DNA from: Candidatus Saccharimonadales bacterium | Lineage (GTDB): Bacteria; Patescibacteriota; Microgenomatia; Levybacterales; UBA12049 | Assembly: GCA_035478335.1 (NCBI GenBank) | Contig: DATIJS010000033.1 | Span: 1-57,417 of the forward strand | DNA: 57,417 nt | Direction of reading: 5' to 3' | Shown: positions 1 through 57,417 of the stretch, one piece after another | Position numbering within the stretch: position 1 is the stretch's first letter | Layout: each line of letters opens with the position of its first letter | Program-made: the position numbers and the translations under genes | The notes under the pieces: generated by a model | The model's input: only the letters and a program-made list of their open reading frames with translations | Database searches by the model: none | Told to the model about the DNA's origin: nothing

Positions 1-393
1 TCAGAGATTGATGGCGGGAATGCAGAGAAAATAAGACAATTCCTGGCTAAATACAATTCTCCTCTTGAGCCCTATGCTGTTGACATTGTAAACGCTGCAG
101 ATGAGTACGGACTAGATCATCGACTCATTGTAGCCATTGCCATGCAGGAATCTGGCTTATGCAAGACTATCCCCGAAGGATCAAACAACTGCTGGGGGTT
201 TGGAATATATACCGGGCATGTAACCCGCTTCGCAGATTACAAAGAGGGAATATACACTGTCACCAAAGCGCTTGCTACCAGATACAAGAATAAAGGGCTT
301 GTAACTCCTGAGCAAATCATGACCATGTATACACCAAATAGCAACGGAAGCTGGGCACACGGCGTTAATCACTTCATGGACAAACTCCAATAA
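1..393 (+). CDS. Peptidoglycan hydrolase-like protein (GH73/glucosaminidase-like), 5'-truncated by the window edge
   Basis: Frame 1 is open from nt 1. The motif AIAMQESG...NNCWGFGIY resembles the glucosaminidase ES...NN.FGI signature. It is a clear paralog of 626..1177. Confidence 0.55.
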   Translation, partial: SEIDGGNAEKIRQFLAKYNSPLEPYAVDIVNAADEYGLDHRLIVAIAMQESGLCKTIPEGSNNCWGFGIYTGHVTRFADYKEGIYTVTKALATRYKNKGLVTPEQIMTMYTPNSNGSWAHGVNHFMDKLQ

Positions 394-503
394 TTCTGTA
401 AAGCTGAATTTTTACGAACTCGAATTTCACTTATACAAAATTTTGACAGGTTATCAAAATAGTGCTCTGAAAAAACTGTCCCGCAGAGCTTATAGTTTAA
501 TGC

Positions 504-532
504 TTGACAAACCCATAGTTATATGTTATAAT
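504..532 (+). promoter_or_regulatory. Near-consensus sigma70-type promoter (TTGACA-17 nt-TGtTATAAT)
   Basis: TTGACA lies at 504-509, followed by a 17-nt spacer. The extended -10 is TG at 524-525 and TATAAT at 527-532. Confidence 0.6.
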
Positions 533-541
533 CCTCCACAG

Positions 542-585
542 ATCCTAAGGCATGTGCCCAAAACACTTGCGTTAGGATTTTTTTT
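542..585 (+). terminator. Intrinsic-terminator-like hairpin plus T8, about 10 nt downstream of the promoter
   Basis: ATCCTAA (542-548) pairs with TTAGGAT (572-578). An inner GCATGTG/CACTTGC stem has one T-T mismatch. The T-run spans 578-585. Confidence 0.55.
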
Positions 586-625
586 AGCAAAAATTAAAAC
601 TTAAACTGCATATAAAATCAAAACT

Positions 626-1177
626 ATGAAATTAAACATACTCAAAGCATTTACAATCGTATTTTTTGGGCTGTTGATAACAACTGGTAAGGTATCGGCA
701 AACACAGCCAGACCTTCTGCTGTGCTTATATCAGATAGCAATATCAAACCTGCTGACAAACGTGCTGAGACTTTGAGAATATATCTGGAGTCATACAACT
801 CACCTCTGGCGCCTTATTCCAAAACATTTATTCAGGAAGCAGATAGGAATAATCTGGATTGGAAATTGGTAGTATCAATTGCCGGAAATGAGTCACAATA
901 CGGACAAATGATTCCGCCAGAATCATACAACGCATGGGGATTTGGTGTTTATGGCACAAATGTTCGCTATTTTTCTTCATGGGATGAAGGAATTGCTGTA
1001 GTTTCCAAAGCGCTCAGAACAGAATACATGAACCAAAGAGGGGCAACAAATGTGTATGAGATAGGCTCAACCTATGCCGAGGACCCGCTGTGGGCAAATA
1101 AGGTAATGTTTTACATGAACAAACTTGAAGATTTTAACAATCAAGCTCCTAACTCAACTCTTTCCATTTCGCTTTAA
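626..1177 (+). CDS. Secreted peptidoglycan hydrolase-like protein (GH73/glucosaminidase-like)
   Basis: It has an N-terminal signal/anchor (MKLNILKAFTIVFFGLLITTG). The motif SIAGNESQYG...YNAWGFGVYG parallels the upstream paralog. Confidence 0.6.
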   Translation: MKLNILKAFTIVFFGLLITTGKVSANTARPSAVLISDSNIKPADKRAETLRIYLESYNSPLAPYSKTFIQEADRNNLDWKLVVSIAGNESQYGQMIPPESYNAWGFGVYGTNVRYFSSWDEGIAVVSKALRTEYMNQRGATNVYEIGSTYAEDPLWANKVMFYMNKLEDFNNQAPNSTLSISL

Positions 1178-1236
1178 ATATTCTATAATGAAATTGTGTT
1201 TTCGGACAATTATCAAAATGCCTAGCATTTTGAAGA

Positions 1237-1318
1237 GCGGACGTGGTGAAATGGTAGACACGCAAGTTTTAGGAACTTGTGCTCAAAAGGCTTGGAGGTT
1301 CAAGTCCTCTCGTCCGCA
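1237..1318 (+). tRNA. tRNA-Leu (anticodon UAG), type II with long variable arm, CCA not encoded
   Basis: Acceptor GCGGACG/CGTCCGC, 3-bp D stem and anticodon arm CAAGT-TTTAGGA-ACTTG. T arm is GGAGG-TTCAAGT-CCTCT, with discriminator A at 1318. Confidence 0.9.
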
Positions 1319-1335
1319 CACTTCTTGACAATCAT

Positions 1336-2166
1336 ATGCAAAAATCATTAATAGAAAAACAACCTGACGGAACAATAAAATTAACAATATCAATTCCGTT
1401 CGATTTGATATCAAAAGCGCGGGAGAAAGCAATAATTGAAGTAAGTAAACAGGCCAATGTACCTGGATTTAGAAAAGGCAAAGCCCCTGAAAAATTGGTT
1501 GAGGAAAAGCTGAATAAAGAACAAATTGATCAGGATGTCCTCAAAGATCTTCTACCCGGAGAATATCAAAAAGCAATTGCCGAGCACCAATTAAGACCAA
1601 TTATGAACCCTAAAATACATATTGAAAAGATGGACGAAGGGAAAGACTGGACATTTGAAGCATTGACATGTGAAGCGCCTGCAGTTGAGGCTGGAGATTA
1701 CAAAAAAAGTGTCCAGAAAGTTACAGCAAAGAGCAAGATAATTTTACCCGGGAAAGAGCCGCAAAAACCAACCTTTGAGGAGATTGCCAAGGCAATTCTT
1801 GAAACATCAAAGGTTAATGTTCCGGCAATCCTTCTTGAGCAGGAGACAGACAGATTGCTCTCCCAACTTCTAAATGATATCAAAAAGCTTGGGCTTAATC
1901 TTGAACAGTATTTGGCCTCAACCAATCGCACGCCTGAAGACCTGAGAGCAGAATACTCAAAAAGAGCAGAAGATGACATGAAGCTGGAATTTGTATTACA
2001 AAAAATTGCAGAAAATGAAAAAATAACGGTTGAAGAGAAAGAAATTGAAGAAGCTATCCAAAAAGCAAAGTCTGATGAAGAAAGAAAGCATTTGGAAGGA
2101 AATAAATACCTATTAGCAGCCATTCTCAGGCAGCAAAAAACGCTTGATTTTCTTATGGGATTGTGA
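1336..2166 (+). CDS. tig: Trigger factor, short form (N-terminal ribosome-binding and C-terminal domains; PPIase domain absent)
   Basis: It carries the GFRKGKAP signature. The N domain runs straight into C-domain-like sequence (VPAILLEQETDRLL...). The start is set at ATG 1336 because the ORF-track start at 1279 lies inside the tRNA-Leu gene. Confidence 0.8.
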   Translation: MQKSLIEKQPDGTIKLTISIPFDLISKAREKAIIEVSKQANVPGFRKGKAPEKLVEEKLNKEQIDQDVLKDLLPGEYQKAIAEHQLRPIMNPKIHIEKMDEGKDWTFEALTCEAPAVEAGDYKKSVQKVTAKSKIILPGKEPQKPTFEEIAKAILETSKVNVPAILLEQETDRLLSQLLNDIKKLGLNLEQYLASTNRTPEDLRAEYSKRAEDDMKLEFVLQKIAENEKITVEEKEIEEAIQKAKSDEERKHLEGNKYLLAAILRQQKTLDFLMGL

Positions 2167-2181
2167 TAGAATAACGTCGCA

Positions 2182-2868
2182 ATGGCAAGTAAAGTGTCAA
2201 AAAAGCGCATAATCAGAAATTCGCTGGAGGCTATCACCAACATCGGTGACGCTAGCGGTGTAATAAAAGGTGTTGGGAAATCTTTAGTAGATGATATGGC
2301 AATAGATGGTGCCAAGGATTTTTTCGGAGATTTTCTGGGAATGGATCTAAACTCATCAAAAAATAAAGCTTCGGATAAATCAGAACACGAGCCTCAAAAT
2401 ACAGACGCAAACGGCGAAATTGATATAGTCAATTTCAAGACCAAGTCTTTTGAGAAAAAAGCACATCATGTCGAGCAGCGAGTAGAGGCAGCGATTGATT
2501 ATCATCGTGACATTCTCAGATCATCCGAACATGCCTCAAAGCAGGAATTGCACACCAGACAAAGTCAAATTCAACAGCTCAGACTGGAAATACAGGCATT
2601 GGCCAGTTCTATTAAAGTCCTCAAAATGGAATTTGCTCAAGTTACTACAGAGCAATCAGTCGCCAATGTCGGTATATATCAGGAAAACTTTCTGGAATGG
2701 ATGATAAAGCAAATCCGTGCAGCACGTGAGAAAGTAGACAATTCAAGCGCATGTCTTAATATATCAAAAAATAAACAAAGCAAAAAAGGATATTGGGGTA
2801 TGTTCAAAAAACACGGCACCAGCTTCGCCATGTCCAATGAACGCGGAGTAGCCACGCAGGTAGGGTAA
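2182..2868 (+). CDS. Hypothetical protein (coiled-coil region, basic C-terminus)
   Basis: It is a 228-aa ORF with no motif I recognise. An extended -10 (TGaTAGAAT) lies 9 nt upstream. Confidence 0.55.
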   Translation: MASKVSKKRIIRNSLEAITNIGDASGVIKGVGKSLVDDMAIDGAKDFFGDFLGMDLNSSKNKASDKSEHEPQNTDANGEIDIVNFKTKSFEKKAHHVEQRVEAAIDYHRDILRSSEHASKQELHTRQSQIQQLRLEIQALASSIKVLKMEFAQVTTEQSVANVGIYQENFLEWMIKQIRAAREKVDNSSACLNISKNKQSKKGYWGMFKKHGTSFAMSNERGVATQVG

Positions 2869-2888
2869 AGTCACCTAAAATGAACTGT

Positions 2889-2918
2889 TTGACACATAGC
2901 TTTTAGATTTGCTATCAT
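2889..2918 (+). promoter_or_regulatory. Promoter of the ilvA leader (TTGACA-18 nt-TATCAT)
   Basis: TTGACA lies at 2889-2894 and TATCAT at 2913-2918. The leader ATG follows 7 nt later. Confidence 0.55.
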
Positions 2919-2925
2919 CAAATTA

Positions 2926-2970
2926 ATGAAAAGACAGGGAAGCATTATAAGTATCATTATTAACTCCTAA
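2926..2970 (+). CDS. Candidate Ile-rich leader peptide MKRQGSIISIIINS (14 aa)
   Basis: ATG is at 2926 and TAA at 2968-2970. Five of 14 codons are Ile. It sits between a promoter and an antiterminator/terminator pair upstream of threonine dehydratase. Confidence 0.55.
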   Translation: MKRQGSIISIIINS

Positions 2971-2973
2971 CAA

Positions 2974-3022
2974 GGAGGTTTTATCGCATTGCTTTAAACC
3001 TCCCCGCAACGGGAGTTTTTTT
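2974..3022 (+). promoter_or_regulatory. Attenuator: mutually exclusive antiterminator and intrinsic terminator
   Basis: GGAGGTTT (2974-2981) pairs with AAACCTCC (2996-3003). Alternatively CTCCC (3000-3004) pairs with GGGAG (3011-3015), followed by T7 (3016-3022). GGGAG is also SD-like, 7 nt before the ilvA ATG. Confidence 0.55.
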
Positions 3023-4279
3023 ATGGATAATATGAATAAAGTAACCGTACAATCAATTGATGAGGCTGCCAAGACGCTTGAAAAAGTAGTTAAAAAAACA
3101 CCGCTTCAATTCAACAAAAGACTTTCTGACTTATATCAAGCCAATGTATATATCAAACGGGAAGACCTTCAAGATGTCAGATCTTTTAAAATCCGTGGCG
3201 CTTACAATAAAATTGCCTCATTGTCATCAAAACAAAAAGAGCATGGAGTTGTAACTGCAAGTACGGGTAACCACGCACAAGGGGTCGCCTACAGCTGCTT
3301 TCTCCTCAAAATAAAAGGAACAATTTTTATGCCAACTGTGATACCAAATCAAAAAATTGAAAAAGTAAAGCACTTTGGCGGAAAATTTATTGAAATAAAA
3401 CTAGTTGGCAACACTTTTGATGATGCTGTTGAAGCATCTTTGGATTATTGTAAAGAAATAAATGCGAATTATGTTCATCCATTTGATGATCCTGTAACAA
3501 TTTCAGGTCAGGGAACTACCGGAAAAGAGATTTATGAGAAACTCGCTGGTGAGGTAGATGTGATCATTTCTCCGATCGGCGGAGGAGGTCTGATATCCGG
3601 AATCTCTACATACGTCAAAACTAAAAATAAAAAGATAAAAGTTTTTGGTGTCGAAGCAGAAGGTGCTGCAAGCATGGAGCAATCTTTACGCACAAAAAAA
3701 ATAGTACCACTTGGAATTTTTGATACTTTTGTTGATGGAGCTGCCGTGAACAAAGTTGGAAATTATGCTTTTGAAATCTGCTCAACACTTGTTGAAAAAG
3801 TGTGCATTGCTAAGGTAGGTAAAATTTGCTCAACCATGATAGATCTTTACCAACAAGAGGGGATAATCGCCGAACCTGCAGGCGCGCTGTCTATCTCAGT
3901 CCTTGATGATTTAAAAAGCGAAATAATAGGCAAAACAGTTGTATGTGTTCTGAGTGGAGGAAACAATGATATTTTGAGATATCCTGAGATTATGGAAAAA
4001 AGTCTTGTTTACAAAGGATTAAAACACTATTTCCTTGTAGAATTTGCACAAAAACCTGGCCAATTGAAGGCTTTTCTCAATCACGCACTTGGCCCCTCAG
4101 ATGATATTGTTTTGTTTGAATATATCAAAAAGAATTCTCGCGAAAAAGGCCCGGCACTCATTGGAATTGAGCTTACAAAGAAAGAAGATTTAACCCCTCT
4201 TCTTGACAAAATGGACAAGCTGCAGATACGATATACCAAGATAGATAGCGATGACCCGCTATATGGATTTGTTCTATGA
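3023..4279 (+). CDS. ilvA: Threonine ammonia-lyase (threonine dehydratase) with one C-terminal ACT-like regulatory domain
   Basis: It shows PLP fold-type II motifs (SFKIRGA, STGNHAQG, GGGGL). The C-terminal regulatory domain reads HYFLVEFAQKPGQL. Confidence 0.9.
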   Translation: MDNMNKVTVQSIDEAAKTLEKVVKKTPLQFNKRLSDLYQANVYIKREDLQDVRSFKIRGAYNKIASLSSKQKEHGVVTASTGNHAQGVAYSCFLLKIKGTIFMPTVIPNQKIEKVKHFGGKFIEIKLVGNTFDDAVEASLDYCKEINANYVHPFDDPVTISGQGTTGKEIYEKLAGEVDVIISPIGGGGLISGISTYVKTKNKKIKVFGVEAEGAASMEQSLRTKKIVPLGIFDTFVDGAAVNKVGNYAFEICSTLVEKVCIAKVGKICSTMIDLYQQEGIIAEPAGALSISVLDDLKSEIIGKTVVCVLSGGNNDILRYPEIMEKSLVYKGLKHYFLVEFAQKPGQLKAFLNHALGPSDDIVLFEYIKKNSREKGPALIGIELTKKEDLTPLLDKMDKLQIRYTKIDSDDPLYGFVL

Positions 4280-4319
4280 CCCTTCGGCAGGCTCAGGGTC
4301 ATATTGAGTTTATCGAAAT

Positions 4320-4697
4320 ATGAAGATAATACAGACAAATAATGCACCCGCTGCGGGCGGCCCATATTCGCAGGCAATAATCTCCGGTAGTTTTGTTTTT
4401 TGCTCAGGGCAGATTGGCCTTGATCCCAAAACCGGTGAGCTAAAAGGAGCTGATATTATTTCCCAAACAACTCAGGTAATCTTCAATTTAAGTGCTGTTC
4501 TTGAAGCAGCGGGATCATCACTACAAAACGTTATTAAGACGACATGCTATCTTACAAATATTTCTGACTTTCAGAAGTTTAATGACATTTACGCAAAACA
4601 CTTTGTTTCAAACCCCGCCCGTGCAACAATAGAAGTATCCAATCTCCCCAAAGATGCAATTGTAGAGATCGAGCTGGTCGCTGAAATTGTGCTATAA
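4320..4697 (+). CDS. ridA: RidA/YjgF family reactive enamine/imine deaminase
   Basis: The 125-aa product begins NAPAAGGPYSQAI..SGQIGLDP..G, typical of RidA. It lies directly downstream of ilvA. Confidence 0.88.
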   Translation: MKIIQTNNAPAAGGPYSQAIISGSFVFCSGQIGLDPKTGELKGADIISQTTQVIFNLSAVLEAAGSSLQNVIKTTCYLTNISDFQKFNDIYAKHFVSNPARATIEVSNLPKDAIVEIELVAEIVL

Positions 4698-4706
4698 TCA
4701 ATTCTC

Positions 4707-4902
4707 GGGCTCATAGCTCAGTTGGTTAGAGCCGGATCTATAGCTCAGTTGGTTAGAGCGCTTCATTGACATTGAAGAGGTCAGCGGTTCGAATCCACTT
4801 AGATCCACATTGACATTGTCAAGGAACGGAGACCGAAGGTCGAGTTCGCCTGAGAGCGAAGCGAAACAGGGGTGGGGAGAGGTTCGACTCCTCTTGGGCC
4901 CA
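4707..4902 (+). other. Split tRNA-like gene: 5' acceptor and D arm (4707-4733) and T arm with 3' acceptor (4878-4902), separated by 144 nt
   Basis: GGGCTCA pairs 7/7 with TGGGCCC (one G-U). The D arm is GCTC-AGTTGGTTA-GAGC and the T arm AGAGG-TTCGACT-CCTCT. No anticodon arm can be placed between them. Confidence 0.5.
4734..4807 (+). tRNA. tRNA-Val (anticodon GAC), CCA not encoded
   Basis: Acceptor is GGATCTA/TAGATCC and the anticodon arm CTTCA-TTGACAT-TGAAG. The T arm AGCGG-TTCGAAT-CCACT has one C-A mismatch. Confidence 0.85.
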
Positions 4903-4916
4903 CAAATATTTAATAC

Positions 4917-6014
4917 ATGCAACCAAGACTGCAACGCTACAAAAAATTTATAGATACTCAATTTATCGATAGCCTACTCTGGAATAAGGACTACTCGCTT
5001 TATGGACTGGATAAAAATTTAAGAACCAAAATCGAAGCTGGCCAATTCAAAAATATAATATTTACAGGAATGGGCTGTTCTGCTATTGTCTCTGACGTTA
5101 TCAAAGGATTCTTTGCCAATCAGCAAATATCACTTCATGTTGAGGTATTAAACGATTATCAGTTTGGTTTTCTTGTTGATAAAGAAACTCTCACTGATGA
5201 AAAAACTCTAATTATTATCAGTTCTTACAGTGGATACTCCCAGGAACCGCTTAACTTTTACCAAAACATTAAGGATTTAACGCAAAACGTAATTTTTCTA
5301 ACATCAGGGGGCAAATTAGCCGAAATTGCAAAAAATAATCATGTTTCCTTAATTTATTGGAAATTACGAGAACCAGACCGAGAGTACCCACTTTTTCATG
5401 TTCCACAATATTTCAGCATACTGCTCGATATTTTCGCGGAATTGAAGATGATTAAATCAAATTATTACAAAGAACTAGAAGAATCTGTTGCATTTCTAAA
5501 AAATTATTTTACTGAGGAAAGAATTAAGCTATCCGAGTTAATAGCCGGGAAGTTAAGAGATAGAGAAATTATATTTTTAGCTAATCCAATGTGGTATTTT
5601 ACCTTACTGAAGCTAGCAGATATGCATTTCAATGAAATGTCTATGGCTCCTGCTCACAGAAATTTCTTCCATGAATTTACCCACAGTGAAGTAGCTGTTT
5701 TTACCAATCCCAAAAATAAGCTTGCAATTGTAATATTTAGAGATGCAGAAGAAGACGAATATACAAACGAAAAAATAGATAATCTTGTTTCTATTCTAAC
5801 TGATAAAAATACTGCTCAAAACAAAAATATTGAACTAATCGAAATACACTTGAATCAGGCTAATTTCTTTGAAAAATTCTTCTCCTCGCTTCTTTTCACA
5901 AATTACATTGCTTATTTTTTGGGAATATATAACAAAACTGAATCTAGAGAGCTAATTTCGTTATCAGCAGGAAATCCCTGGTATAATCAGAAAACAATAC
6001 AATCGGAAAAGTAG
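4917..6014 (+). CDS. SIS-domain sugar isomerase, likely bifunctional phosphoglucose/phosphomannose isomerase family
   Basis: It has a SIS-like motif (IIFTGMGCSAIVSDV, IIISSYSGYSQE). Its length and layout resemble archaeal-type PGI/PMI. Confidence 0.6.
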   Translation: MQPRLQRYKKFIDTQFIDSLLWNKDYSLYGLDKNLRTKIEAGQFKNIIFTGMGCSAIVSDVIKGFFANQQISLHVEVLNDYQFGFLVDKETLTDEKTLIIISSYSGYSQEPLNFYQNIKDLTQNVIFLTSGGKLAEIAKNNHVSLIYWKLREPDREYPLFHVPQYFSILLDIFAELKMIKSNYYKELEESVAFLKNYFTEERIKLSELIAGKLRDREIIFLANPMWYFTLLKLADMHFNEMSMAPAHRNFFHEFTHSEVAVFTNPKNKLAIVIFRDAEEDEYTNEKIDNLVSILTDKNTAQNKNIELIEIHLNQANFFEKFFSSLLFTNYIAYFLGIYNKTESRELISLSAGNPWYNQKTIQSEK

Positions 6015-6032
6015 GATGAAAAAATATATTTT

Positions 6033-6614
6033 ATGAACAGATCTGAAGCGTATAGCTTGCTAACCAAATATTTAAATAACAAAAACCTCCTCAAGCACTC
6101 GCTTGCTGCGGAGGTGGCTATGATTGCACTTTACAAACGTCTAACTCCTCAGAATGATCAAAATACTGCTGATGAAGAGAAATGGGGGATTACAGGACTT
6201 TTACATGATGCAGATTATGAGCTGGCTCGAACTTCAAATCAGCTTGACAAACACGGGCTTTTACTTTTTGAAAAAGAACCAGATATTGTTCCAGAAGATA
6301 TTACACATGCGATTAAGTCACACAATTACAAAAATACCAAAGTGTTGCCTGAAAGTCTGATGGACTGGTCTATAACAGCTTGTGATCAGCTGACAGGACT
6401 AATAGTCGCAGCAGCACTCGTTCTACCTGATAAAAAACTTTCATCTTTAACAGCAGATTCTGTGCTCAAACGAATGAAATCACCATCTTTTGCCAAAGGT
6501 GCAGATAGGGAGGCTATAAAGTTTTGCGAGACAGAACTTAAAATCCCGCTTCCCGAATTTGTAGAAATTGTTCTTAAGGCAATGCAGTCAATTAGTGACG
6601 ATTTAGGGCTTTAA
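6033..6614 (+). CDS. HD-domain phosphohydrolase
   Basis: H...HD metal-binding residues are present (KHSLAAE, GLLHDADYE). Confidence 0.7.
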   Translation: MNRSEAYSLLTKYLNNKNLLKHSLAAEVAMIALYKRLTPQNDQNTADEEKWGITGLLHDADYELARTSNQLDKHGLLLFEKEPDIVPEDITHAIKSHNYKNTKVLPESLMDWSITACDQLTGLIVAAALVLPDKKLSSLTADSVLKRMKSPSFAKGADREAIKFCETELKIPLPEFVEIVLKAMQSISDDLGL

Positions 6615-6652
6615 ATTTGACAATATAAACCAAACCTTTCTATACTACTTCT

Positions 6653-6883
6653 ATGAGCCAGCCATATGAAAAATCCAGCCTCAAACTTTCAAGAAAACAA
6701 ATTGTTGTGAATAATTTTGTAGGTGGTCTTTTCTGGGCGCTTGGAGCGACAGTGGGACTGGCATTTATTTTTGCGCTTCTAAGTCTTATTGCAAAAAATG
6801 TTAACCTGGTCCCATTCGTAGGATCATTTGTTTCCCAAGTAATTAATTTCGTCATCTCGCACAACCCAAATCTTCAAAAATAA
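6653..6883 (+). CDS. Small membrane protein (two predicted TM helices)
   Basis: The 76-aa ORF has hydrophobic segments. A TTGACA-18-TATACT promoter ends 6 nt before the ATG. Confidence 0.55.
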   Translation: MSQPYEKSSLKLSRKQIVVNNFVGGLFWALGATVGLAFIFALLSLIAKNVNLVPFVGSFVSQVINFVISHNPNLQK

Positions 6884-6927
6884 CTCAACTCTTTATAATC
6901 AACCACAATTCAGCTATAATTTAATAT

Positions 6928-8679
6928 ATGCAAAAGCAAAACTTAGATGAACTTCGTCATTCAACAGCTCATCTCATGGCGGCAGCTGTACTAGAATTAT
7001 TTCCGGGAACTCAAAACGCAATTGGACCCGCTGTTGAAAACGGCTTCTATACTGATTTTGATTTTGGAGATGTACAAATTTCAGAAACTGACTTTACAAA
7101 AATTGAAGCAAAAATGCGGGAGATTGTTAAAACTTGGAAGAAATTTGAAGTTAAAGAAGTAACTCCCGATGAGGCAAAAAAATTATTTAAACATAATAAA
7201 TACAAAACTGAACTTATTGAGGATCTTGAGAAAAAAGGTGAAAAAATTACTGTAAATAATCCCGGAGGTTTTCTCGATCTATGCCGTGGCGGACATCTTG
7301 ATAATCCTGCAAACGAAATTTCAGCATTCAAACTCCTTTCAATTGCCGGAGCATACTGGAAAGGGTCAGAAAAAAATAAAATGCTGACACGCATTTACGG
7401 AACGGTTTTCCCAACTAAAAAAGAACTGGATGAACACCTCGCAATGCTTGAAGAAGCAAAAATGCATGACCACAAAAAACTCGGCAAAGAGCTTGATTTA
7501 TTTGTATTTTCTGAAACAGTTGGTAAAGGATTACCCCTCTGGACACCAAAAGGATCAACCATTCGCCGTGAACTTGAAAGATTTATTGTTGATGAGGAAA
7601 TTAGAAGAGGCTATCTGCACGTTTACACCCCAGATCTGGCAAATCTTGCTCTTTATGAAAAATCAGGACATTATCCTTTTTATAAAGAATCAATGTATGC
7701 GCCGATCAAAATTGATGACGAGCAGTTTATGTTGCGCCCTATGTCATGCCCGCATCATTTTGAATTATACTTGAGTAATCCTCACAGCTATAAAGAACTG
7801 CCTATTCGCTACGCAGAACTTGCCAAGCTATACAGATATGAACAATCAGGAGAATTGGCAGGATTACAAAGAGTAAGATCGTTTACGCTCGCTGATGCAC
7901 ACATCATTGTCAGTACCGAAGAGTCAGAAAAAGAGGTAAGCAATGTATTGGACCTAATCGATGATGTTTCCAAAATATTGGGAATACAACTAGGAAAAGA
8001 TTATTGGTACAGACTCTCACTTGGGGACAAATTGAATGAAAAAAAATATTTTAAAGATGATGCTTCATGGGATCATGCTGAAAAAGTATTAAGAAATGCT
8101 CTTAAAAAAAGAAATGCGGATTTTGTTGAAGCTGAAGGGGAAGCTGCGTTTTATGGACCAAAAATTGATGTCCAGATGAAAAATGTAAATGGAAAAGAAG
8201 ACACAGCGTTTACGGTTCAGTATGATTTTGTAATGCCAAAAAGGTTTAATTTGAAATATATCAACGCTGCAGGTGAAGAAATCCAGCCTGTTGTAATACA
8301 CAGATCGTCAATTGGGGCTATTGAGCGCATTATGGCATTTTTGATTGAGAAATATGCTGGGGCTTTCCCCACTTGGCTCGCACCTGTCCAAATGATACTG
8401 CTTCCGATTGCGGACAGACATATAGAATTTACAGAAAAAGTAAATAAAGAACTTAGAGAGAAGGGATTTCGTAGCGAAGTCGACACACGCTCTGAGAGGC
8501 TTCAGGCCAAGATTAGGGATGCCGCTTTACAAAAAGTACCTTTTATGGGTATAATAGGGGATAACGAATTGGAAAACAACGCTGTGTCTGTGAGGGCACG
8601 CGGTGGAGAAGACTTGGGATCACTCTCAATTGAATCTCTAATTAATCAGTTACAAGAAAAAATTGATAAGAAAATATAA
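6928..8679 (+). CDS. thrS: Threonyl-tRNA synthetase (no N-terminal TGS domain)
   Basis: The editing-domain motif HSTAHLMAAAV lies at the N-terminus, followed by a class II core and a C-terminal anticodon-binding domain. Confidence 0.93.
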   Translation: MQKQNLDELRHSTAHLMAAAVLELFPGTQNAIGPAVENGFYTDFDFGDVQISETDFTKIEAKMREIVKTWKKFEVKEVTPDEAKKLFKHNKYKTELIEDLEKKGEKITVNNPGGFLDLCRGGHLDNPANEISAFKLLSIAGAYWKGSEKNKMLTRIYGTVFPTKKELDEHLAMLEEAKMHDHKKLGKELDLFVFSETVGKGLPLWTPKGSTIRRELERFIVDEEIRRGYLHVYTPDLANLALYEKSGHYPFYKESMYAPIKIDDEQFMLRPMSCPHHFELYLSNPHSYKELPIRYAELAKLYRYEQSGELAGLQRVRSFTLADAHIIVSTEESEKEVSNVLDLIDDVSKILGIQLGKDYWYRLSLGDKLNEKKYFKDDASWDHAEKVLRNALKKRNADFVEAEGEAAFYGPKIDVQMKNVNGKEDTAFTVQYDFVMPKRFNLKYINAAGEEIQPVVIHRSSIGAIERIMAFLIEKYAGAFPTWLAPVQMILLPIADRHIEFTEKVNKELREKGFRSEVDTRSERLQAKIRDAALQKVPFMGIIGDNELENNAVSVRARGGEDLGSLSIESLINQLQEKIDKKI

Positions 8680-9232
8680 GCCAACACTTAAGAAAACGTA
8701 TAGACTCAATCAGCGCATATTTGCATCCCCTCTAAGGGTTATAGATGCAGAAGGAAAACTAATTGGGGTTATATCGAAATTCGAAGCACTAAAACTTGCC
8801 CAGGAGCAGGGATTGGATTTGGTAGAAATCGCACCAAAAGCTGTTCCGCCGGTTGCAAAAATAGTTGACTTTAATAAGTTTCTTTATCAACAGGAAAAAA
8901 AGAAAAAAGAGGAAAAGAAAAAAGCAAAAGTAAGTGAAACCAAGGAATTAAGACTTGGCCCATTTATGTCTGAGAATGATCTTCAAGTCGTAATCAGACG
9001 GGGAAGGGAATTCTTGGAAGAAGGACACAAATTGAGGTTGGTTCTTAAATTCAGAGGACGGGCAATAGTTCATCCGGAATTCGGACATAAGACAATCGGT
9101 AAGTTGGTGGAATCATTAAAAGATATCTCAAAAATAGACAGGGAAGCACATTTTGAAGGCAAACAATTGGTAGCACTTCTTTCAGCTGAAAAGGGAAAGA
9201 AAACAGAAGAATTAACACAAAAATTAAATTAA
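8663..9232 (+). CDS. infC: Translation initiation factor IF-3, non-AUG start (TTG 8663 or ATA 8666)
   Basis: RLNQRIFASPLRVIDAEGKLIGV is the IF-3 N-domain. There is no in-frame ATG for about 100 codons. It overlaps the thrS end by 17 nt. Confidence 0.88.
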   Translation: MIRKYKPTLKKTYRLNQRIFASPLRVIDAEGKLIGVISKFEALKLAQEQGLDLVEIAPKAVPPVAKIVDFNKFLYQQEKKKKEEKKKAKVSETKELRLGPFMSENDLQVVIRRGREFLEEGHKLRLVLKFRGRAIVHPEFGHKTIGKLVESLKDISKIDREAHFEGKQLVALLSAEKGKKTEELTQKLN

Positions 9233-9233
9233 T

Positions 9234-9446
9234 ATGAAAAAAGCAATGAAAACAAAACAGAAAGTAAGAGGATCTGTCAGTAAGCGTTTTAAAGTGACCA
9301 AAACAGGCAAGGTACAATTTGCGCATCAATTTGGCAGTCACAAAAAGCTGCATAAATCAAAGTCCAGAATCAGACGTCAAAAAGAACCGGGAACATTGAC
9401 AGGTGCATTTGCAAAAAAAGTAAAACAAATGCTCGCAGTAGCATAG
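9234..9446 (+). CDS. rpmI: 50S ribosomal protein L35
   Basis: It is a basic 70-aa protein (KTKQKVRGSVSKRFKVTKTGK) in the infC-rpmI-rplT order. Confidence 0.92.
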   Translation: MKKAMKTKQKVRGSVSKRFKVTKTGKVQFAHQFGSHKKLHKSKSRIRRQKEPGTLTGAFAKKVKQMLAVA

Positions 9447-9456
9447 AAAGGTATTT

Positions 9457-9807
9457 ATGGCTAGAATTAAAAGAGGAGTTGTATCAAAAAGAAGACACAA
9501 TAAGTTGCTTGACCTGACAAAGGGATTTAGAGGTACCAAAAGTACCCTGATTCGTGAAGCAAAGGCAGCAAGTCTTCATGCCGGTCAATATGCCTACAAT
9601 GGCAGAAAAGAACGCAAAAGCGACTTCAGATCTCTTTGGATCATAAGAATCGGCGAGGCAGTAAAGCAACAAGGACTTTCATACAGCGTATTTATCGACA
9701 AATTGAAAAAATCCAACATCGAGCTTGATCGAAAAATCCTCAGCAGCCTTGTACTGGAAGATCCAATTGCGTTCAAACAGGTCGTTGACTTAGCAAAAAA
9801 AGTATAG
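9457..9807 (+). CDS. rplT: 50S ribosomal protein L20
   Basis: The MARIKRGVVSKRRHNK N-terminus is typical of L20. Confidence 0.95.
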   Translation: MARIKRGVVSKRRHNKLLDLTKGFRGTKSTLIREAKAASLHAGQYAYNGRKERKSDFRSLWIIRIGEAVKQQGLSYSVFIDKLKKSNIELDRKILSSLVLEDPIAFKQVVDLAKKV

Positions 9808-9813
9808 TATAAA
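9785..9813 (+). promoter_or_regulatory. Promoter of the aromatic-operon leader (TTGACT-17 nt-TATAAA)
   Basis: TTGACT lies at 9785-9790 and TATAAA at 9808-9813. The leader ATG follows 8 nt later. The -35 element lies inside the rplT 3' end. Confidence 0.55.
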
Positions 9814-9821
9814 CAATATAG

Positions 9822-9905
9822 ATGAACAAATTTGAAGTTAAAAATTGGTTTTATTTTTACTTTACTTCCCAACCCGGGAGGTTGTGTAGTGGTTTAAATA
9901 ACTAA
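9822..9905 (+). CDS. Candidate aromatic-rich leader peptide MNKFEVKNWFYFYFTSQPGRLCSGLNN (27 aa)
   Basis: Codons 9-14 are six consecutive aromatic residues (W F Y F Y F). The ORF runs into the antiterminator, directly upstream of the shikimate/Phe/Tyr operon. Confidence 0.6.
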   Translation: MNKFEVKNWFYFYFTSQPGRLCSGLNN

Positions 9906-9953
9906 CAAAAAATAAACCAAGACCCAAGACCTCCCAAAGCGGGAGGTTTTTTT
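9876..9953 (+). promoter_or_regulatory. Attenuator: antiterminator versus intrinsic terminator
   Basis: GGGAGGT (9876-9882) or GGGAGGT (9941-9947) can each pair with ACCTCCC (9929-9935). An inner helix joins TGGTTTA (9890-9896) to TAAACCA (9913-9919). The terminator has a 5-nt loop and T7 (9947-9953). Confidence 0.6.
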
Positions 9954-9986
9954 ATGATTAATTTTAGAAATTTAAATTATGAATAA
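9954..9986 (+). CDS. Possible 10-codon upstream ORF MINFRNLNYE overlapping the DAHP synthase start
   Basis: ATG 9954 lies 7 nt after GGGAGG. Its TAA (9984-9986) overlaps ATG 9979 of the next gene. Confidence 0.25.
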   Translation: MINFRNLNYE

Positions 9987-10737
9987 AGCAAAAAATATTA
10001 TAATTGCCGGTCCATGCGCAGCTGAATCAATGGAACTAATCGTAGAATCGGCAAAGCAAGCCAAAAAACGCAAGGTCGACTTTCTCAGAGTTAGCTTATT
10101 CAAGCCGAGAACCAAACCAGGCTTTGAAGGAGTAGGAGAAGATGGTATTGATTTTCTCATTGCAGCAGCCAAATTGGGAGTTAATCCCGCAACAGAAGTG
10201 CTTTTCCCTGATCAGGCAAAAAGAATCATGGACAAAGTATTTACTGCTGTGCCGGAAACAAAATTGCTGCTCTGGATCGGTTCAAGAAACCAGCATCATG
10301 TAATCCAGCGTGAAACAGCAAAAATTATTGCTAGTGACAAAAGAGCATATTTGCTTGTAAAAAACCAGCCTTGGAAAAATAAAAAACACTGGGAGGGAAT
10401 TGCCGAACATGCACTTGAAGGAGAAATTGACAGAGATCATCTATACATGTGCCACAGAGGTTTTGCTCCTCATGGATACGAAAACCCGTATGAGATGAGG
10501 AACATTCCTGATTTTGAGATGAGTATGGAAATCAGAGAAGAAACAAAATTGCCTATGATATTTGATCCATCGCATATTGGAGGTACTGTTGAAAATGTCT
10601 TACGGATTGCAAAAGAATCCAAGAAGTATGAATTCGACGGCTTGATGGTAGAGGTTCACATGGACCCCAAAAATGCGATGACTGATGCCGAACAACAGCT
10701 GACATGGGAGCAATTTGATGAATTGGTAAAAAAATAA
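9979..10737 (+). CDS. 3-deoxy-7-phosphoheptulonate (DAHP) synthase, type I-beta, core-only
   Basis: AGPCAAES, KPRTKP and FDPSHIGG motifs match the KDO8P/DAHP-synthase I-beta family. It is the first gene of the aro operon. Confidence 0.8.
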   Translation: MNKAKNIIIAGPCAAESMELIVESAKQAKKRKVDFLRVSLFKPRTKPGFEGVGEDGIDFLIAAAKLGVNPATEVLFPDQAKRIMDKVFTAVPETKLLLWIGSRNQHHVIQRETAKIIASDKRAYLLVKNQPWKNKKHWEGIAEHALEGEIDRDHLYMCHRGFAPHGYENPYEMRNIPDFEMSMEIREETKLPMIFDPSHIGGTVENVLRIAKESKKYEFDGLMVEVHMDPKNAMTDAEQQLTWEQFDELVKK

Positions 10738-10741
10738 GACT

Positions 10742-11815
10742 ATGAAAAAAATAATAGTCAATCTTCCTGATGTCACAAATCATCATTATTCTGTATTAAT
10801 CGGTGTAGATCTTTTTGAAAAAATAGCAGAGATAGTTGATCTGTCTACCTACTCAAATATCGCAATAATTACAGATAAAAATGTTGCAGGCTATTTGGAT
10901 ATTATCCAAAGCAATTTAGCAATTAAGCCGCTCACTATCACTTTGGAACCTGGAGAAAAACACAAAAACACGAAATCGCTTGATATCATTTGGAATGAAC
11001 TTATAAAAACAAAATTTGATAGAAAATCTTTGATTATTAACTTAGGTGGTGGTGTTATTTGTGACATTGGCGGATTTGCCGCGAGTACTTATATGCGCGG
11101 AATTGATTTTATCAATGTACCGACTACTCTTCTCTCACAAGTTGATGCAAGTACAGGAGGTAAAACGGGAATAGATTTTGCAAATCTCAAAAACATTATT
11201 GGAACATTTCAGCAACCTAAAGCAGTAATAATTGACGTCTCAACTCTTGCTACACTGCCCAAAAGCGAACTAAACTCCGGTTTTGCGGAAATAATCAAAC
11301 ACGGACTAATTAGGAATAAAAATTATTTTGAAAAAGTGAGTTCAAAAAAACCCGAAGAGTATTCCAGCGAAGAATTAATTGAAATAATTATAACGTCTTG
11401 TGAGATAAAAAAAGATGTAGTCGAAAAAGATCCAACAGAGCAGGGAATTAGAAAAATTTTAAATTTTGGCCATACAATCGGACATGCAATAGAGTCTCTT
11501 AGTCTTGAAACAGAAACACCCTTACTGCATGGTGAGGCAATTTCTATTGGAATGGTAGCAGAGGCAAAAATGTCAAATTTACTTGGGTTTTTGCCGGAGA
11601 GCGATCTAGAAATTATAAAACAAAGCTTTATTAATGCTAATTTACCGATAAAAACCTTGATCAACTCAGTACAAATAATTGAAAAAATTGAGAAGGACAA
11701 GAAGAATTCGTTTGGAGAAATCAAATGGACTCTTTTAAAACAAATAGGTGAAGCAACCTATGACATTGCAATTGATGAAAAAATTATTAGTGAAGCACTT
11801 GAATACATCTCATGA
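10742..11815 (+). CDS. aroB: 3-dehydroquinate synthase
   Basis: It carries the GGGVICDIGGFAASTYMRGIDFINVPTTLLSQVDAS motif. Confidence 0.92.
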   Translation: MKKIIVNLPDVTNHHYSVLIGVDLFEKIAEIVDLSTYSNIAIITDKNVAGYLDIIQSNLAIKPLTITLEPGEKHKNTKSLDIIWNELIKTKFDRKSLIINLGGGVICDIGGFAASTYMRGIDFINVPTTLLSQVDASTGGKTGIDFANLKNIIGTFQQPKAVIIDVSTLATLPKSELNSGFAEIIKHGLIRNKNYFEKVSSKKPEEYSSEELIEIIITSCEIKKDVVEKDPTEQGIRKILNFGHTIGHAIESLSLETETPLLHGEAISIGMVAEAKMSNLLGFLPESDLEIIKQSFINANLPIKTLINSVQIIEKIEKDKKNSFGEIKWTLLKQIGEATYDIAIDEKIISEALEYIS

Positions 11816-13110
11816 AACAAGTAATCATTTATCCATTAAAAGATAAGATAGACGCAGAAGTCATAATTCCCGGATGTATTGGGTATACAATTCGCGCACT
11901 TAACATTGCTGCTATGACTAGTGGGAGTGTCAAAATTTTAAATCCTTTAAAAAGCGATGATATTTATTCAATGGTAAATGCCCTTAAATCTCTTGGCATA
12001 GAAATTATTGAAAGTGAAAACAATTTCACAGTGATCGGAGATATTAGTGATATAAAAAACAAAAATTACACTATAGATATTGGCCTGTCAGGAAGAACTG
12101 CACGGACACTTTTGGCCTTACTTTGCATTGTTCCCGGTGAAAAAGTTTTAACTTGCCACGAAGAATTTAAAAAACGCCCGGTAGGAGATCTGGTTGAGGG
12201 GCTGAGGCAAATTGGTGCAAAAATTGAATACTTAGAAAAAGAAAATCATCTTCCAGTTAAAATTTCTGATACCTATCTCAACTCGGGAACAATTTCAATG
12301 AATGGAGAACTAAGCAGTCAGTATTTTTCAGCTCTTATGATGATCGCCCCAATTGTCGGGGATATGATAATTAATGTAAATGGTAATCAATCTTCAAAGC
12401 CATTTATAGACATGACTATTGATATCATGAAAAACTTCGGAATAAAAATTGAAAACAATAATTACAAACACTATAAGATTGTGACGGGCCAAACTTATAT
12501 AAATCCGGAAAATTATCTAGTTGAACCTGAAGCAACCAGTGCAAGTTATTTTTGGGCAATGGCAGCTATCACAGAAAGCAAAATAAAAGTCTTAAATCTC
12601 GGACCAAATTCCAGACAGGGTGATATAAAATTTGTTGATGTACTTGAAGAAATGGGCTGCAAGATAAATAAAAACACAGAAGAAAATTGGATTGAAGTTG
12701 AAGGATCAAGGGAGCTTAAAAGTACAAATGCCGACATGAATGACACGCCGGATTTAGTTCCAACGCTTGCCGTTGTTGCTGCATTTGCAAAAGGACAAAC
12801 AATAATAACAAATATTGCCCATGCCAAAATAAAAGAAACAGATAGGATAGAGGCTCCAAAAAATGAACTTTTAAAAATGGGGATAATAGCTGAGTCAACA
12901 GATAGCTCGTTGATAATTAATGGCGGAAGTCCTCTTGGATCAGAAATTGAAACTTACAGCGACCACCGTATGGCAATGAGCTTTGCAGTAGCTGGAACTA
13001 AGATCGCAGGAATTTCTATAAATAATCCGGATGTAGTCAATAAATCTTTTCCTGATTTTTGGAAAAAGCTAGAAGAAATTGGAGTAAAAATTGAGAGGAG
13101 CGCAAATTAA
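11812..13110 (+). CDS. aroA: 3-phosphoshikimate 1-carboxyvinyltransferase (EPSP synthase)
   Basis: The 432-aa product has LSGRTARTLL, SSQYFSALMM and DHRMAMSFAVAG motifs. Confidence 0.92.
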   Translation: MKQVIIYPLKDKIDAEVIIPGCIGYTIRALNIAAMTSGSVKILNPLKSDDIYSMVNALKSLGIEIIESENNFTVIGDISDIKNKNYTIDIGLSGRTARTLLALLCIVPGEKVLTCHEEFKKRPVGDLVEGLRQIGAKIEYLEKENHLPVKISDTYLNSGTISMNGELSSQYFSALMMIAPIVGDMIINVNGNQSSKPFIDMTIDIMKNFGIKIENNNYKHYKIVTGQTYINPENYLVEPEATSASYFWAMAAITESKIKVLNLGPNSRQGDIKFVDVLEEMGCKINKNTEENWIEVEGSRELKSTNADMNDTPDLVPTLAVVAAFAKGQTIITNIAHAKIKETDRIEAPKNELLKMGIIAESTDSSLIINGGSPLGSEIETYSDHRMAMSFAVAGTKIAGISINNPDVVNKSFPDFWKKLEEIGVKIERSAN

Positions 13111-13604
13111 TGAAAATTGTTCTGATTGGCTTTATGGGAGTAGGAAAAAGTAGTGTCGCACCACAGCTGGCTAAAAAACTCGGAATAAATATAATTGAGA
13201 TGGATGATTTTATTGAAAAAAAAGCTGGAAAAACTCTCAAGGAAATTTTTGCAAGTGGGGGAGAAAGCTCATTCAGGAAATTTGAAAATGAAGTTTGTCA
13301 TGAAATAGCAAACATAGATAATGCTGTTATTTCAACAGGAGGAGGAGTTGTTATGAATGCAAATAATTTTACGAGTCTTAAAAATAATTCCACAATTATA
13401 GAACTTAATGCATCTTTTGATACAATTCTTAAGAGAATTAACCAAAAGATACCTAGACCATTATTTAAAGATGAAGAGAGTGCCAAAAAATTATATGATT
13501 TAAGAAAACCATTATATGAAAAATTCGCACAAATTAAAATTTCAACAGATAATAAATCAGTGAGCGAAGTAACTAATGAAATAATTGAAAGTATAAAATT
13601 ATGA
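13110..13604 (+). CDS. aroK: Shikimate kinase
   Basis: It has the P-loop GFMGVGKS, is 164 aa, and sits in operon context. Confidence 0.9.
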   Translation: MKIVLIGFMGVGKSSVAPQLAKKLGINIIEMDDFIEKKAGKTLKEIFASGGESSFRKFENEVCHEIANIDNAVISTGGGVVMNANNFTSLKNNSTIIELNASFDTILKRINQKIPRPLFKDEESAKKLYDLRKPLYEKFAQIKISTDNKSVSEVTNEIIESIKL

Positions 13605-14440
13605 ATATATCAGGCAAAACAAAAATCTGTATGAGCATTGGACATCCAATCGGAAATTCACTTTCACCTCTTATGCATAATACAGGGTTTGAAAAATTGA
13701 AGATAGATAATGAGTATGTTTTTACTGCATGCAATGTAAAACCTGAAAATATTGAAAATTGCATCAAAGGAATCAGAGCACTTGGAATACGAGGCGTTAG
13801 CGTTACAATGCCGCATAAGAAAGCAATCATGCAATATTTGGATGACATTGACGACACAGCGGTACAGATTGGTGCAGTAAACACCATTGTTAATAACGAT
13901 GGTAAATTAACCGGGTTCAACACTGACTGGCTGGGAGTTGTGAATTCAATTCAAAAAGTATCATCATTTGCCGGTAAAAAAGCTCTAGTTCTGGGCGCAG
14001 GTGGCGCTGCTAGAGCTGCAATATTTGGACTTATCAAAATGGGCGCCAATGTAATCATAATTAATCGAACTGACAAAAGCGCCATTGCGCTTGCAGATGA
14101 GTTCTTTTGCGAATATGCACCATATTCCGAGTTGGAAAGGGCAAAGCGTATGGATATCATAGTGAATACAACATCAGTCGGTATGCATCCGGATGAAAAT
14201 CATAGCCCTTTGCCAAAGCAATTTATAACAAAGGAGCAAACTATATTGGACGCTGTATATTTTCCTTATGAAACTCAACTAATTAAAAATGCGAAAGCAC
14301 AAGGAGCTAAAGCAATTCATGGAGCAGAGATGCTTTTGCAGCAAGGACTCGAACAGTTCAAGTTATATACTGGTGTTAATGCGCCGGAGGAAACAATGAG
14401 AAGTGTATTAATTGATCATTTGAAAAAACAGCAAATCTAA
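13601..14440 (+). CDS. aroE: Shikimate dehydrogenase
   Basis: It has SLSPLMHN, SVTMPHK, NTDWLG and GAGGAARA motifs. Confidence 0.92.
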   Translation: MNISGKTKICMSIGHPIGNSLSPLMHNTGFEKLKIDNEYVFTACNVKPENIENCIKGIRALGIRGVSVTMPHKKAIMQYLDDIDDTAVQIGAVNTIVNNDGKLTGFNTDWLGVVNSIQKVSSFAGKKALVLGAGGAARAAIFGLIKMGANVIIINRTDKSAIALADEFFCEYAPYSELERAKRMDIIVNTTSVGMHPDENHSPLPKQFITKEQTILDAVYFPYETQLIKNAKAQGAKAIHGAEMLLQQGLEQFKLYTGVNAPEETMRSVLIDHLKKQQI

Positions 14441-14441
14441 T

Positions 14442-15122
14442 ATGAAGATAATTTACTGTTTACCAATTATTAAGAGCAGGAAAAATGAAGTTTTGGATAT
14501 AATTAATGAAAACATTAATCAATATCTCTACTTTGAAATCTGGCTTGATTATATTGATGATCTTGATGATGAATTTATCAAAAAATTAATTAAACAACTA
14601 GAAGGTAGGATTATATTTTTATTCCGAAGAAAAAATCTGGAAAAAATAAATATGAGTCTTCAAAAAAGGGAAGAGATTATTTACATCCTTGAAGATTCAA
14701 ATTCATACCTAGATCTTGATGTCATTGAACAAAAAGAAGAAATTGACTATATTGAAAAAAGCAGTCTAAAAATTCAAACTATTATTTCTTATCACAATTA
14801 CAAACAAACGCCGACGAATGACAAATTGGGTGAAATTACTGATATAATAATCAAGCATAATCCAAAGATTATCAAACTTTCAACTTTTTGCCGGGATAAA
14901 GCAGATGCGCTCAGTTTATTAAATACACTTTTGGATTTAAAACAGAAAAACAAAAAATATATTGTTTCGGGGATGGGAGAAAATGGTAAAATAGTAAAAA
15001 TATTTGGAGCGCTGTGGGGAAATGAAATGACATTTGCACCATTGGACATCAAAGAGGCATCAGCACCCGGACAGATAGCGAAATCAGATTTAGAAAAAAT
15101 TTTAGGAATACTAAATACATAA
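14442..15122 (+). CDS. aroD: 3-dehydroquinate dehydratase, type I
   Basis: ISYHNYKQTP and KLSTF resemble the type I DHQase pattern, and the operon context supports it. Confidence 0.8.
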   Translation: MKIIYCLPIIKSRKNEVLDIINENINQYLYFEIWLDYIDDLDDEFIKKLIKQLEGRIIFLFRRKNLEKINMSLQKREEIIYILEDSNSYLDLDVIEQKEEIDYIEKSSLKIQTIISYHNYKQTPTNDKLGEITDIIIKHNPKIIKLSTFCRDKADALSLLNTLLDLKQKNKKYIVSGMGENGKIVKIFGALWGNEMTFAPLDIKEASAPGQIAKSDLEKILGILNT

Positions 15123-15144
15123 CGCTTTTACTAAATACTAACCT

Positions 15145-16230
15145 ATGGCTGGAAATACATTTGGACAATTATTTAGAATAACTACATTTGGTGAGTCGCA
15201 TGGCGGCGCGGTTGGTTGCGTAATCGACGGATGTCCACCAAATATATCAATTACACCTGAGGAGATTCAAAAAGATCTAGACAGGAGAAAACCCGGACAA
15301 AGCTCGATTACAACTCCACGCAAGGAAGAGGACGATGTCCAAATTCTCTCCGGTGTTTTTGAGGGGAAAACCACTGGCACTCCAATTCTACTACTTGTCA
15401 AGAATAAAGATGCGCGGCCTGAAGATTACAATATCCTAAAAGGATTGTACAGACCTGGACATGCAGATTATACTTTTGAAAAAAAATACGGTATACGGGA
15501 CTGGCAGGGATCGGGTCGGGCATCCGCCAGAGAAACGCTTGCACGTGTTGCAGCCGGAGCTATCGCAAAAAAATATCTTAAAGAAAAATTGGGAGTGGAA
15601 TTTTTAAGTTACGTTGAACAGGTTGGTGATATAAAAACGGATATTGATTTTAATTCTGTGACGATGGAGCAGATTGAATCAAATATTGTCCGCTGTCCTG
15701 ATACTGAGGTTGGTCAGCAAATGATTGAACTAATTGAAAACGTAAAAGAGGAGAAAGATTCAATTGGTGGTGTAATAAGAGGAGTTATCAAAAATGTACC
15801 TGTAGGTCTCGGAGAACCAGTCTTTGACAAAATCCCATCTGATCTTGCAAAGGCTATGATGAGTATCAATGCTACCAAAGGCTTTGAATTTGGCTCAGGT
15901 TTTGCTGGAGTAACCATGCGTGGAAGCGAACATAATGATGAATTTTATATTGATGAAAATGGAAATGTCAAAACAAAAACAAACTTTGCTGGCGGAACGC
16001 TTGGAGGAATAACCAATGGTAACAACATATATTTCAGAGTAGCAATCAAACCTGTCTCAACTATAGGAAAAAAGCAAAAAACAATTTCAAAAGAAAACGC
16101 AAGTGTTGATCTTGAAGCAACAGGCCGACATGATCCCTGCGTACTCCCACGCGCAGTTCCGATTGTAGACGCAATGAGCGCACTTGTCATAATGGATCAT
16201 TACATGAGACACAAAGCCCAAAATTTATGA
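15145..16230 (+). CDS. aroC: Chorismate synthase
   Basis: It has [24 protein letters not shown]-like and GRHDPCV motifs. Confidence 0.95.
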
Positions 16231-16499
16231 ATGACAAATTATTTGATTTACGAAAAGAGATTGATGAACTTGACCGCGAATTATTAAAAGTAATTTCAAA
16301 AAGAATCAAAAAGGTAAAAGAGGTCGGAGTTATTAAAAAGTCAGCCAATTCTAATATTTTTGATGAGTCTCGCATGAAGCAGGTAGTTGCTAACTGGAAA
16401 GAATTTGCAAAACAGGAAAATTTATCAGAAGAAGTAATTGAGAAAATTTATAAAATAATTCATGATTATTCTCTAGAAATAGAAAAAAATATTAAATGA
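16227..16499 (+). CDS. Chorismate mutase (AroQ class), monofunctional
   Basis: The 90-aa helical protein reads [27 protein letters not shown]. Confidence 0.8.
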
Positions 16500-17638
16500 A
16501 AACATCAAATAGATTGCATCAAATTCCAGAATATATTCATGCACGTCTAAATCAGGAGGTAAAAAAAATAGAAACCCAAACCGGCAGAAAAGTTCTTAAT
16601 TTTGGCCAGGGTTCACCTGATTTTAGAACAAGTAAAAAATATCTTGATAAACTAAATGAGTTTATCCAACAGCCCAAATCTCATGTCTATCCCGGCTATA
16701 CAGCTAGTAAAGAATTTTCTGACGCATTAGTTTTCTGGTACAAGAAACGATTTAATGTAGAAATTAATTCAGAAGAAGTATTACCGCTTCTGGGAGCAAA
16801 AGATGGAATTACCCATTTTCCACTCGCTTTTCTGGATGAAGGAGACGAAGTCCTAATCCCGGACCCTGGATATCCCGCATACAACGAACCCGTAACTCTG
16901 ATTGGCGCAAAACCGGTTCCTTATCTGCTGTTGGAAGAAGATAACTTCAAATTAAGTATTGACCAAATCAAACATAGAGTTACTAAAAAAACCAAAGCTA
17001 TTTGGGTCAACTTTCCCTCCAATCCGACAGGTCAGGTCGCGACACTAGATGAACTTATACCCATTATAAAATTTGCAAAAGAAAAAAATATACTTGTTCT
17101 TTATGACAATGCTTATTCTGAGATAAGCTTTGATAGCTTTTCAGCACCAAGTATTTTTCAGGTAGATTTGGCAAAAGATGTAGCTCTTGAATTTAACTCA
17201 TTTTCAAAATCATGCTCATTTGCAGGCTTCCGAATGGGATGGGTAGTAGGCAGCAAAGAGAATGTAGATGCAATTGCAAAGGTCAAGACTCAAATTGACT
17301 CAGGAATGAGTCTGCCACTTCAGCAACTTGGAGCTTATGCACTAACTCATCAAGATGAAGAATGGAATAAGGATATGCTTGAGAGTTACAAATCAAGAAG
17401 AGATATAATTGCCAAGCATCTTATGTCTTTGGGGTTGAAATTTTCTATTCCAAAAGCAGCACTATACATCTGGGCCAAAATTCCAGATACTGAAAAAAAC
17501 TCAGAGAAATATTGCATGAGAATGCTTAATGAAAAAATGATATTATTTACACCTGGTAGTGCTTTTGGTAAAAACGGCGACAGATTTGTACGAGTTAGTA
17601 TCTGTGTAAATGTTGATGAAATAGATAGATATTTTTAA
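16496..17638 (+). CDS. Class I/II PLP aminotransferase (probable aromatic/prephenate aminotransferase)
   Basis: It has NFPSNPTG and SFSKS..FAGFRMGW motifs. It lies between the chorismate mutase and the TyrA-PheA fusion. Confidence 0.8.
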   Translation: MKTSNRLHQIPEYIHARLNQEVKKIETQTGRKVLNFGQGSPDFRTSKKYLDKLNEFIQQPKSHVYPGYTASKEFSDALVFWYKKRFNVEINSEEVLPLLGAKDGITHFPLAFLDEGDEVLIPDPGYPAYNEPVTLIGAKPVPYLLLEEDNFKLSIDQIKHRVTKKTKAIWVNFPSNPTGQVATLDELIPIIKFAKEKNILVLYDNAYSEISFDSFSAPSIFQVDLAKDVALEFNSFSKSCSFAGFRMGWVVGSKENVDAIAKVKTQIDSGMSLPLQQLGAYALTHQDEEWNKDMLESYKSRRDIIAKHLMSLGLKFSIPKAALYIWAKIPDTEKNSEKYCMRMLNEKMILFTPGSAFGKNGDRFVRVSICVNVDEIDRYF

Positions 17639-17639
17639 T

Positions 17640-18947
17640 ATGAAAAAAGTTACGATAATAGGCTACGGAAGGTTTGGGAAAACTCTTCACAAATTATTGA
17701 AAGATGATTTTGACGTCATGGTTTATCTTCGCAAGAAAACTATTGATAAAGAATTTATCACAACTGACTTAAAAAAAGCTTACGGAAGTGAAGTGATATT
17801 CTATGCAGTTCCAATTTCTTCTTTTGAGGATGTAATTTCCGCACAAAAAAAATTTTTTAAACCAAAACATCTCCTCATTGATGTTCTTTCTGTAAAGTTA
17901 CACCCTAAGAACATATTTGAAAAATATTTACCTGAAAAAACTCAAGCTCTTTTAACACATCCTATGTTTGGCCCAGATAGTAGTAGAGAAGGCTTTGATG
18001 GACTTCCAATCATACTAGATCAATATAAAACAAGTGAGGAAAATTATACTTTTTGGAAAAAATTCTTTGTTAAAAAGAATTTAAATATATTAGAAATGAA
18101 TTCAGATGATCATGATAGGCTTGCCGCAAATTCTCAGGGTTTAACACATTTTATAGGAAGATTGCTGGATGAATTTGGTACTGAGAAGTCATCAGTTGAC
18201 ACAATCGGCGCAAAAAAATTAATGGAAGTCAGAGAGCAAGTCTGTAACGATACTTGGAAATTGTTTATCGATCTTCAGCATTTTAATCCATATACAAAAG
18301 AGATGAGAATTAAACTTGGCGCATCATATGATAACCTTTACAATAAATTGATTCCCAAGCAAGCGAACAAAGAATTTATAACCATTGGAATTCAGGGAGG
18401 AAAAGGAAGTTTTAACGAAGAAGCAATAGAATATTATGTTAAACGAAATAAAATAGATAAGTATAAAATCAAATATTTACATACATCTGAATCTGTACTA
18501 AACGCTCTTCACGTTGGAGATATCGATTTGGGACAATTTGCTATTCATAATTCAACTGGTGGAATAGTAGGGGAAAGCATTGATGCGATGGCAAAATATA
18601 AGTTTAGGATCGTTGAAGAATTTGCAATAATTATATCCCATGCTCTGATGATCAGAAAGGATGCAAAGCTTTCCGATATAGATACTATCATGACTCATCC
18701 ACAAGTCCTTGCCCAGTGCAAAACAAATCTTTCTGAAAAATATCCCAATCTAAAACAGACTTCCGGAGAAGGAGAGTTAATTGACCATGCACTTGTAGCC
18801 AAACACCTGTCAGAGGGAAAAATTGCAAAAAATATTGGAACCATGGGAAGCAAAATTCTGGCGGAGATTTATGGCCTACAAATTGTTGAAGATAATCTGC
18901 AGGACTTGGCCAAAAACTTTACAAGCTTTTTAGTAGTAGAAAGATAA
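17640..18947 (+). CDS. Fusion protein: prephenate/arogenate dehydrogenase (N) and prephenate dehydratase (C), no ACT domain
   Basis: The N-terminal half has IIGYGRFG, HPMFGP and HDRLAANSQGLTH (TyrA). The C-terminal half has IGIQGGKGSFNEEA, THPQVLAQC and NFTSFLVV (PDT). The ORF ends right after the PDT domain. Confidence 0.8.
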   Translation: MKKVTIIGYGRFGKTLHKLLKDDFDVMVYLRKKTIDKEFITTDLKKAYGSEVIFYAVPISSFEDVISAQKKFFKPKHLLIDVLSVKLHPKNIFEKYLPEKTQALLTHPMFGPDSSREGFDGLPIILDQYKTSEENYTFWKKFFVKKNLNILEMNSDDHDRLAANSQGLTHFIGRLLDEFGTEKSSVDTIGAKKLMEVREQVCNDTWKLFIDLQHFNPYTKEMRIKLGASYDNLYNKLIPKQANKEFITIGIQGGKGSFNEEAIEYYVKRNKIDKYKIKYLHTSESVLNALHVGDIDLGQFAIHNSTGGIVGESIDAMAKYKFRIVEEFAIIISHALMIRKDAKLSDIDTIMTHPQVLAQCKTNLSEKYPNLKQTSGEGELIDHALVAKHLSEGKIAKNIGTMGSKILAEIYGLQIVEDNLQDLAKNFTSFLVVER

Positions 18948-18971
18948 AATCAATCTCATTATAATACAACT

Positions 18972-20003
18972 ATGGAACACGAATTGTTAACAATTAAAAA
19001 TAACGCGATTTCGCTTATTTTTGATGCAAAAAATCTGAAAGAGCTTGAAGAAATAAAATTGCAATTTCTGGGAAAAAGCGGTGAATTAACTACTGTGCTG
19101 AAAAAATTGCCCAAACTCTCACCTGATGAAAAACGAATAATTGGCATGGTTGCCAACGATACAAAAAACATAATAGAAGACACAATAAAACAAAAAGGGG
19201 AAGAATTAAAAATAAATAAGATACCTCTGACAAAAATTGATGTAACGGAACCTGGAATAAAACCACAAATTGGACACTTGCATCCGATGAGCTTAACGCT
19301 CTTTGAGATGGTTGATATATTCAAAAAAATCGGTTTTCAGGCAGCAGATGGGCCGGACATTGAAACAGATCATTATAACTTTGAGGTCGTCAATATTCCA
19401 AAACACCACCCATCCCGCGATACACAACAATCACTTTACCTTGATACAAGGAATTCAAATATAAATCCTGGCGAAATTCTTCTCAGAACTCACGGGTCCA
19501 ACATGCAGGGGAGAATAATGGAGAAAGCACAGCCGCCAATTCGGGCAATTTACCCAGGCAAAGCGTTTCGCTATGAACAAGTTGACGCTTCGCATGGATT
19601 TGAATTCTGGCAACTGGAAGGGCTCTCTGTGGGAACAAATGTCCGCATGACAGATCTTTTTGGAACAATGTCATACATTGTTAAAGAATTTTTTGGAAAA
19701 GATACAAAGGTAAAATTTGTCTGTCACAATTTTCCTTTTGTTGAACCAGGCGCTGAAGCATATATGAGCTGCACTGTTTGCGCAGGAAAAGGATGCAGTT
19801 TTTGTAAGCAATCAGGTTGGGTCGAAATACTTGGATGCGGCATGATACACCCAAATGTGTTAAGGACCGTTGGATATGATCCTGAAAAAATTTCTGGCTT
19901 TGCATGGGGTATGGGATTATCGCGTATGGTAACTCTTCGCTACAAAATGGATGATTTGCGCCTTTTGACAAATCCTGACTTGAGGATATTGGAACAATTT
20001 TAA
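18972..20003 (+). CDS. pheS: Phenylalanyl-tRNA synthetase alpha subunit
   Basis: It has HPSRDTQQS, LRTHGS and FRYEQVDASH class II motifs. Confidence 0.95.
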   Translation: MEHELLTIKNNAISLIFDAKNLKELEEIKLQFLGKSGELTTVLKKLPKLSPDEKRIIGMVANDTKNIIEDTIKQKGEELKINKIPLTKIDVTEPGIKPQIGHLHPMSLTLFEMVDIFKKIGFQAADGPDIETDHYNFEVVNIPKHHPSRDTQQSLYLDTRNSNINPGEILLRTHGSNMQGRIMEKAQPPIRAIYPGKAFRYEQVDASHGFEFWQLEGLSVGTNVRMTDLFGTMSYIVKEFFGKDTKVKFVCHNFPFVEPGAEAYMSCTVCAGKGCSFCKQSGWVEILGCGMIHPNVLRTVGYDPEKISGFAWGMGLSRMVTLRYKMDDLRLLTNPDLRILEQF

Positions 20004-20005
20004 TT

Positions 20006-21892
20006 ATGCTAGCACCACTCTCTTGGCTTAAAGATTACGTAAATATAAAAAGCGACCTTAAAGCGTTAACTGAACGATTGGGTGAAATTGGCCTGGGAAC
20101 TGAGGAAATGACCAAAACTCAAGATGGAGATATCATCCTTGACCTTGAAGTAACCCCAAATAGACCTGATCTTTTATCAATAGTTGGGATTGCCCGTGAA
20201 ATTGCAGCAATTGAAAATACTCAGATTAAATATCCAAATTCAAAAACTGATCTAAAAATAAAAAAAGATATTAAAATTTTACCATTAAAAATTCATTCCA
20301 ATTATAAAATTACTCCGCGACTAACTGGAATAATAATAAACAACGTAAGCGTAAAAGAATCACCCAAATGGCTTAAAGAAAAGCTGGAAAAACTTGGTAA
20401 TAGACCTATAAATAATATCGTTGATATAACTAATTTTGTTATGTATGAGCTAGGAAATCCTATCCACTCTTTTGATTATAATAAAATTACAGGTCACGAA
20501 ATGTGGATTAAGCAATCTGCAGGTGGAGAAAAATTTGAGAGTGTCGACGGCATTTCTTATCATTTGCCAAAAGGGGCAATAATTTTTGAGGATGCTGAAA
20601 AAATTTTTGATTTAGTTGGAATTAAAGGTGGAAAAAATAGTGGAACTTATAAAGATACAAAAACAGTATTTATTGCAATTGAGGTTGATGATCCAATCCT
20701 CATTCGCAAAGCATCCCTTGCACTAAGCTTGAGATCAGACGCAAGCGCCATATTTGAACGGAATGTTAATAAAGGCGGGACTATTGATGCCCTAAAGAGG
20801 ACTGTTGATTTAATTTTGGAACTTGCAGGAGGAGAGATAGCAAGCGAGCTAATTGATCTTAAAGAGGAGGAATTTAATCCCTGGAAAGTATCTTTAAGAA
20901 TTAATAAGCTGAATTCACTATTGGGAATAGAGATTCCAGAAAAGAAAGTTTTAGAAATACTGGGAAAATTAAACCTGCAGCCAAAATTAAAAGAGAACGT
21001 AATTGAGGTTACTGTACCGACATACAGAAATGATTTAAAAATTGAAGAAGATATAATTGAGGAGGTAGCAAGGCTCTATGGATATAGTAATTTTCCTCAC
21101 ACTTTACAAATCGGAGAGATAAGAACAGAAAAAATACCATATTTCAAAAATTACAATTTAGATGAAAAAATAAAAAATTTTATTGCCGCTTCAGGATATT
21201 CTGAGATATATACATATGCGCTGATTAGCGAAAACGATTTACAGCAAGAGGGAATTAATTCTGAAGACGTACTGCGTGTAGATACGCCAGTGAGCCATGA
21301 GTATGAATATCTGAGACCAAATCTAAAAATCAACTTAAGAAAAGCGCTCTATCAGAACAAACTTATCTCACCAAAATTAAATTTATTTGAAATAGGAAAA
21401 ATATATTATGGAGAAAATTTAGATAAGGCTGAAGAACGATACAATCTTGCCGGAATAACTAATGATAAAAACTTTTTTGAAGTTAAAGGAATTCTTGAAA
21501 ATCTATACAAGATGCTGGAAATTGATGAGGATCCTACTGAGCATATTGAACAAATTGAGGAAGGAATATATTTTGAGATCGACTACACAGAACTAACAAA
21601 AAAATCCAAAGCATACAGAACCTTTATTCCTGTGCCTAAATTTCCACCTGTTATTGAAGATATGGCAATACTTGCACCAAGCAATATCTCAATAGGGGAT
21701 ATAATCAAAACTATTAAGAAACAAAGTAATTTAATTTCTGAAGTAAGCATTCTTGATAAATATGAACAAACACGAACTTTCCATATTGTTTATCAGAGTA
21801 CTGAACGAAACCTTACAGGCAAAGAAGTAGGGGAGATACGAGTAAAAATTCTAAAAGCCCTGAAAGATAAACACGGAGCAAAATTAAAATAA
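20006..21892 (+). CDS. pheT: Phenylalanyl-tRNA synthetase beta subunit, short form lacking the B2 (OB-fold tRNA-binding) domain
   Basis: The N-terminus LSWLKDYV is followed about 45 aa later by LEVTPNRPDLLSIVGIAREIA. The product is 628 aa. Confidence 0.9.
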   Translation: MLAPLSWLKDYVNIKSDLKALTERLGEIGLGTEEMTKTQDGDIILDLEVTPNRPDLLSIVGIAREIAAIENTQIKYPNSKTDLKIKKDIKILPLKIHSNYKITPRLTGIIINNVSVKESPKWLKEKLEKLGNRPINNIVDITNFVMYELGNPIHSFDYNKITGHEMWIKQSAGGEKFESVDGISYHLPKGAIIFEDAEKIFDLVGIKGGKNSGTYKDTKTVFIAIEVDDPILIRKASLALSLRSDASAIFERNVNKGGTIDALKRTVDLILELAGGEIASELIDLKEEEFNPWKVSLRINKLNSLLGIEIPEKKVLEILGKLNLQPKLKENVIEVTVPTYRNDLKIEEDIIEEVARLYGYSNFPHTLQIGEIRTEKIPYFKNYNLDEKIKNFIAASGYSEIYTYALISENDLQQEGINSEDVLRVDTPVSHEYEYLRPNLKINLRKALYQNKLISPKLNLFEIGKIYYGENLDKAEERYNLAGITNDKNFFEVKGILENLYKMLEIDEDPTEHIEQIEEGIYFEIDYTELTKKSKAYRTFIPVPKFPPVIEDMAILAPSNISIGDIIKTIKKQSNLISEVSILDKYEQTRTFHIVYQSTERNLTGKEVGEIRVKILKALKDKHGAKLK

Positions 21893-21895
21893 TAA

Positions 21896-22165
21896 ATGAT
21901 TACTACTGAATCGCTGCAAAAAGAAATCGAAAATTTAAAAGAAAGAAATATAAAAGTTGATACCAATAAAGCCTGGGAAATAAGTTGGACACGAAGAATA
22001 ATGCTCCTGATTTTAACCTACCTTATCGCGGGGTTTACTCTAACTACAATTCAAAACCAGTCTCCCTGGACCAATGCTCTGATTCCATCAATAGGATTTT
22101 TTCTATCAACCTTAACTATTCCGTTTCTTCGAACTTTTTGGCAAAATTATATCTATAAAAAATAA
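21896..22165 (+). CDS. Small membrane protein (hypothetical)
   Basis: The 89-aa product has an N-terminal helical region and two hydrophobic segments. Confidence 0.5.
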   Translation: MITTESLQKEIENLKERNIKVDTNKAWEISWTRRIMLLILTYLIAGFTLTTIQNQSPWTNALIPSIGFFLSTLTIPFLRTFWQNYIYKK

Positions 22166-22169
22166 ACGG

Positions 22170-24485
22170 TTATGGAGCAGGGGTGGGCGATGTTGCTGCA
22201 CCGTTTACTGCAGATGTTGGAGTTGGATCTTCATGCTTGGGGTTTTTTAACTCATCCGGCGGATGATACATCTTATCATCCTTATGATTTTGCTCGATCC
22301 ACTCATCAATTCCTTTCTGCCAACTAAATTGCCCGTCACTCGTCAGTGGATTGTCTTCCTGAAAAACATAATAATCCTGTCCGTCTTTGCTTTTGTAAAT
22401 TGGAGACTCAGCCGTCGGCTCTGTTCCTTTGACAAAATATTCTGATCTCTGAGGGATACTTCCATGAGGCAGACCCCCGCTCAGTGAATCAATCTGCATG
22501 GCAATTACATTGTCAGGTTTTACCGGCTGCTCATCTGGCTTTCCTTTCAAAACCTCAACCATTATCTTGTGCCATATAGGACTCGCTCCCGTTATTCCAC
22601 TCGCAATAGCTTGATTCATAGGTGTATTGTCATTGTTGCCGACCCAAACCCCAACCACATAGGAAGGAGTATAACCATAAGTCCAGTTATCTCGCTTTTC
22701 ATCGGTTGTTCCTGTTTTGACCGAGACTGTTTTCCCCGGAACAACAAGATAGGAGTTTGGTCCGAATTCCATAGTCCTGGCATTATTATCAAGCAAAATA
22801 TGGGAAATAATAAATGCTACCTCCTCAGACAATACTTTCTTGCCGTCAGTTTTTTTCTTTTCATATAAAACATGCCCCTTGGGATCAGTAACTTTAAGAA
22901 TAGAAACCGGATCTTGCCTTACGCCTTTATTTGCCAGCACACCATATGCCGTCATTTCATCCATAAGCGATGTTTCTTTACCTCCCAGAACAAGAGATAG
23001 GCCTACTTGTGAGCGGGTTTTTGCTGTTGGTTCCCAACTATCAATTCCCATATCATATCCTTTCTGAAGTACTGTATTTATACCTACCTTCGCAAGCATT
23101 TTAACTGCAGGAAGGTTGAGTGAATTACCAAGGGCAAATCTCAACTGCACAGGACCATGATATTTTCCATCATAGTTAACCGGAGAATAAACAGGTTTCA
23201 GAGGATCACCGGAGGGAAAATCGGTTTTTGTATCCATAATTAATGAGGCAGCTGTATATCCCTTTTCAAAAGCAGCGGCATACATAACCGGCTTAAGGGA
23301 TGAACCCGGTTGGCGTGATTTACTGATAGCTACATTCAGATTTGGATCAAATACACAATTAGAACCTGAAACACAACCCTCGGGTAAAGATTTGGCAAAA
23401 TAATCTTTACTTCCAACCATTGCTAAAATTTCACCTGTTTTGGGATCAGTTACCATAGCTGCACCATTACCAACCTTATACGTTTTTAGATTATCCACCT
23501 CATCCAAAACAATCTTTTCTGCTTTTTCCTGAATCTTATAATCGAGCGATGTCGTTACCTGAAGCCCCCCTGAGGCAACAGCTTGTTCACCAAATTGCTT
23601 AGCCAAAATTTCCCTGACATACATTACAAAATGAGGAGCCTTTATGGCCTCATTTCTTTGCGAAAATTTATAGTTTTTTATCTCATTTAAAGCATCATTT
23701 GCGCTGCTTTGACTAATATAGTTATTTGCAACCATTTGTCTAAGAACCGCCTCAGTTCTAGCTATATATAACTTTCCTCCGGTAAATGGAGCATATCTTG
23801 TCGGACTTTGGGGAAGACCAGCAAGAAAAGCTGATTCTGCAAGATCCATATCTTTGGATTTTTTTCCAAAATACTGTTGCGAGGCCGCCTCGACTCCTAT
23901 TGCTGTTCCACCATATGGTATATTATTCAGATACATTTCCAGAATCTCAGGTTTGGAATATTTCTGATTAACTTGAATTGCCAAAATAAGCTCTTTTATT
24001 TTTCTTGGCAAGCTTCTCTCACTTGATAATAATACGTTCTTAACCAATTGCTGAGTAATTGTTGAGCCTCCTGTCAAACCGTGCCCCAAAATGGCGTCTC
24101 TTGCAACCCTAATATAAGCAACTGGTGAGAATCCGTTATTTTTATAAAAATCTTTATCTTCAATTGAAATTGTAGCATTCTGCAGATTCTTCGGGACTTG
24201 ATCCAATTTCACATAAGTTCTATTCTCGTCTTGATAGACAGAATACAAAAGTTCTGCATTTCTGTCATAAATTCGTGTCGCATCTTTGTATTTGGAAGTT
24301 ACCAATTTACCGGGAGTTGGAAGATCTTTAGAGAACCAAAGAAACATTACGGGAACTGCAACAATCAAACCAATTAGTCCAAAAAATACATATCTCAGAA
24401 GTTTGTTGTAGGTTAACATTTTGGAAGCATCAAAAACTTTCTTTTGTCTCCTAAGCCTGCTTCTTCGAGTAGATCTATAATCCAT
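22170..24485 (-). CDS. Penicillin-binding protein 1A family (bifunctional glycosyltransferase/transpeptidase)
   Basis: GT51 motifs are present (EDKDFYKNNG, GGSTITQQLVKN, RKIKE), with TPase motifs SSLKP and KTGTT. The start is set at ATG 24485 (MDYRS...). Confidence 0.9.
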   Translation of the reverse strand: MDYRSTRRSRLRRQKKVFDASKMLTYNKLLRYVFFGLIGLIVAVPVMFLWFSKDLPTPGKLVTSKYKDATRIYDRNAELLYSVYQDENRTYVKLDQVPKNLQNATISIEDKDFYKNNGFSPVAYIRVARDAILGHGLTGGSTITQQLVKNVLLSSERSLPRKIKELILAIQVNQKYSKPEILEMYLNNIPYGGTAIGVEAASQQYFGKKSKDMDLAESAFLAGLPQSPTRYAPFTGGKLYIARTEAVLRQMVANNYISQSSANDALNEIKNYKFSQRNEAIKAPHFVMYVREILAKQFGEQAVASGGLQVTTSLDYKIQEKAEKIVLDEVDNLKTYKVGNGAAMVTDPKTGEILAMVGSKDYFAKSLPEGCVSGSNCVFDPNLNVAISKSRQPGSSLKPVMYAAAFEKGYTAASLIMDTKTDFPSGDPLKPVYSPVNYDGKYHGPVQLRFALGNSLNLPAVKMLAKVGINTVLQKGYDMGIDSWEPTAKTRSQVGLSLVLGGKETSLMDEMTAYGVLANKGVRQDPVSILKVTDPKGHVLYEKKKTDGKKVLSEEVAFIISHILLDNNARTMEFGPNSYLVVPGKTVSVKTGTTDEKRDNWTYGYTPSYVVGVWVGNNDNTPMNQAIASGITGASPIWHKIMVEVLKGKPDEQPVKPDNVIAMQIDSLSGGLPHGSIPQRSEYFVKGTEPTAESPIYKSKDGQDYYVFQEDNPLTSDGQFSWQKGIDEWIEQNHKDDKMYHPPDELKNPKHEDPTPTSAVNGAATSPTPAP

Positions 24486-24540
24486 AGAGGTAGGTATATT
24501 ATAGCAAAAAATCAAGAAAAATATGCTATACTCAAATCAA

Positions 24541-25749
24541 ATGGACAAGATTGAGGAATTATTAACAAGGGGAGTTGATAAGATTTATCCGTCAAAACAA
24601 GAGCTGGAAAAAATTTTAAAAAGTGGTAAAAAATTGCGCCTTTATCAGGGTTTTGATCCGACTGGAACAAGGCTTCATATAGGACATATGGTTGGATTCA
24701 GAAAGCTCAGACAATGGCAGGAACTGGGACATCACGTAATATTTCTCATAGGGGATGGAACAGGTCAGGCAGGTGACCCTTCGGGAAAAACAAAAGCGCG
24801 TGATAAATTTATGACACAGGAGGAACTCCGAAAAAATGCGAAAGACTATATCTTGCAGGCTAGAAAAATTGTCAACTTTGAAGGCGATAACCCTATTGAG
24901 ATTTTATACAATGGTGACTGGTTAAACGAACTTAAATTATTGGATATATTGGATATTGCAGGCAATTTCTCTCTTCAACAACTCTCTGAACGGGATCTTT
25001 TCCAGGAAAGAATGAAAAAAGGCGAAAGCGTAAATCTTCGCGAATTTCTTTATCCGCTTCTTCAAGGATATGACTCAGTTGCTATGAATGTAGATTTAGA
25101 AATAGGTGGATCAGACCAAACATTTAACATGCTTGCCGGACGTAACCTTGTTAAAGCAATGCAAAACAGGGACAAGTTCGTGATGACAACACCTCTGCTA
25201 ACAGACTCCAATGGCCGAAAGATTGGCAAAACAGAAGGAAACGTAATTGGACTAACTGATGAGCCAAATGATTTGTTTGGTAAAATAATGGGTCTTTCAG
25301 ATGATGTAATCGTTAAAGCCTTTGAGTATTTAACAAGTCTTCCAATTGATGAAATTAAAAAACTGGAAAAGAGATTAAATACAAATGAGGAGCATCCTAT
25401 GAAGGCCAAGAAGAAGCTTGCCGGTGAAATTGTTTCCCAATTACACAGCCCTGAGGAAGCAAAAATAGCCAGAGATAATTTTGAACGAACAGTCCAGGAT
25501 CGCGAAATGCCAACAGATATACCTCTTTTTGTGTTAAAAGAAGCCACATCAGTAGCAGAAGTCTTGGTTGAAACAGGTTTGACTCTGAGCAAATCAGATG
25601 CAAAAAGGCTAATCGAGCAAGGTGGGGTAGAGATAGACAATGAAAGAATTAATGACCCAAATATTCCATTTGAAACTTTGGCCAAAAACGATGAAACAAT
25701 AATACAAGTCGGGAAAAGAAAATTTATTAAAGTAAAACTTGAAAAATAA
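24541..25749 (+). CDS. tyrS: Tyrosyl-tRNA synthetase with C-terminal S4-like domain
   Basis: It has HIGH (LHIGHMVG) and KMSKS-like (KIGKTEG) motifs. ATG 24541 is preferred because TGcTATACT ends 8 nt upstream; ATG 24523 is the alternative. Confidence 0.9.
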   Translation: MDKIEELLTRGVDKIYPSKQELEKILKSGKKLRLYQGFDPTGTRLHIGHMVGFRKLRQWQELGHHVIFLIGDGTGQAGDPSGKTKARDKFMTQEELRKNAKDYILQARKIVNFEGDNPIEILYNGDWLNELKLLDILDIAGNFSLQQLSERDLFQERMKKGESVNLREFLYPLLQGYDSVAMNVDLEIGGSDQTFNMLAGRNLVKAMQNRDKFVMTTPLLTDSNGRKIGKTEGNVIGLTDEPNDLFGKIMGLSDDVIVKAFEYLTSLPIDEIKKLEKRLNTNEEHPMKAKKKLAGEIVSQLHSPEEAKIARDNFERTVQDREMPTDIPLFVLKEATSVAEVLVETGLTLSKSDAKRLIEQGGVEIDNERINDPNIPFETLAKNDETIIQVGKRKFIKVKLEK

Positions 25750-25765
25750 TTTGTTATAATAAACT

Positions 25766-25876
25766 ATGGAAACATTTGGTAAACACAAAACAACCTGGAA
25801 AATAATAATGATTGTTGCATCCCTCGCCCTGATAGCAGCGACTTTCCTGCCTTATTTAACCCTACTTAATCAATAA
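25766..25876 (+). CDS. Possible 36-aa membrane peptide METFGKHKTTWKIIMIVASLALIAATFLPYLTLLNQ
   Basis: It falls below the ORF-track cutoff. An extended -10 (TGtTATAAT, 25752-25760) ends 5 nt before the ATG. It has one hydrophobic helix. Confidence 0.35.
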   Translation: METFGKHKTTWKIIMIVASLALIAATFLPYLTLLNQ

Positions 25877-25951
25877 CTCCCTTATAATCGAATAAATATT
25901 TATATGATTTTCGGCATTGCCTCTGGATGACAAAAAAGTATAATAGTAACT

Positions 25952-27973
25952 ATGAATCTGCAATCACCAATCACGACAGGAGGACGCAATCTCAAAATGT
26001 ACGCAACACGTCTTGAAAATCTAGGCATATTTACTTTTGAGGATTTTCTGATGCATCTGCCCGCGCGTTACGAAGATTATTCGATAGTTTCAAAAATTAA
26101 CCAGGTTCAAAATGGAGAAACCGTTACTATTCAAGGTCAAGTTGTTGATGTAAAAAATCAATACTTAAGAGGCGGAAGAATCAGAACATATCAAAAAGCA
26201 ATTGTCACTGATGATACAGGGGAGATTCAACTGTTGTGGTTTAACCAACCCTTTTTGATTAAATCAATCCCAATAGGTGCGAAGATTTCAGTATCAGGTC
26301 GCGTTGAAACAACTGCAAGAACAAAATCAATAAAGTCCCCGGTTTTTGAAATTCTTTTTGATGATAAAAACATCCATACCGGGCGTCTTATTCCTGTATA
26401 TCCTGAGACAAAAGGTATAACGTCCAAATGGCTCAGGCGCCAAATCTACAATATCCTATCTCAATTTGAAAATGAACTAATTGAATATCTGCCCACCAAA
26501 GTGCTTTCAGAAAATAAATTTCCTGAATATGCAAAAGCAATAAAAGAGGTTCACTTCCCGACCAGTCTTGAAAAAGCTGAAATCGCCCGTAGCAGATTAG
26601 GCTTTGATGAATTACTGTTTCTTCAGCTTGCAGCCAATAAGAGGCGAGGAGCATGGAGAAAAAAAACCATCGGGAATTTATTCAAAATTGCAGAATATGA
26701 AAAAGATCTGGATAAGCTTATTGGATCCTTACCATTTACTCTTACTGATTCACAAATCAATGCACTAAATGAAATAAAAAAAGACTTAAATTCAAACAAG
26801 CCAATGAACCGCCTGCTCCAGGGAGATGTGGGATCGGGTAAAACAGTAGTAGCAGCGATAGCGATGTATTTGGCTCATCTCAATGGATTTCAATCTGTTC
26901 TCATGGCACCAACAGAGATACTTGCACAACAGCATTTCAAAACAATTGATCAATTTTTATCAAAGTTTGGATTAAGAGTAAAATTGGTTACAAGTAACAC
27001 GAAATTAACCGAAGAATTTGATATTTTGGTAGGAACACACTCAGTTCTTTCTGAAAAAATTAAATTTTCAAACCTTGGCCTTATTGTCATCGATGAGCAG
27101 CAACGATTTGGAGTACAGCAGAGAAGTGTAATCCGCGAAAAAGGTAAAAATCCTCATCTTTTGACTATGACTGCCACACCGATCCCCAGGACAGTTGCAT
27201 TAACAATGTATGGTGATTTGGATTTGTCATATCTTAGGGATATGCCAAAAAACAGATTAAGAATCAAGACATGGCTTGTGCCTCCTGAAAAACGTGAACC
27301 CGGCTATGAATGGATTAGAAAACAGATTATTGAAACAAAATCACAAGTATTTGTAATATGTCCGTTTATCGAACAGTCAGAGAGTATGCAGACTATCAAA
27401 GCAGCCAGCAAAGAATATGAAAGACTGAGAAAGGAGGTATTTCCTGATTTGAAATTGGGACTTTTGCATGGAAAACTTAAAGGAAGGGAAAAAACAGAAG
27501 TGCTTAATAAATTCAGGGATGGTGAATTTGATATTCTCGTTGCCACTCCTGTTGTTGAAGTCGGAATTGATATCCCAAATGCTACGATAATTATGATTGA
27601 AGCAGCTGAACGGTTCGGTCTTGCTCAACTTCATCAGCTTAGAGGCCGTGTAGGTCGAGGAGATAAGCAATCATACTGCCTTTTATTTACGGATAATGAA
27701 ACAGCTCAAACCTCCACAAGACTTAAAGGTATGGAATCGCTTTATTCAGGCGCAGAACTTGCTGAGCTGGATCTTAAAATACGTGGCATGGGCAATATGT
27801 ATGGAACAGCCCAACATGGAATTCCATCCCTTAAAGCTGCCTCTTTCTCAGATACCAATCTTATTATAAAAGCAAAAAATGAGGCTGACAAATTATTTCC
27901 CGTTTTATCAAAATATCCTATGCTTGAGAAAAAGGTGGATGATATAACGGTTGAGGTGGTTTCCCCTGACTAA
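25952..27973 (+). CDS. recG: ATP-dependent DNA helicase RecG
   Basis: It has a wedge/OB N-terminus, the Walker A GDVGSGKT, DEQQRFG, and the TATPIPRT motif. Confidence 0.93.
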   Translation: MNLQSPITTGGRNLKMYATRLENLGIFTFEDFLMHLPARYEDYSIVSKINQVQNGETVTIQGQVVDVKNQYLRGGRIRTYQKAIVTDDTGEIQLLWFNQPFLIKSIPIGAKISVSGRVETTARTKSIKSPVFEILFDDKNIHTGRLIPVYPETKGITSKWLRRQIYNILSQFENELIEYLPTKVLSENKFPEYAKAIKEVHFPTSLEKAEIARSRLGFDELLFLQLAANKRRGAWRKKTIGNLFKIAEYEKDLDKLIGSLPFTLTDSQINALNEIKKDLNSNKPMNRLLQGDVGSGKTVVAAIAMYLAHLNGFQSVLMAPTEILAQQHFKTIDQFLSKFGLRVKLVTSNTKLTEEFDILVGTHSVLSEKIKFSNLGLIVIDEQQRFGVQQRSVIREKGKNPHLLTMTATPIPRTVALTMYGDLDLSYLRDMPKNRLRIKTWLVPPEKREPGYEWIRKQIIETKSQVFVICPFIEQSESMQTIKAASKEYERLRKEVFPDLKLGLLHGKLKGREKTEVLNKFRDGEFDILVATPVVEVGIDIPNATIIMIEAAERFGLAQLHQLRGRVGRGDKQSYCLLFTDNETAQTSTRLKGMESLYSGAELAELDLKIRGMGNMYGTAQHGIPSLKAASFSDTNLIIKAKNEADKLFPVLSKYPMLEKKVDDITVEVVSPD

Positions 27974-28791
27974 TCACCTGTTGGCGTAGGTCCTTTTGTC
28001 GCTTCTGCACTATTGGATCCTGTCTTATCCTTATCAAAATCTTTTAATCCGTGTCTTATTTTTTGTCCGTCTTGCAAAGCAGTAACAAGATCAAGCCGCC
28101 CTGCCTGAATCATTTTACGTGCTGATTGAAGAATAGATGCATTTGCCGGATATCCATCAGGAGTAAGAGGCAACACAGTATCAATTGCGTCAGTGGCTTG
28201 AGTTTTGGCATCTGCGATTTTTGCATTCATGTCATCAAGTAGAGTTTGCAGCGATGAAACATCATTTCCTGCGGCTTTGGACCCATCAATTCTAGTCTTA
28301 AGCTTGGCTGAATAGCTACTCATCTCATCAGCAACTGTGCTCATTCTATCAGCCGCTGCAATAAGTTCGATTTTAGGTATAAAAAGCAAGTAAACTCGAT
28401 ATGATTTTATAATTGATTGGACATCAGTTTTAAGAATAACAGGATCCGTATCTGTTTTTATTTTTGCCTCAAGTTTTTGCAAATTGGTAATTTCTGTTTG
28501 AATTTGAGTGATAAACGATGCTTTCTGATCTGCGCTCAGTCTTTTAATTGCACCGATCCGTGTAATCAGCTTATTTAGAGAATCAATTCTTCTGGTAATT
28601 TCAGCTACAGCCCGATCATTTAATTTTTCGCTCCGCAGGGCTGTTTTTTCCTGAACCATTGCTTCTCTTGATGCTATTCTTTCGTCTTTCAAAGGCCTCC
28701 GTGCGCTCTCTGACCCATCCATTGCAAAAACAGGCGCAAAACTTGAAAAAAGTATTGACAAGGTTGCGAGAATTGTAATTATTTTTTTCAT
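27970..28791 (-). CDS. Secreted helical protein (hypothetical)
   Basis: It has a signal peptide (MKKIITILATLSILFSSFAPVFA) and a long helical repeat-like body. The ATG at 28791 is preferred over the TTG at 28797. Confidence 0.55.
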   Translation of the reverse strand: MKKIITILATLSILFSSFAPVFAMDGSESARRPLKDERIASREAMVQEKTALRSEKLNDRAVAEITRRIDSLNKLITRIGAIKRLSADQKASFITQIQTEITNLQKLEAKIKTDTDPVILKTDVQSIIKSYRVYLLFIPKIELIAAADRMSTVADEMSSYSAKLKTRIDGSKAAGNDVSSLQTLLDDMNAKIADAKTQATDAIDTVLPLTPDGYPANASILQSARKMIQAGRLDLVTALQDGQKIRHGLKDFDKDKTGSNSAEATKGPTPTGD

Positions 28792-28799
28792 ATACAAAA

Positions 28800-29204
28800 T
28801 TATTGACTTAAATCAACCGGCTTATCACTTAAACCATTATCTGCGCTTTGCACATCTGAATCAAGATTTTTTATATTGTTATCTATATTTTGTGTATCTT
28901 TATCCAATTGTGTATCTGTAGCGCTAGATGAGCTTACCGGAAGAGTAGGAGATATGGATTTAGTAGCGGTTTGCACATTTGTTTTTAGTGACTGAGTATT
29001 TGATGATTTTCCGATAATAATATACGTAACCACGGCAATTGCGATCAGAATGACTAAACCAATCAATATTATTTTACCTGAAGATTTGTTTTTAGATTCT
29101 TGAGGTTGTGATGCAGCAGGAATTATAGCAGGCTCCTGTAAACCGTGAGTTGGTACAGGCTGAGGCTCTTGCGGTGCTGATTGGACTGATTGCTGATTAT
29201 CCAT
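28800..29204 (-). CDS. Membrane-anchored hypothetical protein
   Basis: It has a Q/P-rich N-terminus, one TM helix (IILIGLVILIAIAVVTYIII) and an S/T-rich tail. The start is set at ATG 29204. Confidence 0.5.
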   Translation of the reverse strand: MDNQQSVQSAPQEPQPVPTHGLQEPAIIPAASQPQESKNKSSGKIILIGLVILIAIAVVTYIIIGKSSNTQSLKTNVQTATKSISPTLPVSSSSATDTQLDKDTQNIDNNIKNLDSDVQSADNGLSDKPVDLSQ

Positions 29205-29313
29205 ACTTAATCTAGCATATAGAATAATTATTCTCTTTGTCAAGTATTCTGCTTTTGATTAAACACTCCTAACCCCACTTGCAGTTATCTTACAAATAAA
29301 GTAAAATAGAGAA

Positions 29314-29517
29314 ATGTCACAAGAGCCTAAAAGACGTCATTCTATTGCAAGAAAAGGTAAAAGGCGCGCAAGTATCAAACTTACAGTTACAAAATCTGCT
29401 GTTTGTAAGAACTGCAAAAGCCTTTATTTGCCTCACACAATTTGTGCAAACTGCGGGTACTATAATGGAAAACAGGTAACAACTGTTAAAACAGCAAAAG
29501 CTCAGCCAGCAGAATGA
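29314..29517 (+). CDS. rpmF: 50S ribosomal protein L32
   Basis: It has KRRHSIARKGKRRA and a CxxC...CxxC zinc ribbon. Confidence 0.9.
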   Translation: MSQEPKRRHSIARKGKRRASIKLTVTKSAVCKNCKSLYLPHTICANCGYYNGKQVTTVKTAKAQPAE

Positions 29518-29873
29518 AAACCTCACACGACCCTAGGCACAAAAACAGACAAAATATAGTTCAGCAGTTATTTGGGGTAGAATTCCATAATCAAAAAGTA
29601 AGCCCGGCGACAGAGAAAGTTATGATGTATAAAGATACAATTGACCAAAATATCAAATCCGCTGCTCCTGACTTTCCAGTCGATAAAATAAATAAAATTG
29701 ATCTGGCAATTCTCCGATTGGCAACTTATGAGCTATTAATCGACAAAAAGGAACCTCAAAACGTAGTGATTGATGAGGCAGTAGAGCTGGCGAAAGAATT
29801 TGGAGGAGAAACAAGTCCCGGATTTATAAACGGTGTCTTAGGACACATAATTTCCTATGCAAACGTTGCCTAA
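29514..29873 (+). CDS. nusB: Transcription antitermination factor NusB (short)
   Basis: It reads DLAILRLATYELL...VVIDEAVELAKEFGGETSPGFINGVLG. Confidence 0.85.
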   Translation: MKTSHDPRHKNRQNIVQQLFGVEFHNQKVSPATEKVMMYKDTIDQNIKSAAPDFPVDKINKIDLAILRLATYELLIDKKEPQNVVIDEAVELAKEFGGETSPGFINGVLGHIISYANVA

Positions 29874-30519
29874 ATTTAAAAATCCCAAATTACTAAGATT
29901 GGCTTTTATTCACCGTTCATACCTAAATGAATCAAGATCCGAAAATGAATCCAATGAAAGACTTGAATTCTTAGGAGACAGTATAATTTCATTTGTAATT
30001 TCGGATCATCTGTATAAAGCATACCCCAATTTTGATGAAGGAATCCTCACAAACCTCAGATCTTTAGTGGTCAACACCAAAAGTCTTGCGAAGATGAGTA
30101 AAAACCTTAATTTTGGAGACAAATTACTTCTTTCAAAAGGAGAGGAGGATTCGGGAGGGAAAAATAATCAGTCACTTCTTGCAAATACCTTTGAAGCGTT
30201 TATTGGCGCACTATTCATAGATCAGGGCATTGTTGCAGTATCTAAATTCCTCAATGAAGTCCTGGTTCCCTCTATCGAAGAGCACGTTCAGAAAAAAGTT
30301 TTTAAAGATCCAAAAAGTCTGCTTCAGGAAAAAATTCAGGCCAAAAAACAAAATTCTCCGATCTATAAGGTTCTTAACGAAGTAGGTCCTGCGCATGCAA
30401 AACAATTCACCATAGGCGTATTTGTTGCTGATGAACTCTTGGGAAAAGGTAGCGGTAGCTCCAAACAGGAAGCTGAAGAAATTGCTGCAGGAGCAGCCCT
30501 TGCCCAGTTCGAAAAATAA
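29857..30519 (+). CDS. rnc: Ribonuclease III
   Basis: It has the ERLEFLGDS signature and a C-terminal dsRBD (GPAHAKQF...GSGSSKQEAEE.AA). Confidence 0.93.
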   Translation: MQTLPKFKNPKLLRLAFIHRSYLNESRSENESNERLEFLGDSIISFVISDHLYKAYPNFDEGILTNLRSLVVNTKSLAKMSKNLNFGDKLLLSKGEEDSGGKNNQSLLANTFEAFIGALFIDQGIVAVSKFLNEVLVPSIEEHVQKKVFKDPKSLLQEKIQAKKQNSPIYKVLNEVGPAHAKQFTIGVFVADELLGKGSGSSKQEAEEIAAGAALAQFEK

Positions 30520-30575
30520 ATTTATTTCCCTAGGACTTGAGAAGATAATAAAACTCTGGTATACTTAACAAACAT

Positions 30576-30806
30576 ATGTCACTCGTAATTAGACTAACAA
30601 GAACAGGAAAAAAAGGAGAGCGTAAATTCCGTGTGGTTGTCAAAGAAAAGCGCAGCAAACGCGATGGCGGCTATGTAGATCTCTTGGGCTGGTACAACAA
30701 AACAGCTGACATGAAGAACAAAAAGATTGATATGGAAAAATACAATCATTGGGTATCTCTTGGCGCGCAACCAAGCCCTACGGTTCAGGCAATCGTCAAG
30801 CAATAA
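30576..30806 (+). CDS. rpsP: 30S ribosomal protein S16
   Basis: The N-terminus is MSLVIRLTRTGKKGERKFRVVV. Confidence 0.93.
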   Translation: MSLVIRLTRTGKKGERKFRVVVKEKRSKRDGGYVDLLGWYNKTADMKNKKIDMEKYNHWVSLGAQPSPTVQAIVKQ

Positions 30807-30810
30807 AATT

Positions 30811-31053
30811 ATGAAAGATACCCTTGAATATATTGTAAAATTAATTGTGGATGATGAAGATTCGGTAAAAATTGAAGAAAAAGATGAAGATGGAACTCTT
30901 AACCTCATAGTAACAGTAGCCAAAGAAGATATGGGTAAAATAATCGGTAAAGAAGGAAAAGTCATAAGAAGCATCCGCAACATAATGAAGATCAAAGCGA
31001 TGAAACACGATATAAGAATCAACATCACCCTCGCAGAAATACCTCAGGAGTAA
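30811..31053 (+). CDS. KH-domain RNA-binding protein (YlqC/UPF0109 family)
   Basis: It has the GKIIGKEGKVIRSIRNI GXXG motif and the conserved position after rpsP. The start is ATG 30811 within the longer ORF-track frame. Confidence 0.85.
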   Translation: MKDTLEYIVKLIVDDEDSVKIEEKDEDGTLNLIVTVAKEDMGKIIGKEGKVIRSIRNIMKIKAMKHDIRINITLAEIPQE

Positions 31054-31113
31054 AAAAATTTTCTAATGCCAAAATTGCAATCCAACATTATAAATGGATG
31101 ATATAATTACTAA

Positions 31114-31728
31114 GTGGAAAAAGTTCATCATTTATTTATTCTACCGGGATTAGGAAAGCATGAAGCCATTCTAGAGCTTATTAGAAGGAATTGGGAAAAA
31201 GAATTTGATATTCAAATACATATCCTAGCAATAGATTGGCATGACAATACCAAAGATTTTAAACAAAAAATAATTTCACTAACCAATCAGATAAAACCCT
31301 ACTCTACAAACAAAAACTCTACTATTTCACTACTCGGAATTAGTGCAGGAGCCAGCGCAGCCATTAATGTTTGGAAAAATATGAATCTGGAAGTAGAAAG
31401 TATTATTTTGGTTTGCGGAAGAGTTAAAGAAGGAAAAGCTAGAGGCGCTAGAACACTACACTGGGCTTCCCGCAATAGCCCATCTTTTAAAGAATCTGTT
31501 CTGGAATCGGAAAGGAATTTAAAAAAACTATCTCCAAATGACAATACGAAAATATTAATTTTTTACTCTCTTCTTGATGAGCTTGTCCCACCCAACGATG
31601 CCAGAATTAACGGAGCGAAAAATCTTTATTTGATAGTACCAGAACATGTATTGTCTATTGTCTTTTCAATGATTTTTTACAAAAAAATAATTACTGAGCA
31701 TATACTAACTCTTAAAAGAGAGAGTTAA
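31114..31728 (+). CDS. Alpha/beta-hydrolase-fold protein (esterase-like), GTG start
   Basis: It has the nucleophile elbow GISAG, then LLDELVP and PEHV in Ser-Asp-His order. Confidence 0.5.
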   Translation: MEKVHHLFILPGLGKHEAILELIRRNWEKEFDIQIHILAIDWHDNTKDFKQKIISLTNQIKPYSTNKNSTISLLGISAGASAAINVWKNMNLEVESIILVCGRVKEGKARGARTLHWASRNSPSFKESVLESERNLKKLSPNDNTKILIFYSLLDELVPPNDARINGAKNLYLIVPEHVLSIVFSMIFYKKIITEHILTLKRES

Positions 31729-31737
31729 ACTTTATAA

Positions 31738-32265
31738 ATGGTAACTACTATTTTTACAATTTTTCTAGTAATCTTCTTATTATTAGTTGTGCTAATTCCG
31801 GTTATGCTCTGTATGTCTTTTCTTTTTGGGCCACCTTATGTACCGACTCCAAAAAAAATCATAAAAGAAATGATGGACCTAATCGATGCAGGTCCTCATG
31901 ATGTTGTTATTGATCTCGGCTCAGGAGACGGCGCAGTATTAATTGAGGCAGCATTAAGGGGCGCAACAGCAAAGGGATGGGAAATAAATCCTTTTTTGGT
32001 TTTGTTGACAAAGATCAGGGCCCGTATCAAAGATCTTAATAACAACATTTTTGTTTACACAAAACCTTATCAAAATGCTGACTTGGCTGATGCGACAGTA
32101 ATATTCTGCTACTGTTTGCCAAAATTCATACCGCAGATTATTAAAAAAGTTAAAAAAGAAGCATTAAAAGATGTAAAAATTGTTTCATATAAATTCCCAA
32201 TTCCTGATCTGAAAATGGTCACTAAAACTAAATCAGGTATTTTTATATATTCGATGAGTAAGTAG
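31738..32265 (+). CDS. Class I SAM-dependent methyltransferase with N-terminal TM helix
   Basis: It has motif I (VIDLGSGDGAVLIEAA). Confidence 0.65.
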   Translation: MVTTIFTIFLVIFLLLVVLIPVMLCMSFLFGPPYVPTPKKIIKEMMDLIDAGPHDVVIDLGSGDGAVLIEAALRGATAKGWEINPFLVLLTKIRARIKDLNNNIFVYTKPYQNADLADATVIFCYCLPKFIPQIIKKVKKEALKDVKIVSYKFPIPDLKMVTKTKSGIFIYSMSK

Positions 32266-32290
32266 GTACTCAATCTGCTAAAATAGGCAT

Positions 32291-32998
32291 ATGAAAATTT
32301 CAATCTTAACTCTTTTTCCGGAAATGTTTTTAGGACCATTTGAGCACTCAATCGTCAAAATTGCAAGTGAGAAAGGATTAGTTCATATAAATTTTGTGAA
32401 TATACGCGATTTTGGAGTTGGTAAACATAAAATGGTTGATGATACGGAGTATGGTGGGGGAGTCGGGATGGTTATTAAAGTCGATGTATTAAATGCTGCA
32501 ATTGCTGCATCAAAGATCAAAGATCAAAGATCAAAGATCAAAGAAAAAGTCGTTCTTCTTAGCGCAACCGGTAAAACTTACAATCAACAAAAAGCAGATG
32601 ATTTTTCAAAGCTTGATCACTTAATATTAATTTGCGGACACTACGAAGGAGTTGATGAAAGAATTAAAAAATACATTGATGAGGAAGTATCTGTTGGCGA
32701 CTTTATATTAACAGGCGGGGAGATTCCGGCAATGCTAATTACAGATAGTGTTTCAAGACTTATCGCAAACGTCTTACCAAAAGGGGCTACAGAAGAAGAA
32801 TCTTTTTCAGAAATAGATAATAATATACTCCTTGAGTACCCTCATTACACCAAGCCTCAGAATTATGAAGAGGATCACGTGCCAGAAATTCTGTTATCCG
32901 GAAATCATCCGAAAATTAAGGAATGGAGAATGGAAAAAGCTCTAGAAAATACGGAAAAATTGCGTCCTGACCTACTAAAAAAGAGGCATAGCGGATGA
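32291..32998 (+). CDS. trmD: tRNA (guanine37-N1)-methyltransferase
   Basis: It has ILTLFPEMF, YGGGVGMV, CGHYEGVDER and GGEIPAM motifs. Confidence 0.93.
   Translation: MKISILTLFPEMFLGPFEHSIVKIASEKGLVHINFVNIRDFGVGKHKMVDDTEYGGGVGMVIKVDVLNAAIAASKIKDQRSKIKEKVVLLSATGKTYNQQKADDFSKLDHLILICGHYEGVDERIKKYIDEEVSVGDFILTGGEIPAMLITDSVSRLIANVLPKGATEEESFSEIDNNILLEYPHYTKPQNYEEDHVPEILLSGNHPKIKEWRMEKALENTEKLRPDLLKKRHSG
32511..32545 (+). repeat. Heptanucleotide tandem repeat (CAAAGAT) x4 plus one 6/7 copy, inside trmD
   Basis: Direct reading gives caaagat caaagat caaagat caaagat caaagaa. It encodes SKIKDQRSKIKEK. Confidence 0.9.
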
Positions 32999-33718
32999 CG
33001 ATCCAATAGGCTCAATAATTCCTGGATTTGATGATTCCGCTTGCCAGAGAGTCAGCTCTTTTATTAAAGCTTGTTGCGACTCTGATATTGCGGTTATTGG
33101 TTCATTCTCATCGAATTTGATTTTACCGGGCGTTTTGTAATAAAAATTCATGCCGATTAACAATGAATTGGAATCACCCTTGACATCTGTAATCTCAACG
33201 AGCGGTGTTTTTTTCTGAATTTCCTCTATGAATTTTTTTCCTCCATCAGAGCTTCCTTTAATATCAACAGCAACCGAGATTGGTAATAGATCGGTATTGT
33301 TACCTTTATTTACAGAGGTAGAATTTACAGTTTTGTCATCCAATCGAAAACCAAAGTCAGAAACAGAAACACCTGATCGAATAGACGATTGTGCAATTAC
33401 ATCAATAATTCCGGCGAAATCTTTTTCAGTTGGCAATGCCCGTGTTGTAACCAGCAATTGAGAATCAAGAACTGACTTATCCATATTATTTATAAAATTG
33501 CTATTCTCATTTATATTTTTAATCTTTAAACGAAGTGCCACAACTTCACTTCTAATAGAAAAATAATTTTCCGCCTGTGGAATTATCACAAAAAACACAA
33601 GCATTAGACAGGCAACAGTCACTAAAGCAAAAATCGATAATGCATAGTAATTTGAATCCTTATATCGATAATAAAAAAACCTTATATCGTTATGTCCAAA
33701 AAATACTCTTTTGCTCAT
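32975..33718 (-). CDS. pilO: PilO-like type IV pilus assembly protein
   Basis: It has a single N-terminal TM helix and a coiled segment, positioned after pilM-pilN. The assignment is mainly positional. Confidence 0.5.
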   Translation of the reverse strand: MSKRVFFGHNDIRFFYYRYKDSNYYALSIFALVTVACLMLVFFVIIPQAENYFSIRSEVVALRLKIKNINENSNFINNMDKSVLDSQLLVTTRALPTEKDFAGIIDVIAQSSIRSGVSVSDFGFRLDDKTVNSTSVNKGNNTDLLPISVAVDIKGSSDGGKKFIEEIQKKTPLVEITDVKGDSNSLLIGMNFYYKTPGKIKFDENEPITAISESQQALIKELTLWQAESSNPGIIEPIGSSSAMPLF

Positions 33719-34254
33719 AATACATTCAAATCAAGCGTTAGAAGAAACTGTTTTTTTTCTTCGTCACTTGAGAGATTGGCTATATTTACTTGTGAGAACT
33801 CTTTTTCAGAAGCGTTATTTTTTCCTAGTTCATTTAGAAAAACATCTAACTGCTGAAGAGAATTACTGGAAAGTGTAATCGAAAAATGTTTTTTGTCAAT
33901 CTCTACAGAGTGAACAGAAACACCTGAGGGAAGCTTTTCTTGAATATTACCAAGTATATTGTCGTAATTTGGGCGATTCGCAATAAGCTTTGCTATTCGC
34001 TGAGCTCTTTCTTTAATTATAAATAACTTAACAATATCAGGATGTGCTACTGATAGATTAAATGAGGCAATCTTTTCTTTCTTTCTAAGTTCCGGAATAG
34101 GTGACAGCGCAATGAGAATAAAAAAAATAATTGATAATGCAGCAACGATAGACAATAGCCCGATTGACATTATTCTTAAAAGTCTCTGCTTGCTATTGTC
34201 TTGTTTTGGATTAATTTTATTTTTATAATCCAACAGATTTATACCGTTATTCAT
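33715..34254 (-). CDS. pilN: PilN-like type IV pilus assembly protein
   Basis: It has a short cytoplasmic N-terminus (INLL), one TM helix and a periplasmic-type domain, directly after pilM. Confidence 0.6.
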   Translation of the reverse strand: MNNGINLLDYKNKINPKQDNSKQRLLRIMSIGLLSIVAALSIIFFILIALSPIPELRKKEKIASFNLSVAHPDIVKLFIIKERAQRIAKLIANRPNYDNILGNIQEKLPSGVSVHSVEIDKKHFSITLSSNSLQQLDVFLNELGKNNASEKEFSQVNIANLSSDEEKKQFLLTLDLNVL

Positions 34255-35281
34255 ATTCTTTAATAGCTAAACCGCAAGCAATCACATATTCCGGACCAAG
34301 TGGCTCAAGTGGCTTAGGTACATTTGCAATATCAAGCATCTTCCATGTATTTGCCGTTACTGTCTCGATACCTGTTTTTTTGACAAAATATACATCGAGT
34401 CCTGGAAGATTTGCAGTACCGCCGGTTAATATAACTTGAGAGATGGGGGACTCATTTTTATATTTTTCGGTATAAAAAGCTATAGCTTTTTTAACTTCAG
34501 TAATTATATTTGCAAAAATAGGCTCAATTGCCATCCCCACCTTACCTTCCAGGCTTTTATCTGAAAATCCGTAGGTTTTTTTGTATTCTTCTGCTTGATC
34601 CACATTCAATCCAAAATTGGATGAAATCGCATGAGTCAGTACAATTCCTCCCAATGGAATTGAATAGTTAAACACTATAACTCCGTTTTGAATAATTGAT
34701 AATGATGTATTTAAAGAACCAATATTTACAAGTAGTGACGTTAAAGAATTATTACTTTTAGTAACGCCTCGTATTATGGAAAGTGTTTCTGTTTCAACCG
34801 CCACAATCGATAAGCCTGCTAATTCCAAAATTGTTTGATATCTTTTAATTAACTTATTGGGAGCTGCTACAAGAAGAACCTGCATTTTCTTTTCTGTAAT
34901 AATTTCTTTTGGTTTCTTAAGAATTATCCAATCAAGTGTCATTGTGTCTATGGCTGCAGGGATATATTCTTCTGCCTCCCAATAAATTGCGCTCGACAGT
35001 TCTTTATCTGATAAAACAGGCATGTCTATTACCTTTGTAAATATATGGTGTTCAGGAAGGGCAATGTTTACTTTATTTGTAGTGATTTTTGCATCCAGCA
35101 CAAGCTTATTTATTGTTTGCGCAAGTTCCTGATGGTCAAAAGGGGATTCTGATTGTATTCCAGGCGATGTGTTAGCAACAGACATAGCGCTATTGTAAGA
35201 TAATAAGCCGTTATCGCGATTAAGCCAGACAGCTTTTATTTTAGTAGCTCCAATGTCGAGTCCAAATGCATTACTTTTCAT
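34247..35281 (-). CDS. pilM: Type IV pilus assembly protein PilM (actin-like ATPase fold)
   Basis: It has GLDIGATKIKAV and LTGGTANLPGL motifs. Confidence 0.85.
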   Translation of the reverse strand: MKSNAFGLDIGATKIKAVWLNRDNGLLSYNSAMSVANTSPGIQSESPFDHQELAQTINKLVLDAKITTNKVNIALPEHHIFTKVIDMPVLSDKELSSAIYWEAEEYIPAAIDTMTLDWIILKKPKEIITEKKMQVLLVAAPNKLIKRYQTILELAGLSIVAVETETLSIIRGVTKSNNSLTSLLVNIGSLNTSLSIIQNGVIVFNYSIPLGGIVLTHAISSNFGLNVDQAEEYKKTYGFSDKSLEGKVGMAIEPIFANIITEVKKAIAFYTEKYKNESPISQVILTGGTANLPGLDVYFVKKTGIETVTANTWKMLDIANVPKPLEPLGPEYVIACGLAIKEYE

Positions 35282-36117
35282 TATTTAGGTGAGAAAAAAA
35301 TAAACGGGAAAAGCTCAGTTGGCAGTTTGGGGTACCCCCGAAAACTAACAATCTTACGTTTTGTGTTATCCGATACTCCAGTTGACGTTACAACAGTTCC
35401 CTGAGCCGGCAGCGCTACTGATCCTTCTATCCCTATTACGGTTGGCGCATATAAAGGTATAATGCGTGCAATCAAACCTGACGAAACTAAAACAGTTTGC
35501 TTGTACGCAAATGTTTTTCCGGATATTGTTACGCCTGATCCAGAAGGCGTTTGAAAATTGTTGGCTCCACGTCTGGGTGTACAAGGATCAAGCATGTATT
35601 CCGTGAGCTTGGGTGCTGCTTTTGATCCGGAAATTAAAACTATCTCTAAAGCTGCTTGAGTATTGTTGGCTTCAGAAGTGGCGCATGTTTCACCAGATTG
35701 ACCCCAATGAACAGTCAAATTTCCGCTCCAAGGTACCGAATAATCAGGGTAATTGGCAAGCCAAATATCAATAGGCTCATCCTTAAGAACAGTTGTGCCG
35801 TTATGCGCTGTAAACTGTGTGCCGGCAAGTGTGGAAACCGATGTTGAAAAAGAAGCATTATTACCAAGATCTGTATTCGCAATTGGTGTTGGATTTAGCA
35901 AAGCCTGTTCTACTCCAGCTTCCGCTGCAGAAAAAGCTTTTTGCGAGCTTTCATCATCTGTTGAATTACGTATATTTGTTGTACTTCTGACAGCTACCGA
36001 CAAGCCTACTGTTAAAACAACCACCATAACCAAAACAACTATCAAAAGAGATTGCCCATTCTGCCACTGTACAGATATTAAAAAATCGAGAAATTCTTTT
36101 TTTCCGTATTTCCCCAT
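35281..36117 (-). CDS. PilX-like minor pilin/pilus-associated protein
   Basis: It has NGQSLLIVVLVMVVVLTVGLS followed by a hydrophilic body. The start is set at ATG 36117. Confidence 0.55.
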   Translation of the reverse strand: MGKYGKKEFLDFLISVQWQNGQSLLIVVLVMVVVLTVGLSVAVRSTTNIRNSTDDESSQKAFSAAEAGVEQALLNPTPIANTDLGNNASFSTSVSTLAGTQFTAHNGTTVLKDEPIDIWLANYPDYSVPWSGNLTVHWGQSGETCATSEANNTQAALEIVLISGSKAAPKLTEYMLDPCTPRRGANNFQTPSGSGVTISGKTFAYKQTVLVSSGLIARIIPLYAPTVIGIEGSVALPAQGTVVTSTGVSDNTKRKIVSFRGYPKLPTELFPFIFFSPK

Positions 36118-36175
36118 ATAAATTAATACTAACAAGCTCTCAAGGCTGTGTCAATCAGGGAGGGATCAAATATAT

Positions 36176-36733
36176 TTATTTACTTACGTTCCTCATTAAA
36201 ACAGATGTTTGAAAAGGAATAGAGGCCGTAGATTCTACCAAACTGGATGCATTTTTTGAACTTAGTGTAAGATTCAAGTTAATGGTTGGCGGATCATTTA
36301 AAGTCGGTTGGGTGCAAACAAAGGAACACTGCGTGACTTGTACTGAATTTGTATCGACAAGAGATGCTCCGTTTGATGCTATAGTGGAATTACCGCAGCT
36401 GAAAATAGTCTTACCGTTATCCAGGATTGAGGTAATTGTAATTGTACTTAATGAAGATCCGGCAGTAGCGGGACAAAATGTCGGATCATCAAGACTTTTG
36501 GCATATCTGATCTGTTTGACTATTTGCGATACTGCAATATTGCCATTTTGTTTTAAATTTACAAGCTTATCTGACTTACTGCTTACTCTAAGCGTAACAA
36601 AAAGAATCGATAAAACAAATGTTCCTGTTGCTGTAACAATAACCAGCGCAATCAAAAGCTCAACAAGCGTAAAGCCGGCCGGAGATGAGATGTAAGAGGT
36701 TATAGGTGAAAATTTATTTGATGCATTTTTCAT
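36176..36733 (-). CDS. Pilin-like protein with prepilin N-terminal cleavage/methylation motif
   Basis: It reads ...SPAG|FTLVELLIALVIV. Confidence 0.75.
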   Translation of the reverse strand: MKNASNKFSPITSYISSPAGFTLVELLIALVIVTATGTFVLSILFVTLRVSSKSDKLVNLKQNGNIAVSQIVKQIRYAKSLDDPTFCPATAGSSLSTITITSILDNGKTIFSCGNSTIASNGASLVDTNSVQVTQCSFVCTQPTLNDPPTINLNLTLSSKNASSLVESTASIPFQTSVLMRNVSK

Positions 36734-36780
36734 ATATATTTATAATTATCTCTCATTTCTCATTTTTCAACTTTCATTTC

Positions 36781-37242
36781 CTATGGTGCTTGTATCGGAT
36801 TGACTGTAGACAAGCAGGAAATAATCTGACTTTTATGGCAGTAACTCCCAGTTGAACATTGACCATCTTTCCAGGAAACTATGACTGTTGCACGGGAAAC
36901 ATTTGCAGCGCATCTCCCGGCTGATGCAGTATTCTCAATTTTAACTGAGCGTATAAAAGTATTGTCAATATTTGGCGTTGTACATGTTCCGGGAGAACCC
37001 AAGCTTACAGCTCCTTTATCCAAGCAATAGGTTGAATTGTATCCTGCAAAACCATTATAATCGCTATTTCTGATTGTCCGGGTAATTTCAGCGCCTTCCT
37101 GCGCATACTGCGTTGCAAGGCTTTGGTTTTTGCCATAACTTGCATTACCAAGCGATGACACAACCACAACCGTAATACCTGAGAGAATAATCCCAACGAT
37201 ACTAATACCCAACAATAATTCGACTAATGTCTGTCCTTTCAT
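36781..37242 (-). CDS. Pilin-like protein, Cys-rich, atypical Gln at +1
   Basis: It reads MKG|QTLVELLLGISIVGIIL with E at +5 and seven Cys in the globular part. The start is ATG 37242, 1 nt after the upstream stop. Confidence 0.7.
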   Translation of the reverse strand: MKGQTLVELLLGISIVGIILSGITVVVVSSLGNASYGKNQSLATQYAQEGAEITRTIRNSDYNGFAGYNSTYCLDKGAVSLGSPGTCTTPNIDNTFIRSVKIENTASAGRCAANVSRATVIVSWKDGQCSTGSYCHKSQIISCLSTVNPIQAP

Positions 37243-37243
37243 T

Positions 37244-38269
37244 TTAATTAGAAATTGCAAGAGGTAAATTATTTGAAATGCTAGACGGACATATATTCCC
37301 AGCAGGAGGAGTATATGTGGCATAAATTTGGTAAGTTGTATTAGCAGTCGGAAATGCTCCTGAGGGATATACCGCACTTGCTACCCCATTACTGGGAGTG
37401 CCCACAGTAAGACGAACTGAATAACCCTGTCTGAAAAATTGCACAGAGCCTGAACCACTAGGCGTGCAATTTGTACCTGTAATTGAAGCAGTAAAAGTTA
37501 TAGTTGTATTAATGCTTTTACTAGCTGAGGATGGATTTATAGAAGTCATAGCAAGGTTTGTAATTGGCGGACCTAATGTCGGAGTAGGCGTAGGGGTTGC
37601 AGTAGGCGGACCAGTAGTAGGTGAAGGTGTTGAAGTAGGCAGACCAGTAGTAGGTGTTGAAGATGTAACCTGACCGCCGCAAGAAGAATCACAATAGTCA
37701 CCATTATTCCCACCTACCGGCACACAATAGGGAGGTGAGTAAAAATAATCCTTTGAACAGCTGACATTGATAGTGGGAGTAGGCGTAGTGGCGGCAATTA
37801 TACCGCTTGTTGAAGATATATTACCATTGCTGTCAATTGTTACGGTTGCTATTACATCACTTCCAAAACCAGATAGAACAATTGCCCCCGGCGAAGATAC
37901 CGTACCGGTTGATACATTAAAAAGAATATTGGGCTGTCCGCTTTGAAACATGACCTGCCCTGGTAAACGCTTGGTACTGATTAACGAATCGGCAATACCT
38001 AAGCATACAGAATATAAGGAGTACGCCTGCCCGGAAATGGTAACCGCAACTTTATAACCAACAAGTGGGTTCGTATCAGTGCAAACAGCGGGCTTAACTT
38101 GAGATATAGAACGGGAACGGGCTGTATTGAGAAAACTTGAAAAGTCAGATACTGCTGCTCCAAACACCTGAGATTTATTGTATGAGCTGAAAACAGTAAT
38201 ACTTCCTATGGCCAGTGCGCCCATAATCCCAAACACAATAAGAAGTTCAATTAATGTAAAACCTTTCAT
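37244..38269 (-). CDS. Large pilin-like protein with Pro/Thr linker and C-terminal beta-rich (Ig-like) domain
   Basis: It reads MKG|FTLIELLIVFGIMG, with the linker TPTTGLPTSTPSPTTGPPTATPTPTPT. ATG 38269 overlaps the upstream stop (ATGA). Confidence 0.75.
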   Translation of the reverse strand: MKGFTLIELLIVFGIMGALAIGSITVFSSYNKSQVFGAAVSDFSSFLNTARSRSISQVKPAVCTDTNPLVGYKVAVTISGQAYSLYSVCLGIADSLISTKRLPGQVMFQSGQPNILFNVSTGTVSSPGAIVLSGFGSDVIATVTIDSNGNISSTSGIIAATTPTPTINVSCSKDYFYSPPYCVPVGGNNGDYCDSSCGGQVTSSTPTTGLPTSTPSPTTGPPTATPTPTPTLGPPITNLAMTSINPSSASKSINTTITFTASITGTNCTPSGSGSVQFFRQGYSVRLTVGTPSNGVASAVYPSGAFPTANTTYQIYATYTPPAGNICPSSISNNLPLAISN

Positions 38270-38730
38270 GGATTTGTCACGGTATAAGAAACACTTCCGC
38301 CTGTGCATTGCGAATTATTTGGAAGAGCTTGTGAGGTGTCTTTCTGGGTATCAGCAGCATTTTCAAGACATGAAACAATGGTATAGGTAACCGGAGGAGA
38401 AGCGGCCGTGTATGTATAAATATATGGAGAAGTATTTTTCGGATCACAAGGCACAACCCTAATATAGATTATTCCTCCAACTGCCAGCTGCGAACCGCAA
38501 CTTAAGGATCCCGGGTACGATCCTTGATCTGCACGATAAAGTTCCACAGCTGCTTGTATTTTGGCTAGATCTGATTTTCGTCTTGTATCTCTGGTTCTTT
38601 TTAATTGTAATGCTGGATTCAAATAGGCCAATACTCCTGTAGCAATTATTGTGAGAAGTGAAATGCTAACCAATAATTCTATTAAAGTAAAACCAGAGGT
38701 CTTGGACAATTTTGAAATTTTTTTCAGCAT
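38266..38730 (-). CDS. GspG/PulG-like pseudopilin
   Basis: It reads KTSG|FTLIELLVSISLL, then RDTRRKSDLAKIQAAVELYRADQGSYP, typical of the G-type. Confidence 0.8.
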   Translation of the reverse strand: MLKKISKLSKTSGFTLIELLVSISLLTIIATGVLAYLNPALQLKRTRDTRRKSDLAKIQAAVELYRADQGSYPGSLSCGSQLAVGGIIYIRVVPCDPKNTSPYIYTYTAASPPVTYTIVSCLENAADTQKDTSQALPNNSQCTGGSVSYTVTNP

Positions 38731-38772
38731 AGATTAATTATCTGCTTTATTTTCCAAATTTTCAACTTACAC

Positions 38773-39585
38773 TTAGTACTTAAATAATTTTGGAAGTATT
38801 GCGGCGATTATACTGTCCCCCCAGAACATGCTGATAAATGTCCCGGTGACAAGGAAGGGTCCAAAAGGAATTGTGGCACCTCTTATTTTTTTGTGTTTTA
38901 AGCCCAATATTACTAGAGGGATTATCGCGCCCGTTAAAACTGCTATATAAAATCCAACAATGACACCGGGGTATCCGAGAATAAATCCCATTAAAAATGA
39001 ATAGACAACATCACCAAACCCCATGCCTTTCCCGCGTGTTATCAAAAAAATCAATAAGAAAAATAGAAATAACCCGGTACCACTGAGGAAATAGTTTTGG
39101 ATTGTCACACCGGGCACAGGCCATAAAATATGCAAAAATATCGTTGCTACTAGTCCGATCAATACAAAATTAAACGGAATAATTCCGAATTTTAAGTCTG
39201 TTAAAAAAATAACTACAAGAATTGAAGTCAAAAATAGATAAAAAAACAAACTAAAAAATAACATATTAATTGACCCCTCAGCATATACAGGATTTAGATT
39301 TATAACAAAATAGGCAACAAGTGCAAAAATTAATCCGGTAATTACCTCGACCAATGGATAGTAAACACTCATATCATGCCGACAGTACCTGCATTTTCCA
39401 TTAAGCAATACAAATGAAACAACCGGAATCAAGTCATGAGCAGTTAATACATGTTTACAGCTGTCACAATGTGATCTTCCCTTTAGAGGATTCTCACCGG
39501 ATGAAGATCTATCTACAATTACATTTAAAAAACTTCCTATAAATAACCCAAATAAAAAAACAAGAAAAATAATTAAACTTAGCAT
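38773..39585 (-). CDS. pilD: Prepilin peptidase (A24 family)
   Basis: It has CDSCKHVL...CRYC zinc motifs, is polytopic, and carries GFGDV and GPFL aspartyl-site motifs. Confidence 0.9.
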   Translation of the reverse strand: MLSLIIFLVFLFGLFIGSFLNVIVDRSSSGENPLKGRSHCDSCKHVLTAHDLIPVVSFVLLNGKCRYCRHDMSVYYPLVEVITGLIFALVAYFVINLNPVYAEGSINMLFFSLFFYLFLTSILVVIFLTDLKFGIIPFNFVLIGLVATIFLHILWPVPGVTIQNYFLSGTGLFLFFLLIFLITRGKGMGFGDVVYSFLMGFILGYPGVIVGFYIAVLTGAIIPLVILGLKHKKIRGATIPFGPFLVTGTFISMFWGDSIIAAILPKLFKY

Positions 39586-39635
39586 ACATTGAGCTTATCC
39601 AAAATAGAGGAGAAAAGCAATCTCAAATAGGCAAT

Positions 39636-39657
39636 AAAAAAACCTCCGAGGAGGTTT
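39636..39657 (-). terminator. Intrinsic terminator after the major pilin gene
   Basis: On the minus strand AAACCTC-CTCG-GAGGTTT is followed by a T-run, about 25 nt after the pilin stop. Confidence 0.75.
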
Positions 39658-39681
39658 CAAAATTAAGACACCAGGCTAAAT

Positions 39682-40149
39682 TTATGGACATGCTGTGGCA
39701 AGCGCATTTACTGCACATGACTTACCAGTGCTTAAGTCATATTTGAAAATTGGTTTTGCTGTGTATTTTTTTGATACTAAATTTGTACTGATTGTACCTG
39801 CATTTGCTGCAGTAACTGAAAATGAATACGTATATGCTGCAGTTGGTTCCTTTGGACAACCCTTAAGATCACCATTGGTAACGAGCACACCACAAGCTGC
39901 CGCAAAGGTTGCTCCAGATGGAAAAGAGCCATCAGCTTTTCCTGCAATATAATTTTCCGTTGCTGATGCTACTCCCTGAATATCATTAATAGCACGTGCA
40001 TCATTCCCAGATGCAATTTTATCTGCAGGGTCTATAACAATAAGTAAGCCGCTTGCCAAAACACCCAGTACAGCAATTACGACTAAAAGTTCGACAAGAG
40101 TAAATCCTTTTTGAATATTTTTAAAAGAAGATATTGTTTTCAATTTCAT
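39682..40149 (-). CDS. Type IV pilin (probable major pilin)
   Basis: It reads QKG|FTLVELLVVIAVLGVLA, has a C-terminal Cys pair (C...ATAC), and has its own terminator. Confidence 0.85.
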   Translation of the reverse strand: MKLKTISSFKNIQKGFTLVELLVVIAVLGVLASGLLIVIDPADKIASGNDARAINDIQGVASATENYIAGKADGSFPSGATFAAACGVLVTNGDLKGCPKEPTAAYTYSFSVTAANAGTISTNLVSKKYTAKPIFKYDLSTGKSCAVNALATACP

Positions 40150-40229
40150 ATTCCAGATGTATCTTATTCAATTATTGCTATTTATTAAAACTCATGTCAA
40201 TAGTGCAAAAATAGAAAAAAATACGAAGC

Positions 40230-41660
40230 CTATAAATGCGTATGAACTATTCCTAGTGTATCATGATTTGACTGCTTTTGAATAAATTCACTGTCCTTCA
40301 AATCATTCTCATTGAAAATCTTAAGTGAAAATGTAAATTGCGATCCCTTTCCCTGACCTTCGGATGTTGCCCATATTTTTCCTTTATGCAGCTCCAGTAT
40401 TGACTTGCAAATATAAAGTCCTAGTCCTGTACCAGACGCAGATTGATTAAGAACATATGACTCAGGAAGCATACCAAATTTTTGAAATAACTTTGAAATG
40501 TTTTCCGAAGAAATACCAGAACCTGTATCGCTTACTTTTGTTTCAATATAGTCTCCCTTTTGTTCAAAGGAAATTGTAATATTCCCATCCGGAGGTGTAA
40601 ATTTTAACGAATTTCCAATCAAATTGAATAAAACTTCCTTAATTTTATCGCTATCGGCAATAACATAAGGGGCGGCCGGAAGGGGAACGAATACGATATT
40701 GACAGAAAGCTCTTTTGCGCGCGGCGTAACTTCATCTATAACTTCTTGCACCATTTTATTTATATCTGTTTTTTGCATTTCAATAGTTAAACGACCTGAT
40801 TCGATGCGCGAAATATTTAACATATCATTAACCAGCTTTATTAAACGGTCAACTGAGCTGTATGCTCGATTTATGTAAAGCTTTTGCTTGTCGTTTAATG
40901 GCCCACCATCACCATCAAGCGTCATCCATAGATATGATTTTATCGCCGTCATTGGAGTCCTCAGTTCGTGAGAAGCAAGAGATACGAACTCATCTTTGAG
41001 CTTATCTAATGCCTTCAATTTCTCGTTGGCTGACTGTAGCTCACTGTAAAGTACTGCATTGTCGATTGCAATTCCGACAACTTGTGCCAAACGCTCAAGA
41101 AGATCTCTTGAGTAATCAGATACATTCTCTTCCTCCTCCTTTAATCCGACCACCATGGTGCCTATTAATTCATTTCTTGTTATCAAAGGGTAAACATATG
41201 CACATTTTATAAGTTCATTTTTATTTGCAGGTTCAAGAAATAGATTTTTCATATCCTGGACAACCATCAAATGCCTTGAATTTGCTGCCTGAACCATAAT
41301 ATTTTCTGTTTTTAATAATGAAATTGATATATTTTCTTTATTGCTTTCTTCTATACCTGCTTCAGAACGTGATAAGCGACGAAGTTCATTTTTTTCTTTT
41401 TCATGAATAAAAATAGATGCAATCTGGAAGTCTCCCTCTGAAACAAGAAGTGCTGTTACATGTTCTGCAATTTCTTCTTGATTAGTAATTGAGCTTAATA
41501 TGATTTCATCAATCTTGCGAAGAAGCATCAGCGTTTTATTCCTTGCTGAAAGTTCAAGACTTTTCTTGTACATCTCCTGATTAATATGTACCAATTCCGT
41601 GGGAAGATCCGCTTTATTATAGTCACTCTGCCCGAATAATTTTTTGAAAAATTGATGCAT
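40230..41660 (-). CDS. Cytoplasmic sensor histidine kinase with GAF-like N-terminal region
   Basis: It has the H-box SLASHELRTPMTAIKSY and the G-box GTGLGLYICKSILELHKGKI. No TM segment is present. Confidence 0.85.
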   Translation of the reverse strand: MHQFFKKLFGQSDYNKADLPTELVHINQEMYKKSLELSARNKTLMLLRKIDEIILSSITNQEEIAEHVTALLVSEGDFQIASIFIHEKEKNELRRLSRSEAGIEESNKENISISLLKTENIMVQAANSRHLMVVQDMKNLFLEPANKNELIKCAYVYPLITRNELIGTMVVGLKEEEENVSDYSRDLLERLAQVVGIAIDNAVLYSELQSANEKLKALDKLKDEFVSLASHELRTPMTAIKSYLWMTLDGDGGPLNDKQKLYINRAYSSVDRLIKLVNDMLNISRIESGRLTIEMQKTDINKMVQEVIDEVTPRAKELSVNIVFVPLPAAPYVIADSDKIKEVLFNLIGNSLKFTPPDGNITISFEQKGDYIETKVSDTGSGISSENISKLFQKFGMLPESYVLNQSASGTGLGLYICKSILELHKGKIWATSEGQGKGSQFTFSLKIFNENDLKDSEFIQKQSNHDTLGIVHTHL

Positions 41661-41709
41661 ACATGTACCCTTTATTACTTTAACAGATTTGGAAACAAAA
41701 TTACAAAAA

Positions 41710-41985
41710 CTATCTTAGTATATCCGGAAGCTGATCTTGAGGAAATTGCAACTTTGTCCCGCGTACTGCTTCACGACACACCTCGATCGATGCCTTACCA
41801 AAAAGCTTAGCATATTGCTCAACCAGACTGGATAACACATCTTTAATGTTGCCTTTAATTTTAATACTACCCAAATCAACGATTTCTAATCCGGCAACTC
41901 TTTTTGCCTGCTCAAGAGCAATGGGCCCGATAATTGCCTCCTGATCTTTTATAATTTGACTTACTATTTGAGAATATTGTTCCAT
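41710..41985 (-). CDS. Hypothetical small soluble protein (91 aa)
   Basis: It is an ORF with no motif I recognise, tightly packed between the membrane protein and the kinase. Confidence 0.5.
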   Translation of the reverse strand: MEQYSQIVSQIIKDQEAIIGPIALEQAKRVAGLEIVDLGSIKIKGNIKDVLSSLVEQYAKLFGKASIEVCREAVRGTKLQFPQDQLPDILR

Positions 41986-41996
41986 AATGCAATTAA

Positions 41997-42833
41997 TTAT
42001 TTATTACTCATTTTTTCGTCTGCAAGTTTAGGAATAGAACAAAAACCTAAAATCCCAAAAGTAAGTAAAAACAACCCGACTGTAAGAATTAAATCACCAA
42101 AATTTCCATTGTAATAAATATTTACCTGAGGATTTGTTGTATAGGAAAATACCAAATCACCAATAAACATCACTCCCAAACCTACAAGAATAGAAAAAAT
42201 ATCCATCTTGTATTTTCCTCCAAAATATTTAAATGATAAACCTGAAACTATAATAGAAATAGTTAGCGCTAAAAAATCTCCCACAGGATACGCTATATCC
42301 AGAACAGTCCTTAACATTCCCTCACCGGCAGGCACAAGAACTCCACCTCTAGCAATAATAACCAGAAAATAATAAGAAACAAGAAGAATAAGGATTGGAG
42401 TAATTGTCACAAAAACTTTAGCATATAAATTTCGGAGACCGTATTTTGCGCCTGTTGCTTTGGATATATAAAATGCTCCGAGTCCGTAAAAAAATATACT
42501 TGGAGCAAATCCTATATCTGCAATAGAGGGATAGGGAGCTGCAACACCTTTAAAAAAATTGTAATAAGACCAGATTGTTTCGCCAAATCCCCATAAAAAC
42601 AGGCCCAATCCCACAAAGAATACTGCTTTACCTATTGAACTTTTAAATCTTCCCCAAACTTTTGATTTAAGAATTGCAATAAAACCTCCAATTAATGGGA
42701 TCAATCCAAATAAAAATGAGTATAAAAAATTAAAGAATCCCGTTTTAGAACCACCCAAAAATAATAAATCCCAAAAAACGAATAAAATAAGAAGATAAAT
42801 AACGCAAATTTTTTGAAATAAATTTATCTTCAT
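41997..42833 (-). CDS. Polytopic membrane protein (about 8 TM), hypothetical
   Basis: Hydrophobic segments are strongly periodic throughout. Confidence 0.6.
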   Translation of the reverse strand: MKINLFQKICVIYLLILFVFWDLLFLGGSKTGFFNFLYSFLFGLIPLIGGFIAILKSKVWGRFKSSIGKAVFFVGLGLFLWGFGETIWSYYNFFKGVAAPYPSIADIGFAPSIFFYGLGAFYISKATGAKYGLRNLYAKVFVTITPILILLVSYYFLVIIARGGVLVPAGEGMLRTVLDIAYPVGDFLALTISIIVSGLSFKYFGGKYKMDIFSILVGLGVMFIGDLVFSYTTNPQVNIYYNGNFGDLILTVGLFLLTFGILGFCSIPKLADEKMSNK

Positions 42834-42864
42834 AATTATAGTTTATGCATCAATTTTTTAAATG

Positions 42865-44034
42865 TCAAATAAAATAAGCTTTAGGCTTAGGGAAACCGTT
42901 GAAGCTACTTGCAACTGACAAACTATATGCACCAACACTGTGAAGAATTAACTTATCACCTACGTCAATGTCTGCAGGCAGTAGTGTCTCACTGGAAATT
43001 ATATCCGGGCTATCCCCAGTTGGACCGGCTATCGCAAATAAAGCTTCTCCTGATTTGTCAACATGCTTTATGCTTGTTGTAACATATCGTGTTGATCCCT
43101 GATATGCCATTGTTTCAAAAAAACTGTTATAACAACCTGCATCTAAAAATAGCCATGTGGTTCCTCGTCGCTCAATTCGTGCAATTATACTTGCGACTGC
43201 AACGGACGTATCTGCGATAATTGCACGACCCGGTTCCAATATTAAATCTGGTTTGTATGGCAATTTTTCATATTCATTTAATATTAACTTTGCGATTTGA
43301 TCTAAATCCGGAACTACTTCACTTGACATATATTTACACGGAAAACCCCCTCCAATATTAATTATATCTAACTTTATTTTCATTCTTTCCAATTCTTGAA
43401 TTGTTGATTTCAAGTTCGATAACATGTTTGCCCATGCTTTTGAATCTGAAGCTTGAGAGCCAACATGGAATGAAATTCCATATGGTTTGAGACCGAGTAA
43501 AATTGATCTTTTGAGAAGAGGAATTATCATATCAATGTCAACTCCAAACTTTGATGAAAACTTAAAAACTGATCCTGAATCATTTGCAACAGTCCGAATA
43601 TATATTTTCGATCCAGGAGCAAATACTGCAATTTTTTCAAGCTCAGCAAAAGAATCACATGCAAACCTATTTACTCCGTATTTATTAAATTCTTGAATAT
43701 GATCAGCAGGTTTTACAGAACTGCCATAAATGATCTTTTCAGGAGGCACTTTTAAATCATGTAAAATTTTTAACTCAAATTTTGATGCAACTTCAAAACC
43801 CGAACCTGCATCTTTTAATATTGATAATAATTCAGGTTCAGAGTTTGCCTTCATTGCATAGTGAACTGCGGATTTAGGGAATAACTTTTTGAATTGTTTA
43901 TAATTATCAACAATTTTTTCTCTGCTAAAAATGAAAAATGGAGTAGGATACTTTAGATTCTCCAAGTATGACGGTTCAAAAATCGAATCTGATTTTTTTT
44001 CTTTATTTTTTAGTATATTTTTAGATATTTTCAT
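42865..44034 (-). CDS. Type III PLP-dependent decarboxylase (ornithine/lysine decarboxylase-like)
   Basis: It has HYAMKAN (Lys-PLP), GFEVASKFEL, HVGSQ, GGGFP and ILEPGR motifs. Confidence 0.8.
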   Translation of the reverse strand: MKISKNILKNKEKKSDSIFEPSYLENLKYPTPFFIFSREKIVDNYKQFKKLFPKSAVHYAMKANSEPELLSILKDAGSGFEVASKFELKILHDLKVPPEKIIYGSSVKPADHIQEFNKYGVNRFACDSFAELEKIAVFAPGSKIYIRTVANDSGSVFKFSSKFGVDIDMIIPLLKRSILLGLKPYGISFHVGSQASDSKAWANMLSNLKSTIQELERMKIKLDIINIGGGFPCKYMSSEVVPDLDQIAKLILNEYEKLPYKPDLILEPGRAIIADTSVAVASIIARIERRGTTWLFLDAGCYNSFFETMAYQGSTRYVTTSIKHVDKSGEALFAIAGPTGDSPDIISSETLLPADIDVGDKLILHSVGAYSLSVASSFNGFPKPKAYFI

Positions 44035-44051
44035 TAAAATAATTTCACAAA

Positions 44052-44948
44052 TTATCTGAGAGATAGAAGAATAATTCCCAGAATAATAACAATACTTCCA
44101 ATTGTCTGAATCTTTGCAACTTTCTCTTTTAAGAATATATGCGCAAGTATAATCGTTGGCAGTGAAAACGCACCACTTAAAAGAGCAATAATGCTTGTAA
44201 ATGAAGTGCTAGAGTAACCCATACTAAGCGCCATATAAGCAACAGCTTCACCAAAACCAATTAACCAAAGAAACTTCCATGCACTTTTTTTAACTTGTTT
44301 TAAATCTGTTTTTTGATATTTGGCAATTATGTATGCAGAAAGCGTCATAAAAACATACATTAGAAATGCATAAATAATCCAGTCTTTGCCATTTGTGAAT
44401 TTATCCCACCCTAATGTCCAAATAGTTGCAAAAACTGTTGCAACACCCACCTCCTTAACACCTGGAGCACCAATTATCTTTAGCCTTTTTGATTTTAAAT
44501 GTACTGGATCTAAATTTAACAATATGATTCCTGTAAATATCAACACTAGAGCCGGAAAAAACTTTGGACTTAAAACTTCACCAAAAAACATAACCGACAA
44601 AAGCGCAACTACACCCGTAAATGAGGCAAATATCGGGCTAAGTATTGCAACTTGTCCTTTTTCAAATCCTTTGTATACCAAAAGATATACCACTGTCTGG
44701 AGTGTCCCGAAAAAAGCCAAACCTATCCATTGAGTTGAACTTGATGGTAAAACAACATGACTTCCAAAAAATAAGAAATTTCCAATTAATAAAGCGAGTA
44801 GTAAAATGCTTCCAAATAAGTGCGCCCAAACAAGACTTGCTATACTACCAATCTTATCAACTGTTTTTTTTGCGGCAAAATCTGCAAATCCCCAACCAAA
44901 CATTCCTCCCAATCCTGCAATCACTGCAACTAACAATTCATTTTGCAT
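44052..44948 (-). CDS. EamA/DMT-family transporter
   Basis: It is a 10-TM protein with two-repeat EamA-like architecture. Confidence 0.7.
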   Translation of the reverse strand: MQNELLVAVIAGLGGMFGWGFADFAAKKTVDKIGSIASLVWAHLFGSILLLALLIGNFLFFGSHVVLPSSSTQWIGLAFFGTLQTVVYLLVYKGFEKGQVAILSPIFASFTGVVALLSVMFFGEVLSPKFFPALVLIFTGIILLNLDPVHLKSKRLKIIGAPGVKEVGVATVFATIWTLGWDKFTNGKDWIIYAFLMYVFMTLSAYIIAKYQKTDLKQVKKSAWKFLWLIGFGEAVAYMALSMGYSSTSFTSIIALLSGAFSLPTIILAHIFLKEKVAKIQTIGSIVIILGIILLSLR

Positions 44949-45051
44949 ACATTAATTACTGTATCGCACTTTAGTTCGGTTTTGCAATATGCATATTTAA
45001 CGAATAATGATTGTTGATTTTTTATATCAGTTAACCTATCATTAACTTATT

Positions 45052-45435
45052 ATGGCTAAGAAAATTCTTGTTGTTGATGATGATCTTTTTATTCGGGAAC
45101 TCTATATCGAACTTCTAAAAAAAGAAGGATATGAGGTCGATTCTGCAATAAACGGAGAAGAGGGACTTCAAAAATTACTAACCGGAGGGTATGATTTAAC
45201 GCTACTTGATTTAATGATGCCAAAATTAAACGGGATGGGGGTATTGGAGGCTCTTTTGACAAAAACTCCCTTGGAAAAAAACGGCCCGATTATCTTACTT
45301 ACCAATAGAGATCCTGATGCGCTTATTGAAGAAGGACTGAAAAAAGGTGCAGCATCATTTCTGGTTAAAGCGGACCTTAACCCGGATCAACTTTTGGAAA
45401 ATATAAAAAAACTTTTAGTAGATTTACCAAAATAA
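45052..45435 (+). CDS. Single-domain response regulator (CheY-like receiver only)
   Basis: It has the KILVVDDD acidic pocket, the phospho-acceptor in LTLLDLMMP, and the conserved K in LVKADL. There is no output domain. Confidence 0.85.
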   Translation: MAKKILVVDDDLFIRELYIELLKKEGYEVDSAINGEEGLQKLLTGGYDLTLLDLMMPKLNGMGVLEALLTKTPLEKNGPIILLTNRDPDALIEEGLKKGAASFLVKADLNPDQLLENIKKLLVDLPK

Positions 45436-45478
45436 GCTAAATAAACTGTTTGGAGATTTGAGTAGGATCAAAACTGAA

Positions 45479-46681
45479 CTACTTGATTGAGGAAATTAAT
45501 CCGTAAATCGGAGTAATTATTGAAAAGATCAAGAAACCGACCCCAACAGCCAAAATAACTATAATCGCAGGTTCAAGAAGCGTTGTAAGGTTTTTTACAG
45601 TCTCGTCCACTTCGCGCTCGAAATATTCCGCTGATCGAATTAATGATTCATCGAGTTTTCCCGTTTGCTCACCTATTTTTACCATCTCAACAACCATCGG
45701 AGGAAATAGGGGAGATGCAGCCATGGCATTTCCCATAGTTATACCTTTTTCTACCCTTTTTGAGATAAGTATAATTGCATCTTTATAGAGAACATTTCCT
45801 ACGACATCAGAACTTTTTACCAGCGAATCAACAACCAAAGTCCCGGATCCTACCAATAATCCAAGAGTTCTTGTAAATTCAGCCATCATTGTCTGCATTG
45901 TTAGCTTTCCAAAAAGAGGAGTTTTTAGAATAAGACTATCCATGATAAATTTACCTGCTTCGGTTTTGCGCCATTTGCGAAAGTAATAAACGCTGACAAA
46001 AAATCCAATTATTATGATATACCATGCTTTTCCAAAGAACGATGAGATACCCAATACAATTCTTGTTGATAACGGCAAGGGTATATTTATTCCCTCGTAA
46101 AGTGTATTAAGCTGTGGCATAACAAAAATAGACATAACCATGACTACAAGTATCATTATAATGATAACAATTGCCGGATACATAAGAGCGCCTTTTATTT
46201 TCCTTTGAAGCTTATCCTGCTTTTCAAGATTTTCAGCAAGCCTAAGCAGAACCTTGTCTAAAAGCCCTGAGGATTCGGATGTTTTGATCAGGGACACATA
46301 AATAGGAGGAAAAACATCAGGATGTTTCTGCAGAGTTGTTGAAAATATCTTACCTCCTTCAACGCCTGAAATAATTTCCTGAACTATCTCAGACATTACT
46401 TGATTTTGAATCTGACTTCTTACAATCTCCAATGACTGCATAAGCGTTAATCCGGAAGAAAGCATACTTGAAACCTGCCTTGTAAAAAAAACAAGGTCTT
46501 GAAGCTTTGGTTTGGCTAAAAAATTTAAATTCTTAAACCCTCTTTTGGAGGCAGGAACAATTTTAATTGGAGTAAGCTTCTGATTTCTTAGATATTCAGA
46601 TACCTCATGGACATCCTTTGCATCAATTAAGCCGGTAATAGCATTGCCATCAGAAGAAATAGCTCGATAATATAATTTCAT
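45479..46681 (-). CDS. pilC: Type IV pilus platform protein PilC (GspF family)
   Basis: It has two GspF repeats and three TM segments in 400 aa. Confidence 0.88.
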   Translation of the reverse strand: MKLYYRAISSDGNAITGLIDAKDVHEVSEYLRNQKLTPIKIVPASKRGFKNLNFLAKPKLQDLVFFTRQVSSMLSSGLTLMQSLEIVRSQIQNQVMSEIVQEIISGVEGGKIFSTTLQKHPDVFPPIYVSLIKTSESSGLLDKVLLRLAENLEKQDKLQRKIKGALMYPAIVIIIMILVVMVMSIFVMPQLNTLYEGINIPLPLSTRIVLGISSFFGKAWYIIIIGFFVSVYYFRKWRKTEAGKFIMDSLILKTPLFGKLTMQTMMAEFTRTLGLLVGSGTLVVDSLVKSSDVVGNVLYKDAIILISKRVEKGITMGNAMAASPLFPPMVVEMVKIGEQTGKLDESLIRSAEYFEREVDETVKNLTTLLEPAIIVILAVGVGFLIFSIITPIYGLISSIK

Positions 46682-46756
46682 AATATAAGACTGTGTGAGG
46701 AATTAAAAGCTAAATACATTAATGTTCAGACAAGCATGATAGATACTCTTTTTCAG

Positions 46757-47824
46757 CTATCCGATTAACCTCAGCAATTCTCCCTCACGCAAAGTGTAAG
46801 ATCTAGCATCATCAAGAGAGACAGCACCGCTTCTTACAAGCTGAGCTAATGATTCATCAAGAGTAGACATACCCAAATCTTTAGATGTTTGAATTACGGA
46901 ATCAATAAGATGAGACTTCCCGTCTCTTATATTGCTGGCAATCGCCGATGTTCCAAGCATTATTTCAACAGCCGGAACTCTACCCCCCCCAATCTTTGTA
47001 AGAAGCCTTTGAGAAATAATTCCTTTAAGCGTTGCTGCAAGCTGTATCCTGATTTGAGATCTTTGATCTGAGGAAAATGAATCAACAATGCGATCAATGC
47101 TTTGCGAAGCTGAATTTGTATGAAGCGTTGAGAAAACTAAATGCCCAGTTTCTGCAAGAGTAATTGCTGCCTGCATAGTCTCCGGATCCCTCATTTCTCC
47201 AACCAAAACAACATCCGGATCTTCGCGCAAAGATGATCGTAATGCCATATTCCAGGAATGAGTATCAGTACCCATCTCGCGTTGAGATATAATACTGTTT
47301 CCCTTGGGATAGACAAATTCAATTGGATCTTCAATTGTCAATATATGAAGTGATCTGTTCATGTTAATTTCGTTTAGAATTGCAGCAAGCGTTGTCGACT
47401 TTCCATGCCCCGTTGGTCCGGCAACGATAACAAAGCCCTGTCTTAATTTGGAAAAATTGTGGCAGATTTTTGGAAGTCCGAGTTGATCAATGGAACGGAC
47501 GCTTGGAGTAAGAAAACGCAAAACAGCCGATATTGTTCCCCTCTGAAAATATACATTCACTCTAAACCTTCCCAATTCTACTTCCGGAACTTCTGAAAAA
47601 CTGAATGAAAAATCAAGCTCCTTATTTGTCAAAAATAACTCTTTCTGCTCTGGTGTTAAAAGTGAATAAACCATCGTCTCTATTTCAGTTTCTTTAAGTA
47701 CCGCGCTCGTTGTGAGAGTGCGAAGAATCCCATCAATACGAAAGGTCGGTGCAATGCCAACCATCAAATGAAGATCTGATGCTTTATTTTTAACAGTTAG
47801 TGACAATAATTCTTTAATTTCCAT
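46757..47824 (-). CDS. pilT: Twitching-motility retraction ATPase PilT
   Basis: It has the Walker A GPTGHGKSTT, the Asp box, a His box (TGHLVFSTLHT), and is 355 aa. Confidence 0.88.
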   Translation of the reverse strand: MEIKELLSLTVKNKASDLHLMVGIAPTFRIDGILRTLTTSAVLKETEIETMVYSLLTPEQKELFLTNKELDFSFSFSEVPEVELGRFRVNVYFQRGTISAVLRFLTPSVRSIDQLGLPKICHNFSKLRQGFVIVAGPTGHGKSTTLAAILNEINMNRSLHILTIEDPIEFVYPKGNSIISQREMGTDTHSWNMALRSSLREDPDVVLVGEMRDPETMQAAITLAETGHLVFSTLHTNSASQSIDRIVDSFSSDQRSQIRIQLAATLKGIISQRLLTKIGGGRVPAVEIMLGTSAIASNIRDGKSHLIDSVIQTSKDLGMSTLDESLAQLVRSGAVSLDDARSYTLREGELLRLIG

Positions 47825-47897
47825 ATCCGAGATGAGTGTTGAAAGGTAAATGATGAAAAATTATTTCTCATTTCTCCTCTCTCATTTCTAATTTCCG

Positions 47898-49643
47898 TTA
47901 CTCTTGTGCGACGCGCAATACCTCTTCAATTGTAGTTTCACCACGGACAACTTTCAAATATCCATCCTGTTTGAGGGTAATCATTCCATCTGCAATTGCC
48001 TGTTTTTCAATACTCGTATTGTCTGTTTGGGTTATTATCAGGTGCGATATTTTTTCACTAGCCGGCATTACCTCATAAATTCCGATACGTCCTACATAGC
48101 CCAAATTTTCGCATTTATCGCATCCTTTGCCCCTATACAGTTTTATTTCATCTTTAGCACTCAGCAAATTTCCCAAAACATTTTTTATCTCAATAACAAG
48201 TGCGCTGGGTGGTACAAACTCAACTTTACACGTTTGACAAATTCTACGAACAATTCTTTGAGCAGCAATTGCATTAATTGTAGATGCAAGAAGAAATGGT
48301 TCAGCTCCAAGATCCACAAGCCGAGGGAGAGCCCCTGCTGCGTTGGAGGTGTGAAGTGTTGAAAATACTAAATGCCCGGTAAGCGCTGCCTGAATTGCCA
48401 AATCCGTTGTTTCCTTATCTCTAATTTCCCCGACAAGAATTATGTTCGGATCTTGCCTAAGAAAGGCACGAAGTCCGGATGCAAAGGTTAATCCAACGGC
48501 CGGATTTATTTGCACCTGATTAACGCCGGGAATTTCATATTCAACCGGATCTTCCAAAGATGCGATATTTACGCGTGTCGTATTTAATCGTGATAACATA
48601 GAATAAAGTGTTGTTGTTTTTCCGCTTCCGGTTGGTCCGCAAACCAAAATTATTCCATGCGCGCGAAGAGTTGCCGTTTCCAAATTTTTTAAAGAATTTC
48701 CAAGCAATCCAAGTTCCTGAAGAGTAGGAACACCACCAGATTTCCGAAGAAGTCTCAAGACTATTTTTTCACCCTTAACGGTAGGAATTGTCGATACACG
48801 CAAATCTACCTCTTCTTTATCTACTTTGAAATTTAAACGGCCATCCTGGGGGATCCTTCTCTCATCTATCTTAAGCTCTGCAAGTATTTTTATCCTTGAC
48901 ACAAGCTGCTCCTCGACGTTTCGTGGAAGACTTAATTTGTCATACAAAATTCCATCAATTCTATATCTTACCCGCACACGCTCTTCCTGAGGCTCAATAT
49001 GAACATCCGATGCCCGTGATGTTACTGCAAACTCAAGAATAGTCGAAACGATTTTTGCAATTGGAGCATCTGTTATGATCTGTCCGATTTGCTTACTGTC
49101 AACAGTACGCTTTGTATTAAATTCTTCAGTTTCCTTAATCGCCTCTGTTACATCACCCACCAAGCCCCGCTGATACTGCTGACCAATAGCGTTCTTAACT
49201 ACTTCGGGATCCGATGCAAAAGTTTTTATATTCAGGCCTGTCTTTTGTCTTACGAATGCAACTGCATCCAAATCCAGTGGGTCTCCCATCGCAATCGAAA
49301 GCACTTTATTTTTTTCATCGTACATAAATGGAATTAGAGAAAGTCTTTCCACAACTCCCTGCGGCAACATACCCAAAGCTGCCGGGGAAAAAGACACACT
49401 GGCAAGATCTATATAATCAATTCCAACCAGTTTTGCTATTGCACGCGCTATCTTATCGTTTGAGATTATATTTGAGTCTTTCAAAATTTCAGTGGGGGAT
49501 TGACCGGTTGATATGCTTTTTACCTGAATATCATCATATTGTTCACGAGTTAATTGACCATCCGCATATAGAATGTCTACTGCAGACTTTGCATCACCAA
49601 CTTGAGGTTGGTTTAATTGAGGTGTTTGAGTCGTATCGGGCAT
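47898..49643 (-). CDS. pilB: Type IV pilus assembly ATPase PilB (GspE family)
   Basis: It has an N-terminal GspE_N-like domain, GPTGSGKTTT, a tetracysteine motif (CQTC...CDKC), and is 581 aa. Confidence 0.9.
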   Translation of the reverse strand: MPDTTQTPQLNQPQVGDAKSAVDILYADGQLTREQYDDIQVKSISTGQSPTEILKDSNIISNDKIARAIAKLVGIDYIDLASVSFSPAALGMLPQGVVERLSLIPFMYDEKNKVLSIAMGDPLDLDAVAFVRQKTGLNIKTFASDPEVVKNAIGQQYQRGLVGDVTEAIKETEEFNTKRTVDSKQIGQIITDAPIAKIVSTILEFAVTSRASDVHIEPQEERVRVRYRIDGILYDKLSLPRNVEEQLVSRIKILAELKIDERRIPQDGRLNFKVDKEEVDLRVSTIPTVKGEKIVLRLLRKSGGVPTLQELGLLGNSLKNLETATLRAHGIILVCGPTGSGKTTTLYSMLSRLNTTRVNIASLEDPVEYEIPGVNQVQINPAVGLTFASGLRAFLRQDPNIILVGEIRDKETTDLAIQAALTGHLVFSTLHTSNAAGALPRLVDLGAEPFLLASTINAIAAQRIVRRICQTCKVEFVPPSALVIEIKNVLGNLLSAKDEIKLYRGKGCDKCENLGYVGRIGIYEVMPASEKISHLIITQTDNTSIEKQAIADGMITLKQDGYLKVVRGETTIEEVLRVAQE

Positions 49644-49672
49644 TACTATTAGTGTATAATAAACTATATTTT

Positions 49673-50362
49673 ATGACAAGCTTTGTTATCGCTTCAAAGG
49701 ATAAAAATAAACGCTCTGCATATATAGATGAGTATTGCCGTGAATTAAATATCGATAAATTTGATATAACTCTTATTGAAAAAAACGCTTCAGGCAAAAA
49801 CATCAGCAGTATTGGAATTGATGATATAAAAGATATCCACAAAAATATCTTCTTAAAACCGATAATATCAACTTTTAAGGCAGTAATTCTGGACGATGCA
49901 CAGCTTTTGACACATCAAGCGCAAAATGCGCTTTTAAAAGTTCTCGAAGAGCCGCCCGCTCACACGATCATTATTTTAAGCGTCGATACTACTGAATCTC
50001 TTCTGCCGACAATTCTCTCCCGATGCCAGGTTATTGAGTTGGCAACTGAGAAAATCAGTTTATCATCTAGCGAAACCGCAGAGTTTTTCCAATTTATAGA
50101 TAATCTAAAAAATATGAAAATAGGGGACAAACTCAAAAAAGCAGAAGAATTGGCAAAGGATAAAGATAGCACTGTTGAATGGTTTGGAAAACTAATCCTG
50201 GTTCTTAGAGATAAAATTCTAGGACAAGCTCGTGATACCCTTGATACTCGTGGTACCCGTGATACTCTCAACGCAATGCAATCCCTCCATACGCTTCTCA
50301 AAACTACCAACATCAATCCCCGCATGGCAATCGAAAATACACTGCTAATCCTTAATTCTTAA
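49673..50362 (+). CDS. holB: DNA polymerase III delta-prime subunit (short)
   Basis: It reads AVILDDAQLLTHQAQNALLKVLEEPP...LPTILSRCQ. The start is ATG 49673; the ORF-track start at 49328 overlaps pilB antisense. Confidence 0.8.
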   Translation: MTSFVIASKDKNKRSAYIDEYCRELNIDKFDITLIEKNASGKNISSIGIDDIKDIHKNIFLKPIISTFKAVILDDAQLLTHQAQNALLKVLEEPPAHTIIILSVDTTESLLPTILSRCQVIELATEKISLSSSETAEFFQFIDNLKNMKIGDKLKKAEELAKDKDSTVEWFGKLILVLRDKILGQARDTLDTRGTRDTLNAMQSLHTLLKTTNINPRMAIENTLLILNS

Positions 50363-50402
50363 AATCTTTAATATTAAATCCAAGTTGTGTTAAAATACCT
50401 TC

Positions 50403-51590
50403 ATGAACCTCGCATACAGAATGCGTCCTCAAAATTTTGAAGAATTCGTAGGACAAGCTGATTTGGTCGGAAAAGACAAAATTCTCAGAAAGATGCTTGA
50501 GAGCAAACAGCTTTCATCTATGATCCTGTGGGGACCACCAGGATCAGGTAAGACAACGCTCGCTCATCTCGTGGCGAGAGCAACCAATGCCGACTTTCAC
50601 CACCTCTCAGCAGTTGAAGCAAGTAAAGCTGACCTTCGGGAAATCGTAAAACAAGCTGAAATATCTTTAAAGAAGAAAAAGCGGACTATACTTTTCATTG
50701 ATGAAATTCATAGATGGAATAAGGCGCAACAAGATGCTCTATTGCCATATGTTGAATCAGGACTAATCACTTTAATTGGCGCTACTACAGAAAATCCTTC
50801 TTTTGAAGTAATTAGTGCTCTTTTATCCAGAACCAGAATATTTGTTTTAAAAAGTTTGGAGCAAAAAGATCTGGAGAAAATTATTGATGCTGCACTGACT
50901 GATAAAAATAGGGGACTCGGAAAATTTAAGAAGAAGATAGACCCTGAAGCGCTTGAATTATTAATCCGTCTTTCTGGCGGTGACGCACGCATAATGCTAA
51001 ATGCATTGGAAATGGCAGTGACAACTTACAAAGAGAAAAAGATAAACATAGAAATAATAAAAGAAATTTTCCAGACAAGATCCGCTGGACTATATGATAA
51101 AAAAGCTGATGAACATTACACCACCATCAGTTCATATATTAAGTCCATGAGAGCCTCAAATGTTGATGCTTCCCTCTATTATTTAGCACGAATGGTGGAA
51201 GGTGGGGAAGACCCGAAGTTCATTGCTAGAAGAATGGTGATATTTGCATCAGAAGATATTGGTATGGCACTTCCCACAGCCCTCGTAGTCGCAAATGCGG
51301 TATTCAGAGCTTGCGAAACGATTGGATATCCAGAATGCGTAATAAATCTAGCCCACGGCACTGTATATCTCGCAAAAGCTAAAAAGGATAGAAGCTCTTA
51401 TGACGCATACAACCGAGCTTTAGAGGATGTCAAAAACTTCCCCAATGAACCGATTCCCCTCAAGCTACGCAACGCTCCTACAAAGCTGATGAAAAATCTG
51501 GATTACGGAAAAGATTATGAAATGTATTCTAAGGAAGATTTGCTTCCTGAAAAGTTAAAGGGAAGAAAGTACTACAAAGAAATTAAATAA
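50403..51590 (+). CDS. rarA: Replication-associated recombination protein A (AAA+ ATPase)
   Basis: It has GPPGSGKTTLA, FIDEIHRWNKAQQDALLP, and the MgsA C-terminal domain (YDKKADEHY). Confidence 0.92.
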   Translation: MNLAYRMRPQNFEEFVGQADLVGKDKILRKMLESKQLSSMILWGPPGSGKTTLAHLVARATNADFHHLSAVEASKADLREIVKQAEISLKKKKRTILFIDEIHRWNKAQQDALLPYVESGLITLIGATTENPSFEVISALLSRTRIFVLKSLEQKDLEKIIDAALTDKNRGLGKFKKKIDPEALELLIRLSGGDARIMLNALEMAVTTYKEKKINIEIIKEIFQTRSAGLYDKKADEHYTTISSYIKSMRASNVDASLYYLARMVEGGEDPKFIARRMVIFASEDIGMALPTALVVANAVFRACETIGYPECVINLAHGTVYLAKAKKDRSSYDAYNRALEDVKNFPNEPIPLKLRNAPTKLMKNLDYGKDYEMYSKEDLLPEKLKGRKYYKEIK

Positions 51591-51612
51591 ATGCAGTTTG
51601 TTGTTACGGGTT

Positions 51613-52584
51613 TTATTGCTTTTCTTCAATGAGTCTAGATGCTACTGGTTTTAAAAGATATTGACCGCCAGCTTTTATAACAGAATGATTTGCGTCAAGA
51701 TCCATTGTAAGAGTTGTCGTTTGGCCGGCAGATATTGTAAAAGAGCGATTAATTTTAACTACATTGTCTCTTCCCAGAATAGTAAGCGGGACTATAGTGC
51801 CTTCCGCAAATGCGGCTGTTGCGCTGCTAACATATAATCTGACTTCTGTGTAGCGACCGGCAGCAAGTTGCGTTAAGCCAAGCTGTGCAAAATCTTTAGT
51901 TTTTGCCAAATTTACAAGATCAACAGTAAATGGTGTTGTGATATTTAGTGTTTCCCAATGATCCACATTTTTTCCACCCACTGGAGAGGGAGAAATACTT
52001 GGTTTTACCTTCGCACTTGAGCTAGACTTTAAATCCTTATTATCTTTAGGATCTCCCTGATAGCTCATATGCACCTCAACTTTGGTAATAGTCAAATTAA
52101 GAGCAGATACATTTTGTGGTCCATTTTTGCGAGTTGCAGAAGGGGAGGGACTTGCTCCACTCTGAATAGGAGTAGAGGGCGTCTCTGTTGGATTTATTGG
52201 AGTGCTGTCAGTGGGCCTGTTGCCCTGATTGCCTGGCTTTTCAGGTTTATCTTTTTGTGGCGGATCAATAACTTTAAATAGCAAATTCCCTTTTAAATCG
52301 GAAGGGAGCGCATTGGATGCATTTCCGTACCAGGTAGCAGGACCCATTGTTCCGTCTGGATTGTTTGTCTCTACTATTTCACTTGCGCTATTTAAATTAG
52401 TGATTGCATTCGCAGGTAGCTGCTGAGGGCCAGCGGCGTTATTAAACCAACTGGTTTTTTGTGAAACCATAACAACAGCAAACACAATTCCAATAATTAA
52501 AACTCCGAGAAATAAACGTGAATTAATATATCCACCCTTTTGCGTTTTACTTGTTGCCATATATGTATATTGTATTCTCATCAA
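51613..52584 (-). CDS. Membrane-anchored secreted protein with P/S/T-rich linker and DUF4382-like beta domain
   Basis: It has one N-terminal TM helix. The C-terminal pattern (GRYTEVRLYV...LTMDLDANHSV...GQYLLKPV) resembles DUF4382. The start is uncertain (52584 or 52557). Confidence 0.55.
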   Translation of the reverse strand: MMRIQYTYMATSKTQKGGYINSRLFLGVLIIGIVFAVVMVSQKTSWFNNAAGPQQLPANAITNLNSASEIVETNNPDGTMGPATWYGNASNALPSDLKGNLLFKVIDPPQKDKPEKPGNQGNRPTDSTPINPTETPSTPIQSGASPSPSATRKNGPQNVSALNLTITKVEVHMSYQGDPKDNKDLKSSSSAKVKPSISPSPVGGKNVDHWETLNITTPFTVDLVNLAKTKDFAQLGLTQLAAGRYTEVRLYVSSATAAFAEGTIVPLTILGRDNVVKINRSFTISAGQTTTLTMDLDANHSVIKAGGQYLLKPVASRLIEEKQ

Positions 52585-52667
52585 TTTTCTTTTGTCAAGT
52601 TCGTTGTTTTATTTGCCATTTAGATCTTTCCACATATGTTGCAGAAATCAGTATTATTCATACTACA

Positions 52668-53786
52668 TTAACTATCCATTTCCACAAGCATATTTCGTCC
52701 TCCTGTTTGATTAAATCTCATTATCAAAACTATACTTACTATTATAAATATTATATTTAGAACTGTTGTGTAGTTAAATTCAATTCCTGAGATTGGTGTG
52801 ATAATATTTCTTTTTGTTGGGATTATTCCCAGTGTTCCAAAAATTAATTCTGTAATATATCCGGCCCCAGCCATAGTTATATAGAAAGAAAAAAGGATAT
52901 AAAACATAGCTTTCAAACCATAATACTTACGATAAATATTGAGAATCGGAAGAACTATCAGATCTGCAAAAATAAAACTAATTACACCACCAAAACTTAT
53001 CCCACCTTGCCACAAGACTGCAGCAAGCGGGATATTTCCAACAGAACATACGAAACTGATAACGGATACAATCGGGCCAATCAATGGTCCCCAGATAAAT
53101 GCCAATTTTGGATCATTGGAGATGAAAAACACTCTCCAAAAACTATCAGGAACCCAAGCAGACAGCGCCCCCGCAAATATAAAACCAAGTAGGATATCTT
53201 TATATACCATTGCCCAATCCATAACAAAGTAGTAACTAATCGTCGTAAAACCTTTTTTACTAAAAATTCGTGATATTATACTTCCACCCGTTATACTCAT
53301 ATCCATCTCGGCATGATTTTCCATTCGTCCTGTTAAACCTTTTTCAATTTGCTTTTTGATTGATTTCTCTAGATTTTGACTAAATGTAAATCTTACGATT
53401 ATAGAAAAGAGGACAATCATGATAATCCCTCCGAGTATTTCAGCTAACGCAAATTGCCAACCCATCAGAATATATAGCACTATTCCAAGCTCTATCACAA
53501 GATTGGTTGATGCTATCTCAAAGATCATCGCATTTGCAAAACCTGCGCCTTTTTTATAAAGCGATTTTGACAAAGCAACAGCCGCATAAGAACATGAACT
53601 TGAAATTGCACCAAAAAAAGTTGCTAGAGAGATGCTTTTCAGTGAATTTCCACCGAGTGATTTTTTCAAAGCATTCTGAGGAACAAGTGATTGAATAATT
53701 GCTGATAACAAAAAACCCAAAAAAAGAGGCCACAAAACTTCCCAGAACATTGAGAATGAAAAATAAAGAACTCTAATTAAAATCAT
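52668..53786 (-). CDS. Predicted permease (COG0701/ArsP-like family)
   Basis: It is polytopic, with FFGAISSSCSYAAVAL and VCSVGNIPLAAVL motifs. Confidence 0.65.
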   Translation of the reverse strand: MILIRVLYFSFSMFWEVLWPLFLGFLLSAIIQSLVPQNALKKSLGGNSLKSISLATFFGAISSSCSYAAVALSKSLYKKGAGFANAMIFEIASTNLVIELGIVLYILMGWQFALAEILGGIIMIVLFSIIVRFTFSQNLEKSIKKQIEKGLTGRMENHAEMDMSITGGSIISRIFSKKGFTTISYYFVMDWAMVYKDILLGFIFAGALSAWVPDSFWRVFFISNDPKLAFIWGPLIGPIVSVISFVCSVGNIPLAAVLWQGGISFGGVISFIFADLIVLPILNIYRKYYGLKAMFYILFSFYITMAGAGYITELIFGTLGIIPTKRNIITPISGIEFNYTTVLNIIFIIVSIVLIMRFNQTGGRNMLVEMDS

Positions 53787-53816
53787 AATATTATAGTTTA
53801 AAAAATATTCACTTTC

Positions 53817-54557
53817 TCACTTAATTAAATTTTCCTCAATAAACTTTGCCAGGCCGTTATTGTCAAAAGTATCTGTTATATAATCTGCTGATTTTTTGAG
53901 AACTTCCTGCGCATTTCCCATCGCTACTTTGTACCCAACTGACTCAAAAAGAGGCATATCGTTATTGCCATCACCAACGCCAATTGCTTCTTCTTTTTTG
54001 ACTCCCAAAATCTGAAGAAGCTTTTCTACAGCATGTTTTTTAGTTGCAAGTTTGTGCGTGATATGAATATCTTTCATGCCAGTTGAGATCCATGAAGGCA
54101 GAATATAAATTGCAATACTTGGCAATTTTGAATATGCACTGACCAAATCCTCGAATATTTCATTTTTTGCACTCATAATTACGATAATCGTGGCCGTCTC
54201 TGGAAGTCTGGTGTCAGGTGCGAAAATCTCACCATTAATCGCCATCGTTAAACCATGCTTTCTGGAAATTTCTGCGACTGATTGGATTGCTCCATCTGGC
54301 AATTTTTCCTCCCACAATATTTCTTCTGTTTTCGGATTCATGATTTGTGATCCGCCGCTGATTATGCAAGGATCTGTTATATCCATTGCTTTCCAGACAT
54401 TGCGGCAGTTTTGGACAGAGCGACCGGATGCAGTCGAAACTTTAATTACGTCTTTTGCCTTCTTAACAGCCTCTATTACTGCCTGATTGGGCATACCGTC
54501 AATTACAGAGGGGATAGCCGTAAAATCAAGATCAAAAATAAGTGATTTGTAATTCAT
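53817..54557 (-). CDS. HAD-superfamily hydrolase, Cof type (IIB)
   Basis: It has FDLDFT (DxDxT) and GDGNNDMPLF motifs. Confidence 0.8.
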   Translation of the reverse strand: MNYKSLIFDLDFTAIPSVIDGMPNQAVIEAVKKAKDVIKVSTASGRSVQNCRNVWKAMDITDPCIISGGSQIMNPKTEEILWEEKLPDGAIQSVAEISRKHGLTMAINGEIFAPDTRLPETATIIVIMSAKNEIFEDLVSAYSKLPSIAIYILPSWISTGMKDIHITHKLATKKHAVEKLLQILGVKKEEAIGVGDGNNDMPLFESVGYKVAMGNAQEVLKKSADYITDTFDNNGLAKFIEENLIK

Positions 54558-54560
54558 GAA

Positions 54561-55436
54561 TTAATTTTTATGAAATGAGAAAAATCTTCGGATTCCTGTT
54601 TTTTTATTTTTTTCTTTCAATTGTTGCTCAATAATCAACTCTTCAATTCTGGGTAAAGCTTTTCGGGCTGCTTCTTCACCCGCTTTTATCATAGCTTGAG
54701 CTTTTTTGTTGTCGAAAAAATAATCCCACCCGACAAGACCAGTGTAGGGAGTGTTTGGAGATATGACAATATCTGCTGTTTTGAGTGACTGAAAAGTAAG
54801 ATTGTGTCTGAGGACATTTATAGAATGCATTGGAAGACCTGCCAGTGGCGGTATTTTTGCAACAGGTTCATAAAAATATCCACTCTCTACATTTACCGCA
54901 ATAACGATGTCTGCACCCATTAACCGTACTGCATTTACCGGAACGGGGTCAGACAGGCCACCATCAGCAAGCAATTTGGTTTTGTATTGAACCGGTTGAA
55001 AAATAGGAGGAACAGAGATGCTTGCTCTAATCGACTTTATCAAATCACCATGATTTATCATAACCTCTTTAGCGCTTTTGATATCCGTGGCAATAGCTGA
55101 AAAGGGAATTCTGAGGTTTGAAAATTCTACCCCATCAAGTATTTCAGATATCAACCGCTCGATCTTATTTCCCTTTATCAATCCTCCCCTTAAAACCGGG
55201 TCAAACAGTGCAAATCCCTTACGCTTATTAAAACTAAGTATCAGCTCTTCCAATTTACCAAAATCAGGATTGGCAGCATAATATGCTCCAATTAATGCCC
55301 CAATGCTTGTCCCAGCTATGAAGTCTATATCAATATTCGACTTTTCCAGCACTTTGAGGACTCCGATATGCGCAAGTCCTTTCGCCCCACCCGATCCAAG
55401 CGCCAATCCTATTTTGGGATATTTATTATCACTCAT
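54561..55436 (-). CDS. Patatin-like phospholipase
   Basis: It has GSGGAKG (oxyanion), GTSIG (GxSxG) and DGG motifs. Confidence 0.85.
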   Translation of the reverse strand: MSDNKYPKIGLALGSGGAKGLAHIGVLKVLEKSNIDIDFIAGTSIGALIGAYYAANPDFGKLEELILSFNKRKGFALFDPVLRGGLIKGNKIERLISEILDGVEFSNLRIPFSAIATDIKSAKEVMINHGDLIKSIRASISVPPIFQPVQYKTKLLADGGLSDPVPVNAVRLMGADIVIAVNVESGYFYEPVAKIPPLAGLPMHSINVLRHNLTFQSLKTADIVISPNTPYTGLVGWDYFFDNKKAQAMIKAGEEAARKALPRIEELIIEQQLKEKNKKTGIRRFFSFHKN

Positions 55437-55453
55437 GAGGGTATTATACTGCT

Positions 55454-56686
55454 TTATCTAGGTACAAACAAAACAGCGTTGGGGATATTGCGTCCCGGTC
55501 CGACTTTGTATCCACCTAACCATAGCGCAGTTGATCCGCCGCTATCTAAATTCAAAGCATTATCCAGTCCTAGCGCTTTTAGAACATACGCAACTTCTGC
55601 AACTGTCGCGTTATAAACAACACCAATATACACAGTGCCGCCTTTATTTCCTACAAAACTGCGCGCGCCTTTACTTCCTTGCTTGGGGTCTGATCCTCCG
55701 CCAAAAGCAATATTTCCTCCTGACAACAACAATGGCTGATTGGCAATCACTCCATCTACTCCCGTATCCCGTCCCCATCCACTAGTTGCGCCAATGAATC
55801 TCGCGTAACCTGCGCCAAAAATAGCAACCGGAACATTGGAATAAACATTGTTGTCAGAATTTATGTATTTTTTATTTTTGTTCATCACTAAAGTGTCAAA
55901 GGAATTGGTTTTCCCCGCACATGATGGATAGGATGCAGGACAGAAGTATGATCCATTGACTCCGGCAAACGCCCCGGACCGGGCTACATAATCACCAAGT
56001 GAGAGAACTGGACAATTATCCCGACAATCACCATCGCTTGCCGTATCTATAATAACTCTAGTAGATCCCAAATCTGCAGCAACCAAGCTCACGGCATATG
56101 TTCCGATTTCAGCCTTAACTGACTGGAAGCTATATCCGCTTCCAGGAGGAGTATTACTGGTAGCAGCAGGAAGAACCGGGACTCCTGCAGCCTGAGCAGC
56201 TTTAGCAGCAGCAGCAGCAGCCTGAGCAGCCGCCAATTCGTCACTTGATTTCTTAATTTGTGAATTTAAATCAGCGAGTTGCGGCTCAGCCGATGCATAA
56301 TTTAAATCTGCCAAACTCTTAACAACAGATACGTAAAGTGATTCCATCTCATCTGTTTTTTGCTTTTGTGACTTTAGATCTTGAATCTTTTGGTAAGCAT
56401 CAATTGATCCTTTGTAATTTTTATTTATACGATCAATATCTGCTTTTAATTTCTGATTAATCTTCAATTGATCTTGATTTTTTAATTCGTCGTATGACTT
56501 GTTGGTAAGTAATAATTGATTATTGAGCTTAACTCTTTCAATTTTTGCCTGCTGGAGCTCTGCATTTGAGTCAAGATTTTGAAAGTAGGAGAAAACGAAT
56601 AATAAAGTGGGGACTGCAATTAGAGTTATAATTACTCCCTGAAAAACGCTGTGTTTTACTATTTTTTTGATTTGATGATGGATCAT
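55454..56686 (-). CDS. Membrane-anchored coiled-coil protein with phosphodiester glycosidase-like (DUF2233) C-terminal domain
   Basis: It has an N-terminal TM helix, a coiled coil and an Ala-rich linker. The C-terminal LNLDSGGSTALW pattern is typical of the family. Confidence 0.6.
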   Translation of the reverse strand: MIHHQIKKIVKHSVFQGVIITLIAVPTLLFVFSYFQNLDSNAELQQAKIERVKLNNQLLLTNKSYDELKNQDQLKINQKLKADIDRINKNYKGSIDAYQKIQDLKSQKQKTDEMESLYVSVVKSLADLNYASAEPQLADLNSQIKKSSDELAAAQAAAAAAKAAQAAGVPVLPAATSNTPPGSGYSFQSVKAEIGTYAVSLVAADLGSTRVIIDTASDGDCRDNCPVLSLGDYVARSGAFAGVNGSYFCPASYPSCAGKTNSFDTLVMNKNKKYINSDNNVYSNVPVAIFGAGYARFIGATSGWGRDTGVDGVIANQPLLLSGGNIAFGGGSDPKQGSKGARSFVGNKGGTVYIGVVYNATVAEVAYVLKALGLDNALNLDSGGSTALWLGGYKVGPGRNIPNAVLFVPR

Positions 56687-56795
56687 ATCTGACCCTGCCT
56701 TATAATTAGCTTATCAATTTCTAAAAAGAGAGTAAATGCTTAACATGCTCTATTGCTTTGAAGCCCAAAAAATAAATTAAATTCTCGTAGTGTTC

Positions 56796-57417
56796 TTAAG
56801 TCTTAATTCTTTTTTCTTGATTCTCTCGTTTTGCCAATTTGTAATAACTAGTTTTTGTACTTCCAAACTTCTCAACCATTCCTTTTTTGACTAAAGATGC
56901 AAGGAGTGAATGTGCCTGCTGGCGGGAGACTGAAAAAGCATCCTCAATGTCACTGGTTTTAATTGCTTTTTTATCAATGATGATTTGCAGGACTTCTTCC
57001 TCACGCGAGGTCACCAAAACTCTTTTTTCGCCAGTCACTTCATCAAGTTTTCCCGCTCTCAATTCATAGAGACGACCAATCGCGCTCTGCAAAGATGTAG
57101 CAATTCCTTCAAGAAAATATTCTAGCCACTCAGTCTTGTCTCCTCCATCTGCAGTGTGCAGGGTATCTGAGTAGAGATGACGATCAATATCATAATAATC
57201 ATCCAGAATAAAATACTTTGACACTTCATAGTGTTGAAGTAGTAAATAGTATGTAGTCAAAACCCGGCCTATTCTACCGTTTCCGTCAAAAAAAGGATGG
57301 ATATAGGCAAATTGATGATGAAAGATCCCGGCTTTAAGAAGCGGATGAATTTCCTTCTCTTCGGTTAACCATTTATATAATTCGTTCAATGCTGCGATAA
57401 TCTCGTCTTTTTTATGA
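56796..57417 (-). CDS. Fic-family protein with C-terminal winged-helix-like domain, N-terminus beyond the window
   Basis: It has the Fic motif HPFFDGNGRIGR. The frame stays open to nt 57417. Confidence 0.85.
   Translation of the reverse strand, partial: HKKDEIIAALNELYKWLTEEKEIHPLLKAGIFHHQFAYIHPFFDGNGRIGRVLTTYYLLLQHYEVSKYFILDDYYDIDRHLYSDTLHTADGGDKTEWLEYFLEGIATSLQSAIGRLYELRAGKLDEVTGEKRVLVTSREEEVLQIIIDKKAIKTSDIEDAFSVSRQQAHSLLASLVKKGMVEKFGSTKTSYYKLAKRENQEKRIKT

Follow-up and report, generated by a model that had tools for sequence, protein, structure and literature searches.

The window (the whole stretch of Patescibacteria DNA that was analyzed, 57,417 nt) carries a composite tRNA locus in which a complete tRNA-Val(GAC) gene sits between the D arm and the anticodon arm of a second tRNA-Val(GAC) gene. 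These are referred to here as the inner and outer genes. The outer gene is interrupted a second time, in its variable loop, by a hairpin-forming element designated insV. The features are collected in Table 1. All of those listed in a first-pass annotation of this DNA, including three hairpins in 4810-4870, were located where it had placed them. It had also anticipated that a standard tRNA finder would report only the inner gene; ARAGORN and Rfam did exactly that, and neither called the outer pieces as a gene.

Table 1. Features of the composite tRNA-Val locus (positions in the window)
Feature	Positions	Strand	Description
Extended -10 promoter-like box	4690-4698	+	TGCTATAAT; read from sequence
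5′ relic of outer tRNA-Val(GAC)	4707-4732	+	Acceptor 5′ strand and complete D arm; tRNA positions 1-25
Junction base C	4733	+	Equivalent to G26 in intact relatives; junction supported by independent assembly L017
Inner, complete tRNA-Val(GAC)	4734-4807	+	ARAGORN; Rfam tRNA (RF00005), 67.8 bits vs. gathering score of 29
Anticodon-arm and variable-loop-start relic of outer gene	4808-4824	+	tRNA positions 30-46; CA-TTGACAT-TGTCA-AGG
insV	4825-4877	+	53 nt, 62% GC, two hairpins; in outer variable loop; boundaries uncertain by ~2 nt
3′ relic of outer gene	4878-4902	+	T arm AGAGG-TTCGACT-CCTCT, acceptor strand TGGGCCC, discriminator A
Trailer	4903-4913	+	CAAATATTTAA; 11/11 identical to trailer of intact L007 gene

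The inner and outer tRNA-Val genes

The inner gene has the attributes of a canonical bacterial tRNA, i.e. a cloverleaf that scores above the gathering threshold and a 7-nt anticodon loop. Its T stem contains one C-A mismatch (AGCGG/CCACT), which is also present in a second species (L005, described below).

The outer gene was reconstructed by comparison with an intact tRNA-Val(GAC) gene from a related locus, L007. The 5′ relic reads GGGCTCA-TA-GCTC-AGTTGGTTA-GAGC and is identical to the L007 gene at 26/26 positions; the 3′ relic, which occurs once in the window, is identical at 25/25. The segment between the inner gene and insV matches its L007 counterpart (CATTGACATTGTAAAGG) at 16 of 17 positions. 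In total, 67 of the 68 nt in the outer pieces are identical to L007, and the outer acceptor strands pair 7/7, with one G-U. The earlier supposition that the two halves belong to one gene was therefore correct. The first-pass annotation had been unable to place an anticodon arm between them, but the arm is present in the middle relic. Likewise, the 70-nt hairpin-rich segment described there does form hairpins but is not a single unit: its first 17 nt are the outer anticodon arm, and the remaining 53 nt are an element that is found elsewhere.

The outer gene (4707-4733 plus 4808-4902) does not make a canonical tRNA, as positions 27-29, which form the 5′ side of the anticodon stem, and positions 47-48 are absent when it is compared with the intact orthologue. 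The full anticodon arm, TTACATTGACATTGCAAAGG, is kept in the L005 composite.

Intact tRNA-Val(GAC) genes of the outer type were found at the syntenic spot, after RidA and peptidase M20 and before DUF5665 and ThrRS, in five Patescibacteria loci (L007, L008, L009, L011, and L012). Because the syntenic gene of the relatives matches the outer halves so closely, the latter are what is left of the single-copy tRNA-Val(GAC) gene that the locus originally carried. The trailer in common with L007 places the outer gene in its native context. Thus, the comparison of orthologous loci that had been proposed earlier links the outer halves to an intact tRNA-Val in relatives, and in L007 the promoter box and trailer are included. 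The box ends 8 nt before the first base of the outer gene and overlaps the RidA stop codon; a TG(n)TATAAT box also precedes the intact tRNA-Val in L007 and L012. No full promoter was returned by a generic -35/-10 scan. Judged from its sequence and position, the box probably drives transcription of the whole composite.

Inner and outer-type tRNA-Val genes are identical at 60/74 positions. The 14 differences are mostly paired changes in stems, including four acceptor pairs and two anticodon-stem pairs, while the D arm (20 nt) and the anticodon loop (11 nt) are identical. An 11-nt repeat, CATTGACATTG, accordingly occurs at 4764-4774 and 4808-4818. This repeat had been noticed before and read as a copy of the inner anticodon arm; the repeat is real, but it exists because both genes are tRNA-Val(GAC) sharing this loop sequence, not because of duplication. 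The genome's own tRNA-Val(TAC) has only the anticodon stem in common with the inner tRNA, and exact 25-mer and 44-mer searches of JGI metagenomes and IMG/VR for a donor lineage were empty. The inner gene is presumed to be the working gene and a different allele or xenologue of the resident one.

The possibility that the composite is an assembly chimera, raised at the outset, is refuted. Logan assemblies of three other runs agree with the window: L002 and L003 cover 4734/4755-4920, and L017 reads across 4733/4734. All three junctions are thereby supported by independent assemblies, and the same composite occurs in L005.

A second composite and the locus among relatives

L005, a 1.14-Mb contig from a second species and an unrelated project, has the same nested arrangement and is the sole other species in which this composite was found. 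The inner gene is identical at 74/74 positions between the window and L005/L023. The L005 outer gene has lost the 3′ strand of its D stem (GAGC) and carries a third insertion, a 66-nt hairpin. The junctions of the inner gene also differ. On the left, a single C in the window corresponds to a 16-nt AT-rich leader in L005; on the right, CA corresponds to CAATTA. These differences fit later micro-deletions rather than a clean site-specific event. Retro-insertion of a mature tRNA was considered and rejected, as the inner gene is followed by CA/CAA, as in local genomic tRNA trailers, and not by CCA; the leader before the L005 inner gene also disfavors it.

In the outer T stem, the window and L005 differ by a compensatory pair (AGAGG/CCTCT vs. 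CGAGG/CCTCG), which selection on the structure of the relic would also explain. The two composites are oppositely oriented and have different older surroundings, each of which is also seen in relatives that carry a simple gene. The locus is variable among relatives generally: the orientation of the tRNA flips, and the M20 or SIS gene is present or absent. RidA proteins 83% and 81% identical to that of the window were found in L021 and L022, whose contigs stop before the tRNA. A search via the downstream SIS gene yielded a single relative, L004, with no tRNA upstream.

The insV element

Two hairpins make up most of insV. The first, GAAC-GGA-GACC-GAA-GGTC-GA-GTTC, uses G4824; the second, CCTG-AGA-GC-GAA-GC-GAAA-CAGG, is followed by a G-rich tail. 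Three further copies were identified (one in L005 and two, A and B, in L015/L018), for a total of four copies in three genomes. L015 is a distant Patescibacteria relative. Its insV copies follow tRNA-Leu position 32 and position 19, adjoining tRNA-Leu 5′ fragments that lie upstream of an intact tRNA-Leu gene, and the independent assembly L018 agrees. An L015 copy is identical to that of the window at 50/53 positions (94%), whereas the trigger factors of the two genomes share only 58% identity.

Copy B keeps both helices of hairpin 1 via four double changes. Across the four sequences, 14/14 modeled pairs are kept and four are changed on both sides, all from copy B; this combination of conservation and covariation was reached by only 2/500 shuffles, albeit in a small sample of four sequences. 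Covariation in the 70-nt segment, which the first-pass annotation had named as a check, is thus present in its insV portion, and insV behaves as a structured RNA or ssDNA element whose helices are kept through compensatory changes. A covariance model (R1) scored 73-83 bits on the four copies and found nothing else in about 133 kb. Neither the window nor nine related loci nor the 20.8-kb L023 yielded a further insV. Copy number is therefore low (one in the 57-kb window, none in about 75 kb of relatives).

No Rfam family matched insV, and its exact patterns had no match in IMG/VR, GenBank phages, or plasmids. Seven viral matches to a degenerate insV core scored 15-16 bits with R1, lacked hairpin 1, and lay in unrelated GC-rich sequence; they were attributed to chance. 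Hammerhead and HDV-like topologies, checked by eye, do not fit.

MITEs, REP/BIME sequences, and palindromic elements derived from IS200/IS605 are small, non-autonomous, structured repeats of bacteria, and insV has a general likeness to them. The likeness lies in its being short, GC-rich, hairpin-forming, and devoid of coding capacity, in its occurrence at non-homologous sites, and in a structure better conserved than its sequence. However, insV differs in its very low copy number, its restriction to tRNA-fragment sites, and its fixed orientation relative to the tRNA. By inspection, it has no terminal inverted repeats and no target duplication, and the left flanks of the copies share only GG. 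Classification as a MITE or an IS200/IS605-derived element was rejected for want of inverted termini, duplication, or multiple copies.

All occurrences of insV are inside or against tRNA gene fragments, in the tRNA's orientation, and it abuts these fragments at three tRNA positions (46, 32, and 19). The copies form a small family of structured elements situated at various positions in different Patescibacteria tRNA genes. Each occurrence is beside an intact gene of the same isoacceptor. Because the sites vary while an intact isoacceptor gene is always adjacent, insV is possibly mobile, or it may be deposited by a recurrent recombination process in which one tRNA gene is broken and a replacement copy provided. 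The events that bear on its mobility are few (four copies, three genomes).

Origin of the composite and its significance

Between the window and L005/L023, 138 of 357 four-fold synonymous sites (38.7%) are identical, near the 27.6% expected at random. The outer 3′ piece is 88% identical (84/95) in the same comparison, and the relic pieces as a whole are 88-100% preserved despite the near-saturation of synonymous sites. The outer gene is a relic and not a spliced gene, yet its preservation is better than an old pseudogene under drift would show. Nearly unmutated relics in saturated hosts mean that the cassette arrived recently or horizontally, or that selection acts on the pieces.

In-place replacement of a disrupted tRNA-Val gene, associated with a small, possibly mobile element, is the best explanation; its probability is put at roughly three in four. 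A complete tRNA-Val(GAC) gene of another sequence lineage was inserted between the D arm and anticodon arm of the resident gene, and the 53-nt insV into its variable loop. The old gene's promoter would transcribe the whole composite, from which RNase P and 3′-end processing enzymes would free the inner tRNA, now the decoding species; the outer pieces would serve as leader and trailer and would not be rejoined. The cassette (inner tRNA, anticodon-arm remnant, and insV) most likely entered the resident gene of each lineage recently, perhaps through horizontal transfer and recombination within the tRNA halves, or else by site-directed insertion. Pfam revealed no integrase, transposase, reverse transcriptase, or homing endonuclease among the window's 58 long ORFs or among the neighbors in L004, L018, and L023, and the cassette would thus be non-autonomous.

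A bolder proposal can be offered only tentatively. A protein-less cassette of ~150 nt (tRNA gene plus insV) might spread among Patescibacteria by inserting into or converting the resident gene for the same tRNA, destroying and replacing it. It would be a minimal “addictive” homing element, mobilized in trans by a nuclease or recombinase; because the resident gene is destroyed while its replacement is supplied, the cassette could not be lost. If this were so, the same process would have acted on tRNA-Leu in L015/L018, where gene fragments joined to insV lie upstream of a deviant, intact copy.

The preservation of the relics could instead reflect selection on an old composite that arose a single time, in the ancestor shared by the window genome and L005, and whose flanking pieces act as structured RNA around the embedded tRNA, e.g. 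as a scaffold for processing or stability or as a tRNA-like regulatory RNA. The compensatory T-stem change, the 7/7 pairing of the acceptor strands in both species, and the conserved, covarying insV helices are in keeping with such selection, as is a compensated change in a 9-bp helix that insV (4848-4856) might alternatively form with the 3′ strands of the T and acceptor stems (4891-4899). This account is nonetheless considered unlikely. The two composites have no complete architecture in common, the D arm being destroyed in L005 and the anticodon stem truncated in the window, and their contexts and orientations differ. Moreover, insV occurs in L015 without a T arm or acceptor partner, the 196-nt region folds no better than shuffled sequence (z = -1.2), and one compensatory pair from only two species is weak evidence.

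A larger integrative element (a prophage or island) with its own tRNA-Val might also have entered the anticodon region of the resident gene without rebuilding it and been mostly deleted later, leaving insV as the remnant of an end or arm. The phenomenon is documented: in the tRNA-dependent lysogeny of actinobacteriophages (Guerrero-Bustamante & Hatfull 2024, PMC10865867), which is the closest analogue, an essential host tRNA gene present in single copy is broken by mobile DNA and not reconstituted, and the tRNA of that isotype brought in by the mobile DNA becomes indispensable. Host and incoming genes share only a ~10-bp core there, comparable to the 11-nt CATTGACATTG here. The locus likewise has a split, unreconstituted resident gene, at whose break stands an isoacceptor-matched gene of a different lineage. 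However, it has no prophage, integrase, or attL/attR pair kilobases apart. Instead, the replacement gene is wedged directly between the displaced halves, which abut it; the whole insert is ~145 nt; a separate structured element is involved; and the host is a Patescibacteria bacterium. No integrase or recombinase was matched by Pfam in the window or neighboring loci, and neither insV nor the inner tRNA matches IMG/VR contigs, GenBank phages, or plasmids. No DNA of such an element is left in either species, the same minimal remnant is unlikely to have been reached twice, and a site-specific integrase would not give the three tRNA positions at which insV is found. An integrative scar is therefore judged improbable.

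In favor of such a scar, the locus is a rearrangement hot spot among relatives, and tRNA genes are the usual targets of integration, with displaced fragments marking the ends of islands (PMC4383910). Genomic islands in tRNA or tmRNA genes, as collected in the Islander database (PMC4383910), feature a regenerated gene and a displaced fragment, and they resemble the present locus in their target, in the fragments of the original beside an intact gene, and in the variable gene content among relatives. In classical islands, however, the intact gene is a hybrid (host 5′ and island 3′ portions) and only a 3′ fragment is displaced, to the far end; the intact gene here is foreign in its entirety and has a 5′ fragment on one side and a 3′ fragment on the other, and in L015 the fragments left are 5′ ones. 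Campbell-type and homologous single-crossover models were rejected by reasoning, as they predict hybrid tRNAs and none were observed.

The first-pass annotation had also entertained a split tRNA or an intervening sequence, meaning that the outer gene would still work after removal of the inner tRNA and insV, its exons being ligated or used as a two-piece tRNA. The T arm is intact, the anticodon GAC survives in 4808-4824, and the insertion positions match those of non-canonical archaeal introns, which are known at about 26/27 and 46/47. Even so, this interpretation is very improbable. Since the outer gene lacks positions 27-29 in the window and the D-stem 3′ strand in L005, the exons give no complete tRNA, and ARAGORN does not assemble one; an intact tRNA of the same anticodon is present, leaving nothing to rescue. 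A protein pathway for tRNA splicing is not known in bacteria. Nor was there a match to group I introns or to any other self-splicing or self-cleaving family: at E ≤ 10, Rfam reported only tRNA in window positions 4500-5100, L005 positions 5400-6100, and L018 positions 5430-5800. Matches to YrlA, tmRNA, and snoRNA families were sub-threshold, driven by tRNA arms, and discarded. No splicing-endonuclease-like protein was present among the Pfam-matched proteins of the window, and a bulge-helix-bulge motif was not evident on inspection of the minimum-free-energy fold.

Archaea do offer instructive likenesses. Where a mobile element disrupted an archaeal tRNA gene (Sugahara et al. 2012, PMC3293823), one allele is represented by a 5′ tRNA fragment, another allele of that tRNA is intact downstream, and a 1.8-kb recombinase-encoding element separates the two. 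Split and multi-intron archaeal tRNAs also have insertions at non-canonical tRNA positions, but those interrupted genes are functional, and a splicing endonuclease removes the introns at bulge-helix-bulge motifs. The present locus, by contrast, belongs to a bacterium, its outer gene is incomplete, and no such enzyme is encoded in the vicinity.

Local tandem duplication of the resident gene, followed by rearrangement and decay, would account for the identical D arms and anticodon loops but is scarcely credible, since these segments are conserved in most tRNA-Val(GAC) genes anyway and the 14/74 differences between inner and outer genes contrast with only one substitution in the relic pieces. Of the earlier suggestion that a decayed gene had been disrupted by duplication or insertion, insertion therefore stands (the gene is uninterrupted in relatives) and duplication does not, while “decayed” was an overstatement for relics that are almost unchanged.

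Relics of this kind are useful as markers of such in-place replacement; tRNA finders overlook them and call only the inner gene. In minimal, single-copy tRNA sets, breakage of a tRNA gene should be lethal; the locus nevertheless exhibits a route of turnover, in which a foreign gene for the same tRNA appears to take over from inside the old gene, using the old promoter. If insV marks a tRNA-targeting mobile or recombination system, it would represent a selfish element of a new and very small kind and, for the candidate phyla radiation, a new way of exchanging tRNA genes. This would parallel, in bacteria, the processes proposed to have created the split and intron-containing tRNAs of archaea.

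Interruption of the resident tRNA gene

Loci from relatives were chosen as those holding the closest RidA homologues. In the window, the locus is flanked upstream by trigger factor, DUF5660, threonine dehydratase and RidA, and downstream by a SIS/PGI-type gene, a 193-aa gene, DUF5665, ThrRS and IF3. The named homologues placed the genome in Patescibacteria, near Microgenomates and Levybacteria. In five relatives (L007, L008, L009, L011 and L012), the interval from peptidase M20 to DUF5665/ThrRS holds a single, ordinary tRNA-Val(GAC) of 75 nt, with the sequence GGGCTCATAGCTCAGTTGGTTAGAGC-G-TTACATTGACATTGTAA-AGGTC-AGAGGTTCGACTCCTCT-TGGGCCCA. Because this intact gene matches the outer pieces in the window, the outer gene was parsed around a complete inner tRNA and an insertion termed insV (see table). 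The outer pieces were identical to the L007 gene at 26/26, 16/17 and 25/25 positions, i.e. one base differed in total, and the upstream TG(n)TATAAT box and the trailer CAAATATTTAA also matched. These matches identify the outer gene as the locus's resident tRNA-Val(GAC).

Coordinates of the composite locus, its parts and related loci
Feature	Location	Strand	Basis or remark
Composite, syntenic spot	window 4707-4902		
Outer 5' part	window 4707-4733		re-read sequence; positions 1-25 = 4707-4732
Junction base C	window 4733		between outer D-arm end and inner tRNA
Inner tRNA-Val(GAC), complete	window 4734-4807		ARAGORN call; Rfam tRNA, 67.8 bits
Outer positions 30-46	window 4808-4824		parse against intact relatives
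insV, 53-nt insertion	window 4825-4877		parse against intact relatives
Outer positions 49-76	window 4878-4902		T arm, acceptor strand, discriminator
tRNA-Val(GAC)	L007 5502-5576	+	
tRNA-Val(GAC)	L012 3242-3316	+	
Composite	L005 5464-5745	-	
insD	L005 5665-5732	-	about 66-68-nt imperfect hairpin, D loop of outer gene
tRNA-Val(GAC)	L008 5459-5533	-	
tRNA-Val(GAC)	L009 5458-5532	-	
Modules and intact tRNA-Leu(TAG)	L015 1102-1420	-	= L018 5460-5776

Re-reading of 4400-5200 recovered every element listed in the first-pass annotation at the coordinates given there, including three small hairpins, and both ARAGORN and Rfam found the inner tRNA. The 11-nt repeat CATTGACATTG (4764-4774 and 4808-4818) is also present; it had been described as a copy, but it is the anticodon-loop region common to both tRNA-Val(GAC) genes. 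The outer 3' half occurs once within the window. An assembly chimera is excluded because three independent Logan assemblies from other sequencing runs agree with the window base for base: L002 and L003 span junctions 4807/4808 and 4877/4878, and L017 crosses 4733/4734 without a break. Logan contigs of the window strain stop exactly at inner-tRNA landmarks (L002 starts at 4734, L003 starts at 4755 and L017 ends at 4770), a pattern suggesting that parts of the inner tRNA also occur, in a different context, in other genomes of runs SRR9179560-63. A relative with an 81% identical RidA (L022) was found in SRR9179560; its contig stops short of the tRNA. An 87-aa TTG-start ORF lies antisense over the entire composite (4698-4961, minus strand); the public record has no gene call at this place, and the ORF is almost certainly spurious.

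The syntenic tRNA-Val(GAC) is on the plus strand in some relatives and on the minus strand in others, each orientation having its own conserved promoter context. Peptidase M20 is found in all relatives but not in the window, the SIS/PGI gene in the window only, and the 193-aa gene near tRNA-Val in the window, L008 and L009. Since gene content and tRNA orientation vary, the site is a recombination hot spot.

A second composite and the insV element

A second species, represented by a 1.14-Mb contig of an unrelated ENA project (L005/L023; RidA identity to that of the window 85% over a full-length alignment and 86% in the homologue search), has the same arrangement with more damage. On the minus strand, its composite opens with GGGTTCATAGCTC, continues with a further insertion (insD) in the D loop and AGCTGGTTA, lacks the 3' strand of the D stem, and then has a 16-nt AT-rich leader. 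The inner tRNA that follows is identical to that of the window (74/74); after it come CAA, the full outer anticodon arm TTACATTGACATTGCAA-AGG, insV, the T arm CGAGG-TTCGACT-CCTCG and TGGGCCCA. The apical stem-loop of insD, CGAGG-TTTTCAT-CCTCG, is a copy of this outer gene's own T stem, and BLAST of the fetched loci found no further copy of insD. Two other features of this contig were recorded. Two short adjacent ORFs at L023 7821-8178 (minus strand), between tRNA-Leu(GAG) and tRNA-Leu(CAG), match PF05635 (23S rRNA intervening-sequence protein) and could together represent a single frameshifted gene. For ThrRS, gene calling gave two overlapping ORFs (259 and 157 aa; L005 6110-7328, equal to L023 16246-17464) without the N-terminal domains present in the 583-aa ThrRS of the window; this split could reflect a frameshift or long-read error.

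The split or intron-containing tRNA also proposed in the first-pass annotation is disfavoured because the outer pieces are incomplete in both species (positions 27-29 are missing in the window, the D stem in L005), no Rfam intron or ribozyme model matches the window region or the L005 composite, no splicing-endonuclease-like protein occurs among the window's Pfam-matched proteins, and a working tRNA with the same anticodon is already in the composite. From such pieces, a complete tRNA would be impossible in either species.

insV is a discrete structured element that is also found outside this locus. A metagenome scan with its core yielded L015, a locus reproduced in the independent ENA assembly L018 and syntenic to window 1000-1340 (glucosaminidase-like gene, tRNA-Leu(TAG), trigger factor). 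Upstream of its intact tRNA-Leu there are two additional modules: in module A, insV comes directly after a tRNA-Leu-like 5' part (positions 1-32), and in module B an insV-like sequence comes after tRNA-Leu positions 1-19. insV-A is identical to the window copy at 50/53 positions, in a genome whose trigger factor is 58% identical to that of the window (vs. 83% for L007). insV-B is divergent and retains both helices of hairpin 1 through double changes (GAAC/GTTC to GGGC/GCCC; GACC/GGTC to GGAC/GTCC). In the alignment of the four sequences, 14/14 modelled pairs are kept and four are changed on both sides, which only 2/500 shuffles equalled; covariation is present in the insV part of the hairpin-rich segment first noticed. 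The covariance model R1 scores the four copies at 73-83 bits and found no others in about 133 kb (window plus relatives).

The GC content of insV is 62%, vs. 37% for the genome. In every copy its orientation is that of the tRNA, and it always adjoins a tRNA fragment ending in GG (Val position 46, Leu positions 32 and 19). Neither inverted termini nor a target duplication was found, and insV matched no Rfam family and no viral (IMG/VR), phage or plasmid sequence; seven degenerate-pattern IMG/VR matches were dismissed as chance. The intact tRNA-Leu(TAG) of L015 has the acceptor stem GGGCCGG/CCGGCCC, unlike the GCGGAYG of the window, L007 and L023, which the GCGGGCG of fragment A resembles; the intact gene may be the newcomer and fragment A the old resident. 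A possible Leu anticodon-loop remnant, GGATTTAGAAC, follows insV-A.

Origin and age of the composites

The inner gene is a distinct allele rather than a recent duplicate: it differs from the outer type at 14/74 positions, among them four acceptor pairs, two anticodon-stem pairs and sites in the T arm. The searches for a donor found none: the 25-mer covering its T arm and acceptor did not occur in the JGI metagenome collection, the inner tRNA had no match in IMG/VR, and a relative's own tRNA-Val(TAC) has the anticodon stem alone in common with it.

Divergence between the window and L023 was assessed at four-fold synonymous sites of five genes. Identity was 138/357 (38.7%; random expectation 27.6%), i.e. 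close to saturation, yet the two species agree at 84/95 positions (88%) of the outer 3' piece, which comprises the anticodon remnant, insV, the T arm and the acceptor, and the outer 5' pieces are 12/13 and 8/9 identical. A neutrally drifting pseudogene from the common ancestor would be unrecognisable by now. Two explanations are left: recent disruption in each lineage, or selection on the pieces.

Recent events, independent or horizontally transferred, are favoured because the two composites occupy different older contexts in opposite orientation (the window's is common to L007 and L012, and that of L005 to L008 and L009, all simple-gene carriers); because the lineage-specific outer-piece differences (C4/T4, T/C in the D loop and a compensated T-stem pair) look like those between functional resident genes; because L005 tolerates destruction of the D arm; and because the recurrence of insV shows that it has moved between sites that are not homologous. 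Selection acting on a composite RNA is a less probable alternative. RNAalifold proposed a 9-bp helix between insV 4848-4856 (GCCUGAGAG) and 4891-4899 (CUCUUGGGC, in the 3' strands of the T arm and acceptor stem), which could not form together with hairpin 2 or the T arm. A4853/U4894 of the window is C/G in L005, so that the change in the T stem is matched by a compensating one at either possible partner; however, with two sequences this helix may be chance.

Mechanism and relation to known systems

The feature is real: a resident single-copy tRNA gene was broken by two insertions, one of them a complete replacement gene. Transcription would start from the old promoter TGCTATAAT (4690-4698), and the inner tRNA would be freed by RNase P and 3'-end processing, the outer pieces serving as leader and trailer. 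Among Pfam-matched proteins of the window and of neighbouring loci there was no integrase, transposase, reverse transcriptase or homing endonuclease. Hybrid tRNAs, as predicted by simple Campbell-type or homologous single-crossover models, were not seen. Three routes are compatible with the data: homing-like horizontal transfer of the composite allele, with recombination within the tRNA halves of roughly 25 nt; mobilisation in trans of a small non-autonomous cassette; or a rescuing tRNA fragment captured at a break, after which selection retained the survivors.

In function, the nearest analogue is tRNA-dependent lysogeny (PMC10865867). When islands integrate in tRNA genes, displaced fragments remain next to the regenerated gene (PMC4383910), and in the archaeon Caldiarchaeum a tRNA-Thr 5' fragment of one allele lies upstream of a second allele, with a recombinase-encoding element in between (PMC3293823). 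As in all three, a resident gene is broken and a replacement supplied; unlike them, this locus lacks their defining feature, an integrated element with a recombinase. Its peculiarities are that the replacement is nested directly within the old gene, that the insert is just about 145 nt, and that a conserved 53-nt structured element, in no library, accompanies it. No account of one tRNA gene nested within another turned up in a phrase search of the open literature.

The initial suggestion of a decayed gene disrupted by insertion was right in substance, but not as old, drifting decay, the relics being one base from L007. The locus is best read as a tRNA gene disrupted by incoming DNA that supplies the replacement. 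The nested gene on its own is a curiosity; the recurrence of insV and the preservation paradox could reflect an undescribed small mobile or recombination system targeting tRNA genes in Patescibacteria, to which we assign a probability of roughly one in four.

Follow-up and report, generated by a model that had tools for sequence, protein, structure and literature searches.

A predicted aromatic-codon leader-peptide attenuator upstream of the shikimate, Phe and Tyr operon in a Patescibacteria contig

In the usual description of Patescibacteria, amino-acid biosynthesis is scant and regulation sparse. The stretch of DNA analysed here (57,417 nucleotides from a Microgenomates-like patescibacterial metagenome-assembled genome; hereafter the window) appears, judging from its sequence, to hold a complete shikimate/Phe/Tyr operon under a sensing device that works without a regulatory protein. 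The reading that we prefer, with a probability of roughly 0.85, is that transcription into the operon is governed by attenuation of the classical trp/phe type, in which a ribosome translating a leader peptide would sense the supply of aromatic aminoacyl-tRNAs.

The operon and its leader

The operon, at 9979-18947 (+), consists of tightly packed or overlapping ORFs that were assigned by Pfam to a DAHP synthase, aroB, aroA, aroK, aroE, aroD, aroC, a chorismate mutase, an aminotransferase and a prephenate dehydrogenase/dehydratase fusion. This ten-gene content bears out the proposal of the initial annotation that chorismate, Phe and Tyr are the products of the controlled genes. The pheS and pheT genes (18972-21892 (+); Pfam) begin 24 nt past the last aro gene and possibly belong to the same transcription unit; a promoter-like site lies at 18937-18965, near the pheS start. 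On the other side, the leader is preceded by the thrS-infC-rpmI-rplT genes, and from the rplT stop (9807) onward no terminator comes before the hairpin described below. The gene order in the window is thus rplT, leader, aro genes and pheS-pheT.

The candidate promoter overlaps the end of rplT. Its -35 hexamer TTGACT, at 9785-9790 (+), is embedded in the final codons of that gene (stop codon 9805-9807), and after a 17-nt spacer the -10 hexamer TATAAA, at 9808-9813 (+), ends 8 nt ahead of the leader ATG at 9822, exactly as the initial annotation had placed these elements. Because TATAAA is without the usual final T, our promoter scan left 9808-9813 unlisted. TTGACT, arising from (V/I)-D-(L/S) codons, recurs in relatives that have rplT upstream. 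The best promoter score upstream of leaders was 9.2/12, compared with 6.8 at random anchors, and a distance of 5-13 nt separated the end of the best -10 from the start codon downstream in 71% of 41 leaders as opposed to 20% of random anchors. This conserved spacing implies that the predicted leader mRNA would be leaderless or nearly so.

The leader ORF, at 9822-9905 (+), has 27 codons and encodes MNKFEVKNWFYFYFTSQPGRLCSGLNN, followed by a stop codon. It contains six aromatic codons in succession, TGG TTT TAT TTT TAC TTT (W F Y F Y F), at 9846-9863 (+); both the ORF and the run had been described before and were found again on reading the sequence. Shine-Dalgarno sequences are rare in this genome (10/58 genes). 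Since there is none ahead of the leader ORF, translation of the leader depends on inferred leaderless initiation, and the ORF itself is probably leaderless. Small ORFs rich in aromatic residues are common in the AT-rich window, where 21 of them have at least 5/7 aromatic residues. With such ORFs so frequent, the aromatic run alone proves little, and the case is decided by its combination with the other elements and by conservation.

Alternative pairings of the leader RNA

Downstream of the aromatic codons, four RNA segments can pair in alternative ways. Region 1 (ACUUCCC, 9864-9870 (+)) begins immediately after the last aromatic codon and can form a hairpin with a 5-nt loop with region 2 (GGGAGGU(U), 9876-9883 (+)), which has region 1 or region 3 as alternative partners. 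Region 3 ((AAG)ACCUCCC, 9926-9935 (+)) serves both as 5' arm of the terminator and as 3' arm of the antiterminator, and region 4 (GGGAGGU, 9941-9947) together with U7 (9947-9953) makes up the 3' arm and tail of an intrinsic terminator (9941-9953 (+)). On the basis of these sequences, 1:2 is the predicted anti-antiterminator, 2:3 the predicted antiterminator and 3:4 the predicted terminator, as in the classical trp/phe model. The two GGGAGGT copies (9876-9882 and 9941-9947) and the ACCTCCC (9929-9935) lie where the initial annotation had put them, whereas region 1 had been overlooked. A helper hairpin (UGGUUUA, 9890-9896, with UAAACCA, 9913-9919; 9890-9919 (+)) is nested within the antiterminator and can form in the terminator conformer as well. 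This reinforcing pair, likewise noted earlier, was confirmed by reading and by folding (-4.3 kcal/mol), and relatives have an equivalent apical hairpin of different sequence. GGGAGGT or its complement occurs in 6 copies in 57 kb, compared with 2.2 expected; 3 of these fall within the 72-nt stretch of the leader, and a fourth in a second attenuator described below.

The terminator has a 10-bp stem within 9926-9950 (-14.7 to -15.3 kcal/mol), followed by U7. Hairpin and T-run together form the best terminator-like site in the 15 kb at 6000-21000, and they are one of only three strong sites in the window by a whole-window scan that initially missed the weak ilvA terminator, later found through a survey of Shine-Dalgarno sequences. 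Together with compensatory changes in relatives, this upholds the earlier assignment of the distal pairing and T7 as an intrinsic terminator.

Folding of 9815-9960 gave z = -2.8, with a minimum free energy (MFE) fold that contains 1:2, the helper hairpin and 3:4. The helix energies were -9.7 kcal/mol for 1:2, -12.2 for 2:3 and -15.3 for 3:4. The antiterminator pairs 9876-9883 with 9928-9935 and is mutually exclusive with the terminator; region 2 is also the best duplex partner of the terminator 5' arm (-14.1 kcal/mol, z = -5.0), with 0/200 shuffles as good. When region 1 was masked, the two conformers were nearly isoenergetic (-19.6 and -19.7 kcal/mol), so that the order of synthesis would decide between them. 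Constrained folds of both conformers, as the initial annotation had suggested, gave the 2:3 pairing with the ribosomal A site on 9858-9863 and the terminator once the A site had reached 9864 or beyond; in the footprint model, a ribosome halted at the regulatory codons extends over region 1. In transcripts ending before region 4 the 2:3 pairing was the MFE fold with or without a ribosome, and in several full-length leaders the MFE fold was a nested 1:4 plus 2:3. Since equilibrium folding discriminates the conformers poorly, the modelled switch must be kinetic, as in E. coli trp, and we do not claim a thermodynamic one.

Conservation and covariation in related genomes

The comparison set comprised 80 loci with DAHP-synthase operons in related genomes, and 75 upstream regions were set against 1744 control windows. 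Small ORFs with an aromatic run were present in 56/75 upstream regions and in 68/1744 controls (3.9%), and runs with 7/7 aromatic residues in 12/75 and 0/1744, respectively. The homologous leader ORFs have 14-27 codons with runs of the FYFYF or FWFYF type, the run being their conserved core. In all but one of 41 leaders the terminator begins 36-71 nt past the run, and in 40/40 loci analysed a region complementary to the terminator 5' arm lies 10-12 nt past it (mean z = -3.1). Aromatic-run ORF, complementary region and terminator thus stand at fixed spacing ahead of most relatives' DAHP-synthase operons, and a covariance model matched 48/80 loci with a cut-off of E <= 0.005, a number that rises to about 64 when E <= 1 is allowed. 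This layout is kept whatever gene lies upstream, and rplT does so in only about 15/80 loci; the leader follows DAHP synthase rather than rplT. Four further loci (L094, L103, L113 and L134) have rplT, the leader, a single small ORF and pheS in this order, with pheT next where the contig is long enough. Among 49 pattern matches in metagenomes, seven (L090, L101, L106, L117, L120, L122 and L129) were judged not to be leaders.

Base-pair changes were counted on a model-based alignment (A4); a plain MAFFT alignment (A2), in which regions 3 and 4 were out of register, was used solely to seed the covariance model. In the terminator conformer 83.7% of cells were paired and 13/14 pairs showed double changes, and its score of 0.339 compared with 0.192 for shuffled alignments (0/500) and at most 0.17 for slid registers, although the loci are phylogenetically related and such shuffle statistics overstate independence. 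Within this conformer, the 3:4 helix had 91.9% of cells paired and double changes in 6/7 pairs. The 1:2 helix had double changes in 7/7 pairs across 53 sequences. For the antiterminator 2:3, measured on an alignment that was not fitted to this helix, 75.6% of cells were paired and 7/7 pairs showed double changes, with a score of 0.188 against 0.121 shuffled (0/500; the same relatedness applies) and at most 0.142 in slid registers. In addition, a leader's own upstream segment paired better with its own terminator arm than did segments from other terminator types (-11.8 vs -9.2 kcal/mol, Wilcoxon p = 1e-7). RNAalifold on A4 returned the terminator only, because 1:2 and 2:3 compete. The earlier proposal that the proximal pairing acts as an antiterminator is well supported by its 7/7 double-change pairs and the duplex z of -5.0. 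More generally, the initial annotation had named relatives with neither the small ORF nor the alternative pairings conserved as evidence against an attenuator; in the aligned upstream regions of orthologous aro operons both were conserved, with the aromatic run kept and compensatory changes in both conformers.

Conservation extends to the start of the first cistron. In the window a mini-ORF (MINFRNLNYE, then a stop codon; 9954-9986 (+)) begins immediately downstream of the U-tract and has a stop codon that overlaps the ATG of DAHP synthase (9979), an arrangement that suggests translational coupling. The GGAGG of region 4 is 7 nt before the mini-ORF ATG (9954) and may double as its Shine-Dalgarno sequence. 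An ATG or GTG stands exactly at the first base past the T-run in 17/29 Patescibacteria loci: in some of them (L006, L008, L034 and L035) mini-ORFs of 7-8 codons end in an ATGA overlap with the DAHP-synthase start, and in others (L013, L018 and L020) the DAHP-synthase ATG itself directly follows the T-run. In Vampirovibrionales the terminator is kept and DAHP synthase begins 40-110 nt further on, apparently behind separate Shine-Dalgarno sequences.

Leaders of the same design also precede other pathways. The window holds a second attenuator, with an Ile-codon leader before ilvA, and in related contigs Thr- and Ile-codon leaders lie before ThrRS-like and IlvE-type genes. No Thr-codon leader was found before the window's own thrS, where the space is occupied by a 76-codon hydrophobic ORF. 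From these sequences, codon identity appears to track the downstream pathway, as a codon-reading sensor predicts.

Proposed mechanism and rival explanations

The elements themselves, their geometry and the conservation and covariation in relatives are observed, and from them we infer the transcription start site, leaderless translation, ribosome stalling, termination and the role of the Shine-Dalgarno sequence as follows. Transcription would start at the ATG (9822) or no more than a few bases from it, from the promoter overlapping the rplT end, and a ribosome would translate the leaderless 27-codon ORF. Under a shortage of Phe-tRNA or Tyr-tRNA, this ribosome would stall on the last aromatic codons (around 9855-9863) and cover region 1, so that the free region 2 (9876-9882) could pair with region 3 (9929-9935) once that has been made, helped by the nested hairpin at 9890-9919. 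The terminator would thereby be blocked, and RNA polymerase would enter the ten aromatic-biosynthesis genes and probably pheST too. With plentiful charged tRNA, or with the ORF untranslated, region 1 would pair with region 2; a ribosome reaching the stop codon at 9903 would cover the loop and helper that separate regions 2 and 3, as 1:2 forms again. Region 3 would then pair with region 4, and transcription would end in U7 at about 9953. The same terminator should also halt read-through from the upstream thrS-infC-rpmI-rplT genes. As a likely second layer, only the antiterminated conformer would expose the GGAGG ribosome-binding site for the mini-ORF coupled to DAHP synthase.

This scheme modifies the initial annotation in several respects. 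A stall anywhere in 9846-9863 had been thought to free the antiterminator; in the model the last aromatic codons do mask region 1, but the Trp codon and the first aromatic codons are too far upstream. With the Trp codon unable to mask region 1, the signals that take effect are likely to be Phe and Tyr. A ribosome that reads through had been expected to melt the antiterminator, but 21 nt separate region 2 from the stop codon downstream, and the region would be left unoccupied; what such a ribosome would cover is the stretch between regions 2 and 3. The trp/pheA-type geometry stands in its four-segment logic, which the comparison of relatives supports, and not in the position of the stop codon, which is unlike that of trpL.

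Could the locus be explained more simply? The hairpin and U-tract might be the ordinary terminator of the thrS-infC-rpmI-rplT operon, with the aromatic ORF and the GGGAGGT repeats present by chance in an AT-rich genome, and both the lack of any other terminator after the rplT stop and the 21 aromatic-rich small ORFs of the window lend this some colour. Yet the ORF, the complementary region and the terminator accompany DAHP synthase where rplT is absent, aromatic runs are enriched upstream of these operons (56/75 vs 68/1744) and region 2 covaries with the terminator arm. Stopping upstream transcripts fits an attenuator equally and probably also occurs, so that we regard coincidence next to a plain terminator as very remote. 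Still harder to credit is a functional hydrophobic micro-protein, conserved for its peptide. Its core, FYFYFTS..GR, is indeed well conserved, but beyond the run it is the RNA helices that conservation tracks (T-S comes from ACUUCCC and G-R from GGGAGG), both termini of the peptide and its length (14-27 residues) are free to vary, the stop codon shifts position, and leaders with Ile or Thr runs have the same RNA platform with a different peptide.

Two other accounts accept the switch and dispute how it works. The trigger might be uncharged tRNA in a T-box-like manner, a small molecule bound by a riboswitch, or an RNA-binding protein of the TRAP or PyrR kind. Firmicutes provide T-box and TRAP precedents, their aromatic and pheST operons being under T-boxes and the B. 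subtilis trp operon under TRAP, and alternative hairpins by themselves are silent on the trigger. We nonetheless hold such a trigger to be highly improbable: an Rfam search of 6000-21000 at E <= 10 found no T-box, riboswitch or ribosomal-protein leader, Phe_leader alone appearing; the leader is only about 130 nt long, with a conserved core that is a codon run in frame with a start just past the promoter; and Ile or Thr runs go with ilvA/ilvE or ThrRS genes. Alternatively, control might be mainly translational, with 3:4 hiding the GGAGG and start codon of the mini-ORF or DAHP synthase, leader translation opening 3:4 and little termination taking place. The 17/29 loci with a start codon right after the T-run and a GGAGG 7-8 nt upstream are in keeping with this, as are the rarity of Shine-Dalgarno sequences elsewhere in the genome and the similar arrangement at ilvA. 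A GC-rich stem followed by 6-8 U is, on the other hand, a canonical intrinsic terminator, its U-tract is nearly invariant in relatives, and Vampirovibrionales keep it although their DAHP synthase is displaced downstream; a mainly translational device is therefore unlikely, and the transcriptional and translational layers most probably coexist.

Relation to known attenuators

The attenuation mechanism proposed here is an ordinary one, and what would be new, by the literature and Rfam searched, is its presence in Patescibacteria. Leader-peptide attenuators have long been documented mainly in Proteobacteria, Actinobacteria and a few Firmicutes (PMC2965389); Patescibacteria and Vampirovibrionales would widen that range. 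Whether such a device had been described for this lineage was left undecided by the initial annotation: at gathering score no Rfam family was reached in the window and 20 related loci, and literature searches on attenuators in Patescibacteria/CPR and on pheM returned nothing relevant for the lineage. The family is absent from Rfam, and its short ORFs are probably missed or mis-annotated in metagenome-assembled genomes. A covariance model could annotate such leaders and help to predict which CPR organisms regulate Phe/Tyr synthesis, while leaderless translation and a Shine-Dalgarno sequence within the terminator are concrete expression hypotheses for organisms that cannot yet be grown alone.

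A broader reading, which we put forward tentatively and consider rather doubtful as a whole, is that these leaders form an undescribed, lineage-wide family of leaderless attenuators in Patescibacteria, with the aromatic version also in Vampirovibrionales. All would share one stereotyped platform, on which the codon run is exchanged to suit the pathway: aro and pheST would have F/Y/W, ilvA and ilvE Ile, and thrS Thr. The terminator would supply, with its 3' arm, the Shine-Dalgarno sequence of the first cistron, and the F/Y/W member behind rplT would be orthologous to proteobacterial pheM. If this were true, one switch would gate both transcription and translation, and the position of the attenuator would be ancient, with the aromatic operon inserted behind it later.

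In E. coli trpL, the 1:2, 2:3 and 3:4 pairings compete kinetically, and 1:2 and 2:3 are similarly stable. The four-segment logic and the kinetic competition are common to trpL and the window leader; the trpL stop codon, however, puts the ribosome on region 2, while that of the window lies 21 nt further on. A model built from the Patescibacteria leaders (R1) scored 14 bits on trpL, where the match was to the terminator part only, and 12 bits on hisL, and neither was counted as a match.

The same model gave 29.2 bits on E. coli pheL. There, as in the window, an ORF with a Phe run ends in ACC-UUC-CCC and is followed by GGGAGG and a GCCUCCC/GGGAGGC terminator, and the controlled function is Phe biosynthesis. 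Unlike the window leader, pheL controls one gene (pheA) and has Phe codons only, and the Rfam Phe_leader model (RF01859) matched 9834-9956 with 39.4 bits (E = 0.0011, cmscan), below its gathering score of 55, a score that none of 20 related loci reached.

Among Actinobacteria, the aroR leader of C. glutamicum, upstream of aroF, is similar by description: according to PMC11802643, which summarises Neshat et al. 2014, a Phe-Tyr-Phe peptide attenuates a DAHP-synthase-led operon, ribosome stalling at Phe/Tyr codons raises transcription, and the response was reported for Phe and not for Tyr limitation. It belongs to a different phylum, and the likeness drawn here is one of description. Mycobacterial polycysteine short-ORF attenuators offer a precedent for a regulatory short ORF that is read on a leaderless mRNA and senses one amino acid (bioRxiv 10.1101/834739); they differ from the window leader in sensing Cys, in belonging to Actinobacteria and in their downstream mechanism and RNA.

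A likeness by position is seen with E. coli pheM, and attenuation of pheST by this leader (pheST-ihfA) is established, as cited in PMC11802643. Model R1 scored 34.9 bits on pheM, its best match in 19 kb of E. coli DNA, with several 1:2 pairs of the alignment non-canonical and shared features of low complexity. In E. coli, pheM has a 5' UTR and the promoter does not share the window's overlap with rplT, where a separate rplT terminator is lacking; the window leader is without a Shine-Dalgarno sequence and apparently leaderless. The window run mixes Phe, Tyr and Trp codons, and ten aromatic-biosynthesis genes stand between the window leader and pheST. Both leaders, however, lie directly downstream of rplT in a thrS-infC-rpmI-rplT cluster, the pheM peptide resembles the ...WFYFYFTS... 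of the window leader, and the RNA plan is the same, with a region 2 GGAGGCU followed by AGCCUCC/GGAGGCU and a U-tract. E. coli pheM precedes pheST, as do the leaders of some relatives, while the pheST genes of the window end its operon. This likeness at the same position between rplT and pheS raises the testable question of how old the attenuator is.

Anatomy and conservation of the aromatic leader

All sequence elements named in the initial annotation, which had proposed a trp/pheA-type attenuator ahead of the aromatic operon, were present at the coordinates it gave; its list had overlooked a hairpin of ACUUCCC (region 1, 9864-9870) with GGGAGGU (region 2, 9876-9882), the '1:2' pairing of the classical model. 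The suggested fold of 9815-9960 had an MFE z of -2.8 and contained three hairpins, namely 1:2, UGGUUUA/UAAACCA (the helper, 9890-9919) and the terminator (region 3, 9929-9935, with region 4, 9941-9947). The claim of an intrinsic terminator held, as hairpin 9926-9950 with its U7 tract ranked first among terminator-like sites between 6000 and 21000 and is one of only three strong sites of this kind in the 57-kb window. Another of the three, at 39656-39641 on the minus strand (AACCTCC-TCGG-AGGTT plus T-run), lies in the gap separating two genes of that strand, 39682-40149 and 38773-39585. The window has six copies of GGGAGGT or its complement where 2.2 would be expected, three of them at the aromatic leader and one in a second predicted attenuator.

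Upstream lies the cluster thrS (6928-8679), infC, rpmI and rplT (9457-9807), and 171 nt separate rplT from the DAHP synthase gene (9979-10737). The aromatic operon continues to 18947 with aroB, aroA, aroK, aroE, aroD, aroC, chorismate mutase, an aminotransferase and a prephenate dehydrogenase/dehydratase fusion, followed by pheS and pheT (18972-21892). The 435-residue product of 17640-18947 joins a prephenate dehydrogenase N-terminal domain to a prephenate dehydratase domain, and is apparently a TyrA-PheA fusion with both branch enzymes in one polypeptide. An identical DAHP synthase sequence was found on a contig of MAG GCA_964419385.1 and in three Logan assemblies; among named organisms, Candidatus Levy-, Davies- and Roizmanbacteria (Patescibacteria, Microgenomates group) have its nearest relatives.

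To assess conservation, we compared 80 loci carrying relatives of this DAHP synthase, one per GTDB species (L-numbers denote such fetched loci or contigs). A short ORF with at least five aromatic residues in a window of seven, no more than 450 nt upstream, was kept in 56 of 75 usable loci versus 68 of 1744 control windows, and seven aromatic residues out of seven were found in 12/75 versus 0/1744. The leader peptides have 14-27 residues and variable ends around a common core of FYFYF or FWFYF type, followed by T-S..G-R, which is the translated 1:2 hairpin. Detailed examination of 41 leaders showed, in 40 of them, a GC-rich hairpin with T-run starting 36-71 nt past the aromatic run. Only about 15 of the 80 loci have rplT as the neighbouring gene upstream, so the element belongs with the aromatic operon rather than with rplT. 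Vampirovibrionales genomes have a matching layout ahead of DAHP synthase, with a longer antiterminator.

Several further features were seen in these relatives. A block TTGACG-N(1-3)-GTAAA past region 2 recurs in Patescibacteria and Vampirovibrionales leaders (alignments A3/A4; L059 2910-2925, L040 2845-2860), where it contributes to the helper or antiterminator stem and contains stops in several frames; in the window this block has diverged (GTGTAGTGGTTTAAAT). In many relatives the first gene behind the leader encodes a PfkB-family sugar kinase (L033 2063-2977; L019 1176-2971; L137, L121, L124, L133). A gene for a class II fructose-bisphosphate-type aldolase comes next in some of them, and in either case DAHP synthase or aroB lies downstream. 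In four species-representative loci, DAHP synthase is preceded by a tandem pair of complete predicted aromatic attenuators; both members have an ORF and a terminator of their own, and both are matched at E <= 0.005 (L043 1270-1615; L045 2055-2400; L052 2738-2974; L081 1436-1678). Tandem-leader genomes are Roizmanbacteria-like and others, and weaker second matches to R1, our covariance model of these leaders, occur in L048, L067, L070 and L073.

Alternative pairings and ribosome position

We then considered whether the pairings themselves are conserved. In 40/40 loci analysed the best upstream partner of the terminator 5' arm lay 10-12 nt past the last aromatic codon, and this duplex was more stable than in shuffled sequences (mean z = -3.1; window z = -5.0). 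When the first 10 nt were masked and the transcript stopped short of region 4, a mean of 85% of the terminator 5' arm paired with the region-2 site. A fixed 23-nt segment past the run paired with its own terminator arm at -11.8 kcal/mol, versus -9.2 for segments from loci of a different terminator type (Wilcoxon p = 1e-7, permutation p < 1e-4). R1, which was built with 1:2 and 3:4 only, matched 48/80 loci at E <= 0.005 and about 64/80 at E <= 1. In the 53-sequence alignment made with R1, 83.7% of cells were paired in the terminator conformer and 13/14 pairs showed compensatory changes; for the antiterminator, which had no part in fitting the alignment, the values were 75.6% and 7/7. Covariation scores were 0.339 versus 0.192 shuffled for the terminator conformer (slid registers <= 0.17) and 0.188 versus 0.121 for the antiterminator (slid registers <= 0.142), although shuffle counts are not probabilities here because the sequences share kinship. 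The initial annotation's proposed ortholog alignment thus recovered both the aromatic run and compensatory changes in the two alternative stems.

Helix energies in the window were -9.7 (1:2), -12.2 (2:3), -15.3 (3:4) and -4.3 kcal/mol (helper), and the whole terminator conformer had -29.3 versus -19.7 kcal/mol for the antiterminator. Covering region 1 made both conformers isoenergetic in these calculations, so that 2:3, which is made earlier, would win. When folding was constrained by a ribosome whose A site lay on 9858-9863, 2:3 formed; with the A site at 9864 or beyond, up to the stop codon (9903), the terminator formed. The initial annotation had a ribosome stalled at 9846-9863 leave the antiterminator free. 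In these folds this was seen for 9858-9863, and the Trp codon at 9846 is too distant to mask region 1; Phe and Tyr are thus the likely effective signals in this model. At equilibrium the truncated RNA favours 2:3 also when no ribosome is present, and the predicted switch must therefore decide kinetically, with 1:2 forming first. A kinetic decision is the accepted view for E. coli trp. The leader stop codon lies 21 nt beyond region 2. A ribosome terminating there would cover 9888-9917, the stretch separating regions 2 and 3, and 1:2 would meanwhile re-form in its wake.

The leader ORF is likely translated from a leaderless mRNA, since 8 nt separate the -10 hexamer from its ATG, no Shine-Dalgarno sequence precedes this ATG, only 10/58 window genes have a Shine-Dalgarno-like sequence, and TATAAT stands 6-8 nt ahead of the ATG in several first genes, among them thrS and pheS. 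TATAAT-like hexamers at this distance occur in many first genes (e.g. 6892-6930, 18937-18974, 25930-25954), and the pattern suggests that leaderless mRNAs are widespread in this genome. The best promoter match ended 5-13 nt before the start codon in 71% of 41 leaders versus 20% of random anchors (mean score 9.2/12 versus 6.8). At the other end of the element, ATG or GTG is the first triplet past the T-run in 17/29 Patescibacteria loci, which puts the region 4 GGAGG 7 or 8 nt upstream. This start is that of DAHP synthase itself in L013, L018 and L020; otherwise it opens a mini-ORF of 7-10 codons that ends in an overlap with the DAHP synthase ATG (ATGA in L006, L008, L034 and L035; in the window 9954-9986, overlapping the ATG at 9979). 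With moderate confidence, we infer that formation of the antiterminator also exposes a ribosome-binding site.

The same design with other codon runs

A second predicted attenuator (2889-3025) precedes the threonine dehydratase gene ilvA (3023-4279) and a RidA homologue (4320-4697). Its promoter (TTGACA 2889-2894, 18-nt spacer, TATCAT 2913-2918) is followed after 7 nt by an ORF at 2926-2970 (MKRQGSIISIIINS) with five Ile in six codons. Past the ORF come, in order, AGGAGGUUU, AAACCUCC and a CUCCC..GGGAG hairpin (3000-3015) with U7; region 2 is AGGAGGTTT (2973-2981) and region 3 is AAACCTCC (2996-3003). The ilvA ATG stands directly past the U-tract, and the aromatic model R1 matched this leader weakly (22.8 bits). 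On related Patescibacteria contigs (all minus strand; L130 7045-7001, L082 718-668, L099 11932-11882), leaders of the same design carry other runs: MKHVFVTTTTTASF ahead of a ThrRS-like class II synthetase and infC, MTHKALSFIIIITNPA ahead of a class IV (IlvE-type) aminotransferase, and MSSKDIKFLIALLLTP ahead of a 686-residue protein without Pfam match. As judged from sequence, the predicted attenuator design is reused for other pathways. Upstream of the window thrS, 6617-6883 holds a promoter-like TTGACA-18-TATACT (11/12), 6 nt and a 76-codon hydrophobic ORF (6653-6883), and no Thr-codon leader.

Relation to known attenuators

A functional precedent is Corynebacterium glutamicum aroR-aroF, where an F-Y-F leader precedes DAHP synthase (PMC11802643), and leaderless sensing ORFs have been described in mycobacteria (bioRxiv 10.1101/834739). 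According to a 2010 survey, leader-peptide systems had until then been known only in Proteobacteria and Actinobacteria; the survey itself added Firmicutes (PMC2965389). Our literature search for such attenuators in Patescibacteria found no paper. The results support a predicted leader-peptide attenuator of a known class, in lineages for which we found no prior description; the initial interpretation stands, with region 1, the stop position and the effective codons refined.

The Rfam Phe_leader model (E. coli pheL type) scored 39.4 bits against 9834-9956, under its gathering score of 55, and no Rfam family reached threshold in the 20 relatives searched. Conversely, R1 gave matches of 34.9 bits with E. 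coli pheM and of 29.2 bits with pheL, and did not match trpL or hisL. E. coli pheM lies directly past rplT and ahead of pheST, and the window leader also follows rplT. When metagenome contigs were scanned by pattern, such leaders appeared behind trpA, ahead of aromatic operons starting with DAHP synthase or a PfkB-family kinase, and in the order rplT, leader, one small ORF, pheS(-pheT) (L094, L103, L113, L134). The ORF between terminator and pheS has 75-105 codons, is poorly conserved (these four, L110 and L127) and has a very strong Shine-Dalgarno sequence (e.g. AAGGAGGTGA, GAGGAGGTGA). Given the R1 match to pheM, the position relative to rplT and pheST, and the rplT-leader-pheS contigs, the window element resembles an attenuator of the pheM type, with the aromatic operon lying between leader and pheST.
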